Positions 1 through 64,000 of a DNA stretch of 64,000 bases are shown here, piece after piece (position 1 is the stretch's first letter; every line of letters begins with the position of its first letter). The DNA comes from Parcubacteria group bacterium M6-OD1-3 (GTDB lineage Bacteria; Patescibacteriota; Minisyncoccia; Moranbacterales; UBA9337). The notes beneath the pieces are model-generated. The model was not told where the DNA came from. It ran no database searches and was given only the letters and a program-made list of their open reading frames with translations. Made by a program: the position numbers and the translations under genes. The DNA lies in contig LSNR01000014.1 in NCBI GenBank assembly GCA_003056165.1, positions 70,408 to 134,407 on the forward strand, read 5' to 3'.

Positions 1-251
1 CGTGCCAATTCCAGCGCTTCGCCTGTTGCCGTTAGTCTGATTAAACGACTAATACGAAACAGATGAAATGCATTGGCACCAATAATTGCAAAACCCAAGA
101 TTACAATAAAATTGTGGAAATTGGGAATTGCCGCCTGAATTGCCGCTAGAAAATATCCGCCAAGGATATAAAATGACAGCACTCTGGACATTGATTTTGC
201 TTCCGTCGTTCCGGCAGTTCGTAGTGCTCGGAAGAGCACGCGAAAGGTTTC
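1..251 (-). CDS. Partial CDS (N-terminus only; runs off the window edge); hydrophobic, probably a membrane or transporter N-terminus
   Basis: The minus-strand frame opens at an ATG (251-249) placed 5 nt after GGAGGT (a strong SD) and has no stop down to position 1. Translation begins MLETFRVLFRALRTAGTTEAKSMSRVLSFYILGGYFLAAIQAAIPNFHNFIVILGFAIIGANAF... The region is GC-rich. The track omits it because it is partial; the listed 49..348(-) ORF is in a different frame and looks spurious. Confidence 0.3.
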
Positions 252-268
252 CAGCATAATAACCTCCT

Positions 269-1015
269 TTATATCGCGCGAAAAATCGCAAAAAGTTTGG
301 CAAACGGATTTGGCCACCACGACATAGACATTGCCCGTTCCCAGTCATTGTTTATTTCTTGATAATAATTCTCAACAGCAGTTGAGGCAGATTGAATGCC
401 TCGCTGAAGTTGCTCAATTTTTTCAAGAAGCAGTGGCCAACCAATTGTTTTTGCCCAGTGATTCAGTTCATCCAGCGTTCCAAAAGGGGCATCTTGCATT
501 ACTCCTGTCATCAGAATATAGGCTTCAAATTCTTGCTCGGTGGAACAAGATAAAACCATATCCTGTAGAATGGAAACTCCCGGACGAATATATTCCGGAT
601 CGGGAATTTTTTTTGCGGATACCGTTTTTGCGGAGCCGTCTTTTTTTTCAACGGTTACGAAACCGCGACCGACGGCATCCATAGCAATAATCAAGCGAAA
701 ATGCTTGATATATTCGGTGCCGTTGACAGTATCTTCATACTCCAAATCGTTAATCACTTTTTGGAGCATTTTCCATTTCGCTTTGGAGCCAACTTTTTTC
801 TCGGATGACCGATCTCCGTTTTCCCATTTGGAAATGCTGAAAATATAGGAAAAAAGATGCTCGTCGTCCAACCCCTTGGGCTTGAGTCCGGTTTTGATAA
901 ATTCTTGAACAACCTCATGACCGGCGCCACCGACAATGGCGCGCCAGGCGCGAGTTAACCAGCGAAAAAAAACACCTTCTGTGATAGCTTCTGTTAAAAA
1001 TCCACCAATAGCCAT
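269..1015 (-). CDS. Hypothetical protein (248 aa) in a GC-rich segment
   Basis: Long minus-strand ORF with balanced amino-acid composition and an AGGAGG site 7 nt upstream of the ATG (reverse complement of 1016-1030). It is co-directional with, and immediately upstream of, the partial gene at 1-251. No family was recognised. The overlapping +strand ORF 331..684 has an implausible composition. Confidence 0.45.
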   Translation of the reverse strand: MAIGGFLTEAITEGVFFRWLTRAWRAIVGGAGHEVVQEFIKTGLKPKGLDDEHLFSYIFSISKWENGDRSSEKKVGSKAKWKMLQKVINDLEYEDTVNGTEYIKHFRLIIAMDAVGRGFVTVEKKDGSAKTVSAKKIPDPEYIRPGVSILQDMVLSCSTEQEFEAYILMTGVMQDAPFGTLDELNHWAKTIGWPLLLEKIEQLQRGIQSASTAVENYYQEINNDWERAMSMSWWPNPFAKLFAIFRAI

Positions 1016-1271
1016 AATATATCCTCCTGAATAGTTTTCATTACCACATTGATAATATAAGTTTATATTGTCAAAGAGCCGGTGAGGCTCGTTATTGATT
1101 GCCTCTGTTGTTGATATGCAGTATAGATATAGGTAGCATATTAACGGCTTATATTAGTACATTATTGTTGTTTTGTCAATCCATTTGAAGCTAAGTGTCG
1201 GAGGGTGCGATGTGATATTATAGTTAATACTATACATAGTGTTATTATGAGTATTGTTAATATTTTTTTGA

Positions 1272-1299
1272 TTGACAAAGATTGTTCTTCTGTTATGAT
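1272..1299 (+). promoter_or_regulatory. Candidate sigma70-type promoter for greA (TTGACA, 16-nt spacer, TATGAT)
   Basis: TTGACA at 1272-1277 and TATGAT at 1294-1299, about 110 bp upstream of the greA ATG. Confidence 0.35.
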
Positions 1300-1411
1300 T
1301 GGTGAGGAAAGATAAAAATAACTGCCAGGGCGGTCTTTTTTATTTCTTAATTAATTCACTAGACTCCTTACAAAGTTAATTTTGCGAGAAGTCTGTTTAA
1401 ATAAAAAATAA

Positions 1412-1870
1412 ATGACTAAATTAGTTACAGAAGAAGGATTAAAAAAACTTAAAGATGAATTAGCAAATAGAAAAATAAAAATCCGTCAAGAAATAGCCGG
1501 TGCTATTAAAGAAGCAAAAGAGCAGGGTGACTTGAGTGAAAATGCTGAATATAGTGAAGCGAAACGACAACAAGCAGAAAATGAGTCAAGAATAGCTAAC
1601 TTAGAAGCAATGGTTAAAAATTATCAAGTTGTAGAAAGCAATGGTAAATCAACTGGAATAGTGGAGATCAGTTCAGATGTAAAAGTAAAATTTGATGGTA
1701 AAGAGATAACTTTTCATATTGTAGGAGCCAGCGAAGCTGATCCTTCCAGTTTTAAAATTTCCAATGAATCACCAATGGGAAAAGCTTTTATGGGAAAGAA
1801 GAGGGGTGATATTGCTGAGGTGGAAGCTCCAGGGGGAATAGTAAAATATAAAATCTTGGAAGTAAATTAA
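1412..1870 (+). CDS. greA: Transcription elongation factor GreA
   Basis: 152 aa. N-terminal coiled-coil with an acidic tip (…EAKEQGDLSENAEYSEAKRQQ…) and a C-terminal FKBP-like domain; size and motif pattern are typical of GreA. Confidence 0.88.
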   Translation: MTKLVTEEGLKKLKDELANRKIKIRQEIAGAIKEAKEQGDLSENAEYSEAKRQQAENESRIANLEAMVKNYQVVESNGKSTGIVEISSDVKVKFDGKEITFHIVGASEADPSSFKISNESPMGKAFMGKKRGDIAEVEAPGGIVKYKILEVN

Positions 1871-1904
1871 AAATTAAAAATTTCTTGGAATTTAAAATTT
1901 AAGA

Positions 1905-1931
1905 AAGACTATTTTAAGATAGTCTTTTTTT
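1905..1931 (+). terminator. Rho-independent terminator after greA
   Basis: Hairpin AAGACTAT-ttaag-ATAGTCTT followed by a T7 run. Confidence 0.5.
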
Positions 1932-2003
1932 GATTGTTTCGGTAAATATAATTTAGTTTCTGGTACGATTTTAGATAGGATTTTAAATATTAAATAATTT
2001 ACT

Positions 2004-2123
2004 TATCCACAAACTAATTCTAAAAAAGACTTTGTGAATTATTTGTGATATGATATGATACTAAGAAATAAAGTAACTTCATTTAAATTTTAAAATAAAA
2101 CATAAAAATAAAATATAAAAAAT
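2004..2123 (+). repeat. Conserved leader/promoter region, copy 1 (repeated at 5647-5760)
   Basis: TTATCCACA…AAAAAAGACTTtGTGaATTATTTGTGATATGaTA…AAAGATAAAGTAACTTCATTTAAATTTTAAAATAAAA is about 85% identical to the sequence upstream of ORF 5761. It contains a TGnTATGAT extended -10-like element and a perfect DnaA-box 9-mer, TTATCCACA. Confidence 0.7.
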
Positions 2124-3593
2124 ATGAAAAAAATAGTGATAATTGCCATTATTGCCGTTGCGACGATGTTTTCCTTCGGTGGAATAAATGTTGTTTATGG
2201 CGGAGACACATCTATTGATAGTAGTGGTAATGTAATTTACAATTATAATGACAATAGTTCGCCGAAGAAAGTCAATAGCTATGTTAAAGATCCTATTGGT
2301 TGGGGAGGGGGGATCGGTGAGGGTGATAAGGGAAAAACCGGTGTTAATTGTTTTGATTATTATAGATTTCAAAGCGTTCAAGTAAATGTCGGTTCGGATG
2401 CTGATAGTTATAATGCTGGAGATGAAGTTAAGTTTATCGGTAATCTTGTAAATGAAAATAATCAACCGATTGTTAATGGAAATGTTTTTGTTCGTATTTC
2501 TCGAAAAAATAATGAGCATCCGGAAGACTGGGGTTATATAGTAGATGAATTTTTTGCTTTAGATAATATTGTTTTAAAAGCAAACGAAAGAAAAGAGGTG
2601 AGTTTCAGCTGGCATATTCCCAAGGGCACGACAGCTGGTAATTATCGGGCAAATTATTTTTTCACAGTTGGTAAAAAATTTAATTTAGGGGGATTATCTT
2701 TTTCTAATGAAGTTATTATCGGTTCCTCAAGTTTTGTTATTGAATCTCAAAACCATAATTATGTTCAGTTTGACAGATCAAAGACTAAGATTAATGAAAA
2801 AAAATATTTGCATGTAGGCAGTTTGCCGATTATAGATAAGGGTCAGTCTCCTGTACTTACCCAGATGATTGACAATACTTTCAGTGAGAATAAAGATGTA
2901 AAAATGACTTATGATTTATATTATTGGGATGGATTGAATGATGAAAATAAAATTGATTCTAAGACTGAGAATATAAATCTTTCGGCAAATTCAAAAAAGG
3001 AAATAAAATACACTTTCCCCTCAATGAATGTCAGTGTATACTTTCTAAGAGTTACTGCTGAGTATGATAATCAAAAATCAATTATAAATATTCGTTTAGC
3101 GAGCAAACAAGAGCGTCCAAGGCTCAATTATCCGGCGATTGTTTCTTTTCCGATTAAAAAAGGAGATAAGGAGATATTATATAGCTGTTTTCATAATACA
3201 TCAAATGTAAATACACAAGGAAAAGTTATTGTTACTTTAATTGACGAAGAGGGAAAAAAAGTGGCGCAGATTAATCATGAAGGAGAAATTCCTTCAGCAA
3301 TGTCAGCTGATAAAGTTGAATTTATTGCCAAAAAAAATTATCAAAAATTAAATTTGAAAGCAGAGGTTTATGATAAAAATGATAAGTTGGTCGATAGTTA
3401 TCAGACAACTTATGATTGCGCTGATTTTGATGCTTGCGACAATAAGAACAATAAAAACAATAATTCTGCTATCAACAGAATGAGAGATAGTTCCGTAAAA
3501 GTATGGTTGATTTTGTTAGTGATATTATTTGTAGTCATATCAGTTAGCACTCTTATTGTAGTTATCATTAAGAATAAAAATAAAAAGCGATAA
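2124..3593 (+). CDS. Secreted, C-terminally membrane-anchored surface protein (module A, copy 1)
   Basis: N-terminal signal peptide (MKKIVIIAIIAVATMFSFGG…) and a C-terminal TM helix plus basic tail (…VWLILLVILFVVISVSTLIVVIIKNKNKKR). Same architecture as the N-terminal half of ORF 5761. Confidence 0.7.
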   Translation: MKKIVIIAIIAVATMFSFGGINVVYGGDTSIDSSGNVIYNYNDNSSPKKVNSYVKDPIGWGGGIGEGDKGKTGVNCFDYYRFQSVQVNVGSDADSYNAGDEVKFIGNLVNENNQPIVNGNVFVRISRKNNEHPEDWGYIVDEFFALDNIVLKANERKEVSFSWHIPKGTTAGNYRANYFFTVGKKFNLGGLSFSNEVIIGSSSFVIESQNHNYVQFDRSKTKINEKKYLHVGSLPIIDKGQSPVLTQMIDNTFSENKDVKMTYDLYYWDGLNDENKIDSKTENINLSANSKKEIKYTFPSMNVSVYFLRVTAEYDNQKSIINIRLASKQERPRLNYPAIVSFPIKKGDKEILYSCFHNTSNVNTQGKVIVTLIDEEGKKVAQINHEGEIPSAMSADKVEFIAKKNYQKLNLKAEVYDKNDKLVDSYQTTYDCADFDACDNKNNKNNNSAINRMRDSSVKVWLILLVILFVVISVSTLIVVIIKNKNKKR

Positions 3594-3832
3594 TTGATAA
3601 AGTGATAAAAGCAGTATTGAGTGAATTTGAAAGTATATTATTTTTTTGAGGAGGATTTTGTCTCAAGTGAATTTGCAGAGAACGATTATTTATTAAATTA
3701 AAAATTGCTTAGATTTTAATTGATGAGAGTTAGTATATGTGAACAAAGAGTTTTATAAGATAAATATGTTTTGGATTAAACAAAAGAAATTGTTTTTGAG
3801 ATTAAAAAATAAATAATTCACTAATAAAAAAT

Positions 3833-5566
3833 ATGATAAAAAAATATTACAAAAAAATTTTGTTAAGCGTTGCAACGATAGCATTTTTAAGCGCATTAAG
3901 CGTTCCGAGCGCTATGGCGGTTTCTTCGTCTTGCAGTTATGTGCATAATCAGACATGTTGTGGGAATGGAGCAAAAACATTGGCAACCGGAACAGTTACT
4001 ATTAACCATGATATTTCTATACATGGTGGAAATAAGACTAATTTTTCTGTAGGAGATATTATCGTATTTGATTATTCTTGGGATGGAAGTTTCACAGCTA
4101 CAGGTGGATATTGGGACACCCCAACAGTTTTTAAATGTTCAACATGGAACGGTTGCTTTTCTTCATTTGTTGGCGCGACTAAGTCTAATCATTATACTCA
4201 AAAAATAGTAGATGATAACGGCCGGATAGGATATGTTCAATGGCAAGCGGACGAGCATAGTAATGCGGGAATTTCGGCTTCTTCATCTGACAATAGTGTA
4301 GTAGCTTGCACCGGAGTAATTTGCGCTGTCCTGGGAAACGGAAATGCAACAATAACTGTGACCGCATCTTCAGTGTGGGTAAGGCTTTTTTCTGAGATTT
4401 TTAGCGATGTTTCTCCATCTGGATGGTATGCATCTTTAGCGCCGGAAGGCTTTATAGATGTTCCTGGAAAAGGATATATTATCGGAAATAGTAAGCTTGA
4501 TGATGGATGCATTATAAGAAATATGAAAAGCCCATATACTACACTTTCGAATACTGGTAATTACAAAGGTTTAAGAATTCCAAGCAAGAGTGAAATGTTT
4601 ACGGTTAATACCCCTTCCACCCCCCTTCCCAAAACTAAACCGTCAACCACAATCACTGCACCAACTAAATTTGCTCCAACTGATCCTTACGATCTCATTT
4701 CTCTAGAAGGTCAAAATATTGACTTCAAAGGGACAAATACTGTAGGAAGCGGAGGAGGATCTACAGATAGATATGTTTGGGTAGATATAGACTTAAATAA
4801 AACAAATAGTCCCTCATATTTAGGTACAGATTGTCGAGCAGTGGATGGAGTAGATACAAATGGAGATGGTACTGTTGATATTAACGATTTATTACGCTTT
4901 GATTATATATATCCTAATTTCTCCACTAGTAGTCTATCACTCGGTGATCATAAAATATGCTTTAGTGTTAGACAAAAATATGCCGATGGAACAGTTGCTT
5001 GGGCTAATCCCATTGATAATGTTGATATAAAAATTACTTCTGCTACGCCCCCTCCAACCGTCGACTTAAAAATAAACGGAAGTGATAATCCAATCTCGGT
5101 CTCAAATGGTAGTGATTTAAACCTTACTTGGACAACAAGTGATGCCACATCTTGCTCAGTAATAAATGGTATTGGCTGGAATAATCCTAGCCCAAATATT
5201 CCAAATGGAAATAATAAGGTTACAGCTTCAACAGATTCAGCTTATACACTTTCTTGTATTGGGCCAGGAGGAACTGGAAATGATAGTGTATCGGTTCAAG
5301 TAACTTCTTCTTGTACTCCAAATTATACATATTCATGCATATCGACTAATAGTGTTGATTGTAATAAACCTAGTAATTGTGGATTAAGCAACACTCCAAC
5401 GAATTCTTGTCTAGCCTCTGATACTAATGGCTGTGTGCCTCCAGCAAACAAGCCACTTTCTGATTGTGAAACTGCCAATGGTGTTGGTACCTGTCCAGCA
5501 ACCGGAACAACAGTTGCTTGTCCAGCTTGTGCTAATGAATCTAATTGGGTAGAAGTAAATCCTTAG
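3833..5566 (+). CDS. Secreted Cys-rich protein with a conserved C-terminal domain (module B, copy 1)
   Basis: Signal peptide (…ALSVPSAMA). The C-terminal ~300 aa are clearly homologous to the C-terminus of ORF 5761: …AWANPIDNVDIKIT…VDLKINGS…YTLSC.GPGGTG…CPACANESNW. The tail is Cys-rich. Confidence 0.7.
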   Translation: MIKKYYKKILLSVATIAFLSALSVPSAMAVSSSCSYVHNQTCCGNGAKTLATGTVTINHDISIHGGNKTNFSVGDIIVFDYSWDGSFTATGGYWDTPTVFKCSTWNGCFSSFVGATKSNHYTQKIVDDNGRIGYVQWQADEHSNAGISASSSDNSVVACTGVICAVLGNGNATITVTASSVWVRLFSEIFSDVSPSGWYASLAPEGFIDVPGKGYIIGNSKLDDGCIIRNMKSPYTTLSNTGNYKGLRIPSKSEMFTVNTPSTPLPKTKPSTTITAPTKFAPTDPYDLISLEGQNIDFKGTNTVGSGGGSTDRYVWVDIDLNKTNSPSYLGTDCRAVDGVDTNGDGTVDINDLLRFDYIYPNFSTSSLSLGDHKICFSVRQKYADGTVAWANPIDNVDIKITSATPPPTVDLKINGSDNPISVSNGSDLNLTWTTSDATSCSVINGIGWNNPSPNIPNGNNKVTASTDSAYTLSCIGPGGTGNDSVSVQVTSSCTPNYTYSCISTNSVDCNKPSNCGLSNTPTNSCLASDTNGCVPPANKPLSDCETANGVGTCPATGTTVACPACANESNWVEVNP

Positions 5567-5646
5567 TTTTGAGTGAATTTAAATACAAATAAAATAACCG
5601 CAATAAAAACAACTTTAAATAAGTTGTTTTTATTGTAAAAAATATT

Positions 5647-5760
5647 TTATCCACAGATAACTTTTAAAAAAGACTTGGTGCATTATTTGTGATATGGTAA
5701 TATATTAAAAGATAAAGTAACTTCATTTAAATTTTAAAATAAAATATAAAAAATAAAAAT
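5647..5760 (+). repeat. Conserved leader/promoter region, copy 2
   Basis: See 2004-2123. Includes TTATCCACA at 5647-5655 and TGgTAATAT as an extended -10 candidate. Confidence 0.7.
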
Positions 5761-8496
5761 ATGAACAAAATAAAACAAGGTGCACTTATTGTATTTGGAA
5801 TGCTTTTTGTTATGGTTCCGTTAGTTAATTTGGTTTATGCACAAACAAATGAGGATATTGTTGGTTCAACTGTTGGAATGGATCAAGAGAATAGTCCTGT
5901 TGATGAAGACATAACGGTTAATAATGAAAACATAATTATACTAGCAAATGTAAATATCTGGGATGCGAAGATAAGCAATCAAGATGGAAATAAATTAACA
6001 ATAGACCTCGATATTAATAATGGTATTGGAAAATCTCAACCTAATATTAGATACGCAATTCAATTATTTGATAAAGGTAATGAGTCAAGAAAATTAGTTT
6101 CGGAAAAAGTATTTTCAGATGTTGTTAATGTTCCAGAAAATACCACTATACATAAAACAGTTAGCTATGTAGCTCCAGAATATCTCAAAGGAGATTTTGA
6201 TGTAGATATAATAAGTGAAAGTAGCGGAGGACTTCCATTGGGTGGCACTACTGCTGGGAGTATAACTCTTGATGGGTCTGGCGAGTACATCGATATTCAA
6301 AATGAGAGTTGTTTCTTAACTATCAAAAATAGTTCTGATAAAAAGAAGTATACTCTTCAGGACAGTATATCTATTGAGAAAAATCAAGAAGCTGTTATCT
6401 CTTGCGATATTAAAAGTAATTTTAAGAAAAATGAAAAAGTTATCCCATATATAAATATCTATCAAAGAGATTATTTTGGAAAAAAAATAAGAGAAGAAAA
6501 AGGAGAAGCTATAGAATTAGCACCTGGCAAAACAAAAACAGCGATATTTAACTTATCTGGAGTAGATAAGCCCCAAAGTTATGATGTAGTTGTTATGTTT
6601 AAAAAAGATGGTGATGTGGTAAATACCTCTGATGACACAAATAATATAATCTCTAACAAAATATTCTTTAGATATATTGTAGCTGGGATGGGTGCTAGTA
6701 TTCAAAATATTAGATTATCAAAAGATTACTATCAAAAGGGAGATTCCGCTGTAGTAGTATTAAATTGGTTGAAAAATGTGAATAAGCTTTCTGGGCCTGA
6801 AATAACTACAACCGAAGAACCTTCAATTATAGCAGAGGTAAATATTAAATCCTCTGATGGTAAAAAATGTGCTGAAGCAGTGAGAGAAAAAATGAATGAG
6901 ACAAGTCAAATGAAAAATGTGGCTGTAGTTATTCCAATAGTAAATGATTGTCTCAATCCTAGCGGAACTGTTAAACTGGTAGCAGAGGACGGAACGATTT
7001 TTGATCAGCAAGAATTTCAAATTAAAAGTAATTCTACATTCCAACCAAAAAAAGATTTTGAAAAAAATAATGAAAAAAAATTATCAATCCAAAAAATAAT
7101 GGCGATAGGTGTAACTATATTAGGAATAATAGTTATAGTTGGATTAATTGTTATTGTTATCAGACGGAATAAAAAAAGTGGTGGTATGATGAGCTTGTTG
7201 TTAATTTTATTAACAGCTGGTATTGTTTTTTCAACGAAAAATGTTGAGGCTACGACATTTAGCGCCTCAGTTCCTGGATTGGGTTTTGGTATTCCTATTA
7301 CTGTACAAATGAATAAAAGTGTCTATAGACCGAGAGAAAATGCTACTTTATCAATGCGTGTTAATGGTTCCGTCGTAGGCACAGCTATGTTTCTCAAGCA
7401 TTCTAGATATAATTTTTCTGCTAGTTTTAATGGTCATAGTTTAAGCAGACCAGGGAGCGTCAGTGGTTCAGTAGAAAGTAGATCAGGTAGATATAATGCT
7501 GGCGTCAGTGCATATGAGTCAATATGTAGACTTACCTGGTTAAATACATGTAATTGGGGGTCATCATCAAGAATTTTTAGCGGAAGTGTTCCCTATACGG
7601 TCAGAAGCGTACCAAGACCGCCGGCTAAAACCAATCCGAGAGCGATAATTGATGTTCCATCTAATAATTCCACATTTCAGCAAGGACAACGGATAACTTT
7701 TGCTGGACATGGTGTATTAGGAACTGGAGGAGGTAGAATTGATGAATATTTTTGGGCTGATGTACGACCAGGAACACCATCGTATAGAGGCACGAGATGT
7801 GCTTGTGCTGATGGCTTTGGAAATAGATGTTTAATAACTAGCGGATCAACATCCACTTACAGAACTACTGGACTTACCGTAGGAAATCATAGGATTTGTT
7901 TTAATGTTAGACAAAGATATACCGATAGAACAGTTGCTTGGGCTAATCCCATTGATAATGTCGATATAAAAATTACAACTCCTCCTCCAATCGTTGACTT
8001 AAAAATCAACGGTAGTGGCGGTCCAATTTCAAATGTTTCATCTGGTGGTGATTTGAGGATTGCTTGGACTGTACAAAATGCCACATCTTGCTTAGTAACA
8101 AGTGGTGATGGATGGACGGGCTCAAAAAATTCATCCCGTGGAAATGATAATGTCTTAGCTTCAACAACTTCAACTTATACACTTTCTTGCACTGGTCCAG
8201 GAGGAACTGGAAGTGATAGTGTTAGAGTGTATATTTGTGTCCCAAATCTTAATTATTCATGTCAGAAAACTAATGATAAGACAAGCTATTGTGCTAATCA
8301 TTGTGGAGAAATATTTACTCAAAAAAATAGATGCTTTGTTTCTGATGGAAATAGTTGTAGTCCACCAGCATCAACAGTAGGTATTAAACGGGCTTCTGTT
8401 TGCGCAAATCATAATACAACTTGTTCAGCAACTGAGCCAGGTGTTTCTTGTCCAGCTTGCGCTAATGAATCTAATTGGATTGAAATAAAGCCTTAG
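5761..8496 (+). CDS. Fused module A2-B2: signal peptide, surface domain, TM anchor (…IVIVIRRNKK), then a second signal-peptide-like segment (MMSLLLILLTAGIVFS…) and a Cys-rich B-type domain
   Basis: 911 aa. The internal TM helix plus RRNKK at about 7100-7176 matches the end of ORF 2124. An in-frame ATGATG at 7186 is followed by a signal-peptide-like segment and then a region homologous to ORF 3833, ending CPACANESNWIEIKP. There is no stop codon between the two halves. Confidence 0.65.
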   Translation: MNKIKQGALIVFGMLFVMVPLVNLVYAQTNEDIVGSTVGMDQENSPVDEDITVNNENIIILANVNIWDAKISNQDGNKLTIDLDINNGIGKSQPNIRYAIQLFDKGNESRKLVSEKVFSDVVNVPENTTIHKTVSYVAPEYLKGDFDVDIISESSGGLPLGGTTAGSITLDGSGEYIDIQNESCFLTIKNSSDKKKYTLQDSISIEKNQEAVISCDIKSNFKKNEKVIPYINIYQRDYFGKKIREEKGEAIELAPGKTKTAIFNLSGVDKPQSYDVVVMFKKDGDVVNTSDDTNNIISNKIFFRYIVAGMGASIQNIRLSKDYYQKGDSAVVVLNWLKNVNKLSGPEITTTEEPSIIAEVNIKSSDGKKCAEAVREKMNETSQMKNVAVVIPIVNDCLNPSGTVKLVAEDGTIFDQQEFQIKSNSTFQPKKDFEKNNEKKLSIQKIMAIGVTILGIIVIVGLIVIVIRRNKKSGGMMSLLLILLTAGIVFSTKNVEATTFSASVPGLGFGIPITVQMNKSVYRPRENATLSMRVNGSVVGTAMFLKHSRYNFSASFNGHSLSRPGSVSGSVESRSGRYNAGVSAYESICRLTWLNTCNWGSSSRIFSGSVPYTVRSVPRPPAKTNPRAIIDVPSNNSTFQQGQRITFAGHGVLGTGGGRIDEYFWADVRPGTPSYRGTRCACADGFGNRCLITSGSTSTYRTTGLTVGNHRICFNVRQRYTDRTVAWANPIDNVDIKITTPPPIVDLKINGSGGPISNVSSGGDLRIAWTVQNATSCLVTSGDGWTGSKNSSRGNDNVLASTTSTYTLSCTGPGGTGSDSVRVYICVPNLNYSCQKTNDKTSYCANHCGEIFTQKNRCFVSDGNSCSPPASTVGIKRASVCANHNTTCSATEPGVSCPACANESNWIEIKP

Positions 8497-8548
8497 TTTT
8501 GAGTGATTGATATTAGATATAATAATTGAAACTTGACTCAAAAAGAAG

Positions 8549-8589
8549 AGACAGTTTAAATAATATTGAAGCTGTCTTTTTTTTGAAAA
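8549..8589 (+). terminator. Putative terminator after the surface-protein modules
   Basis: AGACAG…CTGTCT hairpin followed by a T10 run. Confidence 0.4.
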
Positions 8590-8663
8590 TGTAGTATAAT
8601 AAAGTTAGAATCAAAAAAGTTTTATTGATAATGATTTAATAAAAATAAAATAAAAATAAATAT

Positions 8664-9779
8664 ATGTTTAAGCTCTCCGGATTTAAAAAAAATTATTTTC
8701 TAGGCATTGATTTTGGTACTTCGTCAATTAAAATAGTGGAATTGGTTTATAAAAAAAGTGGTGTATATCTATCTAACTACGGTTGGGTTAACTTACCTGC
8801 AAATAACAAAGTTTCTAAATCTACTATGACGCAGGATGAAAGAGACAGGGAAGTTGAAAAAAATTTAAAAAAACTAATTGATAAAATGAGTATTGAGAGT
8901 AATTCAGCACATATTTCGATGGGTGCTTTCAAAGGTTTATCAACTTTAGTAGAAGTTTTCGGAGCGACGGAGGATAATATGGGAGATATTGTTAAAGCAG
9001 AGGCCAATAAATATATCCCAGTATCTTTGGATGAGGTTTATTTAAGCTGGGATATAGTATCTAAGCAAAAAAAGAAAAGTGTTTTAACAAAAATAAAAGA
9101 AAGTGAATCTGATAGATTAGAGCAGAAGAATAAATCCAGTCAAGTTTTGCTTGTTGCAGCACCAAAAGAAGATGTTCGCAGGTATGAAAAAATAGTTGAT
9201 AATGTAGGGCTGGAGGTGGATTCGTTAGAGTTGGATATATTTTCGGTGGTGAGATCATTGATTGGTGATGACTTAGGAACATTTTTGATAATTGATATGG
9301 GTGCAAAGATAACTAATATTATATTGGTCAAGAGAGGGATAATTACTATTAATAGGAATATTAATGTTGGCGGAGATGAAATAACTAAAAATATAATGTC
9401 TAATTTAAATGTTTCATGGTCTCGTGCAGAAGATTTTAAAAAAAGAAATGATTATCTTTCCGGTGAAGGAAAAATGATGATTGATCCAGTAGTAAATATT
9501 GTAACAAAAGAAGCTAAGCGGATTATAGAACTGGGTATCAATAATAATGAAAAAAACAAAATTGATAGTATCCTGATTACTGGAGGTGGAGTTGATATTG
9601 TTGGGATAAGTAATATTTTTTCTGACAAATTGGGCATTAAAGCGACAATGAGTGATCCTTGGAAAAAAATTATAATTGAAAATAATAAATTGAAAAATAA
9701 AAATACAAATATTTTAGCTATGTTATCTGTGGCTACGGGATTAGCACTTAAAGGTGTCGGAAGTTATAAGCGTAATTAA
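8664..9779 (+). CDS. pilM: Type IV pilus assembly protein PilM (actin-like ATPase fold)
   Basis: FLGIDFGTSSIKIVEL at the N-terminus, a 371-aa length typical of PilM, and pilN/O-like genes immediately downstream. Confidence 0.8.
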   Translation: MFKLSGFKKNYFLGIDFGTSSIKIVELVYKKSGVYLSNYGWVNLPANNKVSKSTMTQDERDREVEKNLKKLIDKMSIESNSAHISMGAFKGLSTLVEVFGATEDNMGDIVKAEANKYIPVSLDEVYLSWDIVSKQKKKSVLTKIKESESDRLEQKNKSSQVLLVAAPKEDVRRYEKIVDNVGLEVDSLELDIFSVVRSLIGDDLGTFLIIDMGAKITNIILVKRGIITINRNINVGGDEITKNIMSNLNVSWSRAEDFKKRNDYLSGEGKMMIDPVVNIVTKEAKRIIELGINNNEKNKIDSILITGGGVDIVGISNIFSDKLGIKATMSDPWKKIIIENNKLKNKNTNILAMLSVATGLALKGVGSYKRN

Positions 9780-9866
9780 TTTTGTGTTAAAATAAATTTG
9801 TGCTATAATTTAATGAGTTATCAGGTAATAAAATTTTTCATATAAATAACAATAAAAATAAAAAAA

Positions 9867-10421
9867 ATGATTGATATAAATCTTCATAAAGCATCAGAAA
9901 ATGACTTAAAAATAAGTCGAAGAAAAAGTATTTTTAGAAGTGGATTTTTCCTATCAGTTGCTCTGCTAGCCGTTGTTTCGGTTATTTTCGGGATAACTAA
10001 ATTGTATCAGAACAATTTAATAAACAAAAAGAATTCATTGGTTCAACTGAGAGCGGATAAGTTGAATTCCTTTGATAATAATACTGTTAATAATTTGGTT
10101 AACTTTAAAAGAAGATTAGATGGAGTTTCATTTAATTTGCAAAATAAAGATAATCCTGGTGAGGTATTAAATAGCGTGGAAAACCTAATAGTTAAGGGTG
10201 CCTCTCTTAATGATTTAGACTATGACATTATGAATAATAGTCTAAAAATGGAAGTTGTTGCAGATAGTTTTAGGTTAGCTTCAAATCAAATGCTTAGTTT
10301 GAAGAAAAGTGACTTATTCAGGGATGTTTTAATTGACGATTCTTATAGAAATGAGGCTGGACAGGCTGTCTTTACTCTAACGGGTGTACTAAAAAATGAA
10401 ACAAAAATAAATAAAAGATAA
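9867..10421 (+). CDS. pilN: PilN-like pilus assembly protein (single N-terminal TM)
   Basis: 184 aa with a basic N-terminus and one TM helix (FFLSVALLAVVSVIFGI). Its position after pilM supports the call. Confidence 0.5.
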   Translation: MIDINLHKASENDLKISRRKSIFRSGFFLSVALLAVVSVIFGITKLYQNNLINKKNSLVQLRADKLNSFDNNTVNNLVNFKRRLDGVSFNLQNKDNPGEVLNSVENLIVKGASLNDLDYDIMNNSLKMEVVADSFRLASNQMLSLKKSDLFRDVLIDDSYRNEAGQAVFTLTGVLKNETKINKR

Positions 10422-10469
10422 TAAATATAAAAAGACTTTTTTATAAAAGTCCTAAAAATAATTAAAAAT

Positions 10470-11321
10470 ATGAAATTAAAATTTTTATTGATGCCTATTG
10501 CAGTGATATCTTCTATAATAATTATTATTTGGTATATTTGGCCAATGTGGTTTGATGATAAGCTAGATGATAGTATTACTTCCATAAACAAAAATATTAA
10601 ATCAGTTCAGGCTGAGATTAATAAAATAGAACAAAGAAAAACAAATATTATATCTCTTGACGAATCTTTGCAAAGTCAAGGAGAGGATAAAAACTTAGTA
10701 GAGAATTATTATCCAGAAATACGCAAGGAGGAGGATGTTATAAATAAAATAAATCAGATTGCTTTTTCTACTGGGGTATATATATCTGAAATGAATATTG
10801 ATTATGGTGACGATATTTCTAAAGAAAAAATGAATAAATTCTTAGCTATACCTAAGTATGTGCCTATTCCAGAAATAGTTCCAAAAAATTCAACAAAAAC
10901 TGCGTCAAGTACACCAGCGAGCATATCTGCTAAGAAAGATGTTTTGTCGAAGCTGGTAGCTGTTAATTTGAAGATATATGGAAATTATGATCAAATAAAA
11001 AGTTTTCTTAATACGCTTTACCCGATTGGGTTATTGAGCAATATAGAATCATTTGAAATCAAGAAGGACGCTAATGAGCAGAAGAAGGCGGAAGGTGATA
11101 GTGATAAAAATTCATCAACTTTATTAACTAGTAATATAACCATAAATTTTGGTTATTTAAAAAAAGGAAATTCCAAACTTGCTGAATTATTAGAATCACC
11201 AACAATGGAAGTTAAACAATTCGATTTTAATATTATTGATAAATTTAGAGATTTATTACTTGAGAAATATTCTAATAGTGAAATAGGTGAAACGGGAGAA
11301 TCTAATCCATTTTTTCCATAG
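10470..11321 (+). CDS. pilO: PilO-like pilus assembly protein (TM plus coiled coil)
   Basis: N-terminal TM helix followed by a coiled-coil (IKSVQAEINKIEQRK…), sitting between pilN and pilB. Confidence 0.45.
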   Translation: MKLKFLLMPIAVISSIIIIIWYIWPMWFDDKLDDSITSINKNIKSVQAEINKIEQRKTNIISLDESLQSQGEDKNLVENYYPEIRKEEDVINKINQIAFSTGVYISEMNIDYGDDISKEKMNKFLAIPKYVPIPEIVPKNSTKTASSTPASISAKKDVLSKLVAVNLKIYGNYDQIKSFLNTLYPIGLLSNIESFEIKKDANEQKKAEGDSDKNSSTLLTSNITINFGYLKKGNSKLAELLESPTMEVKQFDFNIIDKFRDLLLEKYSNSEIGETGESNPFFP

Positions 11322-11565
11322 AGAGTAACTTAGTTTGTAGTAATGATTGGTCTACTTTTTGAATGTCAAAAAAATGTTTTATTTGTAATAAAAGTGAAAT
11401 AGACTATGTATTTTCAAAAAATATTTTTTAATTCTCGGAGAGATATATATTAAATTAACATAGTATATTATGTAATATTTTCTAAATCCGTTTTAATTTT
11501 TCTGCGATTCAAAATAATAAATAGTTATAAAAGTAGGGACTTAAATTGGCTATCAATACAAAAAA

Positions 11566-13242
11566 ATGCCTGAAAATAAAAATCAAAAATCAAAAAATCA
11601 ATTAATAAAAGTTGCAAAGAAATTGGGAATAAAAGCTTTAGGAAGTGCTCCAAAGAACATAGATAAGAAAAGTATTGAAATTATTCCAGAAAAAATAGGA
11701 TTGAAATATAAAATGTTAGCATTCGATAAATCTGGTAAAACTGTTAGCGTCGCAATGACTGATCCACAAGATATAGAAGCAAGAAATGTTCTAACTTTTT
11801 TGGCAGAAAGAAATAAAGTAACATTTGATATTTATATTACTTCGGAAGCTGTGATGAGAGAGATTATTAGCAAATATCATTCTGCCGAAAAGGCGGTAAA
11901 AGAAGTGATGGCTTCTTTTGAAGATACTACAAATAAGGCAAACAAAACAGAAAGTAAGAAAAAAAGACAGGCTAGGCAAATGATGATTCAAGATGCTCCT
12001 GTTTCTAAATTGGTTCAAGTTATTATCAATCATGCTATTGAGGGTGGTGCCAGTGATATTCATATTGAGCCGATGGGTGATGAATACAGAGTTAGGTTTA
12101 GAGTTGATGGATTATTGCATGCATCACTAGTATTGCCAAAGAGTGTTGGAATGGCAACAATCTCACATATTAAAATATTATCTAACTTAAAAATAGATGA
12201 GACTAGAAAACCTCAAGATGGTAGGTTTAAAAGTGAGCGGGGAAAAATTATCACAAAGGAAGATGTCGATTTTCGAGTGTCGACATTACCAGTAATATCT
12301 GGCGAAAAGGTGGTGATGCGAGTATTGACTAAGGATGATAGAGTTTTTAATTTAAAAAAATTAGGTTTGTTAGGGAAGAATTACGATATTTTAAATAAAA
12401 AAATAAAAGAAACTAGCGGTATAATTTTATTGACTGGTCCTACTGGATCAGGAAAATCAACAACACTATATTCTTTTCTAAAAATTATCAATATTGAAGA
12501 GAGAAATATTGTTACGCTTGAAGACCCAGTGGAATATTCTTTAGATGGAATAAATCAAAGCCAAATAAATCCAGCGATAGGTTATACTTTTGCCAATGGT
12601 TTGCGTTCTATCCTCAGACAAGATCCAAATGTTATAATGATTGGGGAGATTCGTGATGGGGAAACTGCTGAATTAGCAATTCATGCTGCTTTGACTGGAC
12701 ATCTTGTTTTTTCTACTCTGCATACAAATAGCGCTATTAGTGCTATCCCAAGATTGATTGATATGGGATTGGAGCCATTTCTATTATCTTCTTCCTTGAA
12801 CGCAGTAGCTGCGCAGAGATTAGTAAGAAGATTATGTGATAGTTGTAAAACAGAAATTAAATTACCAGATGCCATTTATGAAGAAATAAAAAATTCTCTC
12901 AAAAATGTGAGCGAAGAAGAAATAAAAAAATATGGTTTAAAATCACTAGATTTGGAAAATATGAAATTCTATAAAAGTGTTGGCTGTGAGGAATGTGGCG
13001 GGGTTGGATATAAAGGAAGAGTCGCAATATATGAGTGTGTTGATGTTAATAATGATTTACGAGAAGTAATCATAGAAAAAGATGAACTGTTGCTGAAGAG
13101 GACTGCCAATAAACAACATTTATTAAATATGCGACAAGATGGCTTATTAAAATCTTTGCTAGGGTTAACTTCAGTATCTGAGGTAGAAAGAATGACGGAA
13201 GGAAGTTTGACTGTGGGTGAATTAGATGATGACAAAGGATAA
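11566..13242 (+). CDS. pilB: Type IV pilus assembly (extension) ATPase PilB/GspE family
   Basis: Walker A GPTGSGKST, a tetracysteine Zn motif (CDSCK…CEECGGVGYKGR), and a GspE N-domain. Length 558 aa. Confidence 0.9.
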   Translation: MPENKNQKSKNQLIKVAKKLGIKALGSAPKNIDKKSIEIIPEKIGLKYKMLAFDKSGKTVSVAMTDPQDIEARNVLTFLAERNKVTFDIYITSEAVMREIISKYHSAEKAVKEVMASFEDTTNKANKTESKKKRQARQMMIQDAPVSKLVQVIINHAIEGGASDIHIEPMGDEYRVRFRVDGLLHASLVLPKSVGMATISHIKILSNLKIDETRKPQDGRFKSERGKIITKEDVDFRVSTLPVISGEKVVMRVLTKDDRVFNLKKLGLLGKNYDILNKKIKETSGIILLTGPTGSGKSTTLYSFLKIINIEERNIVTLEDPVEYSLDGINQSQINPAIGYTFANGLRSILRQDPNVIMIGEIRDGETAELAIHAALTGHLVFSTLHTNSAISAIPRLIDMGLEPFLLSSSLNAVAAQRLVRRLCDSCKTEIKLPDAIYEEIKNSLKNVSEEEIKKYGLKSLDLENMKFYKSVGCEECGGVGYKGRVAIYECVDVNNDLREVIIEKDELLLKRTANKQHLLNMRQDGLLKSLLGLTSVSEVERMTEGSLTVGELDDDKG

Positions 13243-13307
13243 TATAAATAATCTGTTGGAATATAATAAATATAATAAATAAATATAATAAATATTTAGA
13301 TAAATAT

Positions 13308-13787
13308 ATGAGTGAAATTAAAGTCAATATTGAAAATGAGGATGAAGACAATAAATCTAATGAATTTAGTAATAGCGATAAAGATAGTAGAAATAATTCG
13401 GAAAAAAATAAAGTAACTATCTTATTAGCAGAAGATGATGAATTCATTAGAGATATTTATAATCGTATTTTTAAGATGAATGGGTATGAAGTTGTGTTAG
13501 CAACCAATGGCTTGGAAGCAATGAAGAAAATGGAAAAAATAACGCCTGATTTAATATTATTGGATGTTATGATGCCTTATCAAAATGGTAAAGAAGTTTT
13601 TAAAAAAATTAAAAAAGATGATCGATTAAAAAATATTCCCGTAGTTTTTTTGACGAATGTTTCCGCCGAAGATGATATAGAAAAAGAATTGCTGGAGCAG
13701 GCCGATAAATATTTAATTAAAGCGCATTTTACGCCCAAAGAAGTTGTGGCGGAAGTTGCTCTTTTGTTGAAAAATAAAAATGAATAA
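13308..13787 (+). CDS. Single-domain response regulator (CheY-like receiver, PilH/PilG-like) with an acidic N-terminal extension
   Basis: VTILLAEDDEFIRD…LILLDVMMPYQNGKEV…KNIPVVFLTNVS matches the receiver-domain signature, with D and K at the expected positions. It lies between pilB and pilT and overlaps the pilT start by 8 nt. Confidence 0.85.
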   Translation: MSEIKVNIENEDEDNKSNEFSNSDKDSRNNSEKNKVTILLAEDDEFIRDIYNRIFKMNGYEVVLATNGLEAMKKMEKITPDLILLDVMMPYQNGKEVFKKIKKDDRLKNIPVVFLTNVSAEDDIEKELLEQADKYLIKAHFTPKEVVAEVALLLKNKNE

Positions 13788-14862
13788 TACATTGCGCGTC
13801 GGACAAAAATTAAAAAGTTATCTGTTAATAGTGGCTCAACAAAATGCTTCGGATTTACATCTAGTTGTAGGTCGACATCCTACCATTAGAGTTGATGGAA
13901 GACTAATTCCCCTTGCTGAAGAAGAGATTTTAACTCCAGAAAAAACGAAAGAATTTAGTAAAATATTGTTAACAGAAAACAATGAGCGAGAAATGTTGGA
14001 AAAGGGACAAATAAATTTTTCTTATGATTTTGAAGGTAAAGCCAGATTTAGAACTAGTGTTTATTTTCAGCAAGGAAACTTGAGTATAGCAATGCGATTG
14101 ATTCAAAATAAAATAAGAACTCTCGAGGAATTGGATGTTACTACGAACTTGTATGATTTTGCAAAATATTCGCAGGGACTTGTTTTAATTACTGGACCAG
14201 TTGGACATGGAAAATCAACAACTTTAGCTGCAATAGTAGAACACATTAATCACAATTATGATAAGCATATACTTACTATCGAAGACCCTATTGAATATGT
14301 CTACCAACAAGATCGTTGTATTATTAACCAGAGAGAGATCGGTCGAGATGTCAAAAGCTTCCCTTCTGCATTAAGGGGTGTCTTCAGAGAAGATGTGAAT
14401 GTTGTTCTTATCGGAGAAATGCGAGACTTAGATACAATTAGTACAACAATGACTGCAGCTGAAACCGGACATTTAATTTTTGCTACATTGCATACTAATA
14501 ATAGCGCACAAACAGTAGACAGAATTGTTGATGTTTTCCCATCACATCAGCAAAATCAAATTAGGTCTCAACTAGCGAATGTTTTATTAGGAGTTTTGTC
14601 TCAAAGGTTGGTTCCGCGGATAGGTGGAGGAAGGGTTCCAGCAGTAGAGATTATGTTAAAAAATCATGCTGTAGGAAATCTCATTAGAGATAATAGATCT
14701 TATCAGATAGATTCAGTGATAGAGACGAGTCTTAAAGAGGGGATGGTTTCTCTAGACAGATCATTGGGGGAATTGGTAAAAAATGGTATAATTTCTATAG
14801 ATGATGCCTTTGCTTACACTGGTAACAAAGAATATTTGAAGACAATAATAAAAAATAAATAA
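13780..14862 (+). CDS. pilT: Twitching-motility (retraction) ATPase PilT
   Basis: Walker A GPVGHGKST and a 360-aa length; PilT/PilU family pattern. Confidence 0.9.
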   Translation: MNNTLRVGQKLKSYLLIVAQQNASDLHLVVGRHPTIRVDGRLIPLAEEEILTPEKTKEFSKILLTENNEREMLEKGQINFSYDFEGKARFRTSVYFQQGNLSIAMRLIQNKIRTLEELDVTTNLYDFAKYSQGLVLITGPVGHGKSTTLAAIVEHINHNYDKHILTIEDPIEYVYQQDRCIINQREIGRDVKSFPSALRGVFREDVNVVLIGEMRDLDTISTTMTAAETGHLIFATLHTNNSAQTVDRIVDVFPSHQQNQIRSQLANVLLGVLSQRLVPRIGGGRVPAVEIMLKNHAVGNLIRDNRSYQIDSVIETSLKEGMVSLDRSLGELVKNGIISIDDAFAYTGNKEYLKTIIKNK

Positions 14863-14897
14863 ATTAATAGATAACGGTAAATAGTTATAATAATATT

Positions 14898-16106
14898 ATG
14901 AGATTCAAATTTAAGGCAAAAGATAAAAAAAATAAAATACAAAGTGGCGTAGTAGATGCAATAAGTAAAGAATTAGCTGTCCAAGTCTTACAAGAAAATG
15001 ATTTGAATGCTATCCTAATTGAAAGAGAAACAGGCGATTCTCCGTTGAGTCAATATTTGCATAAGTCTTGGGAAAAGGTAGGTAAAAAAGATTTGTTAGT
15101 ATTTTTTCGACAATTTCATGCTTTAATATCTTCTAAAGTGCCTGTTGTTTATTCTCTTCGGGCAATTGGTGACCAAACTGAACACAAATATTTAAGTAGT
15201 CTAATTAAGGATATTGCTAATGATGTTGAGGATGGTACAACTTTTTCAGAAGCATTGGGAAGATATCCAGATGTTTTTCCTAAAGTTGTAACTAGCGTTA
15301 TTAATGCTGGAGAGGTTTCTGGTAATTTAGAGGAGGCTATCAAACATGTTGCAGAAAGTACAGAAAAAAATTATCGCATTACTGCTAAGATAAGGGGAGC
15401 GTTGATTTATCCGGCTTTTATTCTGACAGCAGCTTTGATTGTCGGGTTTTTGAGTGTTGTAATTATTGTGCCAAAATTAACTTTGATCATTAAAGATCTG
15501 AATGCAGAAGTTCCATGGTATACGCATATGGTGATAGGCATCGGAGATTTTATGCAGGCTTATTGGTGGGCAGTATTAGTGGTAATTTTTGGTTTTATAA
15601 TTGCTGTTGCTTATTATGTTAAAACAGAAGCTGGTCATAAGGAATGGGATAAAATACAATTAGAATTGCCAATTATTGGAAAATTGTTTCGGTATCTTTA
15701 TTTGACAAAATTTGCTAATAACTTTGTAGTGATTTTAGATGGTGGTGTGCCAATAGTTCAATCACTTAATATCGTTGCAGAAGTAGTTAATAATAGTATT
15801 TATCAAGGAATAATACTTCGTTGTGCTGATGAAGTTAAAACCGGAGGAAATATTAGTACAGTGCTTGCTCAATCAGATTATATTCCTGGCATTGTTACGA
15901 AAATGGTAATAGTAGGTGAGAAAACTGGAAAAATTAGTGAATCATTAGGTAGTGTGGGAAATTTTTATGAACAAGAAATGGATGAGATGATTAAAAATTT
16001 ATCGGTTTTAATTGAGCCAGTTTTAATTGTTGGATTGGGATTAGGTGTGGCGTTTTTAGCATTTTCGATTATTTTGCCGATTTATAATGTAGTGCAGAAT
16101 TTCTAA
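14898..16106 (+). CDS. pilC: Type IV pilus inner-membrane platform protein PilC/GspF
   Basis: 402 aa with two GspF repeats and three TM segments. Confidence 0.88.
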   Translation: MRFKFKAKDKKNKIQSGVVDAISKELAVQVLQENDLNAILIERETGDSPLSQYLHKSWEKVGKKDLLVFFRQFHALISSKVPVVYSLRAIGDQTEHKYLSSLIKDIANDVEDGTTFSEALGRYPDVFPKVVTSVINAGEVSGNLEEAIKHVAESTEKNYRITAKIRGALIYPAFILTAALIVGFLSVVIIVPKLTLIIKDLNAEVPWYTHMVIGIGDFMQAYWWAVLVVIFGFIIAVAYYVKTEAGHKEWDKIQLELPIIGKLFRYLYLTKFANNFVVILDGGVPIVQSLNIVAEVVNNSIYQGIILRCADEVKTGGNISTVLAQSDYIPGIVTKMVIVGEKTGKISESLGSVGNFYEQEMDEMIKNLSVLIEPVLIVGLGLGVAFLAFSIILPIYNVVQNF

Positions 16107-16259
16107 TTGTGTATAATGTTGATTGGCAATAACGTATTTTTCTGTCATAATTGAGTTGTTAAAGATAGCCGAAAGAATATTAGGAGTAATGTTTTGAATT
16201 TAATAAAAAGAAGTAAATATGAAAATGAAAAATAAAAAAGAGAAGGGGGGTGAAATGGA

Positions 16260-16661
16260 ATGAAAAAATCAAATAAGAAATTGTCCGGTTTCACCTTGAT
16301 TGAGCTTTTGATTGTTATTGCAATCATTGGTATTCTAGCCTCCATTGTATTGGTGAGTTTGAATAGTGCAAGACAGAAAGCGAAAGATTCTGGTGTTATG
16401 GCATCTGTTAGTTCTACCGTACCTGCTGCTGTAATTTGTATGGACGATGGAATTGCATTAACTTCTCCCGCAGGAACTGGAGCAACACCTGTTTGTACAG
16501 GATCAGATAGCAACTGGCCTGACATTACCAATTCTGACGCAAGTGCATCATGGGGCGGTTGTTCTAATGACTTGACGACTAGTGATGGAACATTTCAATA
16601 TTGTGCAACTGATGGATCAAGTAATGTTATAACCTGTACCCAAAATGGCTGTACTAAATAA
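16260..16661 (+). CDS. Type IV (major) pilin, prepilin with class III signal peptide
   Basis: …KKLSG|[20 protein letters not shown]… shows a canonical G/FTLIE cleavage-site motif with E at +5. The C-terminus is Cys-containing. Confidence 0.85.
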
Positions 16662-16841
16662 TATTTCAGAATTTTCTTTGGAGCTTGCTAATTTTGTTTT
16701 TGTATAATAATTTAAAATTGGCAAGCAAATAGAGAGTTTTATTTTTCGTGGTGCAATGTTTTATTTTTAATAATAACTAAAGTAAGGCAACAGATTGATT
16801 TGCAATATAGCTTAATTATTTACTGAATGAATGCAGTTTTT

Positions 16842-17261
16842 ATGTTAAAAATACAAAAAAACAACTCAGGATTTACATTAATTGAGCTTTTAATTGTTAT
16901 TGCGATTATTGGTATCTTAGCCTCGATTGTATTAATTAGTTTGAATAGTGCGAGACAAAAGGCAAAGGATGCTAATTTTAAAAGTTTGGCGTCTTCACTG
17001 AATTCCGCCATTATGATGTGTTGTAATTCTGGGGGGAATATCCAAACACTTGTTAGTGGGGCTATTTGTAATCCCTCTAGTGCTGGAGAAAATTATCCAA
17101 ATAGTGAAAATATAAACAGCATTGATATTAGTACTGGAACGAATAGTCAATGTAATAATCAAAATTATCAAGTAACAATTACTCCCGGAACGAAAAATCA
17201 TGGAAATTGTACTAATATTACACTTAATCAAACGGGAATTATTAATTATACCGGATGCTAA
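16842..17261 (+). CDS. Type IV pilin paralog (start most likely at [10 protein letters not shown]|FTLIELL; the track start at 16827 is also possible)
   Basis: The N-terminal ~35 residues are nearly identical to pilin 16260 ([34 protein letters not shown]), with synonymous DNA differences. The C-terminal domain is divergent and Cys-rich. Confidence 0.8.
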
Positions 17262-17292
17262 ATATTAATAAATAAATTTCAAAGTAACTAAT

Positions 17293-18099
17293 TTGTTTAA
17301 ATATATGACACTAATATTTTTTATAGCAGGATTGATTATCGGAAGTTTTTTGAATGTAGTGGTCTATCGATTGCGATTGACTGAGACTATTTTAGGTCGT
17401 TCACATTGTCCACACTGTAAGGCAAAAATTAAATGGTATGATAATATTCCATTGCTTAGTTTTGTCTTACTTCGAGCAAAATGTCGAACTTGCAATGGTG
17501 TAATTTCTTGGCGATATCCATTGGTAGAACTTTTTACCGGAATTATTTTTGCTCTTGTCGGAAAATATTTTTTCGTTCTAGGGAATAACTTCTCTTATTG
17601 GCAAACTGGTTTTTATTTATTAATATTTTCTTTATTTTTAGTTTTATTGTCTTATGACTGGCAATTTATGGAGATGCCAGTGATAATCTTTTGGATTTTA
17701 TTGGGGGTTAGTGTGACTTATCTGATTTTTATCAGCCTTAATGAATATCTTATAGGGGTGGATTTTTATAGACTGAGTTTATTTTCTGGATTAATTGGTG
17801 GTGTTATATCTTGGACCTTTTTCTTTTTATTAGTATTTTTTTCTAAGGAAAAATGGATGGGTTGGGGAGATGTTTATGTAGGATTCTTAGCTGGTCTAAT
17901 TCTAGGTTGGCAGAATATTATGCTTGGATTATTATTATCATTTATGATTGGTTCAATCTGTGCTATAATAATTGTAGTACTCAAAAAGGGAACGATGAAA
18001 AGTCAAATTCCGTTCATTCCTTTTTTAGTTATGGGGACAATTATAACTGTGTTTATTAATCAAGCTTTTCCGGAAATAATTCGGTATTTGTATTTCTAA
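17293..18099 (+). CDS. pilD: Prepilin peptidase PilD (A24 family)
   Basis: Zn-binding CPHCKAKI…CRTCNG motif near the N-terminus and multiple TM helices. Confidence 0.85.
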   Translation: MFKYMTLIFFIAGLIIGSFLNVVVYRLRLTETILGRSHCPHCKAKIKWYDNIPLLSFVLLRAKCRTCNGVISWRYPLVELFTGIIFALVGKYFFVLGNNFSYWQTGFYLLIFSLFLVLLSYDWQFMEMPVIIFWILLGVSVTYLIFISLNEYLIGVDFYRLSLFSGLIGGVISWTFFFLLVFFSKEKWMGWGDVYVGFLAGLILGWQNIMLGLLLSFMIGSICAIIIVVLKKGTMKSQIPFIPFLVMGTIITVFINQAFPEIIRYLYF

Positions 18100-18100
18100 G

Positions 18101-18589
18101 ATGCTTAAAATTAAAAAAAAAATAAAATTAAAAAAAGGATTTACCCTAATGGAAGTGTTATTGGTTCTGGCAATTATTAGCATTATGACAGGTGCAGTCT
18201 TGTCTTATGTTGGTCAAAGTAATCATAATACAGAATTAGAAACAGTCGCTAATGAGATTGTAGCTTCTATTAGAAAAATTCAAAATTATTCTTTATCGGG
18301 CAAAGAAGTTACTCCTGGTTGTGCGAAATACAGATTTATTGCAGTTAGTGGAACAAATAGTTTTACAATTGATAATGGTGGCGGTGCGACTTGTTCTTTT
18401 AATGAAGTTCATCAACTTAAGAATGCTGTTACTTTTAGTAGTAATGTCAATTTAGAATTTAATGTTCCATTTGGTAATAGAAGTATAACTAATCCAGTTG
18501 ATATTACAATAACAAAAAATAGCAATAATAATTATCATATTTGTGTGACTGGTGTTGGAGTTATAACAATGCAAAAAGCATCCTGCTAA
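18101..18589 (+). CDS. Minor pilin / pseudopilin
   Basis: KKG|FTLMEVLLVLAIISIM prepilin N-terminus. Confidence 0.7.
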   Translation: MLKIKKKIKLKKGFTLMEVLLVLAIISIMTGAVLSYVGQSNHNTELETVANEIVASIRKIQNYSLSGKEVTPGCAKYRFIAVSGTNSFTIDNGGGATCSFNEVHQLKNAVTFSSNVNLEFNVPFGNRSITNPVDITITKNSNNNYHICVTGVGVITMQKASC

Positions 18590-18612
18590 GATTTTTTAAG
18601 ATATATAATAAA

Positions 18613-19170
18613 ATGATTAATCTACAAAATAATAAAAAAGAAAAAGGTTTTTCAATGGGTGAAGTGCTGATCTCAGTTTTTATTCTAGGAGTGACGATGG
18701 TAACTATTTTGCAGTTATTTGTTACTAGTTTAAAAAATTTTGCAGAAACAAGAGATAGTATTATTGCCTCAATGTTGGCTCAGGAGGGAATAGAATTGGT
18801 TAAAAATATTAGAGATAATAACTGGGTAAATGGGAATCTTACTTTTAATAACATAGAAAAAACGGACAATTATGCTTGTGCTATTGATATTGACAATATT
18901 TCTTGCGGGTCAGTAAACAGAGTTGATTGCAGATTTCCTGCTACAGCAGAGACTAATTGTTCATTGTATTTCAATAATAATAAATATACATATGCACATA
19001 ATACTGGAACAAAAACAAAATTCAAAAGAGAGGTAGAAATTAAGAGTAATCCTAGGATTATAACTAGTAAAGTTAGTTGGGCCCCTGGTAAAGTGCCAGG
19101 TACTTCAAACTGCAATATTACTAATAAATGTGTATTTTCGAGAACAATTTTGACAAAATGGGGAGAATAA
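18613..19170 (+). CDS. Minor pilin (PilV-like); start at the internal Met MINLQ…
   Basis: EKG|FSMGEVLISVFILGV prepilin motif. The track ORF 18541 begins upstream and overlaps the previous gene. Confidence 0.65.
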   Translation: MINLQNNKKEKGFSMGEVLISVFILGVTMVTILQLFVTSLKNFAETRDSIIASMLAQEGIELVKNIRDNNWVNGNLTFNNIEKTDNYACAIDIDNISCGSVNRVDCRFPATAETNCSLYFNNNKYTYAHNTGTKTKFKREVEIKSNPRIITSKVSWAPGKVPGTSNCNITNKCVFSRTILTKWGE

Positions 19171-19176
19171 AAACAT

Positions 19177-19752
19177 ATGAAAAATTTAATGCGAATACAA
19201 AAAGAAAAAAATAAATACACTAAGCGAAAAGCTTTTACGCTTGTAGAAGTTATTGTGGCGATGTTTATATTTGTTTTAGTCATATCTGGGTCAACAATTG
19301 TTTTTGCTAACACATTCAAAGCTTATCAATCTTCCAAACATATGCAAGAAAGTTTGGAAAATGCACAGTATGCATTAAGTTTATTGTCAAAAACATTTAG
19401 GACAAGTTCCGTAGTTGATGTCGCTGGAGATAAATCTAGCGTAACAGTATTTAATTATTCTCGTAATGAATGTGTGAAGTATAGTTTTTCTGGGGGAACT
19501 TTGCAGCAGGAGACGAGCGGAGCACTCGGAATATCTGCCTGTGCTGGGATGACATTTACCACAAACGATGTTATGACTAGTGGAAATGTAACTGGGAAAT
19601 TTTATGCTAGTAAAAGCGTCAAAAAAGGATCACCTGGTGCTAAGGTTGGTATGATAACTGTGACTATGACTATTATTTCAGGTAATAGTAAAATCAATAT
19701 TCAAACATCATCTTCACTTAGGGATTATGGTGTATCGGATATTACATTATAA
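19177..19752 (+). CDS. Minor pilin (PilW/GspJ-like)
   Basis: KRKA|FTLVEVIVAMFIFVL prepilin motif. Confidence 0.65.
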   Translation: MKNLMRIQKEKNKYTKRKAFTLVEVIVAMFIFVLVISGSTIVFANTFKAYQSSKHMQESLENAQYALSLLSKTFRTSSVVDVAGDKSSVTVFNYSRNECVKYSFSGGTLQQETSGALGISACAGMTFTTNDVMTSGNVTGKFYASKSVKKGSPGAKVGMITVTMTIISGNSKINIQTSSSLRDYGVSDITL

Positions 19753-19768
19753 ATAATATCGAAAATTT

Positions 19769-20215
19769 ATGTTATATAATTTTAAAATTAAAAAACACAG
19801 CAAAAAAGGTTCTGTTCTCATTTTTACATTGTTTATAATGATGATTAGCTTGGTTGCCGGAATTGGTATCATTTCCGTTTCCAACTTTGATAGACAGAGT
19901 TCTCTCTCTACAACAAAAACAGTTAATTCATTTCAAATTGCTGATATGGGGCTGGAAAGAGCATTGAATGCAATTAAAAATGAATCGCCAGCGAAAAGAA
20001 TAAATCAGATAGTATTTTTTAAAGATGATTGTAGCTCCGGCGAGGTAGCAAAGGATGCTTTTGGTGGTTTTGGAACTTATATAATAACATTCTATGATAG
20101 TGCGGATACTCAATTACAATGTGATGATACAATCGGTGACATTAAAAGTATAAAATCTGTTGGAAAATATAAAGGAACTAATCGTGCCGTGGAAGTAGTC
20201 TTACCTTCGCCTTAG
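19769..20215 (+). CDS. PilX-like minor pilin (non-canonical, no E at +5)
   Basis: KKG|SVLIFTLFIMMISLVAGIG hydrophobic N-terminus; last gene of the pilus operon. Confidence 0.5.
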   Translation: MLYNFKIKKHSKKGSVLIFTLFIMMISLVAGIGIISVSNFDRQSSLSTTKTVNSFQIADMGLERALNAIKNESPAKRINQIVFFKDDCSSGEVAKDAFGGFGTYIITFYDSADTQLQCDDTIGDIKSIKSVGKYKGTNRAVEVVLPSP

Positions 20216-20278
20216 TAATTTTGAAATCTGTAAGTTAATTGATGAATATAACCGTTGAATAAAAATCCTTCTTTTTAG

Positions 20279-22552
<2,274 letters not shown>

Positions 22553-22736
22553 TTTTTGAAATAGACTTCTTTGGAAAGTAATGTCGTTATGAAAATTTTT
22601 AGTTTTGAGTAAAATTTAATGAATACTTTTCGAAAGCCTAACCTTAGCTAAGCTGAGAAAAGTTGAGATAAATTTTGTCAAAAATAATTATTTGTGATAG
22701 AAAATACTTTCTAAGGAAGTCTAGTATATTAAAAAT

Positions 22737-23030
22737 ATGTCAATAACAAAAGAAGAAATAAAACATATTGCCACTTTGGCGAGAATTGGTTTAAGAGAAG
22801 AAGAAATAAACAAGAGCCAGAAAGAACTTTCTGTTGTTTTGGATTATTTTAAAAAATTGAAAAAAGTGGATACGAAAAAAATTAATTCAGTCGGGCATAT
22901 TACTCGAGTGAATAGTGTCTATAGAAATGATAATATTGAAGAATGTTCGGAAAATGTTCATAAGCAAATTATGAAAAATGTTCCGCAACTTAAAGATAAT
23001 CAAATCAAAGTAAGGTCTGTTTTAAAATAA
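22737..23030 (+). CDS. gatC: Glu/Asp-tRNA amidotransferase subunit C
   Basis: 97 aa. MSITKEEIKHIATLARIGL…EEEI… is the typical GatC N-terminus, and gatA follows. Confidence 0.8.
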   Translation: MSITKEEIKHIATLARIGLREEEINKSQKELSVVLDYFKKLKKVDTKKINSVGHITRVNSVYRNDNIEECSENVHKQIMKNVPQLKDNQIKVRSVLK

Positions 23031-23172
23031 TAAAGTTAAAATTTACATATTCAAATAGAGTGCGAAGTAAAGTTTGGACTTGAGGAGGAGCGGAGCGACG
23101 GGAAAGACTGAATTTTGCGGAGCATAAAAGTGAAGATAATAAATTTAAAACTTACACATTTTCCATAAAATA

Positions 23173-24630
23173 ATGATTAAAAAATTACATAAACAATTAA
23201 AAAATGGTGAAATTACTTCTACAGAGTTAACTCTGAAGTATTTTTCTAAAATTGAAAAAAAGGACAGTGATATTCTGGCTTTTTTAACATTGACTAAAGA
23301 TTTAGCGGTGAAGCAAGCGCAAGCGGTTGATGAAAAAATTAAAAAGGGCGAGGAGATTGATTTGTTGGCGGGAATTCCAATGGCAATTAAGGACAATATG
23401 TGTGTTAGTGGAGAAAGAACTACTGCTGCTTCAAAAATTTTAGATAATTATATTGCACCTTATGATGCGACGGTTATAAAAAGACTTAAGAAATCTGGGG
23501 CTGTCATTTTAGGAAAAACAAATCTGGACGAATTTGCTATGGGAGCATCGACGGAAAATAGTGCTTATCAAAAAACAAAAAACCCGATTGATATTTCAAG
23601 AGTTCCTGGCGGTTCCTCTGGCGGTTCAGTGGCGTCTGTTGCTGGGAAAATGGCAGTATATGCTTTGGGCTCTGATACGGGGGGTTCCATTCGTCAGCCC
23701 TCGGCGTTTTGCGGAACGGTCGGATTAAAACCGACTTATGGACGAGTTTCTCGGCACGGATTATTGGCGATGGCATCAAGTTTAGATCAAATCGGTCCGA
23801 TTACCGAGACTGTGGAAGACTCAGCAATTGTCCTTTCACGAATTGCCGGCAGAGATAAAATGGATGCTACCTCAGCAAAAAGCGGAGGGAAATCTTATGA
23901 AGATTTTTTGACCGGAGATATTTCCGGAGTGACAATCGGTGTGCCAAAAGAATATTTCGGCGATGATTTGGATGATAAGATTAGAGCTATCGCAATGAAA
24001 GCGATTGATAAATTTAAAAAATTGGGAGCTAAAATAAAAGAGATTAGCATTCCGCACAGCGAGTATGCCTTACCAGTTTATTATATTATTGTTCCATCGG
24101 AAGTCAGCTCCAATATGGCAAGATTTGACGGAATAAGGTATGGCTTGAGCATTGACAATGAAGAAAAGTCAATCTTGAATGATGGAACTTTGTTGGAAAC
24201 TTATTTGGATACGCGAGAAATAGGTTTGGGTGATGAAGTGAAGAAAAGAATGATGCTGGGAACTTATACTTTATCCGCTGGATATTACGACGCTTATTAC
24301 AAAAAGGCGCAAAAAGTTCGGGAACTTTTGTATCAAGATTTTCAAAAGATTTTTAATCCATCAGGAGACGGAGTTGATTTGATTTTTTCTCCGACAGCTC
24401 CTGAACCAGCTTTTAAGTTTGGTGAGAAAATGAATGACCCGTTGAAAATGTATTTAACGGATATTTATACCGTGACGGCGAATTTAGTTGGTGTTCCGGC
24501 AATTTCATTTCCGATTGGAACAGTTAAAGAAGATGGAAAAGACCTCCCTATTGGCGGGCAATTAATGGGCAAATGGTTTGGTGAAGAAGAATTATTAAAT
24601 GTTGCGCATACTTTTGAAATTACAAAATAA
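23173..24630 (+). CDS. gatA: Glu/Asp-tRNA amidotransferase subunit A (amidase signature family)
   Basis: GIPMAIKDNMCVSGERTTAASKIL… amidase signature with the Ser-cisSer-Lys triad region. Length 485 aa. Confidence 0.9.
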   Translation: MIKKLHKQLKNGEITSTELTLKYFSKIEKKDSDILAFLTLTKDLAVKQAQAVDEKIKKGEEIDLLAGIPMAIKDNMCVSGERTTAASKILDNYIAPYDATVIKRLKKSGAVILGKTNLDEFAMGASTENSAYQKTKNPIDISRVPGGSSGGSVASVAGKMAVYALGSDTGGSIRQPSAFCGTVGLKPTYGRVSRHGLLAMASSLDQIGPITETVEDSAIVLSRIAGRDKMDATSAKSGGKSYEDFLTGDISGVTIGVPKEYFGDDLDDKIRAIAMKAIDKFKKLGAKIKEISIPHSEYALPVYYIIVPSEVSSNMARFDGIRYGLSIDNEEKSILNDGTLLETYLDTREIGLGDEVKKRMMLGTYTLSAGYYDAYYKKAQKVRELLYQDFQKIFNPSGDGVDLIFSPTAPEPAFKFGEKMNDPLKMYLTDIYTVTANLVGVPAISFPIGTVKEDGKDLPIGGQLMGKWFGEEELLNVAHTFEITK

Positions 24631-24756
24631 TTCCGGGTTATATTATTTGAAAATTTATGTACGAAAGAAATACAATTAAACAATGATATTTTAAATAGCG
24701 AGATTTCCACTAATCCGCAAGGAGGTAAAAACCTTATTGTCATAAAAAATAAAAAA

Positions 24757-25281
24757 ATGGAAATTATTATTCCCGTTATCAATCAAATTATAATGAGCTT
24801 CAATTCCTTTTTGGATTCAGGTTTTTTTGCTTTTATAAAATTTTTGATAGCCATTTATGTAATAGTTCTGTTCGTAGACCTAATTTTACTTTTGGTAGTT
24901 CGCGGACTAGGCGGTGATTTGGAAAAAACTATCAAAGGAACAACGATGCCAATTGCTTCGCGAAAGAGAATGCGTAAGATGTGGGATAAAATAGAGGAGC
25001 GACTTGAGACCGGAAGTTTATCGCAATACAAGGTGGCGATTTTGGAAGCGGATAATTTGGTGGACGAAATATTGTTAAAAATTGGTTATCAAGGAAATAA
25101 TATGGGCGAGAGATTAGAGAATGTTGATTCAAAACAAATTGAAGAATTTGATGATTTAAAAAAAGCTCATCAAATTAGAAATAAAATAATTTATGATAAA
25201 AATTTTGTAATAAATAAACAAGAGGCTCAAAAGGCTATTAATCCATATAGAGAATTTTTAGAGAATTTTGAAATAATTTAA
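24757..25281 (+). CDS. Hypothetical membrane protein
   Basis: N-terminal TM helix (FFAFIKFLIAIYVIVLFVDLILLLVV) followed by a charged soluble domain. Confidence 0.5.
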   Translation: MEIIIPVINQIIMSFNSFLDSGFFAFIKFLIAIYVIVLFVDLILLLVVRGLGGDLEKTIKGTTMPIASRKRMRKMWDKIEERLETGSLSQYKVAILEADNLVDEILLKIGYQGNNMGERLENVDSKQIEEFDDLKKAHQIRNKIIYDKNFVINKQEAQKAINPYREFLENFEII

Positions 25282-25307
25282 AATAAATAAATTTTTAAAA
25301 TAAAAAT

Positions 25308-26219
25308 ATGATATACGATTTAATTATTATTGGTGCTGGTCCAGCTGGATTAGGAGCATCAATTTACGCATCTCGTTATAAGCTAAATCATTTGGTTATT
25401 GGCGAGGAAGTGGGTGGACAAGTGGTAGAAGCATCTAAAATTGAAAATTATGCCGGCTTTGAATCAATTTCTGGGAAAGAATTGATGAATAAGTTTCGTA
25501 AACAAACGGAAGATTTAGGAGCTAAAATTATTCAAGCTTCCGTTTCGAGAGTTGAGAAAAAAGAAAACGAATTTGAAGTGTTAACAAAAGACGGAAAAAA
25601 ATATTTAGCTAAAACTTTAATTTTGGCATTGGGAATGAAACCGAGAAGAATGAATATTGCCGGAGAGAATGAATTTATCGGTAAGGGAATTTCTTATTGT
25701 GCTACTTGCGACGCGATGTTCTTTAGGGATAAAACTGTAGTGGTTGTCGGTGGTGGCGATGCGGCGGCGATGGCTGCACAACATTTAGTGGAATTTGCTG
25801 ACAAAGTTTATGTTTTACATCGACAAGAAACAACTTGGAATCCAGCAAGAGAAGATAGTTTAAAGGAAAATAAAAAAATTGAATTGATTTGTTGTGCGGA
25901 CATTACAGAAATTAAAGGAAATAAAGTTGTCGAAGAAATTATTTACAAAAAAGATGATAAAGAATTTAATTTGGCGGTGCAGGGAGTTTTTATTGAAATT
26001 GGTTCAGTTCCGGGAATAGATATTATAAAAAAATTAAATGTAAAAACTGATGATAAGGAATATATCATTGTTAATCAAATGCAAGAGACTAACATTGATG
26101 GAGTTTGGGCGTCTGGTGATGTAACGACAGGATCGAATAAATTTCGTCAAATTATTACCGCTGTTGCTGAGGGTGCTGTTGCTTCCGGAAGTGTTTATAA
26201 AGAATTAAAATTAAAATAA
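25308..26219 (+). CDS. trxB: Thioredoxin reductase
   Basis: FAD motif GAGPAGLGASIY, a redox-active CATCD, and an NADPH motif GGGDAAAM. Confidence 0.9.
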   Translation: MIYDLIIIGAGPAGLGASIYASRYKLNHLVIGEEVGGQVVEASKIENYAGFESISGKELMNKFRKQTEDLGAKIIQASVSRVEKKENEFEVLTKDGKKYLAKTLILALGMKPRRMNIAGENEFIGKGISYCATCDAMFFRDKTVVVVGGGDAAAMAAQHLVEFADKVYVLHRQETTWNPAREDSLKENKKIELICCADITEIKGNKVVEEIIYKKDDKEFNLAVQGVFIEIGSVPGIDIIKKLNVKTDDKEYIIVNQMQETNIDGVWASGDVTTGSNKFRQIITAVAEGAVASGSVYKELKLK

Positions 26220-26229
26220 TGCAATGTTT

Positions 26230-26263
26230 TGTGTATCTTTAAAGATATCTTTAAAGATACACA
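26230..26263. promoter_or_regulatory. 34-bp perfect palindrome (TGTGTATCTTTAAAGAT|ATCTTTAAAGATACACA); candidate operator and/or trxB terminator
   Basis: Exact dyad symmetry, read directly. It lies 11 bp upstream of the AbrB-like gene start. Confidence 0.5.
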
Positions 26264-26274
26264 TCGAATTTTTT

Positions 26275-26466
26275 ATGAGAAGAGATTTAAAAAATAAAAA
26301 TATCAGAAAGATATATAAAAGATCGGGAAGTTACGCGCTAACAATTCCAATGGAAATAATTAAAGCACTTGGTATTAGAAATAAACAAAAAGTTGTTGTT
26401 GAAAAAAGAGGTGATGAAATAATAATTAAAGATTGGAAACCTGCCTGTCGAGTAGGCGGGAAATAA
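26275..26466 (+). CDS. AbrB/SpoVT-MazE-like small DNA-binding protein (swapped-hairpin type), paralog of 45032
   Basis: MRRDLKNKNIRKIYKRSGSYALTIPMEIIKALGI…IIIKDWKP is about 60% identical to ORF 45032. The track ORF 26224 begins upstream, inside the palindrome. Confidence 0.55.
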   Translation: MRRDLKNKNIRKIYKRSGSYALTIPMEIIKALGIRNKQKVVVEKRGDEIIIKDWKPACRVGGK

Positions 26467-26471
26467 TAATT

Positions 26472-26879
26472 ATGGATGCAATACAATTATCGAAGAAAAT
26501 GATTGAAATAAAAACGGACAAAGCTCCGCAGGCGGTTGGTCCATATTCACAAGCGATTGAATCCAACGGTCTTATCTTTGTTTCCGGACAAATAGCTATT
26601 GATTATAAGACGGGATTATTTGAAGAAAATAACGATATTGAAAAGCAATCAGAAATGGTTTTAAATAATATAAAAAATATTCTTGAAAAATGTAAGCTGA
26701 ATTTGGATGATGTTGTTAAAGTGGAAATTTTCTTGAGTAATATAAAAGATTTTAAAATGGTCAATAAAATTTATGGAAAATATTTTGTAAATAATCCTAA
26801 ACCCGCTCGGCAAACTGTGGAAGTTTCAAAATTGCCACTGAATGCTAAAATTGAAATATCATGTATAGCAAAAAAATAA
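26472..26879 (+). CDS. ridA: RidA/YjgF-family reactive enamine/imine deaminase
   Basis: KAPQAVGPYSQAIESNGLIFVSGQIAID… is the RidA signature, and it sits directly upstream of ilvA. Start taken at the Met of MDAIQLSKK. Confidence 0.8.
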   Translation: MDAIQLSKKMIEIKTDKAPQAVGPYSQAIESNGLIFVSGQIAIDYKTGLFEENNDIEKQSEMVLNNIKNILEKCKLNLDDVVKVEIFLSNIKDFKMVNKIYGKYFVNNPKPARQTVEVSKLPLNAKIEISCIAKK

Positions 26880-28090
26880 ATGCTCAAGAAATAGAAAAAG
26901 CTAAAGAAAAATTTTCTGAAATTGTCAAAGAAACCCCCTTACAATATTCTGCCAGATTATCAAAAAAATATGGATGTAGTTTTTTCCTTAAGAGAGAAGA
27001 TTTGCAAGTTATTAGATCTTATAAGATAAGAGGTGCTTTTAATGCTATTAGTAATTTGGAAGAAAAAAATAGGGTTAAAGGTGTGGTGTGCGCCAGTGCT
27101 GGAAATCATGCTCAAGGTGTGGCGGTTGCATGTAAATTTTTTAAGGCAACTGGCTTTATATTTATGCCGAAAACAACACCATTACAAAAAATTGAAAGAA
27201 CAAAAAAATTCGGAGGAAGATATGTGCAAGTTATTTTAGAGGGAGATAGCTTTGATGATGCTCAAAAGAAAGCTTTAGAATTTTCAAGCAGAAAAAAAAT
27301 AAGCTATATCGCTCCATTTGACAATGAAAATACAATTATAGGAAATGGAACTATTGGTTTAGAAATTTTGAAGCAAATGGGTGATAAAAAAATAGATGCG
27401 GTAGTTGTGCCAATTGGTGGCGGTGGTTTGATAAGTGGTATTGGTAGTTATATTAAAGAAAAAAGTCCAAACACTAAAATAATTGGTGTTGAAGCAAATG
27501 GGAGCGCTAGTATGAAGGAAGCTTTCAAAAAAGGAAGACCAGTAGAGTTAAAAAAAGTTGAGACGTTTGCTGATGGAGTGGCCGTGAAAAAAATTGGTGA
27601 TATAAATTTTAAAATTGCCAAAAAGGTTGTTGATGAGCTTATGACTGTCCCTGAAAATAGAGTTTGTGCAACTATTTTGAAATTACTTAAGGAAGAAGGA
27701 ATAATTTTGGAGCCAGCGGGGGCTTTATCTATAAATGCCGTTAGAGATTTTTCAAAGAAAGAATTAAAAAATAAAAATATAGTTTGTATTTTGAGCGGTG
27801 GAAATCTTGATTTTAACAGATTACCAAATATTAAAGAACGCTATTTGAGTTATAAAGGATTGAAAAAATATTTGATAGTTAATTTCCCACAAAGACCAAA
27901 AGCTTTGAGAGAATTTGTAGATTGTCTTGGCGATGAGGATAACGTTGTGGATATTTATTATTCAGAAGCTGAAGGGCAATGGGGAGAGGCAAGGATTAAC
28001 ATTCAAACAACTAAAAAGAAAAACTTTGAAAAACTATATAAAAAATTAAATAAAGCTAATATTAAATTTAGAGAAAATGGTGGTTTTTAA
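26861..28090 (+). CDS. ilvA: Threonine ammonia-lyase (biosynthetic type with a single C-terminal ACT-like domain)
   Basis: PLP lysine motif SYKIRGAF and a glycine-rich loop GGGGL. Length 409 aa. Confidence 0.85.
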   Translation: MYSKKINAQEIEKAKEKFSEIVKETPLQYSARLSKKYGCSFFLKREDLQVIRSYKIRGAFNAISNLEEKNRVKGVVCASAGNHAQGVAVACKFFKATGFIFMPKTTPLQKIERTKKFGGRYVQVILEGDSFDDAQKKALEFSSRKKISYIAPFDNENTIIGNGTIGLEILKQMGDKKIDAVVVPIGGGGLISGIGSYIKEKSPNTKIIGVEANGSASMKEAFKKGRPVELKKVETFADGVAVKKIGDINFKIAKKVVDELMTVPENRVCATILKLLKEEGIILEPAGALSINAVRDFSKKELKNKNIVCILSGGNLDFNRLPNIKERYLSYKGLKKYLIVNFPQRPKALREFVDCLGDEDNVVDIYYSEAEGQWGEARINIQTTKKKNFEKLYKKLNKANIKFRENGGF

Positions 28091-28112
28091 AAATTAAAAT
28101 TAAAATAATAAT

Positions 28113-29231
28113 ATGAATGCAATACAATTATCGAAGAAGATAGGGGGAAAAATTGAAGTTAAATCTAAAAAGAAATTAACTAAAGAAAATTTGGCAGTAC
28201 TTTATACTCCGGGAGTGGCGGATGTTTCTCGAGCGATAGCAAAAAATAAAAAGCTTTCTTTTGAGTACACTATTCGCAAAAATATGGTAGCAGTTGTTTC
28301 GGACGGAAGTGCTGTTTTAGGATTAGGTAATATTGGACCAGAGGGAGCTTTGCCAGTGATGGAAGGCAAAGCACTTTTATTTAAAGAATTGGCGGGAATA
28401 GATGCTTTTCCAATAGTTTTAGATACTCAAGATACTGATAAGATTGTGAGATTAGTAAAAAATATTGCACCAACATTTGGCGGAATAAATTTGGAAGACA
28501 TTTCTGCTCCGCGATGCTTTGAGATTGAAGAGAGGCTGAAAAAGGAGTTGGACATTCCTGTTTTCCACGATGACCAGCACGGAACAGCAATCGTAGTTTT
28601 GGCTGGATTAATTAATGCTTGTCAAGTTGTAAAAAAAGATATAAAAAAGGTTGAAGTTGTGATTTCTGGAGCAGGTGCGGCGGGAATGGCGATTGCAAAA
28701 TTACTCTTAAAATATGGAATTAAAAATATTAAATTAGTTGATAGTCGAGGGATAATTTATGTTGGACGAAAAGAGGGAATGAATTGGATTAAAGATGAAA
28801 TGGCAAAACTTACCAATTTGGAGAAAAGGAAAGGCGGGCTAGTCGATGCCTTGAAGAGTGCGGATGTTTTTATTGGAGTTTCTGCTCCTGGAATTTTAAA
28901 AGCAAAAGATATCGCTGTAATGAATAATAATGCAATTGTTTTTGCAATGAGTAATCCTTTGCCAGAAATTATGCCTGAAGAAGCTAAAGAAGGTGGGGCA
29001 AAAATTGTCGCTACTGGTCGCTCGGATTATCCGAATCAAATAAATAATGTGCTTGTTTTTCCTGGTATTTTTAAGGGAGCCTTAACTAAAAGAGTAAAAA
29101 ATATAACAGATAATCATAAAATAAAAGTAGCAAAAGCTATTGCTAATATGATTAAAAATCCTACTGCTAAAAAAATAATCCCTAGTGCATTGAATAAACA
29201 AGTGATTAAGAAGATAGTAGAGGTGTTTTAA
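28113..29231 (+). CDS. NAD(P)-dependent malic enzyme (short form)
   Basis: LAVLYTPGVADVS… and VSDGSAVLGLGNIGP…ALPVMEGKALLFK are malic-enzyme motifs. Length 372 aa. Confidence 0.85.
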   Translation: MNAIQLSKKIGGKIEVKSKKKLTKENLAVLYTPGVADVSRAIAKNKKLSFEYTIRKNMVAVVSDGSAVLGLGNIGPEGALPVMEGKALLFKELAGIDAFPIVLDTQDTDKIVRLVKNIAPTFGGINLEDISAPRCFEIEERLKKELDIPVFHDDQHGTAIVVLAGLINACQVVKKDIKKVEVVISGAGAAGMAIAKLLLKYGIKNIKLVDSRGIIYVGRKEGMNWIKDEMAKLTNLEKRKGGLVDALKSADVFIGVSAPGILKAKDIAVMNNNAIVFAMSNPLPEIMPEEAKEGGAKIVATGRSDYPNQINNVLVFPGIFKGALTKRVKNITDNHKIKVAKAIANMIKNPTAKKIIPSALNKQVIKKIVEVF

Positions 29232-29401
29232 ATTTCCTCAAAAACTCACATTTAATTAGAACATAGGTCTTCTTTTAAAGGGAGAAATTTTTTATAGAAG
29301 TTCCTTTTTTCAAGAAAATAGTGTACAATATGAACAGAGAGATGACTTGTTGCTAAAACAAAAAGTAGAATTTAAAAATTCTAAAAAAATAAAAAAAGAG
29401 G

Positions 29402-30799
29402 ATGCTATTAAAGCAAATAAAAATAAATAATAGAATCTGGCAGAGGAATAAAAAGGGAACGTCTTTGATTGAAGCCCTAGTTTTAATATTTGTTTTTTCG
29501 GTGGCAGTACTCTCATTTTACTCTGTATTTAGTTTAAGTGTACGCTATATTACGCAGTCAAAAGATAGAACGGTGGCTATATCATTAGCGAATGAAAGAA
29601 TGGAATTGTTGCGTAATTTGAGTTATGATGATGTGGCTATTATTGGTGGTATTCCAAATGGAAATGTTAATCCAGATGAAACAGTTACTGTTGGGAATAA
29701 AAGCTTTCATATTATTACTGATATTAAATATTATGATGACCCCGATGATGGAATATTTGGAGGTTCTCCTAGTGATATAATCCCGACTGACTACAAAACA
29801 GCATTGATTGTTGTTGCCTGGGGTGGAGAAAGCTCTTCGGAAAAAGTGTCATTGTCATCACGATTTGTACCTCCGGGAGTAGAAACTAATGTTGGCGGAG
29901 GGACATTGTCATTAAATGCAATCGATTTTTCTGGCACTCCAGTTGCTAATGTTTCGGTAAATTTGGTTAATACCAGCCTTTCTCCAAATGTTAATTATAA
30001 TACTAATATGGACTCCAATGGAAATATTTTATTACAAGGAGTTCCTGCAGATAGTAATCAGAACTATCAGATAACACTTTCTAAAAGCGGTTACGAAACT
30101 GTAAAAACATATCCACCAGTGGGAGCGGGATTTATTCCAAAAGATACACATATGTCAATTGTGGAAGGTGTTTTGAATAGTGAAACTTTGGAAATAAATT
30201 TGCTGGCAACCTTAAAAATAAAAAGTGTTGACCCTTTTGGTATGGAAATTAGTAATGCAACTTTTGATTTGACAGGGGGTAGAAGACTGGATGATGGAAC
30301 GGCTACCGCTGTATATAGTTATAATGATTCGGAGTCAACTAATAGTGATGGAGATTTTTCGTTAGATGATGAAAGTCCAGGTGAGTATATAGTTGATATT
30401 ACTGGAACCACTGATACGGATTATACCTTTTGGAAGCTTAGTCCTGGAACTGATTCTGACAATAAAAAAGTTAATTTATCTCCGGGAGCTACACAAAGTT
30501 CAGATATGATTTTAATGGATAAAAATTTAGATTCGGCATTTATTACTGCTACAAATGGAGCTACAGGAGATTTCGTAGAAGGAGCTCATATAAACCTAAA
30601 GAATAATACACTTAGCTATGATGTCACTCTAGATACTGATAAATATGGAACGGTTTATTTCCCCGAAACGCTTGATGTTCCTTTACAAAATGGGGAAACA
30701 TATGATTTAAAAATTACCGCTGATGGTTATGATGATTTAACTGATACGATTACAATCAATAAATATACCAATAAAGATGTAACATTAACTGCACAATAA
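29402..30799 (+). CDS. Large pseudopilin/minor pilin (465 aa) with a prepilin-type N-terminus
   Basis: KKG|TSLIEALVLIFVFSVAVL has E at +5 and is followed by a large extracellular domain. Confidence 0.6.
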   Translation: MLLKQIKINNRIWQRNKKGTSLIEALVLIFVFSVAVLSFYSVFSLSVRYITQSKDRTVAISLANERMELLRNLSYDDVAIIGGIPNGNVNPDETVTVGNKSFHIITDIKYYDDPDDGIFGGSPSDIIPTDYKTALIVVAWGGESSSEKVSLSSRFVPPGVETNVGGGTLSLNAIDFSGTPVANVSVNLVNTSLSPNVNYNTNMDSNGNILLQGVPADSNQNYQITLSKSGYETVKTYPPVGAGFIPKDTHMSIVEGVLNSETLEINLLATLKIKSVDPFGMEISNATFDLTGGRRLDDGTATAVYSYNDSESTNSDGDFSLDDESPGEYIVDITGTTDTDYTFWKLSPGTDSDNKKVNLSPGATQSSDMILMDKNLDSAFITATNGATGDFVEGAHINLKNNTLSYDVTLDTDKYGTVYFPETLDVPLQNGETYDLKITADGYDDLTDTITINKYTNKDVTLTAQ

Positions 30800-30813
30800 T
30801 CTTATTTTGCTTT

Positions 30814-31434
30814 GTGAATAAATTAAATAAAAATAAAATTTTGACTAGAAAGGGTATGAGCTTCGTGGAGATGATTATTGCTATAGGAATATTTTCCTTA
30901 ATGATGATTGGAATTACTATGTTTTTCATTAAGTCTTGGAATAATTATAATTATGTTATGGATACAAATTCAAGTTCCATTTCTGCAAGTCAGGGGATTA
31001 GTAAGATTGTTAATAATATTCGTAAGGCAAGAAGTGCTGATAATGGAGCTTATCCTATTAAATCTGTAAACGATTTTGATTTAGTTATTTTTAGTGATTA
31101 TGATAGAGATGGAGTTACTGAGAAAATGCACTATTATTTAAATAGTGGAAATTTGATGCTTGGAATAAGTGAGCCAAATGGCGTGCCACCAACTTATCCA
31201 AACGGAGATACAACAACAAGCACGGTCGTACTCAATGTAATAAATGATGCTTCTCATCCGATTTTCTATTATTATGATAGTACTAATAATGTCATTAATA
31301 ATCCAACTGCAAATCTAGCAAGTATTAGAATGATTAAAATTAGCTTAACAGTTCAAGGAAATTCAGCTAATGATGTTAACACAGAATCTTTTGCATCGTT
31401 ACGCAACTTAAATGAAAATGATACTATACAATAA
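30814..31434 (+). CDS. Pseudopilin/minor pilin
   Basis: TRKG|MSFVEMIIAIGIFSLMM prepilin motif. Confidence 0.65.
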   Translation: MNKLNKNKILTRKGMSFVEMIIAIGIFSLMMIGITMFFIKSWNNYNYVMDTNSSSISASQGISKIVNNIRKARSADNGAYPIKSVNDFDLVIFSDYDRDGVTEKMHYYLNSGNLMLGISEPNGVPPTYPNGDTTTSTVVLNVINDASHPIFYYYDSTNNVINNPTANLASIRMIKISLTVQGNSANDVNTESFASLRNLNENDTIQ

Positions 31435-31440
31435 AAAATT

Positions 31441-32937
31441 ATGAAATATTATTCTAAAAATAAAAAAGGTTCAATGTTAGCATATGCTCTCATCGTGATT
31501 TCAATTGTCAGTATTCTTTTAACATCCTCGATGAAAATAGTCGTGTCGCATATGAAGTATGGGCTAACAAGAGCTTCACAGGAAGAATCTTTGCAGATTG
31601 CTGAAGCAGGAATTTATTTTTATCGTTGGTACTTGGCACATAAGGTTGAGGGTTTAACAAAAAAACAAGTCCGAGTATTTTGGTCATCGGGAAATGCTTA
31701 TGGAGTGGATAGTGCTTATGAGGATGATTTCAATGGAGTAGGAAAATATAGTATTACTGTTACGCCACCAGAAGCAAACTCGACTATTGTTGTAGTTAAA
31801 TCTGTTGGTTGGAGTTATAAATATCCAAATATCAAAAGGACAGTACAAGTTCGTTTTCGACAACCTTCCTGGAGTGAATTTTCTGTTTTATGCGATTCCA
31901 ATATTCGTTTTGGAGCGGGAACTGAAGTCAATGGACCAATTCATAGTAATGGCGGAATTAGATTTGACGGTTTAGCTCATAATATTATAAGTAGTTCTGT
32001 GCAAAGTTATAATGACACAGATTCTGACGCTTGCAATGGAAATAATGAATTCGGTGTGCACACTTGTTTGCCTACTGCTGATCCAGCTTACCCAAATCCT
32101 GTCCCGAGTAGACCAGATGTTTTTGAGGCCGGAAGAACATTTCCAACTGTGGAAAAAGATTTTGATGGGGTTTTAGCTGATATTGCCGATATGAAAAATG
32201 AAGCCGGATGTTCTAATGTAGGTAGCTATTGTAGTAGTGATCATATTGTTGCTACAAACGGGATTTATTTTAATAATAGTGGTGTCGGTAGACATATTCA
32301 ATTGCAAGCTGATGGGAATTTTAGGATACGAACTATTCAATCGTATAATACTATCTTTAACAATATTGTTAATTATTCTGGTTCATGGCAAACATTTGCC
32401 ATCCCTGATGGGGGAATAATATTCGTAGAGGATAATGTTTGGGTAGAAGGAAAAATTAATAATAAAAGTGTAACAATTGTTTCGGCAGATCTTTCTGGAG
32501 GCTCAGATAGAAATATTTTTTTGCAAAATGATTTAGAATACACTAATTATGACGGGAGTGATATAATAGGATTGATTGCACAAGGTGATGTTGAAGTTAT
32601 TAAAGATAGTGAAAATGATTTGAGAATTGATGCCGCACTATTAGCTCAAAACGGGAGAGTGGGGCGAGAATATTATTCGCTGGTGTCATGGGGCTGGTTT
32701 GGCTGGGGAACATGTCCTTGTAATTGGTCATGGTGTGAAGATCATAAAGATACCATTACAGTTTATGGATCAATTGCTACTAAAAAAAGATATGGTTTTG
32801 CTTGGGGCGATGGTTGTCCAAGAAGCACTGGCTACACTAATAGAATTTTAATATATGATAATAATTTGCTATATTATCCTCCACCATATTTTCCGACAGG
32901 AACAAATTACGCCATTGATCTTTGGAATGAATTATAA
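31441..32937 (+). CDS. Large PilX-like pseudopilin (498 aa)
   Basis: KKG|SMLAYALIVISIVSILL hydrophobic N-terminus with no E at +5, and a large Cys-containing extracellular domain. Confidence 0.5.
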   Translation: MKYYSKNKKGSMLAYALIVISIVSILLTSSMKIVVSHMKYGLTRASQEESLQIAEAGIYFYRWYLAHKVEGLTKKQVRVFWSSGNAYGVDSAYEDDFNGVGKYSITVTPPEANSTIVVVKSVGWSYKYPNIKRTVQVRFRQPSWSEFSVLCDSNIRFGAGTEVNGPIHSNGGIRFDGLAHNIISSSVQSYNDTDSDACNGNNEFGVHTCLPTADPAYPNPVPSRPDVFEAGRTFPTVEKDFDGVLADIADMKNEAGCSNVGSYCSSDHIVATNGIYFNNSGVGRHIQLQADGNFRIRTIQSYNTIFNNIVNYSGSWQTFAIPDGGIIFVEDNVWVEGKINNKSVTIVSADLSGGSDRNIFLQNDLEYTNYDGSDIIGLIAQGDVEVIKDSENDLRIDAALLAQNGRVGREYYSLVSWGWFGWGTCPCNWSWCEDHKDTITVYGSIATKKRYGFAWGDGCPRSTGYTNRILIYDNNLLYYPPPYFPTGTNYAIDLWNEL

Positions 32938-32955
32938 AAATAAAAAATATTAAAT

Positions 32956-34020
32956 ATGAGTTTTTTAAGTAAAAAAGTAGTAAGTTTTTCTGATGATGTT
33001 ATTGGATTGGACATAGGTGCAACATCTGTAAAAGCTATCCATCTAGAAGATGGAGTAATTAAAAATTATGGATTTAGAGACATCCCCAATAGTGTCATTG
33101 TAAATGGAAAAATTATTAATGAAAAAAAATTGTCTGAAATAGTGAATATTGTTATCAATGAAGCAAAACCTAACAAAATGAAAACTAAAAAAGTTATTTG
33201 TTCAATTTCAGAGTCAAAATCATTTTTGCGCTTAATTTCTGTGCCAACAATGAATCAAGATGAATTAAGTGAAGCTGTAAAATGGGAAATAGAAGCAAAT
33301 ATTCCACTTTCGGTAGATCAAGTATATTATGATTGGAAAGTTATTGATGATATTTTTCCTAAAGATGACGGAAGGGTACATATTCTAGTTTTAGCAGCTG
33401 CTAAAAAAGTTGTTAAGCAAGTTTTAAATATCGTTGATAATGCTGGACTTGAGACTATTGGAATTGAATCTGAATCTACTGCATTGGTGCGAGCTTTGTC
33501 GGATGATAAGAATAAAAAAACAGTTTTAATTATTGAGTTGGGAAGAAATAAAACAACTTTTGTTTTTGCTATTAAAAATGTTCCTTGTTTTACCTCAAGC
33601 ATACCAGTTTCTGAACAAATGATTGTGAGTCAAATAGCTAAAAAGTTTAATGTTTCTAATGAAAAGGCAAGAAAACTTGAAGAGAAAAATGGAATAAATT
33701 CATTTTTTGAAGATGAATATCTTTTTTCTTCGATAGAGCCAGCCCTAAAAAATCTTGTTAGTGAAATAGAAAAAACTATAGATTTCTATCTAGAAGGTTT
33801 GAGATATTCAGAGGCAGTTGATGAAATAATTGTTTGTGGAAAAATGTCAAAAGAAAAAAATGTTATTACATATTTGTCAAAAAAATTAAAGAGAGAAATT
33901 AAGGTTGGAAATATATTAGCTGGGCTAAATTCTGATAAAAAAGTATTACCAATTATAAAAAGAGAGGTTGCGATACAATACGCAACAGCAATTGGACTAA
34001 CATTAGATTGCAATGAATAA
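32956..34020 (+). CDS. PilM paralog (second copy)
   Basis: VIGLDIGATSVKAIHLEDG actin-like N-terminus. Length 354 aa. Confidence 0.75.
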   Translation: MSFLSKKVVSFSDDVIGLDIGATSVKAIHLEDGVIKNYGFRDIPNSVIVNGKIINEKKLSEIVNIVINEAKPNKMKTKKVICSISESKSFLRLISVPTMNQDELSEAVKWEIEANIPLSVDQVYYDWKVIDDIFPKDDGRVHILVLAAAKKVVKQVLNIVDNAGLETIGIESESTALVRALSDDKNKKTVLIIELGRNKTTFVFAIKNVPCFTSSIPVSEQMIVSQIAKKFNVSNEKARKLEEKNGINSFFEDEYLFSSIEPALKNLVSEIEKTIDFYLEGLRYSEAVDEIIVCGKMSKEKNVITYLSKKLKREIKVGNILAGLNSDKKVLPIIKREVAIQYATAIGLTLDCNE

Positions 34021-34052
34021 ATATTAAAATTTTATTATAGATAAAAAGTAAA

Positions 34053-34613
34053 ATGAAAATAAAATTAAATCTTTTGCCCGAGAAAAGAGTAAAAGAGATG
34101 AAAAAAAAGAATATCTTGAGATTTGTAATCTGGCAAGAAATAGTGGTTATTTTTATGGTGGGAATGTTTCTTGTTATGATTAAGAGTGCTGATGTTGTAA
34201 TAAATTTGCGATTAAGTAGCTTAGATCAACAACTTTCATCCCTGAAGCTAGGAAGTGATTTTAAAAAAATAGATAAATATGAAAGTAATTTTCGCGGTGT
34301 AAATAAAAAACTTTTTTTAGTTGAGAAAGTGCAACGAGATAATATTGATTGGTTGAATATTTTTAATGATATAAATGACGCCGTTCCTGATGGTATAACA
34401 ATTGATTCGCTAGAGAATAACAATCATACAGTATCGATGACGGGAATAGCAACAACAAGGGATCGTTTAATAGTATTAAAAGGCAACCTTGATAAAATAG
34501 ACTGTTTTACAAAAGTTAATGTACCATTAAATGATATTGTTTTAAAAAAAAATATTGATTTTCAAATAGATTTTAAAGTAATCAATAAATGTTTATCAGA
34601 TTATGAAAAATAA
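34053..34613 (+). CDS. PilN-like paralog
   Basis: Basic N-terminus plus one TM helix (VVIFMVGMFLVMI), positioned after the PilM paralog. Confidence 0.5.
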   Translation: MKIKLNLLPEKRVKEMKKKNILRFVIWQEIVVIFMVGMFLVMIKSADVVINLRLSSLDQQLSSLKLGSDFKKIDKYESNFRGVNKKLFLVEKVQRDNIDWLNIFNDINDAVPDGITIDSLENNNHTVSMTGIATTRDRLIVLKGNLDKIDCFTKVNVPLNDIVLKKNIDFQIDFKVINKCLSDYEK

Positions 34614-35295
34614 AAATTTATTTATACAATATAAAATATATTTTATTGGAGGTGGATTGCTAATTTTAATCGTGGCTATGGTTTTTTTAGTCGTTAAACC
34701 AGCATTTAACAAGCTCAATAATGATAGCGATGCCGTACAAAAAAAAGCTTTAGATATGCAAATTGAGAAAAGTAAATTATCCAAATTATCGGAGCTTAGG
34801 CAAAAATTTAGCATTATTGAATCCGAGCAGGATAAATTAGATATTTTATTTACTGATGATAAAATTGTTGATTTAGTCCAAGAATTGGAATATGTAGCTG
34901 ACAAAACGAATAATGATATTTCGATTAAAATTGAAGAATTAGTCAAGAAGAAAAAGAATGGGCAGTTAAAAAATACGCTAGAAGATGATTCACTTACTAA
35001 TTTTAAAGATGAAGATTATTTTGAAATGGAAATAAGTTTAACAGGAAATTACGAAAATTTATTACGATTTATCCATAAACTCGATAATATGCCATATTAT
35101 AATAGTTTGTTAAAATTCAATATTACTGTTACCGAAATTGATGTTAAAAATGATAAAAAAACAATTATGCCAAATAATATTAGTATTAATTTATTCAACG
35201 GAAACAAAATTAACAATAGCAGTCAAGATGTCCCAGAAAATAAGAAAAAAGTCTTACAGTCTAAATTAAGTGTAATTTTTTATTTAAATAAATGA
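34603..35295 (+). CDS. PilO-like paralog
   Basis: TM helix (IGGGLLILIVAMVFLVV) followed by a coiled coil. Confidence 0.45.
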   Translation: MKNKNLFIQYKIYFIGGGLLILIVAMVFLVVKPAFNKLNNDSDAVQKKALDMQIEKSKLSKLSELRQKFSIIESEQDKLDILFTDDKIVDLVQELEYVADKTNNDISIKIEELVKKKKNGQLKNTLEDDSLTNFKDEDYFEMEISLTGNYENLLRFIHKLDNMPYYNSLLKFNITVTEIDVKNDKKTIMPNNISINLFNGNKINNSSQDVPENKKKVLQSKLSVIFYLNK

Positions 35296-35633
35296 GTACT
35301 CAAAAAACAAAAAATAATATAGCTAGTCTTTTCAAATTAGCTAAATTGAAAATTACAAAATCATTGTGGAATTATTTGTTTAGAAAATCTGGATCGATCG
35401 TGATGACTTTGTTTATTGTAATTTCAATTGTTAGCGGTTTTCTTATCTATAAATATCTTTATTCTTCTGGATGGAACGACACCAAAAAACATAACTATTT
35501 AAAAGAGGCGAGCAAAAATGATGTTGACTTTAATATGAAAAAATTCGAAAAAGTTATTAAAAATATAGAAAAGAGAACTAATAATTATAAAAAAACAGAG
35601 CCATCGGAAGTAAAAGATATTTTTCGGTTTTAA
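35292..35633 (+). CDS. Small single-TM protein, last gene of the second pilus-like operon
   Basis: 113 aa with one TM helix; translationally coupled to the upstream gene. Confidence 0.4.
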   Translation: MSTQKTKNNIASLFKLAKLKITKSLWNYLFRKSGSIVMTLFIVISIVSGFLIYKYLYSSGWNDTKKHNYLKEASKNDVDFNMKKFEKVIKNIEKRTNNYKKTEPSEVKDIFRF

Positions 35634-35640
35634 AAATAAA

Positions 35641-35670
35641 AAACGACTTGAATTAAGTCGTTTTTTATTT
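35641..35670. terminator. Bidirectional hairpin terminator between the second pilus-like operon and the tRNA genes
   Basis: AAACGACTT-gaatt-AAGTCGTTTTTT. Confidence 0.55.
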
Positions 35671-35685
35671 TTGCCTATATTGATG

Positions 35686-35757
35686 TGCCCTCGCCAGGAC
35701 TCGAACCTGGAACGCTTGGTCCGAAGCCAAGTGTGATATCCATTTCACCACGGGGGC
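35686..35757 (-). tRNA. tRNA-Arg (anticodon UCG)
   Basis: The reverse complement folds as a cloverleaf with anticodon arm CTTGG-CTTCGGA-CCAAG and a GTTCGAGT T-loop. No encoded CCA. Confidence 0.8.
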
Positions 35758-35764
35758 GTTTTCT

Positions 35765-35838
35765 TGGGCGACTACTGGGAATTGAACCCAGGTTCTCGGT
35801 ACCACAAACCGATGTCCTACCATTGGACGATAGCCGCC
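35765..35838 (-). tRNA. tRNA-His (anticodon GUG) with an encoded G-1
   Basis: The reverse complement reads G-GCGGCTA…TCGGT-TTGTGGT-ACCGA…GGGTTCAATTCCC…TAGTCGC-C. G-1 pairs with C73. Confidence 0.8.
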
Positions 35839-36060
35839 ATAAATAATATCGTACCTTAAAAGATTATCATAAATAATTAAAAATATCAACACCATATGAT
35901 ATTCGGTATCCTTTTTTACAGAATTGCAGTAATTTTGTTTACAAAAAAATATTTATTTGATATAATTATTGTGAAGAAAATTTATTTAAAAATTTTGTTA
36001 AACTGAGTACTTAAATTTAAAAAGGCAATTTTAGATAAATTATAAAAATTATAAAATCCT

Positions 36061-36263
36061 TTGACGATAGCTATCACTATTGGACTGCCGTTTGTGTAGG
36101 GGATATGAGAAGAAATTTGCAATAGCAAAAAATAGAACTCATCGGGTATGCCCGTAACAGCTGTTAACGAGAGCTTTTTATTGGTTATGTGTCAAAAAGC
36201 TAAATTAAGGTGGTACCACGATTTTATTCGTCCTTAAACATTTTGTGTTTAAGGTTTTTTTGT
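36061..36263 (+). promoter_or_regulatory. T-box leader (tRNA-sensing riboswitch) with terminator, upstream of ileS
   Basis: AAAUUAAGGUGGUACCACG (36201-36220) matches the T-box consensus AAUUAGGGUGGNACCGCG. It is followed by the hairpin CCTTAAACA-ttttg-TGTTTAAGG and a T7 run at 36228-36263. Confidence 0.6.
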
Positions 36264-36287
36264 ATAAAAATTTAAAAGATTAAAGCT

Positions 36288-39200
36288 ATGTTTAAAAAAG
36301 TAGACTCAAGAAAAAAATATTCCGAAATGGAGGAGGAAATTTTAAAGTTTTGGGAAGAAAATAAAATTTTTGAAAAGTCAGTGGAAAACAGAGATAAAAA
36401 CAACACTTATGTTTTTTACGATGGGCCACCGTTTGCAACAGGGCTACCTCATTATGGACATATTGTCGGAACGGTTTTAAAAGATGTTATTCCAAGATAT
36501 TGGACAATGAAAGGAAAGCGAGTAGAGCGTCGTTGGGGTTGGGATTGTCACGGTTTGCCAATTGAAAATATTGTTGAAAAAGAACTAGGAAGCAAAACAA
36601 AAAAAGAAATTGAGGAATTGGGCGTAGATAAATTTAATAAACTTTGTCGAAGCAAAGTATTGGAATATGCTGGCGAGTGGGAAAAAATTATTCCACGCTT
36701 AGGTCGTTGGGTTGATATGAAAAATGCTTATCGGACAATGGATAAGGATTTTATGGAAAGTGTTTGGTGGACTTTTAAGCAGTTATGGGATAAAGATTTA
36801 ATTTATTATAGTTATCGTTCAATGCATATTTGTCCACGATGCGAAACAACATTGTCACAGTCAGAAGTTAGCGAGGGATACAAAGATGTGAAGGATTTGT
36901 CGGTGATTGCGAAGTTTGAGATTGAATCTGCAAGCAATAATAATGACATAAAAACCTATATTCTAGCATGGACTACAACTCCTTGGACACTTCCAGGAAA
37001 TGTTGCCTTGGCGGTGGGAAAAGATATTGATTATGTAAAAATTGAGAATAAAAGTGCAAGCTCTGCTGGAGCGGTAAAACATGCACCTGGAGAAAAGCTA
37101 ACTGACAAAATGCAGTTACCAGGGTTTTATATTATGTCTAAAAAAGCATTTTTGAATAATTTCGGTAATATTTGGGGTCTTATTATCGGAATTGATGCAG
37201 ATATGTCGTTGGTATTTTCAGAAAAGAAAACTGAGCAGGAAATTTTTAAAAAGTATAATATTGAGGAGCTAAAAGGTGCTGATTTAGTTGAATTAAAAAA
37301 ATATAAACCGCTTTGGGATATTTATGCTGATGATAAAAAATTGGAAAATAGAGAGAATGGATGGAAAATTTATGATGCTGATTTTGTGACGACCGACGAA
37401 GGAACTGGTGTGGTTCATATTGCTCCGGCGTTTGGTGAAGATGATATGAAGTTAGGCAAAGAGAAAAATTTACCATTTGTTCAGCATGTTGGAATGAACG
37501 GTGTGGTTGATAAAAAAGTAGAAGCAATCGGCGGTCTGAATGTTAAACCAATTGATAATCCACAAGCAACTGATATTGAAGTAATTAAATATTTAGCAAG
37601 CAAAGAAACATTGTTTCACAAAGAAAAATTTGAACACAGTTATCCACATTGCTGGCGTTGTGATACTCCACTTATCAATTATGCCACTGGTTCATGGTTT
37701 GTTGCTGTTACAAAAATTAAGGAACAACTATTGAAGGATGCTAAAGGTATTAACTGGACACCAGAACATATTAAAAAAGGTCGTTTTGGGAAATGGTTGG
37801 AAGGTGCGCGTGATTGGTCAATTTCTCGTCAACGATTTTGGGCAAGCGTAATGCCAATCTGGGTTTGCAATAAATGTGATCACAAAAAAGTTTTTGGTAA
37901 TGTTGTTGATTTAGAAAAAATTAGTGGAGAAAAAATTGATGATTTACACAAGCATAGCGTGGACAAAATTACTTTTAAATGTGATTCGCCAACTGGCGAA
38001 TGTAATGGAACAATGCATCGTGTGCCAGATGTTTTGGACACTTGGTTTGATAGCGGTTCAATGCCTTATGGTCAAACTCATTATCCTTTTGAAAATAAAG
38101 AGAAATTTGAAAAAAGCTTTCCAGCGGATTTTATTGCTGAAGGAATTGATCAAACACGAGCTTGGTTTTATTATCTACATATTATTGCTGGCGGAATTTT
38201 TAATCAAAAAGCTTTTAAAAATGTAATTGTTAATGGAATTGTTTTAGCGGAAGACGGACAAAAAATGGCCAAGAAGTTGCAGAATTATCCAGATCCGATG
38301 AGTATGGTAAATGAATATGGAGCAGATTCTTTGCGATTTTATTTAGCTCAATCGCCAGTAGTTAATGCCAATGATTTAAATTTCAATAAAAAAGATTTGG
38401 AAGAAATTTCTCGGGGAACTTTTCGAATGTTATGGCAGAGTTATAGCTTTTTTGTGATGTATGCCAATATTGATAAGTATAAAGTAGAAAATAATGAGTA
38501 TAAGGTAAGTGAAAATATTTTAGATAAGTGGCTTGTTTCTGAATTACATCAACTAATCAAAAATGTCGATGAACGATTAGAGAATTATGAGTTAATGCAA
38601 GCAACTAGATTATTTGCTCCATTTATTGATAATCTTTCTAATTGGTATATTCGTCGTAGTCGGAAAAGATTTTGGAAAAGTGAAAATGATAATGATAAAA
38701 ATAAGGCTTATGAAACTTTGCATTATGTGCTAGTAGAATTATCTAAAGTTATTGCTCCTTTTGCGCCGTTTATTGCTGACGAAATTTATCGTAATTTGGT
38801 TAGTGGTGCTCAGCCAGCAGTTCGCAGTGAAAACAAGGATATTTCTGTTCATTTGCAAGATTATCCTGTAGCTGATAAAAATTTGATTGATAAAGAGTTA
38901 AACAAAAAAATGAAAAAAATACGAGAAATTATTACTGTTGGTTTACAATTGCGAGCTAGAAATCAAGTAAAAGTTAGACAACCTTTGTCACAATTAAAGA
39001 TTGCAACAACACAGACTAATGCAAACTTAACGCGGACTGACACAAGCGAGCTACTAAATGATGAGTTTACTGAAATTATTAAAGAAGAATTGAATATTAA
39101 AAGTGTGGTGCAAGAGAATTTTAAATTTGATGATGTGGCAAAAGATATGGAGGAAGTTGGTGATATTAAAATTTTATTAGATACGGAAATTACCCCAGAG

Positions 39201-39467
39201 TTAAAATTGGAAGGAGAGGCAAGGGAGGTTATTCGGGCTATTCAGCAGATGCGTAAAGAAGCAGATTATCAACTTGACGACCGCATAAAAATATGCTATA
39301 GTGGAATGTCTGAGGTTTTTGAAAATTATAGCGACCTAGTCGCTAAAGAAACTTTAGCAATTGAAATAGAACCTTTACAAAATAATTTAGATCAAAAATT
39401 CGATTTGAAAAAAGAGTTTGAATTTGATAAAGAAAACTTAAGTTTGGCAATAAAAATCGCAGAATAA
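36288..39467 (+). CDS. ileS: Isoleucyl-tRNA synthetase
   Basis: HIGH motif (PPFATGLPHYGHI), KMSKS-like KMAKKL, a CP1 editing domain and Zn motifs. Length 1059 aa. Confidence 0.93.
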   Translation: MFKKVDSRKKYSEMEEEILKFWEENKIFEKSVENRDKNNTYVFYDGPPFATGLPHYGHIVGTVLKDVIPRYWTMKGKRVERRWGWDCHGLPIENIVEKELGSKTKKEIEELGVDKFNKLCRSKVLEYAGEWEKIIPRLGRWVDMKNAYRTMDKDFMESVWWTFKQLWDKDLIYYSYRSMHICPRCETTLSQSEVSEGYKDVKDLSVIAKFEIESASNNNDIKTYILAWTTTPWTLPGNVALAVGKDIDYVKIENKSASSAGAVKHAPGEKLTDKMQLPGFYIMSKKAFLNNFGNIWGLIIGIDADMSLVFSEKKTEQEIFKKYNIEELKGADLVELKKYKPLWDIYADDKKLENRENGWKIYDADFVTTDEGTGVVHIAPAFGEDDMKLGKEKNLPFVQHVGMNGVVDKKVEAIGGLNVKPIDNPQATDIEVIKYLASKETLFHKEKFEHSYPHCWRCDTPLINYATGSWFVAVTKIKEQLLKDAKGINWTPEHIKKGRFGKWLEGARDWSISRQRFWASVMPIWVCNKCDHKKVFGNVVDLEKISGEKIDDLHKHSVDKITFKCDSPTGECNGTMHRVPDVLDTWFDSGSMPYGQTHYPFENKEKFEKSFPADFIAEGIDQTRAWFYYLHIIAGGIFNQKAFKNVIVNGIVLAEDGQKMAKKLQNYPDPMSMVNEYGADSLRFYLAQSPVVNANDLNFNKKDLEEISRGTFRMLWQSYSFFVMYANIDKYKVENNEYKVSENILDKWLVSELHQLIKNVDERLENYELMQATRLFAPFIDNLSNWYIRRSRKRFWKSENDNDKNKAYETLHYVLVELSKVIAPFAPFIADEIYRNLVSGAQPAVRSENKDISVHLQDYPVADKNLIDKELNKKMKKIREIITVGLQLRARNQVKVRQPLSQLKIATTQTNANLTRTDTSELLNDEFTEIIKEELNIKSVVQENFKFDDVAKDMEEVGDIKILLDTEITPELKLEGEAREVIRAIQQMRKEADYQLDDRIKICYSGMSEVFENYSDLVAKETLAIEIEPLQNNLDQKFDLKKEFEFDKENLSLAIKIAE

Positions 39468-39576
39468 CTTTACCTCAAAAAGCACCATCACTGCAAATGT
39501 TTGTAAAAATTTATAAATATTTGTGGTGATGGTGAAGAAATAAAAAAAAAGCGGAAATTGTCCGCGAGGAGGGGAT

Positions 39577-39966
39577 ATGAAATATATTGTGATATGGATG
39601 ATGATGTATGTCATCATTCAGATGTTTTTGTTTTCTGCTGATAAAATTTCTCCGTCTGGTGGAGACAAAGTTAAAAGGGAGAAAAAAATGACGGAAATTT
39701 ACCTAGAAATGTGGGCAAGTACAGTAGCTTTGTTTTTGGCGACTGAAGTTGTCCGCAATTTTTCTTTTGTGAAACTGAAAAGTTTCGCGAAAAAAATTTG
39801 GAATGATTTCTTGTGGTTTATTGAAAATCACGAGGAGTGTCCGGAATGTGGAAGTCAGGAGTACTCAATTGTAGTACTACCAGAACTTCCACATCCGATG
39901 TATTGGGATAGCAGTTATATTCCAATGGCACGAAAAAAATGTAAAAAATGCGGAACGATTTATTGA
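39577..39966 (+). CDS. Hypothetical protein with a C-terminal CxxC…CxxC zinc ribbon
   Basis: Strong SD (GAGGAGGGG), then a hydrophobic N-terminus and ECPECG…CKKCG. Confidence 0.45.
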   Translation: MKYIVIWMMMYVIIQMFLFSADKISPSGGDKVKREKKMTEIYLEMWASTVALFLATEVVRNFSFVKLKSFAKKIWNDFLWFIENHEECPECGSQEYSIVVLPELPHPMYWDSSYIPMARKKCKKCGTIY

Positions 39967-40129
39967 GGCTAAATCGTTCCGCAAAAAACCGAGGACAACC
40001 ATTGTGTTGTACTCGGTTTTAAATTTGTTTAATAAATACTCCGGTTTTTTTACCTCGAAAATTAGAAATCTTGCAATGCTTGTCTGGTGGGCAGGAATGA
40101 CTTTCTAAAACAGTCTATTGATTAGCCTG

Positions 40130-40151
40130 GTAACGTACCATGGTACGTTAC
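40130..40151. promoter_or_regulatory. 22-bp perfect palindrome GTAACGTACCATGGTACGTTAC, upstream of proS
   Basis: Exact dyad centred on CCATGG, about 140 bp upstream of the proS ATG. Confidence 0.4.
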
Positions 40152-40291
40152 TTAGTCTTTGCAGTGGAATTTGTTTTTGAACAATATCTAATCTTTTTAA
40201 CTGATGGTTTGACTTAAAACCTCTTTTGAAATATTATTAGGTTAAATAGATAGAAAATTTTACAATCGTTATCAAAAAATAATAAATTTAT

Positions 40292-41557
40292 ATGAAGCAA
40301 TCAAAATTATTTACTAAAACGCAAAAATTTGCTCCGAAAGATGAAATTTCAAAAAATGCACAACTTTTGATTCGTGCTGGCTTTGCACATAAAGAGATGG
40401 CGGGAGTTTATTCATTTTTACCTCTAGGTTTACGCGTGATTGAAAAAATTTCTGAAATTATTAAAGTAGAAATGGACGCTATAGGTGGAATGCAAATGAA
40501 AAATTCTGCTTTGCAAGTACAAAATGTTTGGGAAAAAACAAATCGTTGGGATGATGCTGTAGTAGATAATTGGTTTAAAACGGAATTGAAAAACGGAACA
40601 AAAGTTGGGCTTGCTTTTACTCACGAAGAAGCAATGACCAATTTAATGAAAAATTTTGTTTCTTCTTATAAAGATTTACCAGCTTATCCTTATGATATTC
40701 GAACAATGTTTCGCAATGAAACACGAGCTAAGTCTGGATTGATGCGAGGACGAGAATTTTATTGGAAAGCTCTATACTCTTTTTCTATTGATGAAGCACA
40801 ACATAATGAATTTTATGAGCGAGCTAAAAAATCTTATCAAAAAATTTATAAGAATGTTGGTTTAGGTGCTAAAACTTATTTAACTTTTGCTAGCGGTGGA
40901 ACATTTTCTAAATATTCTCATGAATTTCAAACTATTTCCGAAGCAGGAGAGGATATAATTTATGTTGATGAAGAAAAAAATATAGCAATCAACAAAGAAG
41001 TTTTGACCGACGAAGTTTTGTCTGATTTGAATGTCAATAAGGATAATTTAAAAGAAACTAAAGCAATTGAAGTTGGCAATATTTTTTCACTAGGTACAAA
41101 ATTTTCTGAGCCGATTGGTTTAACTTATAAAAATAAAGATGGAAAAGAGAAAAAGGTTTTTATGGGCAGTTATGGAATTGGTATTGGACGCTTAATGGGG
41201 ACTATTGTAGAAGTGTTTGCTGATGATAAGGGCATTGTTTGGCCGGAAAGTGTAGCGCCGTTTAAAATACACTTATTAGTACTCGGTACTCAGTCGGTAG
41301 TTCGCAGTCAGGCTGATGAACTTTATAGGAAGTTACAGGAGGCTGGGGTGGAAGTATTATATGACGAAAGAGATATTCAACCGGGGCAAAAATTTGCTGA
41401 TTCAGATTTGATTGGTATTCCATATCGAGTGGTAATTTCTGAGCGTTCATTGAAAGATGGTGGTGTAGAATTAAAAAAACGAAATGAAGAAAAAGGTAAA
41501 ATTGTTAAAATAAAAAATTTATTAGAAAATAAAAAATATGCAAGAAATAATAATTAG
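40292..41557 (+). CDS. proS: Prolyl-tRNA synthetase (short form lacking the INS editing domain)
   Basis: QLLIRAGF…GVYSFLPLGLRVI is the class II ProRS N-terminus. At 421 aa it is much shorter than the bacterial ProRS that carry the INS editing domain. Confidence 0.88.
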   Translation: MKQSKLFTKTQKFAPKDEISKNAQLLIRAGFAHKEMAGVYSFLPLGLRVIEKISEIIKVEMDAIGGMQMKNSALQVQNVWEKTNRWDDAVVDNWFKTELKNGTKVGLAFTHEEAMTNLMKNFVSSYKDLPAYPYDIRTMFRNETRAKSGLMRGREFYWKALYSFSIDEAQHNEFYERAKKSYQKIYKNVGLGAKTYLTFASGGTFSKYSHEFQTISEAGEDIIYVDEEKNIAINKEVLTDEVLSDLNVNKDNLKETKAIEVGNIFSLGTKFSEPIGLTYKNKDGKEKKVFMGSYGIGIGRLMGTIVEVFADDKGIVWPESVAPFKIHLLVLGTQSVVRSQADELYRKLQEAGVEVLYDERDIQPGQKFADSDLIGIPYRVVISERSLKDGGVELKKRNEEKGKIVKIKNLLENKKYARNNN

Positions 41558-42032
41558 TTGGCTCACAGGAATGCCAAGGGAACTAGCGACTTTTTTAATG
41601 GCGATGTTACCAGTAACGGAATTGCGAGCTTCTATTCCTGTGGCAATTTTGAAATATCATTTATCTCCAATGTCGGCGTTTTTCTGGTCGGTATTAGGAA
41701 ATTCATTCTTGGGAGTAATAGTTTTATTATTGATTGAGCCTATCGTAAAAAGCATAATAGAGCGGTTCGATTTTTTAAATAATATTTGGCAAAAATATAT
41801 TGGCAGATTGCGAGAAAAAAACAAAGAAAAATTTGCTAAATGGGAAGCATGGGCGTTAATTTCTTTCGTAGCGATACCTTTGCCGATGACCGGAGCGTTT
41901 AGCGGAGCGGTTGCTGCTTCCATTTTTCAAATTAAGGCAAGAAAAGCAATTCCGTTAATAATTTTAGGTTGTGCAATTTCCGGAACAATAGTGACAGCAT
42001 TAACTATATTTAGTAAAAATTTTGTGCATTAA
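41538..42032 (+). CDS. Small integral membrane protein (possibly COG2426-like)
   Basis: Four predicted TM helices. Confidence 0.45.
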   Translation: MQEIIISWLTGMPRELATFLMAMLPVTELRASIPVAILKYHLSPMSAFFWSVLGNSFLGVIVLLLIEPIVKSIIERFDFLNNIWQKYIGRLREKNKEKFAKWEAWALISFVAIPLPMTGAFSGAVAASIFQIKARKAIPLIILGCAISGTIVTALTIFSKNFVH

Positions 42033-42046
42033 AATTTTATAAAATT

Positions 42047-42811
42047 ATGGAAAAATTAATAATTGGAAATTTAAAAATGAATATTGTTTCTGATGTCGAA
42101 CGAGAAAACTATTTTAAAAGTTTTAAAAAAAGTATTAGAAATAAAAAACTTAAGCAGACAAAAATAATACTTTGTCCGCCGACAATTCACTTGGAAACAT
42201 TTACTAAAAAAATTAAAAATAAAAACGTTTCTTTCGGTGCACAAAATGTTTATTACGAAAACAAAGGTTCTTATACTGGAGAAATTTCTCCTGCAATGGT
42301 AAAAAATTTTGGTGGGGAATATGTTATCATTGGACACAGTGAAAGACGAAAATATTTTAACGAAACTGATAAAACTGTAAATCAAAAAATTAAGCTGTCA
42401 CTTAAAGAAAAATTACAACCGATTTTTTGTTTGGGAGAAACTTCTGAGGAAAGAAAAAGTGGGGAATTAAAAAATATTATTAGCAAACAATTAAAAAAAG
42501 GATTAGCAGATATTCCTAAAAATAAAATTTTCAAAGTAATCATTGCCTACGAGCCGATTTGGGCGATAGGGACCGGTGACATACCGACATCTGAAAATAT
42601 TATGGAGGTACAAATTTTAATTAAGAAAATTTTAGTAGATAATTTTTCTTTAAATATTAACAAGTTACCGAAAATATTATACGGTGGTTCAGTGAATTAT
42701 CGGAATGCCAAAAATCTTTGTTTAGATGTTGGAATGGATGGAGTATTAGTTGGTGGAGAATCTTTGCATCCCGTTGATTTTTTGAAAATAGTTGAAGTTT
42801 TGGATAAATAA
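42047..42811 (+). CDS. tpiA: Triosephosphate isomerase
   Basis: IIGHSERR and AYEPIWAIGTG motifs. Confidence 0.9.
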   Translation: MEKLIIGNLKMNIVSDVERENYFKSFKKSIRNKKLKQTKIILCPPTIHLETFTKKIKNKNVSFGAQNVYYENKGSYTGEISPAMVKNFGGEYVIIGHSERRKYFNETDKTVNQKIKLSLKEKLQPIFCLGETSEERKSGELKNIISKQLKKGLADIPKNKIFKVIIAYEPIWAIGTGDIPTSENIMEVQILIKKILVDNFSLNINKLPKILYGGSVNYRNAKNLCLDVGMDGVLVGGESLHPVDFLKIVEVLDK

Positions 42812-42861
42812 TTAAATTAAAAACTTTATATAATATTTTATTTTATAAAGTCAAAATAAAT

Positions 42862-43728
42862 ATGTTAGAGTATGTAAAAGATATCTTAGTCGAAGCTAAG
42901 GAAAATAATTATGCCGTAGGAGCATTCAATACTACAAATCTGGAAACCACACAAGCTATTTTAGAAGCGGCACAAGAAAAAAAATCTCCTGTAATTATTC
43001 AAGTAACGGAAAAAACGATGGATTATGCTGGCGGAAGAAATATTTTTCAAATAATTAAAAATACAGCTGAGTATTATTACCCAGAAATTCCAGTTGGTAT
43101 TCATTTAGATCATGGAAAAAGTTTCGAAGTAATTCAGCGCGCAATAGAAATCGGTTTTACTTCAGTGATGTACGATGGTTCTAGAGGAAAATATGAAGAT
43201 AATTTAATGACCACAAAAAGAATTTCTGAATATTGTCACAAAAAAAATATTAATATTCAAGCGGAGTTAGGGAATGTTCCTTATTTGAAAGAAGTTGGAA
43301 TTATAGATGTTGATTGGGATAAATATATGACTGATCCGGAACAGGCGGAAAAATTTGTAACTGAGACAAGTATCGATGCTTTAGCTGTAGCAGTCGGTAA
43401 TGCCCATGGTTTTGCCAAAGAGCGATCTAAACCAGACTACGAGAGATTGGATAATATCAGCAAACGATTAGATGTTCCTTTAATTATGCATGGTGCCTCA
43501 GATTGGGAAGAAGAGAAAGTTAGGAATGCTATTGAAAGAGGTATTAGTTGTTTTAATGTTGATACTGCCTCAAGGGTAGCTTTTATTACTAGTTTGGTTA
43601 AAACTATCAGCGAAACAAAAGAACTTTCATATGACATTAGAACTCATTTGGGAAAGGCTAGGAAAGCGATAAAAGAAACTGTTATGCATAAGATGGATAT
43701 TTTTAAAAGTGCTGGAAAAATTAAGTAG
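42862..43728 (+). CDS. fba: Class II fructose-bisphosphate aldolase
   Basis: AVGAFNTTNLE…, an HLDHG metal site, and a 288-aa length. Confidence 0.85.
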   Translation: MLEYVKDILVEAKENNYAVGAFNTTNLETTQAILEAAQEKKSPVIIQVTEKTMDYAGGRNIFQIIKNTAEYYYPEIPVGIHLDHGKSFEVIQRAIEIGFTSVMYDGSRGKYEDNLMTTKRISEYCHKKNINIQAELGNVPYLKEVGIIDVDWDKYMTDPEQAEKFVTETSIDALAVAVGNAHGFAKERSKPDYERLDNISKRLDVPLIMHGASDWEEEKVRNAIERGISCFNVDTASRVAFITSLVKTISETKELSYDIRTHLGKARKAIKETVMHKMDIFKSAGKIK

Positions 43729-43746
43729 TAATTATGAATATAAGAA

Positions 43747-44928
43747 ATGAGTGAGATAAATAAAGTGCTGGTCGTAGCTCCGGTACCGTTTTTTGTTGAC
43801 AGAGGAACTCCGATGCGTATTTTGGAAGAGTCTTTAGCATTGGAAAGAAAGGGTCTGAAGGTTGATATCGTTACCTATCATTTGGGTCGAGATATTAAAG
43901 ATTTGGCACCGGAAAGTAAAATTAAAATACATCGCGTCGTTAGGTTTTTGTTTTGGTATAATAAAAAAGAATCGGGACCAAGCTGGCAAAAAATAATCTT
44001 GGATATGTTATTGATTGTCAAAGTTTTACGGGTCTACTTCAAAATCAAGCCGGATGTTATTCATGCTCATTTACACGAAGGCGTTTTAATTGGTTGGCTT
44101 GTTCAAAAAATTATTTTTTGGAAAAAAATAAAACTAGTAGCTGATTTTCATGGAGAATTAGTTAATGAAATGACCTCACACGGCTATTTAAACGGAGGCT
44201 GGCTCAAAAAAATTTTTCATTTTCTGGAAAAAGTAATTTTTTCAATGGGTGATTGGACAATTGCCAGTTCCGGAGAATTAAAGACAATAATTTATAAATC
44301 AAAAAAAGATAATAGAGTGGATATTGTTTTGGATGGCGTAAATTTAGAAAGATATAATTTAAAAAATAAAGACGCTCATACCAACACAAACAATACTTTG
44401 CTAACAATTATTTATTCTGGAGCATTCGTCCAGAATAAAGGAATCGATTTGTTATTGGAGGCTATTTTAAAAATTTCGCAAAAAAATATTAAGGATGTAT
44501 CATTTATTTTGGCGGGAGGTCCAATTGAAAATATAAAAGACTTTATTAAAAAAAATAATTTGAAAAAAATAGTTAAAATTATTAGTCCGTTGGACTATAA
44601 GGATTTGCCAGAAGTTAATATATTGGGAGACATTGCGATTGATCCGAAAACTTCACAAGTCGGGCAAGCAAGTGGAAAAATTTTACAATATATGGCAGCA
44701 GGTTTACCGGTAATTTGTTTCGACAGAAAAAATAATAGAAAATATCTGAAGGAAGCAGGATATTATGTGACAGATTTTTCCGCTGACGGATTAGTCACGG
44801 CAATTTTATATTTCAAAAAAAATCCGGACAAAATAAAAACAATGTCCGCAACTTCTCGAGAAATGGCTAAACAATTCTCTTGGGACAAATCCGCCAAAAA
44901 AATAACTGAAGTTTATCAAAAAATTTAA
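43747..44928 (+). CDS. Glycosyltransferase family 1 (GT4-like)
   Basis: Characteristic C-terminal domain pattern (…QASGKILQYMAAGLPVICFD…). Confidence 0.75.
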   Translation: MSEINKVLVVAPVPFFVDRGTPMRILEESLALERKGLKVDIVTYHLGRDIKDLAPESKIKIHRVVRFLFWYNKKESGPSWQKIILDMLLIVKVLRVYFKIKPDVIHAHLHEGVLIGWLVQKIIFWKKIKLVADFHGELVNEMTSHGYLNGGWLKKIFHFLEKVIFSMGDWTIASSGELKTIIYKSKKDNRVDIVLDGVNLERYNLKNKDAHTNTNNTLLTIIYSGAFVQNKGIDLLLEAILKISQKNIKDVSFILAGGPIENIKDFIKKNNLKKIVKIISPLDYKDLPEVNILGDIAIDPKTSQVGQASGKILQYMAAGLPVICFDRKNNRKYLKEAGYYVTDFSADGLVTAILYFKKNPDKIKTMSATSREMAKQFSWDKSAKKITEVYQKI

Positions 44929-44964
44929 TAAAGAACCTATTTTTTCTGTCTAAGAAGGGAAGTA

Positions 44965-45018
44965 TCCATTTAAATAACCATTTAAATAACCATTTAAATA
45001 TCCATTTAAATAACCATT
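44965..45018 (+). repeat. Tandem array (4-5x) of a 12-13-bp unit (A)TCCATTTAAATAA containing the palindromic core ATTTAAAT; candidate operator array or island boundary
   Basis: Read directly: atccatttaaataa ccatttaaataa ccatttaaata tccatttaaataa ccatt. It lies immediately upstream of the AbrB-like gene 45032. Confidence 0.7.
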
Positions 45019-45031
45019 AAAAAATAAAAAT

Positions 45032-45214
45032 ATGAGAAGAAAACTTGAAGATCGTAGTATAAGAAAAATTTCTAAGCGTGGTTCTGGTAGTTACGGCGTA
45101 ACTATTCCAATTGAACTCGTTCGTCAATTAAAATGGCGAACAAAACAAAAAGTTATCATCAAAAAATCTGGAAACAAACTAATTATTGAAGATTGGAAAC
45201 CTACTAGACGATAG
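45032..45214 (+). CDS. AbrB/SpoVT-MazE-like small DNA-binding protein, paralog of 26275
   Basis: MRRKLEDRSIRKISKRGSGSYGVTIPIELV…LIIEDWKP. Confidence 0.55.
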   Translation: MRRKLEDRSIRKISKRGSGSYGVTIPIELVRQLKWRTKQKVIIKKSGNKLIIEDWKPTRR

Positions 45215-45280
45215 ATGGGAAATAAAGCAACTAACAAAAAAGCAAAGAATTATTTGAAAAATCTAGGATATTAAAATAAA

Positions 45281-46120
45281 ATGAAAAAAGAATTAAAAAA
45301 CAATAAAGACATTGCTGTTTTTGAACGAGGGGAAGTAAGAAAAGTTTGGAAAAAAGAAAAATGGTATTTTTCAGTGATTGATATTGTAGCTGTGCTGACT
45401 AATCAAAGTGATTTTAAAAAAGCAAAGACTTACTGGACTACATTAAAAAATCGTCTTAAAAATGAGGGAAGTGAGTTGGTCACAAAATGTGACCAACTGA
45501 AAATGCAATCGATTGATGGCAAGTTTTATAAAACAGATGTCGCTGATGTTGAAACAATTTTACGATTGGTGCAATCTATACCGAGTAAAAAAGCCGAACC
45601 CTTTAAATTGTGGTTAGCAAAAGTAGGGAAGGAAAGAATTGACGAAATCGCTGACCCAGAACTTGCAGTGAATAGGGCAAAAGAAATTTATGAGAAAAAA
45701 GGATATCCAAAAGATTGGATAGACAAAAGAATGCGAGGCATTGCAGTAAGAAATACTTTAACTGATGAATAGAAAAGAAGAGAAATAAAAAAGGGTTATG
45801 AATTTGGAATTTTAACCAATGAGATTTATAAAAATACTTTTAATGAAGATTATAAATCTTTGATGAAAATAAAAAACTTAGACAAGAAGAACAAAGATAA
45901 TTTGCGAGATCATATGGGAGATATTGAGTTGATATTAACAATGTTAGCCGAAGTAACTTCCACGGATATTTCTAAAGCAAAAAATTCAAAAGGATTAAAA
46001 GAAATAAAAACTGATATTAAAAAAGGCGGAAAAATCGCTGGAGAAGCAAGACAAAAAATCGAAAAAGAAACCAACAAAAAAGTTATTACTGGTGAAAATT
46101 TTAAAAAACTAAATAATTGA
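45281..46120 (+). pseudogene. DinD-like / Bro-N-domain gene interrupted by a single in-frame TAG (45770-45772)
   Basis: ORFs 45281-45772 and 45860-46120 are in the same frame. The N-terminus has a Bro-N-like motif (GEVRKVWKKEKWYFSVIDIVAVL), and the C-terminal segment (…RDHMGDIELILTMLAEVTSTD…GGKIAGEARQKIEKETNKKVIT) resembles the E. coli DinD C-terminus. Confidence 0.55.
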
Positions 46121-46172
46121 CGAATGCTGATATGAGTAGTAAGATTAGGGAAAAGATAGAGTAATTTTTTAA

Positions 46173-47210
46173 ATGTGTTTATTTATGGAAAATAAAAATA
46201 TAATTGAAAAAATAGAAAAACTTAGAAATTCACGAGTTATAACCTATATAACTAGCGACCGACAAGGTCCAGTCAATGCTAAAATTGCTGGAGATATTAT
46301 TCCAATTATCAGTAATCAATTAAGAAAAATTGGCAAAACTGATAAAATTGATTTGTTTTTGTATAGTGCTGGTGGTGATACTATGGTTCCTTGGCGTATG
46401 GTTTCGATGATTAGGGAATATTGTAAGGAATTTTCTGTGTTAATTCCGTATAAGGCACATAGTTCTGCTACTATGATTTCTTTGGGTGCAGATAAAATTG
46501 TTATGAGTGATTTATCAGAGTTATCACCGATTGATCCTTCAACCGCTAATGTTTTTAACCCAGTTGACCCGCAAAATCCACAAAGTCGAATTCCAATTTC
46601 AGTTGAGGATGTTATGGCGTATTTTGATCTAGCGAAAAATAAATTTGGTATAAAAAATGATGAAGATCTAACTAAAATTTTTAACAAGTTTATAGACTCT
46701 AATCCGCAAATTCATCCTTTAGCACTTGGTAATGTAAATCGTACGCATAATTTAATTAGAATTTTAGCAAAACGATTATTAAAAAGTCATCAAGAGCCAA
46801 TGAAAGATGATGTTATTGATAAAATTGTTGATAATTTTACAGAGAAATTATATTCACACCAATATTATATTGGTCGCAAAGAAGCCAAGGAAGACTTAGG
46901 AATTGAATCGGTTAAATATGCGGAGGATGACTTGGCTAATGCAATGACTGAACTATATGAAGCGTATAAAAAAGAAATGGAATTAGATGTTATTTTTAAT
47001 TCAGAAAATGAATTAGGTGAAAATGTTTCTGTAAATAAAAAGGAATATAAAATAGCATTTGCAGAAAGTGCAAGTTTATCAAATTATTTTAACCTATCAA
47101 TTGAATTTAAAAAACAACAAATAACCACGACACAACAAACTCCACAAGGACCAATGCAAATCCCGCAAGAACAAGTTGGCTTTAAGATTATTGGACAAGG
47201 GTGGAAGTAA
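46173..47210 (+). CDS. ClpP/S49-fold 'SDH' (serine dehydrogenase proteinase)-family serine protease-like protein with an unknown C-terminal extension
   Basis: …LYSAGGDTMVPWRMVSMIREY…VLIPYKAHSSATMISLGADKIVMSDLSELSPIDP… resembles the SDH/S49 pattern SPGG…AMSGGTLIALAADEIIM…GPVDP. First gene of a tight three-gene operon. Confidence 0.5.
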   Translation: MCLFMENKNIIEKIEKLRNSRVITYITSDRQGPVNAKIAGDIIPIISNQLRKIGKTDKIDLFLYSAGGDTMVPWRMVSMIREYCKEFSVLIPYKAHSSATMISLGADKIVMSDLSELSPIDPSTANVFNPVDPQNPQSRIPISVEDVMAYFDLAKNKFGIKNDEDLTKIFNKFIDSNPQIHPLALGNVNRTHNLIRILAKRLLKSHQEPMKDDVIDKIVDNFTEKLYSHQYYIGRKEAKEDLGIESVKYAEDDLANAMTELYEAYKKEMELDVIFNSENELGENVSVNKKEYKIAFAESASLSNYFNLSIEFKKQQITTTQQTPQGPMQIPQEQVGFKIIGQGWK

Positions 47211-47232
47211 TAAATAATTAAAAAATAAAAAT

Positions 47233-47865
47233 ATGGAAAATAAATTAAATAAGTACGATTCAATATTGGCTGCTGTTGAATTTGCTGATCCAATGATTGA
47301 GGTGCAAAAAGCGCTGGATGATAGCCAGTTATTAAAAGATAAAAAATATAGTTTAGGATTGTCAGAGGCTAGTATTAAAAAAATAAACCCTCAAAATCCT
47401 TCTGAGGTCTTAGTCTCTCTAAATAGGATACAACTTCAAGAATCTGAGTTTTTAGTTGAAAAAAGTAATGAAATTATAAATATTATTCAGTCGCTTAATG
47501 AAGCTAGGAGCGCTGTAGTGAATAATTCTGTTAATAAAATTAAATTTTGTGGTGCAATTTTTACCATAAAACACTTAATTGATGACAAAGAAATTGGCAC
47601 AATAGAAAAAATCTTTAATTTAAAAAATGTAAATAAAGAAACAAGAAGTTTTAATTTTAAATCAGATGATAGTAAATATAATTATAATATTGTTACGGAA
47701 TTTGATTATAAAGTAAAAAAGCATTTAAAGATAATTTTTGATGTAAATAATATACACCAAACGGAAGAAAAAAAAATTGAACAACTGGAAGATATTATAA
47801 ATGAAATAAAAAATAAAATAGATAAAAAGAAAAACTTTTTTAATTTTATTGAAACTTTATTATAA
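47233..47865 (+). CDS. Hypothetical protein (210 aa), middle gene of the protease operon
   Basis: Follows the upstream gene after a 22-bp gap. No family was recognised. Confidence 0.5.
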   Translation: MENKLNKYDSILAAVEFADPMIEVQKALDDSQLLKDKKYSLGLSEASIKKINPQNPSEVLVSLNRIQLQESEFLVEKSNEIINIIQSLNEARSAVVNNSVNKIKFCGAIFTIKHLIDDKEIGTIEKIFNLKNVNKETRSFNFKSDDSKYNYNIVTEFDYKVKKHLKIIFDVNNIHQTEEKKIEQLEDIINEIKNKIDKKKNFFNFIETLL

Positions 47866-47871
47866 ACAAAT

Positions 47872-48468
47872 ATGCTTTCACAGGACAATAAAACAATTGA
47901 AGATGATATAGAATTTTTTGAAGAGCCCACTACTCCAAAAAAAATAGAGAGAAGTGTAACTTTTGATGACTTAAATCCATTAAGAGAAGCTATTATTAAT
48001 TTGGATAATAAGGCTAATAAAATAAGTAGTAAGTACGAGAAAATAGAAAAAGGTATCAAGAATCAAGAAGCAGAACTTAAAAAGCAAAAGAAAAACTTTA
48101 ACAACCAGAAAGAAATTATTAATGATCAAAAAAATGACATTAAAGCAATAAAGGCGGATCTCGAAAATCAAACCAATAGAATCCCTGAAATAGTTGGTTT
48201 GTTTTCTGCGATAATAGCAATTGTATTAATAGATGTTAGTGTGATTAAATCTGCTCAGAGTTTTCTTGGAGCCATATTGTTAATAATATCGTTGACATGT
48301 TCTATTGCTATATTTGCTGTGTTAATACACTCCTTTTTTTCGCCAGATGATAAATCTGAGTTTGGTAAATCATTTTGGGTGCCAATAAGCATCCTCATAA
48401 TTTTTGTAATTATAGGAGGCGCAACTTATTTCACAGGTAATGATTTGTACAAATTTTTGGAAAAATAA
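47872..48468 (+). CDS. Coiled-coil protein with three C-terminal TM helices
   Basis: N-terminal charged coiled-coil (…KKQKKNFNNQKEIINDQKNDIKAIKADLENQ…) and then three hydrophobic helices. Follows the previous gene after a 6-bp gap. Confidence 0.5.
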   Translation: MLSQDNKTIEDDIEFFEEPTTPKKIERSVTFDDLNPLREAIINLDNKANKISSKYEKIEKGIKNQEAELKKQKKNFNNQKEIINDQKNDIKAIKADLENQTNRIPEIVGLFSAIIAIVLIDVSVIKSAQSFLGAILLIISLTCSIAIFAVLIHSFFSPDDKSEFGKSFWVPISILIIFVIIGGATYFTGNDLYKFLEK

Positions 48469-48543
48469 AAGTGATACAGGGAAATCGTGTAATGAAAAAA
48501 TAAATTTATTGAAAATAAAAGCAAGGACTAACTTAAAATAAAT

Positions 48544-49554
48544 ATGGTGGTAAAACAAAAGAAAAAGGTTATAGTTAAAACACTTTTTTCTGAAAACAAA
48601 AAGAATACCAAAAAGAATATAAAATTTACATTCATAGATTTATTTGCAGGGATTGGTGGTATTAGATTAGGCTTTGAAAAAGTTGGAGGAGAATGTGTTT
48701 TTACTTCTGAGTGGGATAAATTTGCAGCCGAAACATATCGAGAAAATTTTGAGGAACTTCCTTACGGAGATATAACAAAAATTATTCCAGAAGAAATCCC
48801 GCCTTTTAATATTTTGCTAGCTGGTTTTCCATGCCAGCCATTTTCAAACGCAGGATTAAAAAAAGGTTTTGATGACACCAGAGGAACTCTATTTTTTGAT
48901 ATAGCAAGAATTATTAAACATCATAAGCCAGAGGTTGTTTTTCTTGAAAATGTAAAAGGTTTCAGGGGGCATGATAAGGGAAACACCTTTAAAACTATAA
49001 AAAGGAAATTAGAAAGTTTAGGATACAAAGTATTTGACAAAGTGTTAAATGCAAGAGACTTCGGTGTACCACAAAATAGAGAGCGTATTTATATAATTGC
49101 ATTTTTAGATAAAAATATTAATTTTGAATATCCTGTTGAAAATAAAAAAACAAAACTTGGGAACATATTAGAGCAGTTTGTTGATGAAAAGTATACTCTT
49201 TCAGACAAGCTTTGGGAAGGACATCAAAGAAGAAAAAAAGAACACAAAGCAAAAGGCAATGGATTTGGATATTCTATATTTGATAAGGATTCTAAATACA
49301 CAAGCACGATGAGTGCTAGATATTACAAAGACGGTTCTGAAATTTTAATTAAACAAAATGGAAAAAATCCAAGAAAACTTACTCCTAGAGAAGCGTTGCG
49401 CTTGCAAGGATATCCAGATACATATAAAATTATAGTTAGTGATACACAAATGTATAAGCAATGTGGTAATAGTGTAGCAGTGCCTGTAATAAAAGCGTTG
49501 GCGAAAAAAATCATGGAGACAGATGTAAAATTTAAGAAACATAATTTTAAATAA
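48544..49554 (+). CDS. DNA (cytosine-5)-methyltransferase, closest by motifs to M.HhaI
   Basis: Motifs I (FIDLFAGIGG), IV (GFPCQPFSNAG), VI (ENVKG), VIII (QNRERIYII) and X (QCGNSVAVPVI), with M.HhaI-like flanking residues (RGTLFFDIARI). Confidence 0.9.
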   Translation: MVVKQKKKVIVKTLFSENKKNTKKNIKFTFIDLFAGIGGIRLGFEKVGGECVFTSEWDKFAAETYRENFEELPYGDITKIIPEEIPPFNILLAGFPCQPFSNAGLKKGFDDTRGTLFFDIARIIKHHKPEVVFLENVKGFRGHDKGNTFKTIKRKLESLGYKVFDKVLNARDFGVPQNRERIYIIAFLDKNINFEYPVENKKTKLGNILEQFVDEKYTLSDKLWEGHQRRKKEHKAKGNGFGYSIFDKDSKYTSTMSARYYKDGSEILIKQNGKNPRKLTPREALRLQGYPDTYKIIVSDTQMYKQCGNSVAVPVIKALAKKIMETDVKFKKHNFK

Positions 49555-49555
49555 T

Positions 49556-50578
49556 ATGAAAATTAACAAGCTTAAAATAGAAAGAAGAGTGTTTAATATT
49601 AATTTAAAATTTTATTTTTTCTTAAAACACTTGGTAAAAATTAAATTATCAGATATTCAAGCGAGTAAGCTTTTTAAAGTATATACTTTAAATCAAAAAA
49701 TAGGATACAAAAGAAATATTACAAAATTAGTAAAATTTACAGAAGCTGAGCTAAAAAGTGGGAGCGATAAACAGAATTTTTTATTTGATATATTAGATGA
49801 GATAGATAGTAGTGTTGATTTAAAATTGTTTATTTTTAGTTTAAATTTGTACATGATTAAAGATTTGCTTTTGCAAGAAGCAAAGCTTAAAGATTTATTA
49901 GATACATCAAATCTTGATAATTTAGATCCGTTATCCTTAGAATATGATAAAATAACCTTGTATAGTCCATATTCGACGAGGGTAAATGGTGCTTTATTAT
50001 CATTGATATTTTTTGATAAATTGGAAAAACAAGAGGCTAATTTTATTTCAAGGGATGCTGACAATTTTGTGAAAAAATTGTCAAAAATTGCGATAGATTT
50101 AAAAAATAAAGGATTGGAGCCAAATCAGATATTTATGTTGATGTTTAGCGAAAGCATAAATCAGTCTATAATAAGTGATAGTGGGTCAAATTATGAAGAT
50201 AGAATTTTAGTAGTTCTAACTTCCATAGGGATTGATGAAGCTAAAATAAAAAAAACTCATGATAAGAATGACGCCTCAACTGAGTTTGATTTTTTCTTTG
50301 AGTTAAATAATAAAACCTATGGAATAGGGGCAAAAAGGACATTAAGAGAAAGATACAAGCAATTCATTAAAACTGCTCAAATGAGTCAAATTGATATAAT
50401 GATAGAAATTACACTAGGTTTAGATTTAAACGAGGAAAAAGCAAAAAATATTCTTAAGCACGGTATTTATATTTTTTTGTCTGATGAAGTTTATCAGTCG
50501 AGAGATTTTTTGAAAAAAATGGAAGGTGTTTTTTCTGTGAAAGAGCTGACATTAAAAACATTAAAATATCTAGAATAA
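49556..50578 (+). CDS. Putative cognate type II restriction endonuclease (unknown family)
   Basis: Its start overlaps the methyltransferase stop (TAATATG), and it is 340 aa. The only support is the typical R-M gene arrangement. Confidence 0.4.
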   Translation: MKINKLKIERRVFNINLKFYFFLKHLVKIKLSDIQASKLFKVYTLNQKIGYKRNITKLVKFTEAELKSGSDKQNFLFDILDEIDSSVDLKLFIFSLNLYMIKDLLLQEAKLKDLLDTSNLDNLDPLSLEYDKITLYSPYSTRVNGALLSLIFFDKLEKQEANFISRDADNFVKKLSKIAIDLKNKGLEPNQIFMLMFSESINQSIISDSGSNYEDRILVVLTSIGIDEAKIKKTHDKNDASTEFDFFFELNNKTYGIGAKRTLRERYKQFIKTAQMSQIDIMIEITLGLDLNEEKAKNILKHGIYIFLSDEVYQSRDFLKKMEGVFSVKELTLKTLKYLE

Positions 50579-50589
50579 AGTTTTGTTTT

Positions 50590-50850
50590 CTAGCTACTCA
50601 TCTTTAATTTTATTTCTTCGTCTTGCAATGATTGAATGACATCGTCTAAATCACCAGCAAGAGTATTTTCTAAACCGCTCTAAGATTTTTTAATACGATG
50701 ATTAGTGACGCGGTCTTGCGGAAAATTACAAATACGAATTTTTTCACTATGGTCACCTATTCCAATTTGTTCTTTGCGTTATTCGCCTAGCTCTTGCACG
50801 TGCTTGTCTTCTTTCATTTGCAATAGACGAGAACGCAAAAATTTTATTTG
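50590..50850 (-). pseudogene. Fragment of a class I peptide chain release factor (C-terminal ~85 aa) with two in-frame stops
   Basis: The minus-strand translation …[72 protein letters not shown]… matches the RF1/RF2 C-terminus (…[26 protein letters not shown]…LDEV..GDLDE.I…). There is no upstream GGQ domain. Confidence 0.6.
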
Positions 50851-50864
50851 CAATTTACAAAAAA

Positions 50865-51335
50865 GTGATCAATAATAAAAGTGTAAAGATTATTTTTTTG
50901 TTCACTATGAAAATAAGTAAAGATTTAGCTATTAAAATTTTAAAGTATTTGGATCAGCATAAAAGTTTTTATTTTCCTTTTTTAGTGATGTGCAAAGAAT
51001 ATACGGAAGAGGATAATGATTTTGTAGAAATTGAGCCAGAAGAATGGAAAAATATCGCAGAAAATGATATATATCAAACATTTGAGTTGTGGGAGAATTT
51101 ACAAAATTTAGATGAAGAAACATTAGAATTAATGTCGAAAGGATTTATAGAAAAGATTGAAAGTAGAAATGTAATAGATGAAATTTCAAAATTAGCGAAA
51201 GAATATAGAAAGAAATGGAAGGTGGAGTTATGGGAATCTGAAGATATTGAAGAATTTGGGATGAATGAATATTATGGTGGCAAAGCTGAAGGACTTGAGG
51301 AAGCACTCGAAATATTACAAGAAGTGAAATTATAG
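50865..51335 (+). CDS. Hypothetical acidic protein (start may be the internal Met MKISKD…)
   Basis: ORF of 156 aa, strongly acidic. Confidence 0.4.
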   Translation: MINNKSVKIIFLFTMKISKDLAIKILKYLDQHKSFYFPFLVMCKEYTEEDNDFVEIEPEEWKNIAENDIYQTFELWENLQNLDEETLELMSKGFIEKIESRNVIDEISKLAKEYRKKWKVELWESEDIEEFGMNEYYGGKAEGLEEALEILQEVKL

Positions 51336-51599
51336 GCAACTGGATTTTGGGTAAAGAAGTCAAAAGATTATAATTTTCTTTTAATTATGCACGAGCATTT
51401 GTTTGTATTTCAGAAATAAAAGTAAAAAGAAGAATAGTGGATATGAAAATGAAAACAAGAATTAAAACAAAGAAAAACAAAAGTATGACATTTCTAAATG
51501 TAATTGACAAAAACAAAAAATCTCTTGATTTTTTTGTTAAAATAGGTTAGCTTGAAGTTAGTATTTTTGAAAAATTAAATAAAAACAGGGGGGCGAAGA

Positions 51600-52226
51600 A
51601 TGAAAAAATTAATAGAAGAACTTAAAATAAGGTCTATCGAGGATGCTTTATTTTTTGGCTCGATGACGATTTTGGCTGTTCTAAAGAAAAGAATAGCTCA
51701 ACAAGAATTATTCGCGAATAAATTGAGGGAGCTATTAAAAGTTCCTAGCACAAGTGATATTGAGCTAAAGTCTACTAATAAGAATTTGGTAGTAATTAAC
51801 AAAGAAATTAAAGCACTTAATTCATTAATTCTTGAAGCCAGATGCAAGCCACCTTTAGTTCCTTACCGCGAGGATTGGTTTACAATGAATGAGGAAGTTA
51901 TTTGCTTTATTGATGGAGAATTTGTGCCGGCGAAAATTTATAATAATAGAGATACATACAAAGATGGTACGGTTGCTCTGGCTGTTGTTTACGGCAGGCG
52001 AGTCAGACCGGATGGTTTTTTCAGCGGGTACGGAGATATGTATTCTATCTCCGACCCGCGAATTATGAAAAAATGGGAATATGAATATTTTTGCCAACAT
52101 TTTCGCTTTGCAAAAAAGTGGGCAATAATGGCAGAAGAAAAGGACTCAGGATTTAACTCTTTTGAATTCATGACCAAGATATTTGCCATTTCATGTGCCA
52201 AAGGGTATATGAAATGGAAAATATAA
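51600..52226 (+). CDS. Hypothetical protein; the 3' half has elevated GC
   Basis: 208-aa ORF with a GGGG-containing RBS-like stretch upstream (acagggggg cgaag-aATG). Confidence 0.45.
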   Translation: MKKLIEELKIRSIEDALFFGSMTILAVLKKRIAQQELFANKLRELLKVPSTSDIELKSTNKNLVVINKEIKALNSLILEARCKPPLVPYREDWFTMNEEVICFIDGEFVPAKIYNNRDTYKDGTVALAVVYGRRVRPDGFFSGYGDMYSISDPRIMKKWEYEYFCQHFRFAKKWAIMAEEKDSGFNSFEFMTKIFAISCAKGYMKWKI

Positions 52227-52272
52227 TATATTGGCATAGTTTTTTATTAAAAATCAAGATGGAGAAAAAAAG

Positions 52273-52485
52273 ATGGAAATCCCAACGGTTATTAATGGTC
52301 GAAGTGTTAGAATTTCAGTTCCCGAAGGAGCAGTGCTTGGTGATTTAGCACAGCTTACTCAAATGGAAATGCAAATTTCCCCTGATCAGGAATTGGTTGT
52401 AGCTAAAAATGGAAAGCCTTGTGTTGTTAGTCAGGACCATATACTGTGTCCCGACGATGTTGCTGTTTGGCGACAGAAGGATTAA
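52273..52485 (+). CDS. Small (70 aa) possibly beta-grasp (ThiS/MoaD-like) protein lacking a C-terminal GG
   Basis: VINGRSVRISVPEGAVLGDL…ELVVAKNGKPCVV…D.L.PDDVAV resembles the ThiS pattern. GC is elevated. Confidence 0.35.
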   Translation: MEIPTVINGRSVRISVPEGAVLGDLAQLTQMEMQISPDQELVVAKNGKPCVVSQDHILCPDDVAVWRQKD

Positions 52486-52858
52486 ATAAGATTTTATCTT
52501 CTCTTGACGAGGGAAGCTGAGTACTTGGAAATTTTTCCTGGTACTCTTTTTATTTTAATAAAAATTTACGCCGACTTACATACAACTTCTCACAAAATAA
52601 CTTCCTACTGCAATTTCTCAAAACTAAAAATTTTTGTAACGAAACTTATTTTGCAAGAAATCTATAATTTTCATTTGTCTATAAGAAGAGTCTGACAGTT
52701 TTCGCTTATAAAGTGGAGTATATTTTTGTTTTTGCAGTGAAATAGAAAGGAATTTTTAAAAAGTTTGGATGTTTAGGTGGAAGTGTGATAAAATTAAATT
52801 GTGTTTTTAGAAAAAATAAATTAGTGTTAATTATTAAAATATTCTAGATAAAATAAAA

Positions 52859-54241
52859 ATGAGCAAAAAAAATAAAATAATTTTAGGGAGTATTGGTATA
52901 GTCGTGATAATGATGGGGATAATAGGGTTTTATAGTTTTAAAAAGACGAGTAAGATTTCAATCCTTTCGAATTCAATTTCCATAGCGAAAAGTGTTATCA
53001 ATTTATTGCCAATTAAAGAAGACGCTAAAAAAGAGATGCAAACGATAGATGCTTTATCCAAAGAATTTATTAAACAAGACGGGCGAGAGAGGCGCTATTT
53101 GATTTTATTGCAAAATAATATGGAATTGCGACCAGGTGGCGGTTTTTTGGGGCAATATGCAGTAATGAAAATAAAAAATGGAGAAATCAGTAAATTGTAT
53201 TTCGAGGATGCAAATTTATTAGACCAACGAATTCGAGCGAAAATTCCTGCTCCATATCCATTTAAGAGAATGATGAGTATAAAAAAATGGAAATTTCGCG
53301 ATTCTAATTTTTCACCCGATTTTCCAACGAATGTGGAGAAGGCAAAATATTTCTATCGACTTTCTGGACGAAATAATAATTTTGACGGTGTAATTGCTCT
53401 TAATGCAGATACTTTTAATCATATTTTTGACTTAACAGGACCGTTAACTGTACCCGGTTACGGAGTGAAATTGGACAGTAAAAACGCTACTTTAAAATTG
53501 GAAGAAATTGTTGAAAAAAAATATATTTTAGATGATAGTATTGATACGCAAAACAGAAAAGCAATTATGAAAAGTTTGATGCATTTAATCGCGGATAAAC
53601 TTAATGGCATTGGCAATGTTCCAAAAATTTCAAAGTTTGTTTTAAATGAGTTGCGGAATAAAGATGTAATGCTTAATTTTAAAGATGCGAAATTACAAAA
53701 AATGGTGGAGGATGTTCATTGGGGCGGTAAAGTATCGGAAGATTGGGCTGGTGACTATTTAATGTTGTCCGATGCTAATATGGGAGCTTTGAAAACAAAT
53801 TATTATGTAACGCGGGAAATTAATTATAATGTTGATTTAACTGGCGAGAAGCCAATTGCCGACTTGGAAGTTCTCTACAAAAACAGTGCTACTTACGGAG
53901 ATTGGCGAACTAGTGATTATCATTCGTATTTCAGAGTTTATGTTCCCAAAGGTTCAAATTTGTTAGAAAGAAAAATGGTTAGTTATCCACTTGTGCAAGA
54001 AGATTTTGGCAAAACATATTTTGGATTTTTATTGCATGTTTTGATGAATAGGCAAACTGATATTAAACTTAAATATGAACTTCCGGAAAGTGTTAGAAAT
54101 GGCGATTATAAATTACTTATTCAAAAGCAATCCGGAATGGGAGATGTGCCAGTGAAAATTCATATCAAAACTAAAGATGGAGAATTTAATCGAGAAGCAA
54201 TTCTCAAGAAAGACTTAAAATTTGAAGTAAAAGAGCAGTAG
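52859..54241 (+). CDS. DUF4012-like envelope-associated protein (N-terminal TM)
   Basis: …RRYLILLQNNMELRPGGGFLGQYAVMKIKNG… resembles the DUF4012 core. Confidence 0.55.
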   Translation: MSKKNKIILGSIGIVVIMMGIIGFYSFKKTSKISILSNSISIAKSVINLLPIKEDAKKEMQTIDALSKEFIKQDGRERRYLILLQNNMELRPGGGFLGQYAVMKIKNGEISKLYFEDANLLDQRIRAKIPAPYPFKRMMSIKKWKFRDSNFSPDFPTNVEKAKYFYRLSGRNNNFDGVIALNADTFNHIFDLTGPLTVPGYGVKLDSKNATLKLEEIVEKKYILDDSIDTQNRKAIMKSLMHLIADKLNGIGNVPKISKFVLNELRNKDVMLNFKDAKLQKMVEDVHWGGKVSEDWAGDYLMLSDANMGALKTNYYVTREINYNVDLTGEKPIADLEVLYKNSATYGDWRTSDYHSYFRVYVPKGSNLLERKMVSYPLVQEDFGKTYFGFLLHVLMNRQTDIKLKYELPESVRNGDYKLLIQKQSGMGDVPVKIHIKTKDGEFNREAILKKDLKFEVKEQ

Positions 54242-54329
54242 AATGTTTTGGCACTACCAATAAATGTGCAGTCTATCTCAAAAAACAATGAAACTTATTT
54301 TAATAAAATTTGGGAAGGCATGGATGACT

Positions 54330-55501
54330 ATTCGGAAAAATGGTTTGATTAAGGGCGGAAGAAGGGTGCTGGAATATTTATTTGTTTTTTTGAAAGCATT
54401 CTTTAGCGCTAGAAGAGGAGATATTTTATTCATTACTGGAGGAGTGGGAGATAGTGCTCATTATCGTTCGTATAATGTGGCGGAAGAATTAAAAAAATAC
54501 GGCTTCAAATGTTCGGTGATGATTCAAGATAACCCATTTTTATATCGCTATGCAACAGGTTTTAAAATTTTTATTTTTCAAAAAACAATTACTACGCCAA
54601 CTTTAAATAAATTAATTAAAGAAATTAAAAACAAGAAAAAGAAATTATTTTTGAAGCTGATGATTTGATTTTTGATGAAAAATATTTACAGCAGATGGAT
54701 TATTGGAAACAGATGGATAACTTTACTAAAAAACAATATGCTGGTGGGCAGGGTAGTGAAATTCTGAATGATGATTATGTAAAAGTCTGTACAACAACAA
54801 CGACTTTTTTAAAAAAGAAATTGGAAGAGTATGGTAAAAAAGTTTTTTTGGTACCAAATAGAGTTTGTGATGCGGAGTTGACAATAGCGAATAGATTGTG
54901 GGAAGAAAAATTGGAAAATAAAAATCCTTCTTTTCCAGTTACTCCCTTGAAAAGTGATGAGGAGATACGAATCGGTTATTTTAGTGGAACGATTTCGCAC
55001 AATAAAGATTTTGCTACAGTAACAGATGTCCTAATGAGAATTATTGAGAAATACAAAAAAGTAAAATTGGTTTTAGTTGGACCACTAGATATTGAAAATA
55101 AATTAAATAAGTTTGCGGATAGAATAGAACAATTGCCGATGGTTTCGCGTCAAAAACATTATGCTAATGTGGCGAGTGTAGATATAAACATTTCTCCCTT
55201 GGAAATAAACAATGAATTCTGTCAATCAAAATCAGAGTTGAAATTTTTTGAAGCGGGAATTGTTGGTGTTCCGACAGTGGCGACGGCGACGCAAACTTTT
55301 CAAGAAGCAATAAATGATGGAATAGATGGTTTTGTGGCAAAAGACGAGAATGAGTGGTTTGAAAAGTTGGAAAAACTTATTGCGAATAATAATTTTCGTG
55401 TTAAAATGGGAAAAGAAGCCAGAAAAACAGTCTTGAAAAAATATACTGTTAAAAATAGTAATAATGAGGTTTATTATAAATATTTAAGAAAAATTATTTA
55501 G
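54330..55501 (+). pseudogene. Glycosyltransferase (GT1-type C-terminal domain) split by a frameshift in an A-rich run near 54626-54650
   Basis: The frame-0 ORF ends …KNKKKKLFLKLMI*. Frame 2, read back from 54665, gives …KQEKEIIFEADDLIFDEKY…, a typical GT junction. The downstream part carries a GT1 motif (ELKFFEAGIVGVPTVAT…). Confidence 0.5.
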
Positions 55502-55709
55502 TAGTGACTTGGTCACTACTAACATTGTTGATGAAATTATGAGAAGATTTAGAAAAAAAGTGCGAATTATTTGGATAATCATTTCTTTACTGGCGGTTAT
55601 TTCAATGGTTGGATTTTTGATTGCTCCGGCTTTTATGGGATATTAAAAGTAGTTAAATAAATTCGTATAATATATTAATAATTTTAATTAATTTAATTTT
55701 TAAATAGCA

Positions 55710-56102
55710 ATGCGTTTGTTTGTGATTATCTTTTTCGTGTTTGCAATAGCAGGTGTTACAATTTTTTTATCCGCTCCGGCGATTAAAGAATTTCGTCGCT
55801 CTAAAGCAATTGATAAAGAGATTAGTGAATTGCAAGCAGAGGCTGAAAAAATAAATACTGATAATAATTTTTTAAGGGAAAAGATTAAATATTTAAAATC
55901 TGATGATTACAAGGAACGTGTAGCCAAAGATAGACTTAATTTGCGAAATCCCGGCGAAAAAATCATTGTCGTGCAACCTGGTATTGGTCAAGAAAACAAT
56001 CAAAATGAAAATTCAAACCAACAAAATAACATCAATAGCTCTGCTGAAAATGAGTCCTTATCCAATGTTCAAAAATGGTATAAATTTTTATTTGGAAAAT
56101 AG
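55710..56102 (+). CDS. ftsB: Septum formation initiator FtsB/DivIC family
   Basis: N-terminal TM helix, a coiled coil, and …YLKSDDYKERVAKDRLNLRNPGEKIIVV. Confidence 0.7.
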   Translation: MRLFVIIFFVFAIAGVTIFLSAPAIKEFRRSKAIDKEISELQAEAEKINTDNNFLREKIKYLKSDDYKERVAKDRLNLRNPGEKIIVVQPGIGQENNQNENSNQQNNINSSAENESLSNVQKWYKFLFGK

Positions 56103-56197
56103 CTCTTGCAGTTATGGTAATTAGGTTACCGTAATTACAAGATGTTGTTTTTTGTTGATAAAAGTTGTATAATTTAAGCGACATTAAATTAAAAATT

Positions 56198-57373
56198 ATG
56201 CGCATTGGAATTGACGCAAGAACAATTTTAAATCCAAAGAAAGGTGATGCGATTGGTGTCGGTCATTATACTTATCAATTGATAAGTCATATTTTGGATA
56301 TTGATAAAGAAAATGAGTATGTTATTTTCTTTGACTTTAAAGTGAGAGAAAAAGATATTAGAAAATTTACTCGTTCAAATTCTACTATAAGATTTTATCC
56401 ATTTTCAGATTACAGAAAATATCTTCCTGGTGCCTATAACGAAATTCTGACTGCTGGAACTTTGCGTAAAGAAAATCTAGATGTCTTGCATTCAACTTCT
56501 CCAACGAGTAGAATTCCTATGAGCTACACTGGGAAAACAATGGTTACTTTTCATGATATGGCGATGTACAAAATTCCCGAATGTTTTCCTAGAACTAAAA
56601 TGGCACGAGAAAAAATTTCTTATAAGCTAATGGCAAACAAGGTCGATAAAATTATTGCCGTTTCCGAGTCAATAAAAAACGACATTGAAAATATTTTCAA
56701 TGTCGGCTCAAAAACGGAAGTAATTCATAGTGGGCTAGATAAGCGCTTTTTTGAGAATTTTTGTGCAGGATCAGAGAGAGTTTTGGGAGAGTTTGGAATT
56801 AAAAAAAAATATATTCTTTTTTTAGGAACCATTGAGCCGAGTAAAAATATCACCAGACTTTTGCAGGCCTTCTCAGAATTCAAAAAGAAATTTATTCAAG
56901 AAAAATTTAAAATTAGTGGAAGAAAAAGGTTTGACTATCAACTTGTTTTAGCAGGTAAGAGAGGTTGGTTGGCAAAAGAATATATTCAAATCATTAAAGA
57001 TCTTGGTTTAAAAAAAGATGTAATTTTTACTGGCTATATAATTGGTGATGAACTTTGTCCATTATTTAGAAAATCAGAATTTTTTATATTACCATCATTA
57101 TATGAAGGATTTGGAATGACAGTTTTGGAGGCTTTTGCTACGGAAACGCCGGCAATAATTTCGCAAACTGAATCACTGAAAGAAATTGCTGGTAATTCTG
57201 CTTATTATGTAAATCCACTGGATGTAAATGAGATAGCTGAAGCTATTATGAAATTTTCCAAAGATGAACAGCTTCGAGATGAATACAGGAAAAAGGGTCT
57301 GGAACGAGTCCGCAAATTTGATTGGGATGATGTTGCGCGAAAAACTATTAATATTTATAAAAGCCTCAAATAA
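56198..57373 (+). CDS. Glycosyltransferase family 1 (GT4)
   Basis: MRIGIDARTI… at the N-terminus and …EGFGMTVLEAFATETPAIIS… (E-x7-E region) at the C-terminus. Confidence 0.8.
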   Translation: MRIGIDARTILNPKKGDAIGVGHYTYQLISHILDIDKENEYVIFFDFKVREKDIRKFTRSNSTIRFYPFSDYRKYLPGAYNEILTAGTLRKENLDVLHSTSPTSRIPMSYTGKTMVTFHDMAMYKIPECFPRTKMAREKISYKLMANKVDKIIAVSESIKNDIENIFNVGSKTEVIHSGLDKRFFENFCAGSERVLGEFGIKKKYILFLGTIEPSKNITRLLQAFSEFKKKFIQEKFKISGRKRFDYQLVLAGKRGWLAKEYIQIIKDLGLKKDVIFTGYIIGDELCPLFRKSEFFILPSLYEGFGMTVLEAFATETPAIISQTESLKEIAGNSAYYVNPLDVNEIAEAIMKFSKDEQLRDEYRKKGLERVRKFDWDDVARKTINIYKSLK

Positions 57374-57462
57374 ATACCAAAGGATATTGACTTTTATTTA
57401 AGAATCGTTATAATAAATTCTGTTGTCTTTTATTTTATTTAAATAAAATAAAATAAAAATTT

Positions 57463-57479
57463 GCGCCGTTAGCTCAGTT
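57463..57479 (+). other. 17-nt duplicate of the tRNA-Lys 5' end (GCGCCGTTAGCTCAGTT); a tRNA fragment or scar
   Basis: Identical to the first 17 nt of the tRNA at 57561. It is followed by unrelated sequence with a CCCGCC…GGCGG hairpin. Confidence 0.4.
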
Positions 57480-57560
57480 CCCGCCAAAAGGAAAGGCGGA
57501 CAGGGTCCAAGAAACAGCCATGAATTATGTTGGTTGATTAAAATTTAAAAATATGTGCTT

Positions 57561-57633
57561 GCGCCGTTAGCTCAGTTGGTAGAGCAACAGCCTTTTAAGC
57601 TGATGGTCGGGGGTTCAAATCCCTCACGGCGCA
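57561..57633 (+). tRNA. tRNA-Lys (anticodon UUU)
   Basis: GCGCCGT-TA-GCTC-AGTTGGTA-GAGC-A-ACAGC-CTTTTAA-GCTGA-TGGTC-GGGGG-TTCAAAT-CCCTC-ACGGCGC-A. Confidence 0.85.
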
Positions 57634-57634
57634 C

Positions 57635-58014
57635 AACTAAATTTAGCTAAAACTAAGAAAGATGTTAAAGGGTTCATCTGGCATTCGCCAGATGCCCAGC
57701 GAATGCAGGGCAAATCCCTCACGGCGCACAACTAAATTTAGCTAAAACTAAGAAAGATGTTAAAGGGTTCATCTGGCATTCGCCAGATGCCCAGCGAATG
57801 CAGGGCAAATCCCTCACGGCGCACAACTAAATTTAGCTAAAACTAAGAAAGATGTTAAAGGGTTCATCTGGCATTCGCCAGATGCCCAGCGAATGCAGGG
57901 CAAATCCCTCACGGCGCACAACTAAATTTAGCTAAAACTAAGAAAGATGTTAAAGGGTTCATCTGGCATTCGCCAGATGCCCAGCGAATGCAGGGCAAAT
58001 CCCTCACGGCGCAC
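57635..58014 (+). repeat. Four identical tandem copies of a 95-bp unit, each ending with the last ~19 nt of tRNA-Lys (AAATCCCTCACGGCGCAC)
   Basis: Copies start at 57635, 57730, 57825 and 57920. Each unit is aactaaatttagctaaaactaagaaagatgttaaagggttcatctggcattcgccagatgcccagcgaatgcagggcaaatccctcacggcgcac and contains the internal hairpin CATCTGGC-attc-GCCAGATG. Confidence 0.9.
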
Positions 58015-58062
58015 AACTAAAACTTCTTACAATTAATAACTAGTTAATAATCAGTAGTTAAC

Positions 58063-58110
58063 GCCGACGCTTAGTTGGTAGAGCTGATAGTAACTAACTT
58101 ACTATCAGGG
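58063..58110 (+). other. Degenerate tRNA-like 5' half (acceptor plus a D-arm similar to tRNA-Lys, no T-arm)
   Basis: GCCGACGCTTAGTTGGTAGAGC… resembles the tRNA D-arm region GCTCAGTTGGTAGAGC. Confidence 0.3.
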
Positions 58111-58116
58111 TTTTTA

Positions 58117-58166
58117 AATTAAATGGATATTTAAATATCCATTTAAATATCCATTTAAATAATTTT
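58117..58166 (+). repeat. Second ATCCATTTAAAT-type repeat cluster, including the 16-bp palindrome GGATATTTAAATATCC
   Basis: ggatatttaaatatcc atttaaatatcc atttaaataa. The motif is shared with the array at 44965-45018 and lies about 120 bp upstream of glyA. Confidence 0.6.
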
Positions 58167-58281
58167 AATAACACTATTAAAAACTTAATCAATATATAAT
58201 ATTGATTTTTTTGTTTTTTAAATGGTATAATACGAGTGTAATTTTTGATGATAAATCAGAGGAGATAATTTAAAAAAACAG

Positions 58282-59517
58282 ATGAAAAATTTAAAAAAAA
58301 CAGATCAAAAAATTTATAAGGCTATCCAAGGTGAGCAAAAAAGACAAGAGGAAGGTTTGGAAATGATTGCTTCGGAAAATTATGTTTCCAAAGCGGTTTT
58401 AGAAACATTGGGAACGGTTTTCACTAACAAATATTCCGAGGGTTATCCAGGGAAAAGATATTATGGTGGGCAAGAATTTACCGATGTAGTTGAAAGTTTG
58501 GCGATTGACAGGGCTCAGAAGCTTTTTAAAGCTCAACATATTAATGTGCAACCTCTTTCAGGTGCTCCAGCCAATATGATAGCTTATAGTGCTGTTTTAA
58601 AACCTGGAGATAAAATTTTAGGAATGGATCTTTCACACGGTGGACATTTAACACATGGACACCCTGTTACTTTATCAGCCCAAATTTATAATTTCATCGG
58701 ATATAAGACAGAAAAAGACGGTCAGATAGATTATGTTGCTTTGGAAAAAATGGCAATTAAAGAAAAACCAAAAATGATTTTGGCGGGATTTTCCGCTTAT
58801 AGTAGAAACTTAAATTATCGTAAATTTAGACAAATTGCCAATAAAATAAATGCGATTCTAATGATTGATATTGCTCACATTGCCGGACTAATCGCCGGAA
58901 AAGCAATTTCCAATCCTGTTCCTTATTTTGATATTGTCACAACAACCACGCATAAAACTTTGCGTGGTCCGCGTGGCGGAATGATAATGTGCAAAAAAAA
59001 ATATGCACAAGCAATTGATAAAGCTACTTTTCCTGGGTTTCAAGGTGGACCGCATATGAATAATATTGCTGCCAAAGCGGTAGCTTTCGGCGAAGCATTA
59101 AGACCATCTTTCAAAAAATATGCTAAGCAAATTATATTAAATGCCAAAGTTTTGGAAAAAGAATTGAAGCAATATGATTTTAAAATAATGTTTGGCGGAA
59201 CAGATAATCATATGCTCCTGATTGATGTTTTTGGCAGTAAAAATGTAAGTGGAAAAGAAGCTGAAATTGCTTTGGATAAAATTGGTATAACTATTAACAA
59301 AAATGTCATACCGGATGATTCAAGAAGCCCAATGGATCCAAGTGGAATTAGAATTGGCACTCCGGCTATCACAACTCGCGGAATGAAAGAAAGAGAAGTA
59401 AGACAAATTGCCGTTTGGATAAACATTGCTATTGAAAATCATAATAACGAAAAAGTTTTAAGGAAATTACATAAAGAGGTAAAACAACTTTGTAAAAAAT
59501 TTCCTTTGTATAAATAA
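58282..59517 (+). CDS. glyA: Serine hydroxymethyltransferase
   Basis: …MIASENYVSKAVLE…, the PLP-lysine region TTTTHKTLRGPRGG, and a 411-aa length. Confidence 0.93.
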   Translation: MKNLKKTDQKIYKAIQGEQKRQEEGLEMIASENYVSKAVLETLGTVFTNKYSEGYPGKRYYGGQEFTDVVESLAIDRAQKLFKAQHINVQPLSGAPANMIAYSAVLKPGDKILGMDLSHGGHLTHGHPVTLSAQIYNFIGYKTEKDGQIDYVALEKMAIKEKPKMILAGFSAYSRNLNYRKFRQIANKINAILMIDIAHIAGLIAGKAISNPVPYFDIVTTTTHKTLRGPRGGMIMCKKKYAQAIDKATFPGFQGGPHMNNIAAKAVAFGEALRPSFKKYAKQIILNAKVLEKELKQYDFKIMFGGTDNHMLLIDVFGSKNVSGKEAEIALDKIGITINKNVIPDDSRSPMDPSGIRIGTPAITTRGMKEREVRQIAVWINIAIENHNNEKVLRKLHKEVKQLCKKFPLYK

Positions 59518-59529
59518 TTTTTAAAAAAT

Positions 59530-60351
59530 ATGAATAATCACAAAAAAATGAAAGGGATAATTTTGGCGGGAGGAAACGCCACTAGACTTTATCCAAATAC
59601 TTCGCAAATATCAAAACAGATGTTGCCGATTTATAATGTTCCGATGATTTTCTACCCGTTAAATATTTTAATTAAGGCCGGCATTAAAGATATTCTGGTA
59701 ATAGTTTCTCCGGCACATAGTGGCAGGTTTACCAATTTGCTGGAGCCGATGTTTCGTGATGTTGGTGTTAGAATTCTTTCTACTGTTCAGGAAGTCCCCG
59801 GAGGAATTGCCGAGGCTTTTATCTTGGGAGAGGGCTTTATTGGAAATGATAATGCAACTTTAATTTTGGGAGACAATATTTTTGAGGATGCTGAAACTAT
59901 CGCCAATGCCATTAAAAATTTCAAATCGGGCGGACATATTTTTGTTAAAGAAGTTTCCGATCCGGAAAGATTTGGTGTGGCAACGGTAAATAAATCTGGG
60001 ATAGTTACAGCTATCGCGGAAAAACCAGAGAAGCCGGAAAGCAATTTGGCGGTGACGGGAGCATATATTTACGACAACAAAGTTGTTGAAACAGCTAATA
60101 ATATTAAGCCTTCTAATAGAGGTGAACTAGAGATTACCGACATAAATAATGTTTATCTGCAGAAAGGAGAATTAAAGATGAGTAAAATCAACGGCGAATG
60201 GTTGGATGCGGGAACTCCAGATGCGTATTTGGACGCTTGTATTTTGGCTAAGGAGAAAAAGTTGTATGAGAAATTTGACTCGCTAATATTAAAGGCGGTT
60301 GAAATCGGTCGTGAAAAATTTAAGACTCAAGCAAAGAAAATGTTAAAGTAA
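59530..60351 (+). CDS. rfbA: Glucose-1-phosphate thymidylyltransferase-like sugar nucleotidyltransferase
   Basis: MKGIILAGGNATRLYP…SKQMLPIYNVPMIFYPL… closely matches the RmlA N-terminus. Confidence 0.72.
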   Translation: MNNHKKMKGIILAGGNATRLYPNTSQISKQMLPIYNVPMIFYPLNILIKAGIKDILVIVSPAHSGRFTNLLEPMFRDVGVRILSTVQEVPGGIAEAFILGEGFIGNDNATLILGDNIFEDAETIANAIKNFKSGGHIFVKEVSDPERFGVATVNKSGIVTAIAEKPEKPESNLAVTGAYIYDNKVVETANNIKPSNRGELEITDINNVYLQKGELKMSKINGEWLDAGTPDAYLDACILAKEKKLYEKFDSLILKAVEIGREKFKTQAKKMLK

Positions 60352-60381
60352 TTTAAAAAATAATCTAATGATTTTAAAAAT

Positions 60382-61248
60382 ATGAAAATAAAAAAAGCAA
60401 TTTTACCGGTGGCTGGATTTGGAACAAGATTTTTGCCAGCAACAAAAGCACAACCAAAAGAAATGTTACCTATAGTTGATAAGCCGGTTATCCAATATTT
60501 AGTTGAGGAAGCTGTTGATTCTGGAATAGAAGAAATAATATTTGTAACAGGAAGAGGAAAACGAGCCATAGAAGATCATTTCGACATGTCATTTGAATTA
60601 GAACATAATTTGGTGGAAAAACATAAAAAAGAGTTATTGGACGCTGTAAAAAAAATCCCTAAATTGGCAAAGTTTTCTTATGTACGACAACCGGAACCAT
60701 TGGGTGATGGACATGCAATTCTGCAAGCTAGTCATCTCGTAGGAAATGAACCCGTGTTAGTTATTTTTGGTGATTGTCTTTACGATAGTAAAGTTCCTGC
60801 CAGTACTCAAATAATTGAAACTTTTGAAAAATATGGCGATCCCGTAATCGGTTTAAGTTCTGTTGATAAAAAAGAAGTTTCTAAATTCGGAGTTATAGAT
60901 GGAATTAAACTCGATAATTCTACTTGGGAAATAAAAAAAATAGTTGAAAAACCAACAGAAAAGAAAGCCCCGTCAAATTTAGTGGCAGTTGGAAAGTATA
61001 TTATTACTCCTACGGTATTTGAAATTTTGGCGAAGATGAAATCAGGCAAATCAGGCGAAATTAGATTGGCGGACGCTTTTGAAATAATGCTTAAAAAAAA
61101 TAAACCGATTTACGGAAAAGTATTGAGTGGTGAGTGGCTGGACACGGGAAATAAATTAAATTTTATGAAAGCGTCAATTCATCTTGGTCTAAAAAATCCA
61201 GAAATTAAAAAAGATTTGAAAAAATATCTAAAAGGCTTAAATCTGTAA
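60382..61248 (+). CDS. galU: UTP--glucose-1-phosphate uridylyltransferase
   Basis: KAILPVAGFGTRFLPATKAQPKEMLPIVDKPVIQY… is the GalU signature. Confidence 0.85.
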   Translation: MKIKKAILPVAGFGTRFLPATKAQPKEMLPIVDKPVIQYLVEEAVDSGIEEIIFVTGRGKRAIEDHFDMSFELEHNLVEKHKKELLDAVKKIPKLAKFSYVRQPEPLGDGHAILQASHLVGNEPVLVIFGDCLYDSKVPASTQIIETFEKYGDPVIGLSSVDKKEVSKFGVIDGIKLDNSTWEIKKIVEKPTEKKAPSNLVAVGKYIITPTVFEILAKMKSGKSGEIRLADAFEIMLKKNKPIYGKVLSGEWLDTGNKLNFMKASIHLGLKNPEIKKDLKKYLKGLNL

Positions 61249-61259
61249 ACTAAAAAATA

Positions 61260-61976
61260 ATGGTTGCTTTATCGGGTATAAAAATTGATAATCTTTCAAA
61301 ACAAGAAGTCATATCTAAAATTGAACAATTTTTGAGTGAAAATATTTTCAGACAAATTGCCACAGTCAATCCAGAGTTTATTTTAAAAGCGGAAAAGGAT
61401 AAATCATTTAAAAAAATTCTAAATAATTGCGACTTGAATATTGCTGATGGAATTGGTATAAGATTTGCTTTCTGGCGTTTTGGGAAAAATTTAAAATGTC
61501 GTTTTTCCGGAATTGATTTGATGTGGCAAATTTTACAAATAGCCGATAAAAAAAAGCTAAAAGTTTTTTTGATTGCCAACAGAAATGGTCTAAGTACTTG
61601 GCAAGAAACGGCGGATGCGATTAATAAAAAATATCCAAAGTTATTAATTGAGGGGATAGATACAATATTTCAGAATTTACAAAATTCAAAATACCAAATA
61701 TTAGATGACAGATGTCAGTTGGTTTTTTGCAATTTCGGTGCTCCATATCAAGAAAAATTTATCGCTAAACTAAAAAAGGAAAATACCGATATTAAATTGG
61801 CAATGGGAGTAGGGGGAAGTTTTGATTTTATTTCCGACAAAATAAAACGCGCGCCAAAATGGATAAGATTTTTGGGATTGGAATGGTTTTGGCGGTTACT
61901 TCAACAACCGCATCGTCTAAAAAGAATTTTTAAGGCGGTCATAATTTTTCCAGTTAAAGTCATCTTAAATAAATGA
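61260..61976 (+). CDS. WecB/TagA/CpsF-family (GT26) glycosyltransferase
   Basis: …QIATVNPEFILKA…DGIGI…FLIANRNG…FCNFGAPYQEKFI…. Confidence 0.78.
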   Translation: MVALSGIKIDNLSKQEVISKIEQFLSENIFRQIATVNPEFILKAEKDKSFKKILNNCDLNIADGIGIRFAFWRFGKNLKCRFSGIDLMWQILQIADKKKLKVFLIANRNGLSTWQETADAINKKYPKLLIEGIDTIFQNLQNSKYQILDDRCQLVFCNFGAPYQEKFIAKLKKENTDIKLAMGVGGSFDFISDKIKRAPKWIRFLGLEWFWRLLQQPHRLKRIFKAVIIFPVKVILNK

Positions 61977-62110
61977 TAAGATTTCTAAGCGAAGTATCGC
62001 TTCAGTGGCTGTTTTATTTTTGGGATAAATATTAAAATTAATTTGAAAGAAATTTTGGTAAAATGCGTATTATTTAATACAGGTAATACGAGAGTTTGGA
62101 AAATAAATAA

Positions 62111-62704
62111 ATGATACATAAAGAAGATTGTAGTGATAAAGATGCGGATAATGATCTAGTTAAATTATCTTTAAAAAATCAAGATTATTTTTATTGTTTA
62201 ATTTTGAGATATGAAGACAAGCTTTTGCGATATATTAGAAGAATTTCTTCATCTTCCAGAGAGGATGCTGAAGATATTTTGCAAGAAGTTTTTATTAGTG
62301 TTTATAAGAATCTTAATGATTTTGACAATAAATTAAAATTCTCTTCATGGATTTACAGAATTGCTCACAATCAAACCATTAGTCATTGGCGAAAGATTCA
62401 ATCAAGACCGAAGACAATATCTGGGGACAATGAAGATAATAACCTGTTTGACTTTATTGCTGGAGATGATGATATACTAAAAAGTTTGGAACGGAAATGT
62501 TCGGCAGAACAGATCAGGGAAATAATTTTTAGCTTGGATGATAAATATAGAGATGTTTTGGTGTTGAAATTTTTAGAGGACAAAGATTATAAAGAAATTT
62601 CTGATATTTTAAAGAAGCCGATGGGAACTGTTGCAACTTTAATAAATAGAGCTAAAAAAAAGTTATTGAAGAGTTTAAAAAGTAGAGGATTTAATAATTT
62701 ATAA
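62111..62704 (+). CDS. ECF-type RNA polymerase sigma-70 factor
   Basis: Region 2 (…AEDILQEVFISVYKNLNDFD…FSSWIYRIAHNQTISHWRK) and region 4 (YRDVLVLKFLEDKDYKEISDILKKPMGTVATLINRAKKKL). Confidence 0.8.
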   Translation: MIHKEDCSDKDADNDLVKLSLKNQDYFYCLILRYEDKLLRYIRRISSSSREDAEDILQEVFISVYKNLNDFDNKLKFSSWIYRIAHNQTISHWRKIQSRPKTISGDNEDNNLFDFIAGDDDILKSLERKCSAEQIREIIFSLDDKYRDVLVLKFLEDKDYKEISDILKKPMGTVATLINRAKKKLLKSLKSRGFNNL

Positions 62705-62708
62705 TATT

Positions 62709-63443
62709 ATGAGTAAAGCAAAAAAAATCTTGAAAAGCATTAAGGATAGAAAAATAAAACCCAAATCAAAGTGGCTTTTCTTGTTGAGGAATTATTTAGT
62801 TTGGCTAATATTTGGCTTAGCCATTTTTGTTGGTGCGATAGCGACAAGCGTGATAATTTTTTCCTTAACTGATAATGATTGGGATTTATATAAAATTTTG
62901 GATAAAAGCTCAGTTTCTTATATTATAATGTCTCTTCCATATATTTGGATAGTAATTTTAATAATTTTTTCTTTATTATCTTATCTAAATTATAAACATA
63001 CCAAAACCGGCTATCGTATAGAACCAATTAAAATTATTTCTATCAGTGTATTACTTAGTGTTTTTTTTGGAAGTATTTTGTTTACTGGAGGATTCGGTGA
63101 GTTTATAGACTATAAACTATCAAAAGATATTCCTTATTACGAGAAAATGATGGCACAACGACAGTTGATTTGGAGTAATCCGGAAAAAGGTCTTTTAGCT
63201 GGAGAAGTGGTGAAAATAAACAGTAAGAATGATTTTTATATTCGTTCATTATCTGGAGAAGAATGGCATATAATTGGAGATAGTATTTTGTGGAAAGGAC
63301 GGGCTTCAGGAAGTGAAGGAAAGAAAGTAAAAATTATCGGAAGAATCTTGGGAGACAATGTTTTTATTGCCGAGGAAATTCGTCCATGGTTTAGTGGAGG
63401 AAGAGGTACTTATAGTGGCAAGCATTTAAACATAAATAGATAA
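62709..63443 (+). CDS. Putative anti-sigma factor / membrane protein
   Basis: Sits immediately downstream of the ECF sigma gene after a 4-bp gap. Short cytoplasmic N-terminus, multiple TM helices and a C-terminal soluble domain. Confidence 0.4.
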   Translation: MSKAKKILKSIKDRKIKPKSKWLFLLRNYLVWLIFGLAIFVGAIATSVIIFSLTDNDWDLYKILDKSSVSYIIMSLPYIWIVILIIFSLLSYLNYKHTKTGYRIEPIKIISISVLLSVFFGSILFTGGFGEFIDYKLSKDIPYYEKMMAQRQLIWSNPEKGLLAGEVVKINSKNDFYIRSLSGEEWHIIGDSILWKGRASGSEGKKVKIIGRILGDNVFIAEEIRPWFSGGRGTYSGKHLNINR

Positions 63444-63625
63444 TTTTATTAAGTATAATACGGTATAAAAAATCTCTTTTAAAAAGAGATTTTTTAATTT
63501 TGAAAGAAATAATGTTACTCAGCGTAATAAATGATGAAACCGGCTGTTTCAATTAATAATTTAAAATATTATACTTGATTGCGCTAATGATATTAATATT
63601 AGAGTAATTATAGTAAAAGAAAAAA

Positions 63626-64000
63626 ATGAAAACTAGCAATAAAACACTAATAGGTGCATCCGCCTTGGTAGCGGTTATATTAGCCGGAGCATATTCATTT
63701 TCAAATGCTTACCAGGGAGATTATACAAAAAAGGGACCAAATTACACAGAAGAGAGACATCAGGCTATGGAAAAGGCTTTTGAAAGCAATGATTATGATG
63801 CTTGGAAAGAGCAAATGAACGGTCGAGGAAGAGTGTCAGAGGTTATAAATAAAGATAATTTTTCTAAATTTGCGGAAGCTCATAAATTGGCAGAGGATGG
63901 AAAATATGAAGAAGCTGATGCAATAAGAAAAGACCTGGGGTTGAGAACTCGTAATGGAGAAAGAATGGGTGCTGGTTATGGAAATAAAAATGGACATGGG
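63626..64000 (+). CDS. Partial CDS (runs off the right edge); secreted or lipid-anchored hypothetical protein
   Basis: An ATG at 63626 is followed by a signal-peptide-like segment (MKTSNKTLIGASALVAVILAGAYSFS), and the frame stays open to the window end. Confidence 0.35.
   Translation, partial: MKTSNKTLIGASALVAVILAGAYSFSNAYQGDYTKKGPNYTEERHQAMEKAFESNDYDAWKEQMNGRGRVSEVINKDNFSKFAEAHKLAEDGKYEEADAIRKDLGLRTRNGERMGAGYGNKNGHG

Follow-up and report, generated by a model that had tools for sequence, protein, structure and literature searches.

Polyproteins that signal peptidase splits at an internal signal peptide are known from the Bradyrhizobium FbcH cytochrome b-c1 precursor and from the structural polyproteins of flaviviruses and pestiviruses. 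Two-subunit S-layers can come from adjacent genes or from one precursor, as with Clostridioides difficile SlpA, which a dedicated cysteine protease cleaves to LMW and HMW subunits. A two-gene arrangement is found in the WxL/WxLIP (DUF916-DUF3324) cell-surface clusters of Firmicutes (Hassan et al. 2023, PMC10599100). WxLIP proteins carry a signal peptide, tandem IgG-like domains and a C-terminal TM helix and are clustered with secreted WxL proteins, which combine variable N-terminal binding domains with a conserved C-terminal Trp-motif module; the two are proposed to form a non-covalent complex at the surface (PMC10599100).

Here we describe a locus within a 64,000-nt stretch of contig LSNR01000014.1 (hereafter the window) in which two cassettes each encode an anchored part, A, and a secreted part, B. 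The module appears from sequence comparison to be an uncharacterised, Patescibacteria (CPR)-specific two-part cell-envelope family, encoded split or fused. Taken as a whole, the evidence makes it reasonably probable that this is an ancient paralogous envelope module with both fused and split encodings, processed to an A-B surface complex, and that its paralogues have been homogenised.

Two cassettes and their families

Copy 1 lies on the forward strand, as do all features below unless stated. Its leader (2003..2123) starts with the 9-mer TTATCCACA (2003-2011) and contains a promoter-like site, TTGTGA-16-TATGAT (2032-2059), with a TG upstream (extended -10); past this site it is A-rich, unstructured and without a Shine-Dalgarno sequence. 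A1 (2124..3593, 489 aa) has a signal peptide (aa 1-26), an ectodomain of three Ig/MG-like beta-sandwich domains (aa ~85-431), a C-terminal TM helix (aa 460-482) and the basic tail KNKNKKR. The 239-nt spacer that follows (3594..3832) is unusually long, since most split relatives have 2-20 nt; in L010, the closest orthologue, it measures about 200 nt. B1 (3833..5566, 577 aa, 22 Cys) is a secreted, Cys-rich protein with a predicted cleavable signal peptide (aa 1-29, ...SAMA/VSS), an A1-specific N-domain (aa 30-247) and a C-terminal half common to B1 and B2 (aa 248-577, nt 4574-5563), which comprises an Ig domain (PPPTVDLKINGS...), a Cys-rich tail with 10 Cys within the final 95 aa, and a terminal NWVEVNP.

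Between B1 and leader 2 lies a terminator-like, AT-rich palindrome with a 15-bp stem (5601..5635, no strand assigned). Leader 2 (5647..5760) is a copy of leader 1 and likewise starts with TTATCCACA, at 5647. The repeat (2003-2135 versus 5647-5772) is 83.5% identical across 133 nt (blastn E 2.6e-35), and its 31-nt core, identical in leader 1 (2070-2100) and leader 2 (5714-5744), has exactly two occurrences in the window (0 expected). We propose that the two cassettes are co-regulated, because these near-identical promoter/leader copies would drive both. A2B2 (5761..8496) is a single ORF of 911 aa: a signal peptide (aa 1-27), an A2 ectodomain of three beta-sandwiches (aa ~55-425), TM1 (aa 446-467, nt 7096-7161), the cytoplasmic loop RRNKKSGG (nt 7162-7185), TM2 or putative internal signal peptide (aa 476-497, nt 7186-7251, ending VEA/TTF), a B2-specific beta-sandwich (aa 498-615) followed by a low-confidence linker, an Ig domain (aa 740-826), a Cys-rich tail and a terminal NWIEIKP (nt 8473-8493). 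At the junction (...IVIVIRRNKKSGGMMSLLLILL..., with MM at 7186) the anchor runs in frame into the signal-peptide-like segment. This much the preliminary description had recognised: two copies of a two-part surface module, the first comprising an anchored protein with a basic tail and then a Cys-rich secreted protein, the second continuous across the junction, with a shared leader put at about 85% identity and a TGnTATGAT-like -10, all of which our analysis bears out.

In AF2 models the A domains form tandem beta-sandwiches with pLDDT above 90, and A2B2 has two helices (433-469 and 476-488); confidence is low for the B linker, Cys-rich tail and C-terminal motif, and docking of B on A cannot be claimed from them. 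The folds, as modelled, are generic Ig/MG-like sandwiches.

A profile search with A2B2 against 1.84e9 proteins gave 1070 matches at the threshold of E≤1e-30. The best 150 of more than 1000 cluster representatives are mostly 700-1200 aa long and cover A, hairpin and B, with a TM hairpin detectable by hydropathy in 110 of the 150. The single-gene form thus appears to be the normal state of the A2B2 family, both ancestral and typical. The A1 family (66 word-search matches, 200 genome loci, all Patescibacteria) is mixed: of 80 loci, 45 are fused and 35 are split, and Fitch counts on an NJ tree, itself rough, give at least 10 changes of state. Gene order is strict across loci, A then B or a fusion of the two. 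The B1-type N-domain is present in 46 A1-fused proteins and absent from A2-fused proteins (0) and from the A2B2 representatives (0 of 148), and 28 of its 37 stand-alone copies lie directly 3' of a split A1 gene; the B2 N-domain (B2N) was found with A2 only. In these data each A type always pairs with its own B N-domain. A C-terminal hydrophobic-x-Glu motif ends 111/141, 30/44 and 13/17 family members, compared to 63/297 control ORFs, and takes the form NW[VI]E[VI]xP in the window. Both window copies thus have a triple beta-sandwich A, a TM helix, a cognate B N-domain and the hydrophobic-x-E end.

The type IV pilus neighbourhood

A type IV pilus operon (8664..19752) lies directly downstream of A2B2, where the preliminary description had placed it, with a gap of 167 nt from the cassettes to pilM. 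The genes run pilM, pilN, pilO, pilB, response regulator, pilT, pilC, two pilins and pilD, and three minor-pilin-like genes come after pilD. Most probably the module would serve in attachment at the surface or as a structure of the envelope, with a functional link to type IV pili in some lineages at least, including that of the window.

One could go further and regard the module as an accessory that serves the type IV pilus specifically and not as an envelope or attachment complex in general. It might be an adhesin associated with the pilus or, in cells that lack a secretin, a support or conduit spanning the envelope. CPR bacteria lack PilQ (PMC6744442), which we count in favour of such a role, as we do the position of the window cassettes directly upstream of pilM. 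Furthermore, a pilus gene lies within 10 kb in 13 of 80 related loci; less than 1% would be expected by chance, on a rough estimate that assumes roughly 1-Mb genomes. In five of these 13 (L028, L046, L049, L085 and L087) pilB/pilC follow on the same strand, pilB beginning 65-470 bp past the fused gene, and in L022 and L017 they lie 1.5-4.4 kb downstream; the loci with downstream pilB/pilC are scattered over the tree. However, no pilus gene lies within 10 kb of 67 of the 80 loci or of L002, L004, L005, L006 and L010, and long loci are among those without (L005, L018, L023, L036), while L002 and L006 have other conserved neighbours (MurJ, LepA). Neither A nor B carries a prepilin signal: the class III signal peptide (G/[FM]xxxE) or N_methyl segment is absent from A1, B1 and A2B2, which have ordinary Sec N-termini and no PF07963 match, whereas the true pilins downstream do match PF07963. 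In addition, neither A nor B could be related to known pilus components by sequence or fold. Pilus adjacency is thus not general but recurrent. The recurrent synteny lends some support to the earlier pilus-associated reading, although most relatives do not lie beside pilus genes, and we consider a dedicated accessory role doubtful.

The membrane hairpin and the history of the two copies

When A and B are fused, the basic tail behind the A anchor would also serve as the n-region of the B signal peptide, giving a TM hairpin with a basic loop before the h-region and small residues at -3 and -1. At the predicted site after TM2, 76 of 78 aligned sequences have Ala at -1 and 76 have T/S at +2, while all 78 have A/V/T/S/G at -3. 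An AxA so nearly invariant behind the second helix points to an internal signal peptide, with a cut that would leave A anchored and set B free. According to the model we favour, part A would be a Sec-exported stalk of three Ig/MG-like beta-sandwiches with a C-terminal membrane helix and a short basic cytoplasmic tail, and part B a secreted protein with an A-type-specific N-domain, an Ig domain, a disulfide-rich tail and the hydrophobic-x-Glu end. Signal peptidase I would cut at the AxA site that ends the hairpin, so that fused and split genes would give the same products, membrane-anchored A and released B in 1:1 stoichiometry, and B would remain with its cognate A through its N-domain as a surface complex. 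Cleavage, A-B interaction and surface localisation are what we infer from these sequence features.

Alternatively, the fused protein could stay uncleaved, as one hairpin-anchored membrane protein with two ectodomains and TM2 as a permanent anchor. Such a topology (N-out, TM, basic loop, TM, C-out) makes sense even if no cut occurs, and a tethered B would explain why fusion is tolerated. Yet the residues at -3 and -1 obey the signal peptidase I rule in almost every sequence, a conservation that a plain anchor would not obviously call for, and in split relatives B has an ordinary cleavable N-terminal signal peptide at the equivalent place. We therefore think a permanently uncleaved protein improbable.

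The preliminary description further proposed that the module is undergoing duplication and divergence, copy 2 having become fused by loss of a stop codon and the 240-bp intergenic region. A recent tandem duplication of the A-B cassette, followed by such a loss, would account for the identical gene order, the leader common to both copies (83% identity) and the likeness of the C-terminal B halves, where B1 residues 248-577 share 47% identity with fused residues 604-911 (E 4e-74) and nt 4947-5576 match nt 7886-8506 at 70%. The junction also holds an A7 homopolymer in the Lys codons of the A2B2 loop (7171..7177) that could mediate frame changes: a -1 slip there would yield ...RRNKKVVV and a TGA overlapping the B2 ATG (ATGA), and so a split, translationally coupled A2/B2 gene pair. 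The two cassettes do not, however, align over their whole length. A1 and A2 show no BLASTP similarity (E 2.8) and the N-terminal halves of B1 and B2 are of differing types, unrelated at the sequence level; only in a profile comparison do A1 and A2 align, colinearly (hhalign 99.2%, E 2.5e-19, 330 columns, 17% identity). They are remote homologues only, each with its own large Patescibacteria-wide family, and the two modules appear to be ancient paralogues with separate orthologue families, not the product of a fresh duplication. Moreover, the pair of an A1-type and an A2B2-type module recurs in the distant genomes L004, L005, L019 and L069, with A2B2 already fused there, as it predominantly is in its family. 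A recent duplication with a new fusion is thus very unlikely. The antisense ORFs at 4948-5148 and 7887-8084, cited earlier as independent confirmation of a duplication, do exist but carry no independent weight, because they result from reading the homologous B segment on its opposite strand.

On sequence grounds, the similar patches are most readily explained by within-genome homogenisation of old paralogues. The N-half of B1 is 61-62% identical to its orthologues and its C-half 38-39%, compared to 47% to the in-genome B2, a comparison that rests on few orthologues (P0070, P0071). The same pattern is seen in L005, whose two B ends are nearly identical, and in a sister strain leader-2 bases are found in leader 1. 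Values of dS are 0.4-0.6 over 4931-5300 and 1.0-1.6 in the flanks, though in a genome of 31% GC such values are not easily interpreted. Because the leader and the C-terminal half of B are closer between in-genome paralogues than to orthologues, gene conversion is indicated; both would have been homogenised through DNA exchange.

Finally, it is scarcely credible that the 911-aa ORF results from an assembly or sequencing error, with an A7 miscall concealing a real stop between two genes. Deletion of one base would indeed create a very natural gene junction (ATGA), and assemblies do differ at a homopolymer within B1 (4620..4625): it is C6 here and in two further assemblies, whereas GCA_003056105.1 has C5 and a frameshift that breaks B1 into 290 + 241 aa. 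But the A7 junction is unchanged in that same independent assembly, and the continuous TM-loop-TM architecture recurs in distant homologues whose DNA is unrelated, the alignment with a 27%-identical metagenomic homologue passing straight through the hairpin (E 1e-59). With the fused architecture apparently ancestral and typical of the A2B2 family, the concern about assembly error raised in the preliminary description can be set aside.

Comparison with known systems

The best Foldseek matches are the MG-domain arrays of alpha-2-macroglobulin and complement C3 (E 1e-11 to 1e-7, with TM-scores of only 0.10-0.16), and A1 has a weak Pfam MG2 match that falls below the cutoff (E 0.0035, 18 bits versus 32.8). 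The likeness would lie in tandem MG-like beta-sandwiches and, with bacterial alpha-2-macroglobulins, in membrane tethering. Unlike those proteins, A1 and A2B2 are far shorter and have no thioester, bait region, TED or CUB; reading the translations revealed no CxEQ around any Cys of either, and A2M/TED Pfam models gave no match.

With SlpA-type S-layer proteins the module would share one locus that gives two extracellular partners in fixed stoichiometry, a strong promoter with a long leader, and variable exposed parts combined with conserved anchoring parts. It differs in its anchoring by a TM helix and in a predicted cut by signal peptidase, not a cysteine protease; domain searches detected no SLH, CWB2 or other wall-binding domain in the module. 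Nor do the C-termini resemble sortase or exosortase signals: NCBIfam sorting domains (LPXTG, PEP-CTERM, GlyGly-CTERM type) gave no match, the A1 TM helix and basic tail lack a preceding LPXTG-like motif, and the B motif stands at the extreme C-terminus with no TM following.

The WxL/WxLIP likeness is architectural only: paired genes in a cluster, with A corresponding to WxLIP and B to WxL, Ig-like ectodomains, a single C-terminal TM helix and an adjacent secreted partner. Pfam scans at E≤1 of A1 and the fused ORF found neither DUF916 (PF06030) nor DUF3324 (PF11797), and B1 and the fused ORF gave no WxL match. A has three domains here and WxLIP two; B ends with a short hydrophobic-x-Glu motif after a Cys-rich tail, a single W-x-E inside the final 7 residues, as opposed to the ~150-aa dual W-x-L domain of WxL; the phylum differs; and a fusion with an internal signal peptide is not described for WxL clusters.

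The fused form is analogous to polyproteins of the FbcH and flavivirus type, in which a TM helix leads through a brief cytoplasmic loop into another hydrophobic segment ending small-x-small, so that one ORF gives a membrane-anchored and a translocated product, the processing being predicted in our case. The proteins are unrelated, and the module described here has switched repeatedly between one gene and two across a phylum.

Layout of the locus and the fused second copy

The locus lies in AT-rich DNA (~31% GC in the window), where greA (1412-1870) precedes three long plus-strand ORFs and a complete type IV pilus operon follows them. The first, A1 (2124-3593, 489 aa), encodes an N-terminal signal peptide, a long ectodomain and a single C-terminal hydrophobic helix with a KNKNKKR tail. 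It is followed by B1 (3833-5566, 577 aa), with a cleavable signal peptide (cut between ...SAMA and VSS, predicted mature start V30) and 22 Cys; the last 95 residues alone hold 10 of these. The A1-B1 spacer (3594-3832) measures 239 nt; it is ~200 nt in the closest orthologue and 2-20 nt in most split relatives. In the third ORF, A2B2 (5761-8496, 911 aa), an A-like end (...IVIVI-RRNKKSGG-MMSLLLILLTAGIVFSTKNVEA-TTF...) runs into a B-like part. No further member of this A/B family was found elsewhere in the 64-kb window.

The in-frame fusion of copy 2, proposed in the preliminary description, held up on inspection. The 911-aa ORF and the A7 tract at its junction recur in an independent assembly of a sister strain (GCA_003056105.1), which shares 99.4% identity across 18.5 kb. 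Homologues are continuous through the hairpin: the metagenomic protein P0002 (856 aa, only 27% identity) aligns to residues 60-531 of the fused ORF without a break at TM-loop-TM, and a second aligned stretch covers the Ig domain. A profile built from the fused ORF and P0002 and searched against 1.84 billion representatives gave 4879 matches at E<=1e-3, of which 1070 reached E<=1e-30. The best 150 are mostly 700-1200 aa long, with the alignment covering A, the hairpin and the beginning of B, and a hydropathy scan placed two adjacent internal helices in 110 of these 150. The fused state is therefore the norm in the A2B2 family, and we reject both recent loss of a stop codon as the origin of the fusion and an assembly error as the source of the ORF.

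The A7 tract (7171-7177) sits exactly at the A2/B2 junction, and removal of one A yields ...RRNKKVVV and a stop, with the TGA overlapping the B2 start codon (ATGA), that is, a split pair. Loss of a single A is a plausible route for the fusion and fission changes seen elsewhere, and Lys-codon homopolymers may drive such changes repeatedly in the family. B1 contains a C6 tract (4620-4625) that is C5 in GCA_003056105.1, where B1 is broken into 290 + 241 aa, and is C6 in GCA_006243105.1 and SRR14803397; the difference may reflect phase variation, a strain pseudogene or homopolymer error. The GCA_006243105.1 locus (VAPL011010239.1) is a 99.9%-identical A1-B1 fragment from an assembly whose accession numbering implies >1 million contigs, so the bacterium may have been assembled along with a large host or metagenome.

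Predicted structure, processing and pairing of A and B

AlphaFold2 models contain tandem beta-sandwiches (pLDDT 87 for A1 and >90 over residues 55-425 of A2), helices at 433-469 and 476-488 of the fused protein and, within B2, a sandwich at the N-terminus and an Ig domain at 740-826; confidence is low for the linker (625-736) and for the Cys-rich tail. Pfam and NCBIfam scans of A1, B1, A2B2 and P0002 gave nothing above cutoffs, PDB searches by sequence, with single proteins and with the profile, gave no meaningful match, and an exact look-up of B1 matched no contig. The family comprises >1000 sequence clusters without a Pfam, NCBIfam or PDB relative, and we found no description of it in the literature.

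In the fused proteins the second helix resembles an internal signal peptide. Of 78 aligned sequences, 76 have Ala at the position of A497 and the other two have Gly; the -3 position is A/V/T/S/G in all 78 and +2 is T/S in 76, and a K/R-rich loop precedes the hydrophobic core of TM2. The predicted mature B2 would begin at T498 (TTFSASVPGLGF). Fused proteins of the A1 type have the same cleavage-site pattern, and in split B proteins the corresponding position is taken by a standard N-terminal signal peptide. We infer that signal peptidase I cuts the fused precursor, in which case fused and split layouts would give the same products, an anchored A and a released B.

Both layouts are common in the A1 family, with 45 of 80 loci encoding a fused A1-B and 35 a split pair, and a rough NJ tree requires at least 10 changes of state. 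By iterated HMM, the B1 N-domain occurs in 46 A1-fused proteins and in 37 stand-alone ORFs, 28 of which directly follow a split A1 gene; all A2-fused proteins and all 148 A2B2 representatives lack it, and the B2-type N-domain was found with A2 only. This combination of Rosetta-stone and gene-order evidence argues that A and B act together and that the B N-domain is specific for its own A type.

B proteins also share a hydrophobic-x-Glu motif 1-5 residues before the C-terminus, typically NW[KR]EV[AST]P or ...[VI]P.[WF].E[FIQ]. It is present in 111/141 A2B2 representatives, 30/44 fused A-type proteins in the loci and 13/17 ORFs after a split A, compared with 63/297 control ORFs. Since no TM segment follows it, the motif is not a sortase- or exosortase-type signal, and no NCBIfam model matches it.

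Old paralogues and probable exchange between the copies

The two copies had been described as a tandemly duplicated cassette. The features are as described, but that label overstates the similarity. The leader repeat is 83.5% identical (2003-2135 versus 5647-5772, E 2.6e-35), with a 31-nt identical block present exactly twice in 64 kb (0 expected), and B1 248-577 matches fused-ORF residues 604-911 at 47% identity (E 4e-74). However, A1 and A2 gave no signal by BLASTP and the N-terminal halves of B1 and B2 are unrelated. The antisense ORFs that had been offered as support for duplication simply mirror the homologous B segment on the opposite strand, and we rejected them as genes.

A1 and A2 are nevertheless related at the profile level (99.2% probability, E 2.5e-19, 330 colinear columns, 17% identity). 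A1 belongs to a separate family: word searches with it gave 66 matches, mostly 450-500 aa, from Moranbacteria and Parcubacteria, and all 200 relatives in species-representative genomes are from Patescibacteria. The paralogues also adjoin in distant genomes: A2B2 is followed by A1 in L005, L019 and L069, and L004/L023 have three fused genes in a row. A1B1 and A2B2 are therefore old paralogues, from a duplication far older than this genome.

How, then, are the leaders and B ends so similar? In its N-half B1 shares 61-62% identity with the orthologues P0070 and P0071, whereas in its C-half identity to these two drops to 38-39% and is exceeded by the 47% shared with the in-genome B2. Synonymous divergence falls to 0.4-0.6 over 4931-5300, versus 1.0-1.6 in the flanks, and in L005 the two B proteins are alike over the last 255 residues only, the final ~45 being nearly identical. 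In the sister strain, leader 1 has leader-2 bases at 2012-2037, raising the identity to 93%. Taken together, these patterns favour gene conversion, in which the old paralogues exchanged DNA in the leader and in the C-terminal half of B, over a young duplication. Compared with the window, the sister assembly diverges by ~5% before the leader (72 differences over 1.4 kb) and by almost nothing across the next 16 kb; this step (window 1-2040 versus 2040-18496; 4241-22736 in the sister locus L001) resembles a breakpoint of recombination within leader 1.

The leader repeat contains an extended -10 promoter-like site (TTGTGA-16-TATGAT with TG), and in other species conservation is limited to the extended -10 and an A-rich leader. 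The leader RNA folds as unstructured (z +1.1 and +0.1) and so is not a riboswitch-like element, and an Rfam scan of 1800-8700 gave no match. Each leader starts with a perfect DnaA-box consensus 9-mer, TTATCCACA (2003-2011 and 5647-5655), which occurs once more in the window at 37640-37648 and not on the minus strand; it could have a regulatory role or be a chance passenger of the repeat. Between B1 and leader 2 lies a perfect AT-rich palindrome of 35 nt (5601-5635, 15-bp stem), terminator-like on both strands.

Pilus neighbourhood and known systems

The suggested association with the pilus is partly borne out. In the window 167 nt separate the fused ORF from pilM. Most relatives of the module are not near pilus genes, but a pilus gene lies no more than 10 kb away in 13 of 80 loci, and these are scattered over the tree. 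In five loci pilB-pilC follows the fused gene on the same strand at 65-470 bp, and in two more at 1.5 and 4.4 kb. By our rough estimate for ~1-Mb genomes such proximity is expected by chance in <1%, far less than observed, so the arrangement in the window is part of a recurrent pattern. This gives moderate support to a functional link with the type IV pilus, and no such support to a dedicated pilus component.

In the sister locus, six small PF18895 (T4SS_pilin-like) genes form an array (L001 1-3063) ~4 kb upstream of greA, so that the cassettes sit between two different pilin-type loci. In the distant relatives L002 and L006/L018 the module is flanked by lepA and by a gene for a MurJ-like flippase. 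Thioredoxin-family genes occur nearby in L002 and L005 and may be relevant to the disulfides of the Cys-rich B tail. Many TPA MAG records with an A/B gene (L011, L017, L018, L020, L025 and others) are titled 'uncultured Bdellovibrionales', 'Micavibrio' or 'Saccharibacteria', probably taxonomic mislabels.

CPR/Patescibacteria make up a large share of bacterial diversity and are host-attached, yet nearly all of the proteins of their envelope and attachment apparatus are annotated as 'hypothetical'. The A/B family now has a testable anatomy: a cognate anchor and partner, a conserved internal signal-peptidase site, a C-terminal motif and recurrent placement just upstream of pilB. Speculatively, and we think improbably, it could be a CPR-wide undescribed envelope system, in which a Sec polyprotein cut at the internal signal peptide would yield a stoichiometric A stalk and released B, the extreme C-terminal hydrophobic-x-Glu would act as a new type of signal for docking or sorting, A and B together would build the outer layer or host-attachment structure through or beside which the secretin-less type IV pilus works, and gene conversion would keep the paralogues' interacting ends matched. 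In practical terms, ORFs fused at such an anchor/signal-peptide junction should be left as they are in CPR MAGs and not be treated as frameshifts.

Published work on CPR records membrane 'hypotheticals' enriched in Parcubacteria and a disulfide oxidoreductase resembling MdbA (PMC6744442), and does not describe the A/B family. The closest architectural analogue is the WxL/WxLIP surface system of Firmicutes (PMC10599100), although the A/B proteins have none of its defining domains. Two-part surface complexes are a known kind and fusion is ordinary within the family; the interest lies in the family anatomy, which offers a clean natural case of repeated fusion and fission at a TM-anchor/signal-peptide junction. 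Mechanistically, A2B2 most closely resembles polyproteins such as FbcH and those of flaviviruses, which are split at an internal signal peptide.

What the first reader, a model, noticed from the sequence alone, without database searches (positions are those of the whole stretch)
4900..8496. Conserved C-terminal domain ending in a near-identical Cys-rich tail (…CPACANESNW[V/I]E[V/I][N/K]P) in two large secreted proteins
ORF 3833 and the C-terminal half of ORF 5761 share about 300 aa that include …TVAWANPIDNVDIKIT…VDLKINGS…YTLSC.GPGGTG… (an Ig-like/PKD-like-looking repeat) and a 10-Cys tail whose last 16 residues are almost identical. A terminal motif conserved this strictly could be a sorting signal, an anchoring signal or a disulfide-knot module, and I do not recognise it as an LPXTG-type or other standard sorting tag.
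Basis: partly seen in the sequence, partly recalled or inferred. Interest (0 to 1): 0.55.

Follow-up and report, generated by a model that had tools for sequence, protein, structure and literature searches.

The report
Undescribed Cys-rich C-terminal tail, WxEVxP end
Two secreted surface proteins of an ultra-small (CPR) bacterium share a previously unannotated 85-residue, ten-cysteine end-piece that always finishes with the peptide Trp-x-Glu-Val-x-Pro, a selected terminal tag that recurs in a conserved three-protein surface module and most likely docks these proteins at the cell surface.

Summary
ORF A (3833-5566) and the C-terminal third of ORF B (5761-8496) are 47% identical over 335 aa. Both end in a 10-Cys tail, ...CPACANESNW[V/I]E[V/I][N/K]P.

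The tail is not confined to these paralogs. An exhaustive HMM search found it in five more protein clusters with unrelated N-terminal parts, always at the extreme C-terminus. It matches nothing in Pfam, NCBIfam, PDB sequences or PDB folds.

The last six residues, [W/F/M]-x-E-[V/I/A/T]-x-P-COOH, also cap other Cys-rich tails in related CPR proteins. Within genomes, paralog pairs differ in this end almost only by synonymous changes, which indicates purifying selection.

It is not a sortase- or exosortase-type signal. No hydrophobic segment follows it, and no peptidase co-occurs in the loci seen.

Context:
- A is paired in other genomes with ORF C (2124-3593), a membrane-anchored beta-sandwich protein, and elsewhere is fused to it.
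- B belongs to an old family in which a C-like ectodomain, a TM hairpin with an internal signal-peptidase site, and a tail-bearing ectodomain form one chain.

Best reading (inferred, untested): a disulfide-bonded C-terminal docking module. The closest analogue is the WxL/WxLIP system of Firmicutes, but it is not a member of that family.

The parts
2003..2123 (+). Upstream element of ORF C. It contains a perfect TTATCCACA 9-mer and a promoter-like TTGTGA-16-TATGAT (2032-2059). It is duplicated upstream of ORF B.
   Evidence: About 90% identity to 5647-5760, including a 33-nt perfect match at 2068-2100 = 5712-5744. Promoter scan. The TTATCCACA 9-mer is also present upstream of the L001 ortholog.
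2124..3593 (+). ORF C, 489 aa: signal peptide, all-beta ectodomain, then a C-terminal TM helix followed by a KKR tail. It is the conserved partner gene of A.
   Evidence: Only weak Pfam hits to beta-sandwich families (MG2, Big_14, Mannosidase_ig), all below the gathering cut-offs. 64 homologous clusters in CPR. It is adjacent to an A-like gene in L001, L003 and L010 (homology). In L011 the next gene is a 672-aa Cys-rich protein that showed no BLAST similarity to A. It is fused to an A-like part in P0044, P0073, P0079 and P0046.
3833..5566 (+). ORF A, 577 aa, a secreted protein: signal peptide (AMA|VS at about aa 29), head domain (aa 30-247, with GGYWDTP and a Big_2-like SSDNSVVACTG...ITVTAS), PKD-like domain, Ig-like domain, Cys-rich tail.
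   Evidence: The head is homologous to L010_A and to the post-hairpin part of the C::A fusions.
4574..5044 (+). First part of the region A shares with B, with a PKD-like look (G..I.F.G...GGG.ID.Y.W...PSY.GT.C...H.ICF.VRQ.Y.D.T). It contains the paralog-specific identical patch TVAWANPIDNVDIKIT.
   Evidence: Structure confidence is low here, so the fold assignment is only by sequence pattern.
5048..5305 (+). Ig-like beta-sandwich domain of A (VDLKINGS...NATSC...YTLSC.GPGGTG..SV.V), with 2 Cys.
   Evidence: pLDDT 80-85 in the AF2 model. The same unit occurs in tandem in P0003-P0009.
5306..5563 (+). Cys-rich C-terminal tail of A, about 85 aa with 10 Cys: C-x-P-x-Y-x-Y-S-C-x7-C-x5-C-G-x8-C-...-N-G-C-...-C-...-C-...-C-P-x-C-x5-W-V-E-V-N-P.
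   Evidence: Alignment A4. The HMM search found it only at C-termini. No Pfam, PDB or NCBIfam match. AF2 pLDDT 70 with no Foldseek match.
5546..5563 (+). Terminal hexapeptide W-V-E-V-N-P, followed by the stop codon.
   Evidence: The motif [WFM]xE[VIAT]xP lies at the C-terminus of 14 distinct family proteins among 266 ORFs, with no hit outside the family.
5601..5635 (.). Palindromic terminator-like hairpin between A and B, marking the end of the C-A transcription unit.
5647..5760 (+). Upstream element of ORF B, a duplicate of 2003-2123.
5761..8496 (+). ORF B, 911 aa, of the 'B-type' family: signal peptide, a distantly C-related ectodomain (aa ~28-440), a TM hairpin, a second ectodomain, and the tail.
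   Evidence: The N-terminal half is homologous to L010_B (E 2e-26), L013_789 (E 2e-35) and L013_886 (E 3e-47). hhalign against the C family itself was not significant.
7081..7251 (+). TM1 (aa ~441-466), basic loop RRNKKSGG, then TM2, an internal signal-peptide-like helix (aa 476-493) ending in V-E-A|T, a signal-peptidase-I-type site after aa 497.
   Evidence: Hydropathy. The same TM-loop-TM plus small-x-small arrangement is seen in 9 of 9 related hairpin proteins. Cleavage itself is inferred.
7570..8235 (+). B's copy of the PKD-like and Ig-like region shared with A.
8236..8493 (+). Cys-rich C-terminal tail of B (10 Cys), ending in W-I-E-I-K-P at 8476-8493.

Best explanation
The shared region is the C-terminal half of two paralogous extracellular proteins of a CPR (Moranbacteria-like) bacterium. 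It consists of a PKD-like domain, an Ig-like domain and a previously unannotated tail.

The tail is about 85 residues long and has 10 Cys, probably forming five disulfides. It ends in a selected hexapeptide, [W/F]-x-E-[V/I/A]-x-P-COOH.

The tail belongs to a CPR-specific surface module with three components:
- C, a membrane-anchored beta-sandwich protein.
- A, a secreted multi-domain protein.
- B, a single chain containing a C-like ectodomain, a TM hairpin and a tail-bearing ectodomain.

Proposed mechanism:
1. All three proteins are exported by Sec.
2. In B-type and C::A fusion proteins the second TM helix acts as an internal signal peptide. It is probably cut by signal peptidase I, which releases the tail-bearing part.
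3. The released Cys-rich proteins have no membrane anchor. They are held at the cell surface by non-covalent docking of the C-terminal module, with the terminal peptide as the key recognition strand. The receptor is a conserved envelope component, most plausibly the beta-sandwich ectodomain of C or of B's N-terminal half.
4. The variable N-terminal heads are thereby displayed for adhesion.

What is shown: the homology relationships, terminal position, selection on the terminal peptide, gene pairing and fusion, topology signals, and absence from known families.

What is inferred: disulfide bonding, cleavage at the internal site, docking, and the identity of the receptor.
For: Tail distribution and annotation:
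- It occurs in 5 further 50%-identity clusters, all at the extreme C-terminus and with unrelated N-terminal parts.
- It has no match in Pfam, NCBIfam, PDB sequences or PDB folds.

Terminal motif:
- It recurs on other Cys-rich tails: L013 ...CTWQEVAP twice and ...GDWREVAP; L010 ...GRMIETRP twice; L011 ...TWKEISPFQ; L008 ...GWREVGL.
- 14 of 266 ORFs carry it. All 14 are Cys-rich proteins: A-like, B-type, C::A-fusion or 10-Cys-tail proteins, plus the L011 1063-aa protein.
- Only one internal W.E[VI].P occurs elsewhere.

Selection: terminal segments of four within-genome paralog pairs show 14 synonymous-only codon differences against 3 conservative replacements. In L013 the sequence upstream of the last 12 codons is unalignable.

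Cysteines: mature-protein Cys counts are even in 8 of 8 proteins, and none has a C-terminal hydrophobic segment.

Linkage between C and A:
- C-A adjacency in the window, L001, L003 and L010. In L011 a Cys-rich protein with no detected similarity to A follows C.
- C::A fusions P0044, P0073, P0079 and P0046.
- B-type homologs in L010 and L013.
- 9 of 9 hairpin proteins keep a small-x-small site after TM2.

The upstream regions of C and B are duplicated.

Precedent: in Firmicutes, WxL domains are always C-terminal on adhesin-like multi-domain proteins. They are bound by the co-encoded Ig-like, TM-anchored WxLIP (PMC10599100, PMC9772566).
Against: - No direct evidence shows binding, cleavage or disulfides.
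- The tail proteins P0012-P0015 and those in L008 are not next to a C-family gene. Their neighbours are small, mutually unrelated membrane proteins.
- Some C::A fusions (P0073, P0079) lack the motif, so the C-A link may run through A's head domain rather than its tail.
- B-type proteins would already be membrane-tethered if TM2 is not cleaved, which would make a retention role redundant for them.
- The AF2 models of the tail are only moderate (pLDDT 70, and 55 for the last residues), with no strand predicted at the terminus.
- The family is rare. There were only 8 hits at E <= 1e-3 among 1.84 billion representatives (7 of them terminal tail matches) and none in two DNA pattern scans, so the generality of the 10-Cys form is limited.
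Confidence: 0.4

Rival explanations
1. The terminal peptide is a true processed sorting signal. A dedicated CPR enzyme recognises ...C-x(1-6)-W-x-E-V-x-P-COOH and cleaves it, or covalently attaches the protein to the cell wall, a lipid or another protein. This would be a new kind of sorting signal that lacks a TM segment.
For: - The motif is strictly terminal and under purifying selection across different tail types and lineages.
- Paralogs within a genome keep identical ends, as substrates of one enzyme would.
- Lipoprotein-maturation genes lie near two loci: lnt directly upstream in L008 and lgt about 4 kb downstream in L013.
Against: - There is no hydrophobic helix or basic tail to hold the substrate at the membrane.
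- No sortase, exosortase, rhombosortase or other peptidase recurs in the nine independent loci or in the 64-kb window.
- No NCBIfam sorting-domain model matches.
- The lnt and lgt proximity is seen in only two loci and at different distances.
Confidence: 0.15
2. The tail is purely structural. It is a disulfide-stapled cap that stabilises the end of a beads-on-a-string extracellular protein, and the terminal W-x-E-V-x-P is simply the last buried strand of that small fold. This parallels the WxL motifs, which are buried and structural.
For: - Conserved even Cys counts.
- The Trp and the alternating hydrophobic pattern are typical of a buried beta-strand.
- In WxL domains the name-giving motifs are buried and not ligand-contacting (PMC9772566).
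- hhalign links the 10-Cys tail weakly to another tail type over 51 columns (Prob 36%). This suggests one divergent fold rather than a portable peptide.
Against: - The hexapeptide is kept on tails whose preceding sequence is otherwise unalignable (P0044, L010 and L013). That is unusual for a mere structural strand.
- The invariant final Pro and the strict distance to the C-terminus are not explained by folding alone.
- The AF2 model does not place the terminus in a strand.
Confidence: 0.25
3. The tail is a tail-to-tail oligomerisation module. It would tether secreted A to B, or build homo-oligomers, by homotypic contacts or intermolecular disulfides, in the way the C-terminal cystine-knot domain dimerises mucins and von Willebrand factor.
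For: - The size (~85 aa), Cys count (10) and extreme C-terminal position are similar to those of CTCK domains (my own knowledge of CTCK; not tested here beyond Pfam).
- Within-genome matching of the ends of A-type and B-type proteins is seen in three genomes: the window, L010 and L013. Homotypic partners would be expected to match in this way.
Against: - There is no sequence match to Cys_knot or CTCK models and no CxGxC / CxC knot signature.
- Window A's terminal 16 residues are as similar to ortholog P0011 (12 of 16 identical) as to paralog B (12 of 16). The matching is therefore general conservation rather than genome-specific co-evolution, at least here.
- Proteins P0014 and P0015 have no obvious anchored partner.
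Confidence: 0.12
4. The similarity is only a by-product of recent duplication or gene conversion between A and B and has no special function.
For: - 13 nt after the stop codon (TAGTTTTGAGTGA) are identical between A and B but not in orthologs.
- The TVAWANPIDNVDIKIT patch is paralog-specific.
- The upstream elements of C and B are duplicated.
Against: - The tail and its terminal motif are conserved in orthologs and in unrelated proteins from other genomes.
- Synonymous differences accumulate in the terminal peptide while the amino acids stay fixed.
- Codon identity at identical residues is 69% overall against 11 of 12 at the end, which is not a significant excess.
Confidence: 0.03

Closest known systems
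WxL domain proteins and WxLIP (DUF916-DUF3324-TM) gene clusters of Lactobacillales and Bacillales (Csc / WxL clusters; PMC10599100, PMC9772566, PMC1534035)
   Same: - A monoderm-type envelope.
- Gene clusters encoding Sec-secreted, string-of-domains adhesin-like proteins whose conserved domain is always at the extreme C-terminus and carries a Trp-x-aliphatic/acidic motif close to the end.
- A co-encoded protein made of Ig-like ectodomains held by one C-terminal TM helix, which is the architecture of ORF C.
- A proposed role in non-covalent surface retention.
   Different: - No sequence relationship: neither A, B nor the tail matches WxL, and C does not match DUF916 or DUF3324.
- The tail is about 85 aa with 10 Cys and one W-x-E motif, against 160-190 aa, no Cys framework and two W-x-L motifs.
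- No small WxL-only protein and no LPXTG protein is present in the cluster.
- Fusion proteins with a TM hairpin are not described for WxL clusters.
- The hosts are CPR bacteria, not Firmicutes.
Tripartite C-terminal sorting signals (LPXTG/sortase, PEP-CTERM/exosortase, GlyGly-CTERM/rhombosortase, PGF-CTERM/archaeosortase, MYXO-CTERM)
   Same: A short conserved motif at the C-terminus of many different secreted proteins, often several per genome and often on Cys-rich or adhesin-like proteins.
   Different: All of these signals have a hydrophobic TM helix and a basic cluster after the motif, and they co-occur with a dedicated enzyme. Here the motif is itself the last six residues, nothing hydrophobic follows, no NCBIfam model matches, and no enzyme recurs nearby.
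Type IX secretion C-terminal domain (CTD) of Bacteroidota
   Same: A folded C-terminal domain of about 80-100 aa shared by many otherwise unrelated secreted proteins.
   Different: The T9SS CTD is a Cys-poor beta-sandwich that needs an outer membrane, a T9SS translocon and PorU. CPR bacteria are thought to lack an outer membrane (my own knowledge). No T9SS gene was seen in the window ORFs and locus genes that were scanned. There is no sequence or fold match.
C-terminal cystine-knot (CTCK) domain of mucins, von Willebrand factor and Slit
   Same: About 85-90 aa, 10-11 Cys, extreme C-terminal position on large extracellular multi-domain proteins.
   Different: CTCK is eukaryotic. There is no Pfam Cys_knot match, no CxGxC / CxC signature, and dimerisation was not tested.
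Large cysteine-rich extracellular proteins noted in CPR genomes (Peribacteria; PMC4736985)
   Same: CPR organisms; signal-peptide-bearing, Cys-rich proteins with a proposed attachment role; strain-variable.
   Different: That paper reports composition and size only. It defines no C-terminal module, no terminal motif and no partner gene.

Membership tests
WxL domain (Pfam PF13731) | A C-terminal domain of 160-190 aa with two conserved Trp-x-Leu motifs, detected by the Pfam WxL model | tested here: not met
   Pfam scans of A and B at E <= 1 and of eight tails at E <= 10 gave no WxL hit. The tail is about 85 aa with a single W-x-E. The family definition is taken from PMC9772566.
WxL cluster (WxLIP partner) | A co-encoded DUF916-DUF3324 protein with a C-terminal TM helix | tested here: not met
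   ORF C has the same architecture (signal peptide, beta-rich ectodomain, C-terminal TM). However, its Pfam hits at E <= 1 are MG2, Big_14, Mannosidase_ig and similar, not DUF916 or DUF3324.
Sortase / LPXTG-type and exosortase-type sorting signals | Motif followed by a hydrophobic TM segment and a basic C-terminal cluster | tested here: not met
   Hydropathy scans find no C-terminal hydrophobic segment in any of 8 proteins, and the motif itself ends the protein. NCBIfam has no match.
Sortase / exosortase-type sorting signals | Co-occurrence with the cognate processing enzyme | tested here: inconclusive
   None was found in the window ORFs scanned with Pfam or among the called genes within up to 10 kb in L001-L014. 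Whole genomes could not be examined.
PKD / Ig-like domain superfamily (for the mid-region) | A beta-sandwich fold of about 85-90 aa recognised by Pfam PKD, Big or fn3 models, or by structure | tested here: inconclusive
   There is no Pfam hit in A or B. The AF2 model gives a confident beta-sandwich for aa ~410-490. Foldseek matches only generic Ig/cadherin/S-layer arrays at low TM-score. Homologous units sit in proteins whose sources name them PKD or fn3 proteins.
C-terminal cystine knot (Pfam Cys_knot) | CxGxC and CxC knot motifs; Pfam model match | tested here: not met
   No hit, and the motifs are absent from alignment A4.
Proposed new family: 10-Cys tail ending in WxEVxP | Ten Cys at conserved spacing, C-x-P-x-Y-x-Y-[ST]-C at the start, N-C-G, C-x-x-C-x(5,6)-[WF]-x-E-[VIA]-x-P-COOH, in a protein with a Sec signal peptide | tested here: met
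   A and B meet all features, except that B has L for the first Y and a shifted third Cys. The HMM hits to P0011-P0015 have E-values from 1e-10 to 4e-5, all at C-termini.

The most novel reading that the evidence does not exclude
W-x-E-V-x-P-COOH, preceded closely by a Cys, would be a new class of C-terminal sorting or attachment signal specific to CPR/Patescibacteria. It would work without a transmembrane segment and be read by an unidentified conserved envelope machine. One candidate is the C-family ectodomain acting as a receptor or even as a transpeptidase: it has an invariant CFHNTS motif in the alignment of three C orthologs. The signal would fix Cys-rich adhesins to the surface of these episymbionts. 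The TM-hairpin 'polyproteins' (B-type and C::A) would deliver receptor and ligand in 1:1 stoichiometry.
Probability: 0.12. Interest if true: 0.85.

Novelty: new variant of a known kind. Interest (0 to 1): 0.55.

Why it matters
CPR/Patescibacteria live attached to other microbes, yet almost nothing is known about how their surface proteins are retained or displayed. A selected terminal tag would help in three ways:
- It gives a simple sequence handle, a C-terminal [WFM]xE[VIAT]xP after a Cys-rich stretch, for cataloguing candidate adhesins in CPR genomes.
- It points to a conserved partner, the ORF C family (64 clusters), that can be tested for binding.
- Natural Rosetta-stone fusions with an internal signal peptide suggest a polyprotein route for making receptor-ligand pairs at the surface.

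If the docking idea is right, this would be a CPR counterpart of the WxL/WxLIP system that arose independently. If the tag is processed, it would be a new kind of sorting signal.

Tried and rejected
Searches that found nothing:
- Pfam and NCBIfam scans of A, B, C and the eight tails gave nothing above cut-off.
- A PDB sequence profile search gave only a chance hit at E = 1.3.
- Foldseek of the AF2 tail model against PDB gave nothing below E = 1.
- Foldseek of the full-length A model gave only generic Ig-array matches with TM-score below 0.2.
- The word-indexed protein search with the tail alignment returned nothing, not even A itself. I treat this as a tool limitation for short Cys-rich queries. 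The earlier search with the 330-aa alignment also missed B and P0011.
- A genome-contig scan with peptide patterns, and a degenerate DNA pattern for the canonical tail start run on genome contigs and metagenome contigs, all gave 0 hits. The pattern does work on the fetched loci, so the family is rare or those collections lack these samples.
- A literature search for a described CPR C-terminal motif found none.

Ideas tested and rejected or left open:
- Homology between ORF C and B's N-terminal half. hhalign gave Prob 7%, not significant. Indirect links exist through L010_B and P0044 at E ~ 1e-4 to 1e-7.
- Gene conversion as the sole cause of the identical end. Rejected, because orthologs keep the end and synonymous differences persist.
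- The small membrane proteins next to other tail proteins as a conserved partner. The L008 141-aa and L013 144-aa proteins show no significant similarity.
- A functional link to the type IV pilus operon. That adjacency exists only in this genome and its sister strain, not in L003, L008, L010, L011 or L013.
- TSP1-like or Zn-ribbon readings of the tail. No support.

Not possible: disulfide connectivity could not be derived, because model coordinates are not exposed.

Full report
**1. The observation**

The ORF listing shows three consecutive + strand ORFs between greA (1412-1870) and a complete type IV pilus operon:
- C, 2124-3593, 489 aa
- A, 3833-5566, 577 aa
- B, 5761-8496, 911 aa

The pilus operon comprises pilM 8664, pilN 9867, pilB 11566, a response regulator 13308, pilT 13780, pilC 14898, pilins at 16260, 16827 and 18101, and the prepilin peptidase at 17293.

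A residues 248-577 align with B residues 604-911 at 47% identity, E = 4e-74. Both proteins end in a 10-Cys stretch whose last 16 residues are 12 of 16 identical, and the four differences (A/S, V/I, V/I, N/K) are conservative: ACPACANESNWVEVNP against SCPACANESNWIEIKP. No other ORF in the window carries the motif. The finding as described is therefore real. The shared region begins near 4574 and 7570 rather than at 4900.

**2. What is duplication history and what is constraint**

The DNA alignment of the two 3' halves shows near-perfect patches.
- The TVAWANPIDNVDIKIT patch is identical only between the two paralogs. Orthologs P0011 and P0002 read TSAWAGQAGNIEYRDV and TRLWAGAAGNIEYRDI. That patch is concerted evolution, not family-wide constraint.
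- The 13 nt after the stop codon are identical between A and B but not in any ortholog.
- About 115-120 nt upstream of C and B are ~90% identical, including a 33-nt perfect match. The C-A unit and B therefore have duplicated upstream control regions.
- Codon identity at identical residues is 69% overall and 11 of 12 at the very end. This is not a significant excess.
- The tail end, in contrast, is also kept in ortholog P0011 (TCPACPNEGNWVEVAP). Its conservation is not just a conversion artefact.

**3. The tail is a family, always terminal, and unannotated**

I ran an exhaustive profile search of the tail alone against 1.84 billion representatives. It returned B, the truncated ortholog P0002, and P0011, P0012, P0013, P0014 and P0015, with E-values from 1e-10 to 4e-5. 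In each full-length protein the match ran to the last residue.

Their N-terminal parts are unrelated to A's. The consensus is:

C-x-P-x-Y-x-Y-[ST]-C-x7-C-x5-C-G-x8-C-x(3-6)-N-[SG]-C ... C ... C ... C-x-x-C-x(5,6)-[WF]-x-E-[VIA]-x-P-COOH

Stop codons are followed by terminator hairpins in the orthologous loci, so these are true protein ends.

Nothing matches the tail in any library searched:
- Pfam
- NCBIfam
- PDB sequences
- PDB folds, using an AF2 model of pLDDT 70 and pTM 0.46

All eight proteins examined have an even number of Cys after the signal peptide: 22, 22, 26, 30, 20, 28, 20 and 22. None has a C-terminal hydrophobic segment. The even counts fit full disulfide pairing in an exported protein. 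The absence of a hydrophobic segment excludes a sortase- or exosortase-type tripartite signal.

The family is rare. Degenerate DNA pattern scans of the GTDB representative genomes and the JGI metagenome set found no copy, although the pattern does hit the fetched loci.

**4. The terminal hexapeptide is wider than the 10-Cys tail**

Following the neighbours turned up the same ending on other Cys-rich tails:
- L008 428-aa protein...NGWREVGL
- L013: two B-type proteins ending ...GTKDCTWQEVAP and a C::A fusion ending ...GDWREVAP
- L010: a B-type and an A-like protein both ending ...CSSGRMIETRP
- L011 (Staskawiczbacteria): a 1063-aa protein ending ...TWKEISPFQ

Across the window and all loci, 266 ORFs of at least 80 aa were scanned. 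[WFM]xE[VIAT]xP within two residues of the C-terminus occurs in 14 distinct proteins, all of them Cys-rich family members. Only one internal W.E[VI].P occurs anywhere else.

In four within-genome paralog pairs, codon differences in the terminal peptide split as follows:

| Pair | Codons compared | Synonymous-only | Replacements |
|---|---|---|---|
| L010 | last 29 | 6 | 0 |
| L013 | last 12 | 3 | 0 |
| L008 | last 13 | 4 | 0 |
| window | last 16 | 1 | 3 (conservative) |

In L013 the sequence upstream of those 12 codons is unalignable. This pattern indicates purifying selection on the peptide, not recent conversion.

hhalign links the 10-Cys tail weakly to the L013 tail over 51 columns (Prob 36%). 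For P0044 and the L008 428-aa protein it aligns only the last 9-14 residues.

**5. The gene module**

ORF C defines a widespread CPR family. It has 64 clusters, with source names that include Moranbacteria, Giovannonibacteria and Staskawiczbacteria.

C is immediately followed by an A-like gene in L001, L003 and L010. In L011 it is followed by a 672-aa Cys-rich protein that shows no BLAST similarity to A. In several genomes C is fused to an A-like protein: P0044, P0073, P0079 and P0046. The post-hairpin part of these fusions is homologous to A's head domain.

B's N-terminal half is homologous to the N-terminal halves of L010_B, L013_789 and L013_886, with E-values from 2e-26 to 3e-47. B-type is therefore an old family, distantly linked to C. 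hhalign of C against B directly was not significant.

All nine hairpin proteins share the same arrangement: TM1, a short basic loop, TM2, then a small-x-small site. In window B this site is V-E-A|T after residue 497. I infer that TM2 is an internal signal peptide cut by signal peptidase I. On that reading these chains are polyproteins that yield one anchored C-like protein and one free tail-bearing protein.

The pilus adjacency is seen only in this genome and its 99.4%-identical sister strain L009. It is absent in L003, L008, L010, L011 and L013.

No sortase or other candidate processing enzyme recurs (and the locus tables).

**6. Mechanism**

Established:
- homology relationships
- terminal position
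- selection on the terminal peptide
- even Cys counts
- gene pairing and fusion with C
- topology signals
- absence from known families

Inferred:
- The tail is a disulfide-bonded extracellular domain.
- Its terminal peptide is a recognition element.
- Its job is to keep otherwise anchorless Cys-rich proteins at the surface of a bacterium thought to lack an outer membrane (my own knowledge), by docking to a conserved envelope component. The best candidate is the beta-sandwich ectodomain of C or of B's N-terminal half.

Weak points:
- Several tail proteins (P0012-P0015 and those in L008) are not next to a C gene.
- Some fusions lack the motif.
- The AF2 models are only moderate.

Rivals and confidences:

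| Explanation | Confidence |
|---|---|
| Docking module | 0.40 |
| Purely structural disulfide cap | 0.25 |
| Processed sorting signal of a new TM-less kind | 0.15 |
| Tail-to-tail oligomerisation | 0.12 |
| Meaningless duplication remnant | 0.03 |

**7. Comparison with known systems**

The closest known system in how it would work is the WxL/WxLIP cluster of Firmicutes:
- WxL domains always sit at the C-terminal end of string-of-domains adhesin-like proteins.
- They are proposed to bind peptidoglycan.
- They are bound by the co-encoded DUF916-DUF3324-TM protein, whose domains are IgG-like (PMC9772566, PMC10599100).

ORF C has that architecture, and A has the large-WxL-protein architecture. 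Membership fails on every tested point, however. There is no WxL, DUF916 or DUF3324 match. The length is different. There is one W-x-E motif instead of two W-x-L motifs. The tail has a Cys framework that WxL domains lack. So it may work like WxL but is not a WxL family member.

LPXTG, PEP-CTERM-type signals, the T9SS CTD and the CTCK domain were considered and rejected as families (see the membership table).

Cys-rich extracellular proteins have been noted in CPR genomes before (PMC4736985), but without a defined module or motif. My literature searches found no description of this tail or ending.

**8. Verdict**

It is a rare 10-Cys C-terminal module, and beyond it a terminal [W/F/M]xE[V/I/A/T]xP tag under selection. 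Both are embedded in a conserved CPR surface module made of C, A and B/C::A proteins.

The function is unproven. I rate it a new variant of a known kind (C-terminal surface-retention or docking domains), with interest 0.55.

The organism is a CPR bacterium. The closest named homologs come from Candidatus Moranbacteria MAGs, and the sister strain is GCA_003056105.1.

Noticed in passing
window 2003-2123 and 5647-5760; L001 about 3600: The duplicated upstream elements of ORF C and ORF B both begin with a perfect TTATCCACA 9-mer, the DnaA-box consensus (my own knowledge), about 20 nt upstream of a TTGTGA-16-TATGAT promoter-like site. The L001 ortholog's upstream region has the same perfect 9-mer, and L003 has a 2-mismatch version. 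Only 3 perfect copies occur in 64 kb. This may indicate DnaA-linked regulation of the surface module.
   Followed up: partly
window 4620-4625; L009 8074-9806: In the 99.4%-identical sister strain (GCA_003056105.1), gene A is split into 290-aa and 241-aa ORFs. The cause is a single-base deletion in a C6 homopolymer, which is the only difference in the whole gene. It could be slipped-strand phase variation of a surface protein or a sequencing error.
   Followed up: partly
window 7159-7251 and related proteins (P0044, P0073, P0079, P0046, P0074, L010_B, L013_789, L013_886): Nine proteins have a TM helix, a short basic loop and a second TM helix ending in a small-x-small site. They look like natural polyproteins with an internal cleavable signal peptide joining a C-like anchored protein to an A-like secreted protein.
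   Followed up: partly
window 8664-20215 and 29402-35295: There are two separate type IV pilus gene sets. The first is a full operon with pilM/N, pilB, a response regulator wedged between pilB and pilT, pilC, several pilins and pilD. By reading the ORF translations without a family search, I take the second set to hold large pilin-like proteins (465, 206 and 498 aa) plus a second pilM/N/O-like trio.
   Followed up: partly
window 45281-51335: This is a lower-GC stretch (about 28-29%). It encodes a Bro-N domain protein, a ClpP-like SDH-type protease, a C-5 cytosine DNA methylase and several ORFs with no family. It may be a prophage remnant or mobile island.
   Followed up: no
L008 4464-9190; L006; P0015 locus: In other genomes, tail-bearing proteins sit in a conserved arrangement just upstream of nrdR. 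Each is preceded by a ~147-153-aa protein; in L006 and L008 this is a Cys-free protein with several hydrophobic segments, while the P0015-locus protein's sequence could not be read. In L008 the cluster follows ftsA-ftsZ-lnt. The role of the small membrane proteins is unknown.
   Followed up: partly
L010 14183-14734: A membrane-anchored thioredoxin-fold protein with a WCPSC motif lies about 1 kb downstream of the B-C-A module in L010, with one 214-aa gene between them. It is a candidate extracytoplasmic thiol-disulfide oxidoreductase for these Cys-rich proteins. No counterpart was seen next to the module in the window.
   Followed up: no
L013 just after 9915 and 15252: The sequences immediately after the stop codons of the two B-type genes in L013 both contain short tandem TATGAATTA(T/G)GAA-like repeats. 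Their meaning is unknown.
   Followed up: no
L009 1-3063 (upstream of the window's left end in the sister strain): A run of six genes with T4SS_pilin (PF18895) hits lies a few kb upstream of greA. The surface module is therefore flanked by both type IV secretion pilin genes and type IV pilus genes in this organism.
   Followed up: no

What the first reader, a model, noticed from the sequence alone, without database searches (positions are those of the whole stretch)
29402..35633. Second pilus-like or pseudopilus system with no ATPase: three pseudopilins (two very large, 465 and 498 aa) plus a second PilM/N/O-like set
A separate operon encodes three proteins with prepilin-type N-termini (KKG|TSLIEALV…, RKG|MSFVEMII…, KKG|SMLAYALI…), followed by PilM/N/O-like paralogs and a small TM protein. 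Two of the pseudopilins are far larger than typical minor pilins, so they could be tip adhesins or a DNA-uptake or secretion pseudopilus. The absence of a dedicated PilB/PilT pair implies the system shares the ATPases of the first locus. Two complete PilMNO platforms in a small genome is unusual.
Basis: partly seen in the sequence, partly recalled or inferred. Interest (0 to 1): 0.65.

Follow-up and report, generated by a model that had tools for sequence, protein, structure and literature searches.

The report
Second type IV pilus module, giant tip pilins
This seven-gene operon in an ultra-small (CPR, Moranbacteria) bacterium encodes a second type IV pilus module, with three enlarged tip pilins and its own PilM/N/O platform; such second pili are already known in related bacteria, but this version has an unusual ComZ-like tip protein and no motor genes next to it.

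Summary
Positions 29402-35633 carry seven tightly packed plus-strand genes: three prepilin-type proteins (465, 206 and 498 aa), PilM (above the NCBIfam cut-off), PilN (above the Pfam cut-off), a weakly supported PilO-like protein and a conserved 113-aa single-pass membrane protein. A strong terminator hairpin follows.

The three pilins are enlarged paralogues, in the same order, of the PilV/W/X-like minor pilins of the first pilus locus.
- The 465-aa protein is a pilin module followed by three Ig-like adhesin-stalk domains.
- The 498-aa protein is a PilX/GspK-type pilin without Glu5, followed by a large beta-solenoid. Its only significant PDB match is ComZ, the proposed tip DNA receptor of Thermus.

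The cassette is conserved in about 80 Moranbacteria species and occurs in Saccharibacteria, next to recA/recX and ruvABC/comEC. It corresponds to the "T4P-2" type described in Saccharibacteria TM7x.

In most relatives it sits directly behind its own pilC2, and often pilB2. The window's subclade has neither nearby. So "no ATPase" is true locally, but it is a derived state, and genome-wide absence is unproven.

The most likely function is a ligand-binding tip complex with a dedicated platform for a second pilus. Adhesion is favoured over DNA capture. I rate it a new variant of a known kind, of moderate interest.

The parts
29232..29401 (+). 170-nt A/T-rich intergenic region upstream of the operon. 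It is the presumed promoter region and has an AGAGG immediately before the ATG.
   Evidence: Read directly. The promoter scan gives only consensus-level matches. Function not shown.
29402..30799 (+). PilV2-like modular minor pilin (465 aa). It has a class III signal (KKG|TSLIE), a pilin module to about residue 155, and then three Ig-like (CarboxypepD_reg / CnaB / prealbumin-type) domains.
   Evidence: TIGR02523 PilV N-terminal match, E = 5.9e-7; PF13620 E = 6.9e-13. AlphaFold pLDDT 89. Foldseek matches to Gram-positive pilin and adhesin stalks (6fwv 2.5e-15, 4oq1, 3kpt). The N-terminus aligns with the locus-1 pilin at 18625-19170, 96% probability.
30814..31434 (+). PilW2-like minor pilin (206 aa) with a class III signal (RKG|MSFVE). 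The GTG start is needed to include the leader.
   Evidence: E19 is invariant and G(-1) conserved in 41 homologues. hhalign to the locus-1 pilin at 19177-19752 gives 94.6%. Pfam N_methyl is weak. The NCBI gene call of 187 aa lacks the leader.
31441..32937 (+). PilX2/GspK-type tip pilin with a ComZ-like beta-solenoid (498 aa). It has a KKG|SMLAY leader and no Glu5.
   Evidence: AlphaFold pLDDT 85, pTM 0.83. The only significant PDB matches are the two ComZ chains of 6qvi (E = 4.8e-10 and 6.5e-10, probability 1.0), followed by ice-binding-protein solenoids. Residues 2-142 align with the whole 148-aa locus-1 pilin at 19769-20215, 93.7%. It is the most conserved cassette protein (median 51% identity; 80 invariant columns).
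32956..34020 (+). PilM2, the actin-like cytoplasmic platform protein.
   Evidence: PF11104 E = 2.5e-36; TIGR01175 138.7 bits against a cut-off of 133. It is 24% identical to PilM1 at 8664-9779.
34053..34613 (+). PilN2, a bitopic platform protein with an N-terminal LNLLP PilM-binding-type motif.
   Evidence: PF05137 E = 4.8e-9, above the cut-off. Motif read. No BLASTP similarity to PilN1.
34603..35295 (+). PilO2-like bitopic protein (assignment weak).
   Evidence: Pfam PilO E = 0.055 and GspM E = 0.055. The family profile hits PDB PilO chains 3jc8, 5uvr and 2rjz at E = 0.012-0.053. hhalign to PilO1 gives 80%. Its position after PilN is conserved in 71 of 82 loci.
35292..35633 (+). Conserved 113-aa single-pass membrane protein: a basic N-terminus, a TM segment at about 35-55, then a Y-x-Y-x-x-W-(S/N)-x-E-x-K motif. 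Role unknown.
   Evidence: No family match. An ORF of the same size and topology follows PilO2 in 59 of 65 loci, and these cluster as one family in 67 of 82 loci. A 94-aa counterpart occurs in Saccharibacteria.
35631..35673 (.). Intrinsic-terminator hairpin with flanking A- and U-runs, so probably bidirectional. It ends the operon and faces the tRNA-Arg and tRNA-His genes on the minus strand.
   Evidence: RNA fold dG -19 kcal/mol, z = -10.8. tRNAs at 35685-35837.
17293..18099 (+). Prepilin peptidase PilD (locus 1), the inferred trans-acting partner that cleaves the three prepilins.
   Evidence: PF06750 E = 4e-32 and PF01478. It is the only copy in the window. Its use by locus 2 is inferred.
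11566..16106 (+). Locus-1 motor and platform genes: PilB (11566-13242), response regulator (13308-13787), PilT (13780-14862) and PilC (14898-16106). They are candidate trans partners if no unlinked pilB2/pilC2 exists.
   Evidence: Pfam T2SSE, MshEN, Response_reg and T2SSF. They are paralogous, not orthologous, to the cassette-linked PilB2/PilC2 of relatives (44% and 30% identity).
16260..17261 (+). Two tandem major-pilin-like genes (16260-16661, 133 aa; 16827-17261, 144 aa). They are candidate fibre subunits, because locus 2 has no major pilin of its own.
   Evidence: PF07963 E = 5e-9 and 2e-10. N-termini [22 protein letters not shown]. Their use by locus 2 is inferred.
18541..20215 (+). Compact paralogous trio of locus 1: PilV1-like (18541-19170), PilW1-like (19177-19752) and PilX1-like without Glu5 (19769-20215). 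The order matches the three locus-2 pilins.
   Evidence: hhalign probabilities 96%, 94.6% and 93.7%. N-termini.

Best explanation
The operon is the pilin and platform half of a second, "T4P-2-type" type IV pilus system that is ancient in CPR bacteria.

The three pilins are enlarged paralogues of the PilV/W/X-like (GspI/J/K-like) trio of locus 1. By analogy with that trio, I infer the following steps:
1. PilD cleaves them.
2. They assemble through their N-terminal helices into the complex that primes and caps a pilus.
3. The Glu5-less 498-aa protein sits at the very tip and displays a rigid ComZ-like beta-solenoid.
4. The 465-aa protein contributes a three-domain Ig-like stalk.

PilM2, PilN2, the PilO2-like protein and the conserved 113-aa membrane protein form a dedicated inner-membrane platform, which loads this tip complex rather than the locus-1 one. 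The fibre itself must be built from a major pilin encoded elsewhere, possibly one of the two tandem pilins at 16260-17261. It must be driven by a PilB/PilC pair encoded elsewhere: either the locus-1 pair or an unlinked pilB2/pilC2. I rate these two about equally likely.

The most likely job of the tip is to bind an external, evolutionarily conserved ligand on a host cell or surface. That is, it is an adhesion pilus like T4P-2 of Saccharibacteria TM7x.

Shown: gene content, signal motifs, paralogy, predicted folds and synteny. Inferred: complex formation, tip position, partners in trans and the ligand.
For: - Identity of the parts.
- Paralogy with the locus-1 trio, in the same order.
- Folds: the 498-aa protein matches ComZ (E = 4.8e-10), then ice-binding-type solenoids and tapirin adhesin domains. 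The 465-aa protein matches CnaB/prealbumin stalk domains of Gram-positive pilins and adhesins. Longer homologues carry extra domains.
- Operon structure and terminator.
- Conservation of all seven genes in order in 67-82 of 82 Moranbacteria loci.
- The same cassette, with its own pilB2, pilC2 and a major pilin, occurs in Saccharibacteria next to recA/recX. This matches the description of TM7x "T4P locus two" (PMC12206443).
- In TM7x, T4P-2 makes thin pili needed for normal host binding but not for twitching or competence. Its PilX proteins also carry extra C-terminal domains and lack a predicted PilD site (PMC12206443).
- The globular parts of all three pilins are strongly acidic: net -16, -36 and -6, with family medians -15, -30 and -12. 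This fits extracellular adhesin modules better than a DNA binder.
- Within the subclade that lacks adjacent pilB2/pilC2, all seven genes stay intact at 53-75% identity across species. The cassette is therefore under selection without a linked motor.
Against: - No experiment exists on any member of these pilin families.
- The PilO assignment is weak.
- The cassette contains no major pilin and no motor, so its autonomy is unknown.
- The 498-aa protein is the most conserved protein of the cassette (median 51%, against 26-41% for the others). That is unusual for a host-specific adhesin and would fit a universal ligand such as DNA or a common glycan.
- The only significant structural relative, ComZ, is a DNA-binding competence protein (PMC6561018).
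- The Foldseek TM-scores to ComZ are low (0.29-0.30), so the match rests on local 3Di similarity.
- I could not inspect the model coordinates.
Confidence: 0.5

Rival explanations
1. It is a competence (DNA-capture) pilus. The 498-aa ComZ-like protein would be a tip DNA receptor that hands DNA to ComEC. This would supply nucleotides and DNA to an organism that cannot make nucleotides and often lacks ComEA.
For: - ComZ is the only significant PDB match (E = 4.8e-10). ComZ binds DNA and is proposed to cap the Thermus competence pilus together with the adjacent GspI-like PilA2 (PMC6561018).
- The gene order I-J-K-like is the same.
- The Saccharibacteria version of the cassette is flanked by recA/recX on one side and ruvB-ruvA-ruvC-yebC-comEC on the other.
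- The high conservation of the 498-aa family fits a universal ligand.
- ComEA is annotated in only 31% of CPR genomes, which prompted the suggestion of an alternative DNA-binding mechanism (PMC6744442).
Against: - There is no sequence similarity to ComZ (profile against PDB sequences).
- The net charge of the globular part is -16 (family median -15), and the partner pilins are -36 and -6.
- In TM7x, all T4P-2 mutants, including the pilB2 deletion, keep wild-type transformation (PMC12206443). TM7x, however, lacks this solenoid pilin.
- The recA/ruv/comEC neighbourhood was seen in one lineage only. In tiny genomes it may be coincidental.
Confidence: 0.25
2. It is a T2SS-like pseudopilus: a short piston made of a GspI/J/K-like tip on a GspL/M-like (PilM+N / PilO) platform, used for protein export rather than as an extended pilus.
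For: - The trio is GspI/J/K-like in order, and the third member lacks Glu5.
- There is no major pilin and no retraction ATPase in the cassette.
- A few PilO2 homologues hit T2SS protein M profiles.
Against: - CPR lack a secretin and an outer membrane (PMC6744442).
- The Saccharibacteria cassette includes a canonical major pilin, and T4P-2 of TM7x forms visible thin pili (PMC12206443).
- Bulky Ig-stalk and solenoid modules make sense on an exposed tip, not on a piston.
- PilM matches the T4aP subfamily model above its cut-off.
Confidence: 0.07
3. It is a decaying remnant: after losing pilB2/pilC2, the cassette is no longer functional in this lineage.
For: The dedicated pilC2 and pilB2 found next to the cassette in other Moranbacteria are missing here and in the whole subclade.
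Against: - All seven ORFs are intact, tightly spaced and followed by a terminator.
- They are identical in three independent assemblies.
- They are retained intact in at least 10 species of the subclade at 53-75% identity.
Confidence: 0.03

Closest known systems
T4P-2 of Saccharibacteria Nanosynbacter lyticus TM7x (loci two and three; ISME J 2025, PMC12206443)
   Same: - It is a second T4aP-type machinery with pilM2/N2/O2 beside an essential locus one (pilM1N1O1-pilB1-pilT-pilC1-pilD plus pilins).
- The second locus has no PilT.
- Its PilX-type minor pilins carry extra C-terminal domains and have no canonical PilD site.
- A Saccharibacteria contig carries the same V-W-X-M-N-O-small-protein cassette next to recA/recX.
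   Different: - TM7x keeps pilB2/pilC2 in the locus, and its T4P-2 pilins lie in a separate locus. Its PilX2 has a beta-propeller and its PilX1 a jelly-roll, not a solenoid.
- Here the pilins are fused into one operon with the platform, the motor genes are absent locally, and a conserved seventh small membrane protein is present.
- Orthology of M2/N2/O2 with the TM7x genes is inferred from synteny. It was not tested on TM7x sequences.
ComZ / PilA2 competence pilins of Thermus thermophilus (PDB 6QVI, 6QVF; PMC6561018)
   Same: - A GspK-like pilin module without Glu5 joined to a large triangular beta-solenoid whose nearest other relatives are ice-binding proteins.
- It is encoded after GspI- and GspJ-like pilins.
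- On steric grounds it is predicted to fit only at the tip.
   Different: - There is no detectable sequence similarity, and TM-scores are about 0.3.
- In ComZ the solenoid is inserted before the last strand of the pilin fold. Here it follows the part that aligns with the compact paralogue, and whether the last strand (491-497) returns to the pilin sheet is untested.
- The organism is monoderm-like with no secretin.
- The surface is strongly acidic, and DNA binding is untested.
GspI-GspJ-GspK tip complex of T2SS, and the PilV-PilW-PilX(-PilY1) priming complex of T4aP (for example Myxococcus, PMC7541494)
   Same: Three consecutive minor (pseudo)pilin genes in I-J-K order, with the last lacking Glu5 and carrying an extra domain. 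They are expected to prime and cap the filament.
   Different: - No GspH/FimU-like fourth pilin and no PilY1 in the cassette.
- The first and third members are 2-3 times the usual size.
- The trio is linked to a dedicated PilMNO set rather than to other pilin genes.
Modular type IV pilins (Streptococcus sanguinis PilB with a vWA module, PilC with a lectin module; PMC8179133)
   Same: A pilin module with functional modules grafted onto its C-terminus, in a monoderm T4P.
   Different: - The modules here are CnaB/prealbumin-type Ig domains and a beta-solenoid.
- No metal-binding vWA or lectin module was detected in this protein, although one longer homologue carries a Laminin_G_3 domain.
Thermus thermophilus wide and narrow pili made by one machinery (PMC7203116)
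   Same: A precedent for one motor and platform set assembling two different pili. This is what motor sharing would require here.
   Different: In Thermus only the major pilin differs. Here the platform (PilMNO) and the tip trio are duplicated, and the motor may not be.

Membership tests
Type IVa pilus-type machinery (T4aP; the "T4P-2" type of Patescibacteria) | Prepilin (class III) signal: short basic leader, Gly at -1, hydrophobic alpha-1N, Glu at +5 | tested here: met
   V465 has KKG|TSLIE and W206 has RKG|MSFVE. G(-1) and E(+5) are conserved in 37 and 41 homologues. X498 has G(-1) but Tyr at +5, as in GspK/PilX-type pilins. Long N-terminal helices appear in the models.
Type IVa pilus-type machinery (T4aP; the "T4P-2" type of Patescibacteria) | Prepilin peptidase PilD in the genome | tested here: met
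   17293-18099: PF06750 E = 4e-32 and PF01478.
Type IVa pilus-type machinery (T4aP; the "T4P-2" type of Patescibacteria) | PilM (actin-like) and PilN (bitopic, with an INLLP-type N-terminus) | tested here: met
   TIGR01175 138.7 bits against a cut-off of 133; PF11104 E = 2.5e-36; PF05137 36.6 bits against 22.8; the N-terminus MKIKLNLLPEK.
Type IVa pilus-type machinery (T4aP; the "T4P-2" type of Patescibacteria) | PilO | tested here: inconclusive
   Pfam PilO 14.1 bits against a cut-off of 22. The profile hits PDB PilO chains at E = 0.012-0.053. hhalign to PilO1 gives 80%. Only 2 of 38 homologues hit T2SSM.
Type IVa pilus-type machinery (T4aP; the "T4P-2" type of Patescibacteria) | Dedicated extension ATPase PilB and platform protein PilC | tested here: not met
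   There is none in or near the cassette and no remnant. The only copies in the window are the paralogous locus-1 genes. Nothing was found in the 8 kb left of the window. This feature is met in relatives: PilC2 in 62 and PilB2 in 24 of 82 loci. The rest of this genome was not searchable.
Type IVa pilus-type machinery (T4aP; the "T4P-2" type of Patescibacteria) | Major pilin forming a filament | not testable with these tools
   There is no small major pilin in the cassette. Two candidates lie in locus 1 (16260 and 16827). The Saccharibacteria cassette has its own 146-aa pilin. Filament formation needs microscopy.
ComZ-like tip pilin (Thermus thermophilus) | GspK-like pilin module lacking Glu5 | tested here: met
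   Tyr at +5. A weak PilX_N match. Residues 2-142 align with the compact PilX1-like paralogue, 93.7%.
ComZ-like tip pilin (Thermus thermophilus) | Large beta-solenoid of the ice-binding-protein type joined to the pilin module | tested here: met
   Foldseek: 6qvi E = 4.8e-10 with probability 1.0, followed by ice-binding proteins 6eio, 9lhr and 5uyt. The model has pLDDT 85. TM-scores are only 0.29-0.30.
ComZ-like tip pilin (Thermus thermophilus) | Solenoid inserted between the penultimate and last strands of the pilin sheet | tested here: inconclusive
ComZ-like tip pilin (Thermus thermophilus) | Sequence homology to ComZ | tested here: not met
   The profile of 36 homologues against all PDB sequences did not find ComZ at E <= 1.
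ComZ-like tip pilin (Thermus thermophilus) | DNA binding | not testable with these tools
   Only indirect evidence: the globular part has a net charge of -16. An EMSA is needed.
T2SS pseudopilus (GspG-K with GspC/D/L/M) | Secretin GspD, GspC and a major pseudopilin GspG in the system | tested here: not met
   None was found among the window ORFs scanned. CPR lack PilQ-type secretins (PMC6744442).
Com (ComG) competence pilus of monoderms | comGA-GG operon organisation without PilM/N/O | tested here: not met
   PilM and PilN are present. The ComGE model hits are weak matches to N-terminal helices only (E = 0.003-0.03, against a cut-off of 49 bits).
Modular type IV pilins | A complete pilin module with one or more independently folding modules grafted on | tested here: met
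   V465 has a helix at 22-71 and a sheet to about residue 155, then three beta-sandwich domains. X498 has a pilin module at 1-142 and then the solenoid.

The most novel reading that the evidence does not exclude
The 498-aa family (about 1,700 clusters at 50% identity in public data) is a CPR-wide pilus-tip DNA receptor, structurally equivalent to Thermus ComZ. It would capture environmental or host DNA for ComEC and so stand in for the ComEA that most CPR genomes lack.

In the window's subclade, its dedicated PilMNO platform has lost its own motor and plugs into the single PilB/PilT/PilC set of locus 1. One motor would then serve two alternative platforms and tips.
Probability: 0.15. Interest if true: 0.75.

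Novelty: new variant of a known kind. Interest (0 to 1): 0.45.

Why it matters
CPR/Patescibacteria make up a large share of bacterial diversity. They live attached to other cells and cannot make nucleotides, and type IV pili are thought to be central to both attachment and DNA scavenging. Outside Saccharibacteria almost nothing is known about what these pili carry at their tips.

This analysis defines a conserved, CPR-wide seven-gene module:
- an enlarged PilV/W/X trio;
- PilM2/N2/O2;
- a small membrane protein.

It also gives fold-level predictions for the two giant pilins, namely an Ig-like stalk and a ComZ-like solenoid. It shows that the module has been uncoupled from its motor genes step by step during Moranbacteria evolution.

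These results give concrete proteins to test for host binding or DNA binding. They also provide a natural test case for whether one T4P motor can serve two platforms.

Tried and rejected
Tools and searches that led nowhere:
- Profile searches of the 498-aa and 206-aa families against PDB sequences gave nothing useful.
- Scanning 38 PilO2 homologues one by one against Pfam gave almost no PilO or GspM hits. The PilO assignment rests on the family profile.
- Look-ups of two window-edge proteins failed because no identical gene call is on record.
- A left-edge look-up extended the view by 8 kb. It showed six T4SS_pilin-family genes but no pilB2/pilC2.
- The listing of cluster members gave no taxonomy for distant members of the 498-aa family.

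A search I decided not to run:
- I considered spending the third large protein search on PilC2 or PilB2, to look for an unlinked copy in this organism.
- PilC2 and PilB2 are 55-80% identical across hundreds of Moranbacteria, and only the best 120 hits are listed.
- A copy from the divergent window subclade would almost certainly not appear, so a negative result would mean nothing.

Interpretations rejected:
- Ordinary Sec signal peptides, because G(-1) and E(+5) are conserved and the models show pilin helices.
- A recent duplication of locus 1, because PilM1 and PilM2 are only 24% identical and the PilN and PilO pairs cannot be aligned by BLASTP.
- Horizontal acquisition, because G+C content is the same as in the flanks.
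- A Com pilus, a T2SS or a Tad system (see the membership tests).

Full report
**Source and setting**

The window is from a low-G+C (about 32%) Moranbacteria (CPR/Patescibacteria) metagenome-assembled genome. Identical genes occur on LSNT01000019.1 of GCA_003056105.1 and in two other assemblies. The closest relatives are all labelled Moranbacteria or Parcubacteria. Almost all genes lie on the + strand.

**Locus 1 (8664-20215): a complete T4aP-type set**
- PilM1, PilN1 and PilO1.
- PilB, with an MshEN domain.
- A response regulator.
- PilT and PilC.
- Two tandem major-pilin-like genes.
- PilD.
- Four minor pilins. The last (19769-20215, 148 aa) lacks Glu5.

Housekeeping genes follow (ligA, gatA, trxB-like, ilvA-like and malic enzyme). 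The finding begins after them.

**Check of the observation**

The seven ORFs are exactly where stated. They are spaced by 14, 6, 18, 32, -11 and -4 nt. A 170-nt intergenic region precedes them. A hairpin at 35631-35673 follows (dG -19 kcal/mol, z = -10.8), flanked by A- and U-runs and facing two tRNA genes on the other strand. It is therefore one operon.

The N-termini are class III signals.
- G(-1) and E(+5) are conserved in alignments of 37 and 41 homologues of the 465- and 206-aa proteins.
- The 498-aa family keeps G(-1) but has Tyr at +5. This is the hallmark of GspK/PilX-type tip pilins (established knowledge of T2SS and T4P minor pilins).
- AlphaFold models show N-terminal helices of 50-57 residues followed by a small sheet.
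- The public gene call for the 206-aa protein (187 aa) starts inside the helix and omits the leader. The conserved leader shows that the GTG start at 30814 is right.

The platform assignments differ in strength.
- PilM2 passes the NCBIfam T4aP PilM model (138.7 against 133 bits).
- PilN2 passes Pfam PilN and starts with MKIKLNLLPEK, the PilM-binding type of N-terminus.
- The PilO assignment is weak but consistent: Pfam E = 0.055; the family profile against three solved PilO chains at E = 0.012-0.053; hhalign to PilO1 at 80%.
- The 113-aa protein has no family. An ORF of the same size and topology, with the same motif after its TM segment, follows PilO2 in 59 of 65 loci and clusters as one family in 67 of 82 loci. 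It is a seventh conserved component.

**What the three pilins are**

Profile-profile comparison shows that they are paralogues of the last three minor pilins of locus 1, in the same order.
- The N-terminus of the 465-aa family matches 18625-19170 (96%).
- The 206-aa family matches 19177-19752 (94.6%).
- Residues 2-142 of the 498-aa family match the entire 148-aa protein at 19769-20215 (93.7%).

Locus 2 therefore carries an enlarged PilV/W/X-like (GspI/J/K-like) trio.

The 465-aa protein:
- The model has pLDDT 89.
- It has a pilin module to about residue 155, followed by three beta-sandwich domains (Pfam CarboxypepD_reg, SpaA, PEGA).
- Its Foldseek matches are the CnaB/prealbumin stalk domains of Gram-positive sortase pilins and adhesins (6fwv 2.5e-15, 4oq1, 3kpt, SpaA, PitA).
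- Longer homologues of 570-790 aa carry extra domains.

The 498-aa protein:
- The model has pLDDT 85 and pTM 0.83.
- It consists of the pilin module plus a beta-rich region of about 350 residues.
- Its only significant PDB matches are the two chains of ComZ of Thermus thermophilus (6qvi, E = 4.8e-10 and 6.5e-10, probability 1.0).
- Ice-binding-protein solenoids come next, and tapirin adhesin domains appear lower down.
- The ComZ paper reports the same pattern: a GspK-like pilin domain plus a solenoid whose nearest relative is an ice-binding protein. In that paper the protein is argued to fit only at the pilus tip, and it binds DNA (PMC6561018).
- TM-scores are low (about 0.3), and there is no sequence similarity to ComZ. 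I therefore call it ComZ-like in architecture, not a ComZ family member.

**Comparative genomics**

The 498-aa family is large.
- It has more than 3,200 hits in the 90%-clustered database.
- It has 1,681 representatives at 50% clustering (320 at E <= 1e-30).
- It is named at best "PilX N-terminal domain-containing protein".

A scan of species-representative genomes gave 276 loci, of which 80 were fetched. The order V-W-X-M2-N2-O2-small protein is conserved in essentially all of them.

The region upstream takes three forms:
1. Histidine kinase, response regulator, PilB2, PilC2, then the cassette (about 24-27 loci).
2. PilC2 then the cassette, with no adjacent PilB2 (about 35 loci). One of these has a PilB2-type gene 9 kb downstream (L049).
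3. The cassette alone.

Form 3 is confined to the window's own subclade. All 10 loci with at least 60% identity in the 498-aa protein and enough upstream sequence belong to it (L004-L009, L058, L084-L086). Every more distant locus with enough upstream sequence has PilC2.

The cassette-linked motor genes are paralogues of the window's, not orthologues.
- PilB2 proteins are 74-77% identical to each other but 44% identical to the window's PilB.
- PilC2 proteins are 59-72% identical to each other but about 30% identical to the window's PilC.

The window contains no second copy or remnant, and neither do the 8 kb to its left.

Within the subclade the seven proteins remain 53-75% identical between species, so the cassette is maintained without a linked motor. 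PilM2 and the 206-aa pilin are more diverged between the subclade and the other groups (42-43% and 38-41%) than those groups are from each other (52% and 48%). The 498-aa protein is not (50-53%). This is a weak hint of a change of partners.

**Link to Saccharibacteria**

A Saccharibacteria homologue of the 465-aa protein (P0217) lies in this locus:
- recA, an unknown gene and recX, divergently oriented.
- Then PilB2, PilC2, a canonical 146-aa pilin, V (519 aa), W (202 aa), X (527 aa), PilM, PilN, PilO and a 94-aa protein.
- Then, convergently oriented, ruvB, ruvA, ruvC, yebC and comEC.

The Moranbacteria profiles recognise X at 1.4e-66, V at 2.2e-58 and W at 4.9e-7.

This matches the published description of "T4P locus two" of TM7x (pilC2, pilB2, pilM2N2O2, recAX). 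In TM7x:
- T4P-2 makes thin pili.
- It is needed for normal host binding but not for twitching or transformation.
- It has no PilT.
- PilX1 and PilX2 carry extra C-terminal domains and have no predicted PilD site (PMC12206443).

The module is therefore ancient in CPR, and two PilMNO sets in one small genome are the rule in these lineages, not an oddity.

**Mechanism**

Shown:
- The parts and their signals.
- Their paralogy with the locus-1 trio.
- The predicted folds.
- Operon structure.
- Deep conservation of the cassette.
- The stepwise uncoupling from pilB2/pilC2.

Inferred from the GspIJK and PilVWX paradigm (Korotkov and Hol's GspIJK structure as cited in PMC6561018; Myxococcus priming complex, PMC7541494):
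- After cleavage by PilD, the trio forms a helix-bundle complex that primes and caps a pilus.
- The Glu5-less solenoid protein sits on top.
- The Ig-like stalk lies beside or below it.
- PilM2/N2/O2 and the small protein form the platform that selects this trio.

The fibre subunit and the motor must come from elsewhere. The subunit may be one of the two tandem pilins of locus 1. The motor could be PilB/PilC of locus 1 or an unlinked pilB2/pilC2. I could not decide between these and rate them about equal.

**Function of the tip**

For adhesion:
- The TM7x precedent.
- Adhesin-type stalk domains.
- A solenoid fold shared with tapirins.
- Strongly acidic globular parts (net -16, -36 and -6; family medians -15, -30 and -12).

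For DNA capture:
- ComZ is the only significant structural relative.
- The Saccharibacteria cassette has recA/ruv/comEC neighbours.
- The solenoid pilin is unusually well conserved. It is the best-conserved protein of the cassette (median 51%, with 80 invariant columns among 36 sequences).
- ComEA is rare in CPR (PMC6744442).

Against DNA capture:
- The negative charge.
- The lack of sequence similarity to ComZ.
- Normal competence of T4P-2 mutants in TM7x, although TM7x lacks this pilin.

I put adhesion to a conserved external ligand at about 0.5 and DNA capture at about 0.25. A T2SS-like pseudopilus and a decaying remnant are unlikely.

**Novelty and verdict**

The general idea is known: a second T4P system in CPR, with modular minor pilins. 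I found no paper on Moranbacteria pili.

New here:
- The definition of the conserved seven-gene module and its seventh component.
- The recognition of the trio as enlarged paralogues of the locus-1 trio.
- The ComZ-like and Ig-stalk architectures.
- The clade-specific loss of linkage to the motor genes.

I rate the finding a new variant of a known kind, with interest about 0.45.

Noticed in passing
window 45281-50578: A small island with lower G+C (0.28-0.29). It encodes a Bro-N domain protein, a ClpP-like SDH-type protease, two unknown proteins, a C-5 cytosine DNA methylase (48544-49554) and an adjacent 340-aa protein with no family. It is probably a mobile element with a restriction-modification pair.
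   Followed up: no
window 2124-8496: Three large proteins (489, 577 and 911 aa) with Sec-type signal peptides and no family match lie directly upstream of PilM1. In LSNT01000019.1 the 577-aa ORF is called as two genes of 290 and 241 aa. This points to a frameshift or an assembly difference between assemblies.
   Followed up: partly
L089 2657-6699 (contig LSNT01000019.1, just left of the window): Six consecutive genes match the T4SS_pilin family (PF18895), the first only weakly, a few kb upstream of the T4P loci. A relative (L084) has three such genes next to its cassette.
   Followed up: no
window 30814-31434: The public gene call for this pilin (187 aa) starts inside the hydrophobic helix and omits the conserved prepilin leader. 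The GTG start at 30814 restores it.
   Followed up: yes
window 16260-17261: Two tandem major-pilin-like genes (133 and 144 aa) have nearly identical N-terminal helices. One might supply the fibre for the second system.
   Followed up: no
window 13308-13787: A stand-alone response regulator is encoded between PilB and PilT in locus 1. In relatives, a different response regulator (with a histidine kinase in one architecture) sits immediately upstream of pilB2 or of the cassette.
   Followed up: partly
L084 (JBPLAT010000034.1) 8773-14129: In this relative (73% identical in the 498-aa protein) the cassette starts with the solenoid pilin. No V- or W-type pilin gene lies upstream, so the trio can be split.
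   Followed up: no
L014, L017 and about 20-34 other loci, flanks of the cassette: uvrA (34 loci), uvrC (25), exonuclease III (22), rarA (20) and an unknown protein of about 307 aa (motif YYDVLDYPLT, 31 loci) recur near the cassette. This is probably inherited synteny within one clade rather than a functional link.
   Followed up: partly
window 1-64000: Nearly all credible genes are on the + strand, and cumulative GC skew rises monotonically. The whole window therefore lies on one replichore with strong strand bias.
   Followed up: no

Follow-up and report, generated by a model that had tools for sequence, protein, structure and literature searches.

A predicted isoleucine T-box attenuator of unusual and apparently undescribed configuration, apparently widespread in CPR bacteria

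The window analyzed here, a contiguous stretch of 64,000 nucleotides from Parcubacteria group bacterium M6-OD1-3, very probably contains an isoleucine-specific T-box riboswitch at positions 36056-36261 (+), which would control the downstream ileS gene by transcription attenuation. The leader is a genuine T-box as judged by its sequence, by covariation and by the homology of its design, from which its function is predicted. It seems to be an Ile T-box attenuator of an unusual configuration, which is apparently undescribed and apparently widespread in CPR. A sequence-only reading of this DNA had proposed a T-box at this place; its observation was confirmed and the T-box interpretation is supported by the present analysis, but neither the ultrashort Stem I nor the CPR-wide family had been foreseen.

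Architecture of the ileS leader and its genomic setting

The predicted target gene is the ORF at 36288-39467 (+), whose product of 1059 aa matches TIGR00392 with 902 bits against a cut-off of 621, so that the leader is indeed located upstream of ileS as had been claimed. The encoded protein is a type-2 IleRS, and its nearest solved structures are 8c8v/8c8u and 1ile, whereas the S. aureus structure 1ffy is a much weaker match. The top named relatives of the protein stem from Candidatus Moranbacteria/Moraniibacteriota and the GC content amounts to about 32%, which identifies the host as a member of the CPR/Patescibacteria and bears out the earlier impression of an AT-rich, CPR-like genome.

Stem I (36056-36104, +) is ultrashort with a length of 49 nt and forms a three-way junction, and its P1 helix, K-turn and Specifier stem all covary in the family. 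The basal helix P1 (AUCCU/GGGAU) pairs 36056-60 with 36100-04, which moves the beginning of the element from the previously proposed position 36061 to 36056 and defines the span of the leader given above. The adjoining K-turn-like motif is composed of a UUU bulge (36060-62) that overlaps the final wobble position of P1, of G63 and A64 on the 5' strand, and of G83 and A84 on the 3' strand. An extra hairpin (36085-36099) between the GA of the 3' strand and P1 turns the base of Stem I into the three-way junction. A hairpin is present at the same site in at least 12 relatives with unrelated sequences, and Stem I comprises 33 nt in the simplest relatives. The thermodynamic MFE of Stem I alone favors a different structure (-10.8 versus -8.5 kcal/mol for the three-way fold); the proposed fold is thus based on comparison and not on thermodynamics.

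The Specifier hairpin (36065-36082, +) consists of a 6-bp stem (CGAUAG/CUAUUG) and the apical hexaloop CUAUCA (36071-36076). The sequence of the stem varies in nearly all relatives, but its pairing is retained. The loop exposes the predicted Specifier codon AUC for isoleucine (36073-36075, +), followed by the conserved purine A36076. The same triplet, which is complementary to the anticodon GAU of tRNA-Ile, recurs among the full-length family members: 44 of 44 carry it in an apical loop of 5-8 nt, and in 39 the next base is an A. The inspection of Stem I for a Specifier loop with AUC or AUU, which had been recommended as a check, accordingly ended with AUC. The sequence AAUCA in L127 and L138 was rejected as a Specifier because it lies within Stem II and the true Specifier is found upstream. 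One relative (L093:917-1010) has its Specifier in an internal loop (UGAAUAUCA), with a short distal helix (CCGCC-UAAG-GGCGG) retained above it in Stem I. This Stem I looks intermediate between the canonical and the ultrashort type, and its distal helix hints at the existence of intermediates within CPR.

Stem II (36105-36142, +) is built from a base helix (AUGAG/CUCAU) and a distal helix (UUUGC/GCAAA) with the loop AAUA. Both helices covary; they are paired to 97.7% and 90.3%, respectively, and 10 of 10 pairs show changes on both sides. The S-turn-like internal loop between the strands reads AAGAAA / AAAUAGAA, and its elements AGAA and A.UAGA are invariant in an alignment of 18 sequences. The subsequent Stem IIA/B region (36143-36171, +) contains helix IIA (CGGG/CCCG, 36143-46 with 36151-54), which is supported by covariation, an F-box-like CCCGUAA and the downstream strand of IIB. 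The IIB pseudoknot of the window itself is weak, with two G-C pairs between the loop GC at 36150-51 and the GC at 36160-61. Since the register of IIB shifts between sequences, the test of fixed columns was replaced by a permutation of cognate versus non-cognate partners, and across the family the IIA loop proved more complementary to its own downstream strand than to permuted ones in 2000 of 2000 permutations. Examples of compensatory changes are ACGGAA/UUCCGU, GAUGU/ACAUC and AGCAU/AUGCU.

Stem III (36172-36201, +) forms an 8-bp helix (AGCUUUUU/AAAAAGCU) with a 14-nt loop. It is present with variable length in most relatives and missing in one subgroup (L029, L031, L057, L101, L105, L108, L115, L117 and L132), where GAUGGUACC replaces GGUGGUACC; most leaders of this subgroup escape detection by Rfam even at E<=0.01. 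In eight other leaders (L002, L003, L007, L046, L055, L098, L124 and L140) Stem III carries AT-rich insertions of about 60-110 nt, and in two of them (L098, L140) antiterminator helix A2 has large insertions as well.

The T-box sequence and the antiterminator occupy positions 36202-36237 (+) and are documented by the RF00230 match and by helix covariation. The string AAAUUAAGGUGGUACCACG, which the sequence-only reading had quoted as a T-box match, is present at 36202-36220, and its 14-nt core AAGGUGGUACCACG (36207-36220) agrees with the published consensus AGGGUGGNACCGCG at 12 of 14 positions. Both mismatches are helical positions that still form an A-U pair with the partner base. Helix A1 (UUAAGG/CCUUAA, 36205-10 with 36232-37) and helix A2 (ACGA/UCGU, 36218-21 with 36228-31) both covary, and the 7-nt bulge UGGUACC between them (36211-17) is near-invariant in the family. 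The UGGU of this bulge predicts a cognate tRNA with A73. The relative L059 encodes a tRNA-Ile(GAU) with the end ...AUCGCCC-A-CCA (A73-CCA) just downstream of ileS; no tRNA-Ile gene is present within the 64-kb window.

The leader is preceded by divergently oriented genes for tRNA-Arg(UCG) and tRNA-His(GUG) at 35685-35837 (-), and the gap of 218 nt between them and P1 must contain the promoters for both directions. A full-length threonine ammonia-lyase (IlvA, 26861-28090; 537 bits, cut-off 421) is encoded about 8 kb upstream of the leader. This first enzyme of isoleucine synthesis is present in a reduced CPR genome, and no further ilv genes were detected among the scanned ORFs of the window. Two type IV pilus clusters are located at 8664-16106 (PilM, PilB/GspE, PilT, PilC) and 29402-35633 (PilV-like, second PilM). 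They share their strand with nearly all genes of the window, and the GC skew is strongly positive throughout. Perfect or near-perfect palindromes at gene ends (26230-26263 and 39949-39983) have stems of 15 bp and 14 bp, and the latter has the orientation of a terminator for the minus strand despite neighboring genes on the plus strand. Finally, in the region 57450-58020, units of 95 nt are repeated perfectly in tandem (57616-57995) beside tRNA-Lys(UUU) (57561-57634). Each unit contains GGGTTCA and AAATCCC with a hairpin-bearing insert of 35 nt between them, which resembles a T-arm that carries an insertion, and terminates in the tRNA's own 3' end AAATCCCTCACGGCGCA. A fragment from the 5' side of this tRNA (GCGCCGTTAGCTCAGTT) is found at 57462-57479. 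The array and the fragment may represent att-site scars of an integrating element, or the outcome of slippage.

Detection and covariation of the family

The default Rfam scan of the 64-kb window reported three tRNAs only and no T-box. In E-value mode, the T-box model RF00230 matched positions 36052-36238 over model positions 1-219 with 51.3 bits, which corresponds to E=2e-10 locally and to E=2.7e-8 for the whole 64-kb window. The score stays below the curated gathering score of 93 bits, mostly because Stem I is shortened to 49 nt: 52 of 87 interior positions of the RF00230 Stem I are deleted, and the 87 model positions are spanned by 35 nt. This shortfall explains why default Rfam annotation is silent on the leader. 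We dropped the default null result as a refutation of the T-box, given the significant full-length match in E-value mode and the evidence from the family. The cmsearch with RF00230, which had been suggested as a check, thus returned a significant hit that nevertheless remains under the curated threshold.

The leader was compared with 160 ileS loci, namely 80 from species-representative genomes and 80 from metagenome contigs, and the T-box core was seen upstream of ileS in many of them. When 18 leaders were aligned with MAFFT, those with an inserted extra hairpin had the 3' side of their Specifier stem in the wrong place. The covariance model R1 was therefore seeded with 11 simpler leaders, all from ileS loci of other Patescibacteria and with the window excluded. 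R1 misaligns Stem I in sequences with an extra hairpin, and Stem I was for this reason assessed sequence by sequence. The model recognizes the window with 91.5 bits (E=3.8e-21, filters off) and matches 47 of the 160 loci, 20 of 80 in the genomes and 27 of 80 in the metagenomes, always upstream of ileS. No match was obtained in the non-CPR loci retrieved with the same protein query (Gemmatimonadota, Latescibacterota, Spirochaetota, Cyanobacteriota, Bacteroidota), and 19 CPR ileS loci without an R1 match contain no canonical T-box either. Three motif matches (L062, L066, L075:1173) were discarded as GC-rich coding sequence. The search for further T-boxes upstream of aminoacyl-tRNA synthetase genes, as advised before, could be carried out at proS (40292), the only other such gene of the window, and detected none with Rfam at E<=0.1 or with unfiltered R1. 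None of the 39 family members tested reaches the Rfam gathering score (best 69.8 bits), and 6 of 20 members are missed by Rfam even at E<=0.01.

Covariation was evaluated for 45 aligned R1 matches, 44 of which are distinct. Within these 45 members, 93.0% of the cells form standard pairs, compared with 63.3% after column shuffling and 34-47% if the partners are slid by 1-3 columns, and both partners vary in 29 of 32 pairs. The covariation score amounts to 0.766 versus 0.222 in shuffled and at most 0.165 in slid alignments. The alignment was fitted to the model, so that the pairing is somewhat inflated, but the margin is large and the pair types are diverse. Covariation supports P1, the Specifier stem, both parts of Stem II, Stem IIA, and the antiterminator helices A1 and A2. 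The MFE of the whole leader is unexceptional (z = -1.49). Several CPR lineages, represented by 44 distinct sequences, have kept the truncated architecture with compensatory changes, which is indicative of purifying selection on the structure.

Predicted transcriptional output and alternative explanations

The antiterminator is followed by a predicted intrinsic terminator (36232-36261, +), which consists of a 10-bp hairpin (CCUUAAACAU-UUU-GUGUUUAAGG; 36232-36254, -9.2 kcal/mol) and a directly adjoining U7 tract (36255-36261). The earlier placement of a terminator hairpin plus U-tract at 36228-36263 was close to this result. Antiterminator (36205-36237) and terminator hairpin overlap by 6 nt, because the 3' strand of A1 (36232-36237) is at the same time part of the 5' arm of the terminator. 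The common strand provides what a tRNA-dependent switch requires and supports the antiterminator/terminator arrangement for tRNA-Ile that had been predicted for this site. The MFE structure of 36203-36262 is the terminator fold with -13.9 kcal/mol, compared with -6.5 kcal/mol for the antiterminator alone, and the more stable terminator fold argues for termination as the default state, as in classical T-boxes. Within 60 nt past the antiterminator, 38 of 41 members have a run of at least six T, at a median offset of 16 nt, compared with 9 of 41 control segments (60 nt upstream of the leaders), and a hairpin ending at the T-run was found automatically in 35 of 45 members. Sites that combine a hairpin with a T-run number 24 in this genome region versus 8.9+-2.8 expected, an enrichment of about 2.7-fold. 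In three relatives (L117, L031, L029) the 3' arm of the terminator pairs with the bulge side of the T-box instead of the 3' strand of the antiterminator.

Transcription may start from a tentative candidate promoter at 35938-35966 (+), which consists of TTTACA, a 17-nt spacer and TGn-TATAAT (11 of 12 matches, extended -10). It is the best promoter-like site between positions 26001 and 46000 of the window and is located about 90 nt before P1, which would imply a leader of about 83 nt ahead of P1. The relatives exhibit a promoter-like site about 15-30 nt before P1, a distance at which the window has weak matches only, such as the tentative TATAAA at 36041-36046. In eleven relatives (L002, L003, L046, L055, L081, L098, L124, L135, L138, L140, L143) a small unrelated ORF is located between the T-box terminator and ileS. 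Examples encode products of 137-140 aa, of about 180 aa, of about 122 aa (four-helix-bundle-like by eye) and of 367 aa (membrane-like). The T-box would control these ORFs as well, or they may be insertions at this site.

By homology with characterized T-boxes, the anticodon of tRNA-Ile(GAU) would pair with AUC in the groove of Stem I and Stem II. The free 3' ACCA of an uncharged tRNA would pair with UGGU and stabilize the weaker antiterminator, whereupon RNA polymerase would read into ileS. With charged tRNA, or with none, the more stable terminator would form and transcripts would end at about 36255-36261.

A tRNA-Ile-binding T-box might also act by a different output, either through Rho- or RNase-dependent control of leader stability or with the aid of a protein cofactor, for instance a K-turn binder of the L7Ae type, that makes up for the lack of contact to the tRNA elbow. 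This scenario would accommodate the lack of an IDTM (interdigitated double T-loop), which runs against the kinetic requirement proposed for co-transcriptional sensing. K-turn proteins have been proposed as helpers in the literature, and the terminators of L039 and L057 barely overlap the 3' strand of the antiterminator. The terminator of the window, however, exhibits the classical overlapping topology together with U7, and no candidate cofactor gene was found adjoining the leader, so that we regard a different output as improbable.

A translational T-box comparable to the ultrashort ileS leaders of Actinobacteria, with 36232-36254 as a sequestrator that blocks ribosome binding, is very improbable. 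The decoding domain of the leader is of the type that has been described as translational, and the relative L149 has no clear U-tract and a start codon 30 nt past the antiterminator. In the window, on the other hand, 33 nt separate the end of the hairpin from the AUG, and neither the hairpin nor the 26-nt spacer GUAUAAAAAUUUAAAAGAUUAAAGCU (36262-36287) between the U-tract and ileS harbors a Shine-Dalgarno-like sequence. A Shine-Dalgarno core motif precedes only 4 of the 56 ORFs of the window (background 10.8%), and ileS is not among them. Ahead of the ORF starts in the window there is A-rich sequence instead, for example AAUAAAAAAU; together with the near-absence of Shine-Dalgarno motifs, this implies that initiation is independent of them. 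A sequestrator moreover offers no reason for the conservation of U-tracts in the family, and the U7 of the window directly follows the hairpin. That the host has no Shine-Dalgarno sequence to sequester suggests why the output is a terminator here. A chance resemblance or a decayed, non-functional relic is scarcely credible despite the score under the Rfam threshold, the truncated Stem I and the weak IIB pairing of the window, given E-values from 2.7e-8 to 4e-21, the intactness of all functional elements and the recurrence of the same truncated design with compensatory changes in 44 distinct CPR sequences. Transcription attenuation by tRNA-Ile is thus the preferred reading.

Relationship to known T-boxes and implications for CPR

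The closest counterpart of the leader is the ultrashort or Class III T-box of ileS from M. tuberculosis, M. smegmatis and Nocardia farcinica. By definition, Stem I of this class is short and has no double T-loop for binding the tRNA elbow, and the Specifier occupies an apical loop of five or six nucleotides. Stem II and a K-turn are required, ileS is the only target, and published accounts treat the class as translational and Actinobacterial. The leader of the window corresponds to it in the ileS target and the predicted ligand tRNA-Ile, in a short Stem I without IDTM that displays AUC plus a purine in the hexaloop CUAUCA on a 6-bp stem, and in the succession of basal K-turn, Stem II S-turn, IIA/B pseudoknot, Stem III and T-box bulge, the three-dimensional motifs among these (UUU-GA...GA; AAGAAA/AAAUAGAA; CGGG..CCCGUAA) being predictions from the sequence. 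The restriction to ileS is another common trait, since 47 of 47 R1 matches are located before this gene, some of them with an intervening small ORF. The likeness was judged from published descriptions and is compatible both with homology and with a convergent loss of distal Stem I. The differences are a hairpin with U-tract in place of a Shine-Dalgarno sequestrator, a host from the Patescibacteria with almost no Shine-Dalgarno motifs, and a third hairpin at the K-turn, which the window shares with about a dozen relatives and which creates a three-way junction. The abstract of Sherwood et al. from 2015 is said to predict translational control for "many", not all, Actinobacterial leaders. Ultrashort-type leaders with terminators may thus already have been noted in earlier work.

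With Class I T-boxes such as B. subtilis tyrS, the leader has in common the T-box sequence, the antiterminator and terminator with a shared strand, the U-tract, the K-turn, the Stem II S-turn, the F-box/IIA-B region and Stem III, and RF00230 aligns from end to end. It differs in the length of Stem I (49 versus about 100 nt) and in the position of the Specifier in an apical instead of an internal loop. Unlike Class I and Class II, it has no AG bulge/distal loop platform (interdigitated double T-loop) for the tRNA elbow. The Class II glyQS T-box of B. subtilis is likewise a transcriptional T-box with reduced architecture, but the reduction is the reverse, as glyQS keeps a long Stem I with IDTM and lacks Stem II. 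The intermediate-Stem-I ileS T-box of Actinomyces odontolyticus (Class IV) agrees with the leader in the absence of an IDTM, the ileS target and the dependence on Stem II, whereas the Specifier of the window is located in an apical loop; the relative L093 resembles this intermediate form. In its predicted structure, the leader of the window is a member of the ultrashort type by all architectural criteria but not by that of output, which is predicted to be of the canonical transcriptional type.

In the literature searched, we found no relevant work that links a T-box or a riboswitch to CPR, Patescibacteria, Parcubacteria or Saccharibacteria. A perspective on Patescibacteria from 2024 mentions riboswitches only as possible synthetic tools and describes gene regulation in this group as virtually unknown. 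The transcriptional entries of the T-box database TBDB were taken from Rfam-type sources, and its translational-Ile model was run on Actinobacteria only. In view of this scope and of scores below the Rfam threshold, the family is likely to be unannotated and to have been missed by standard annotation. We tentatively propose that CPR carry a widespread, unannotated class of T-boxes that combines an ultrashort, platform-less ileS decoding module with an intrinsic terminator, a generalization that is plausible but considerably less certain than the assignment of the single leader.

According to a review from 2020, transcriptional T-boxes generally need a long Stem I with a tRNA-elbow platform, because the tRNA has to be captured rapidly before RNA polymerase reaches the terminator, whereas a short Stem I accompanies translational control, which has no such time limit. 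The CPR family appears to contradict this generalization. If the proposed class is real, co-transcriptional sensing of tRNA would be possible without the double T-loop of Stem I, and a family that combines the short module with a terminator would represent a natural counter-example by which the kinetic argument becomes directly testable.

The ileS T-box would then extend past Firmicutes, Actinobacteria, Chloroflexi and Deinococcus into CPR, a distribution that fits an origin prior to the divergence of these lineages. To our knowledge, all phyla with known ileS T-boxes belong to the Terrabacteria. The occurrence of an ileS T-box in CPR thus bears on the branching position of this group, and a horizontal transfer of the leader together with the type-2 ileS is also possible.

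For the biology of the organisms, the element would represent the first native riboswitch-type nutrient sensor described for CPR symbionts, and the leader may provide a native, protein-independent control element for genetic tools. It predicts that organisms without most amino-acid biosynthesis monitor the charging of their tRNA-Ile and adjust IleRS to it.
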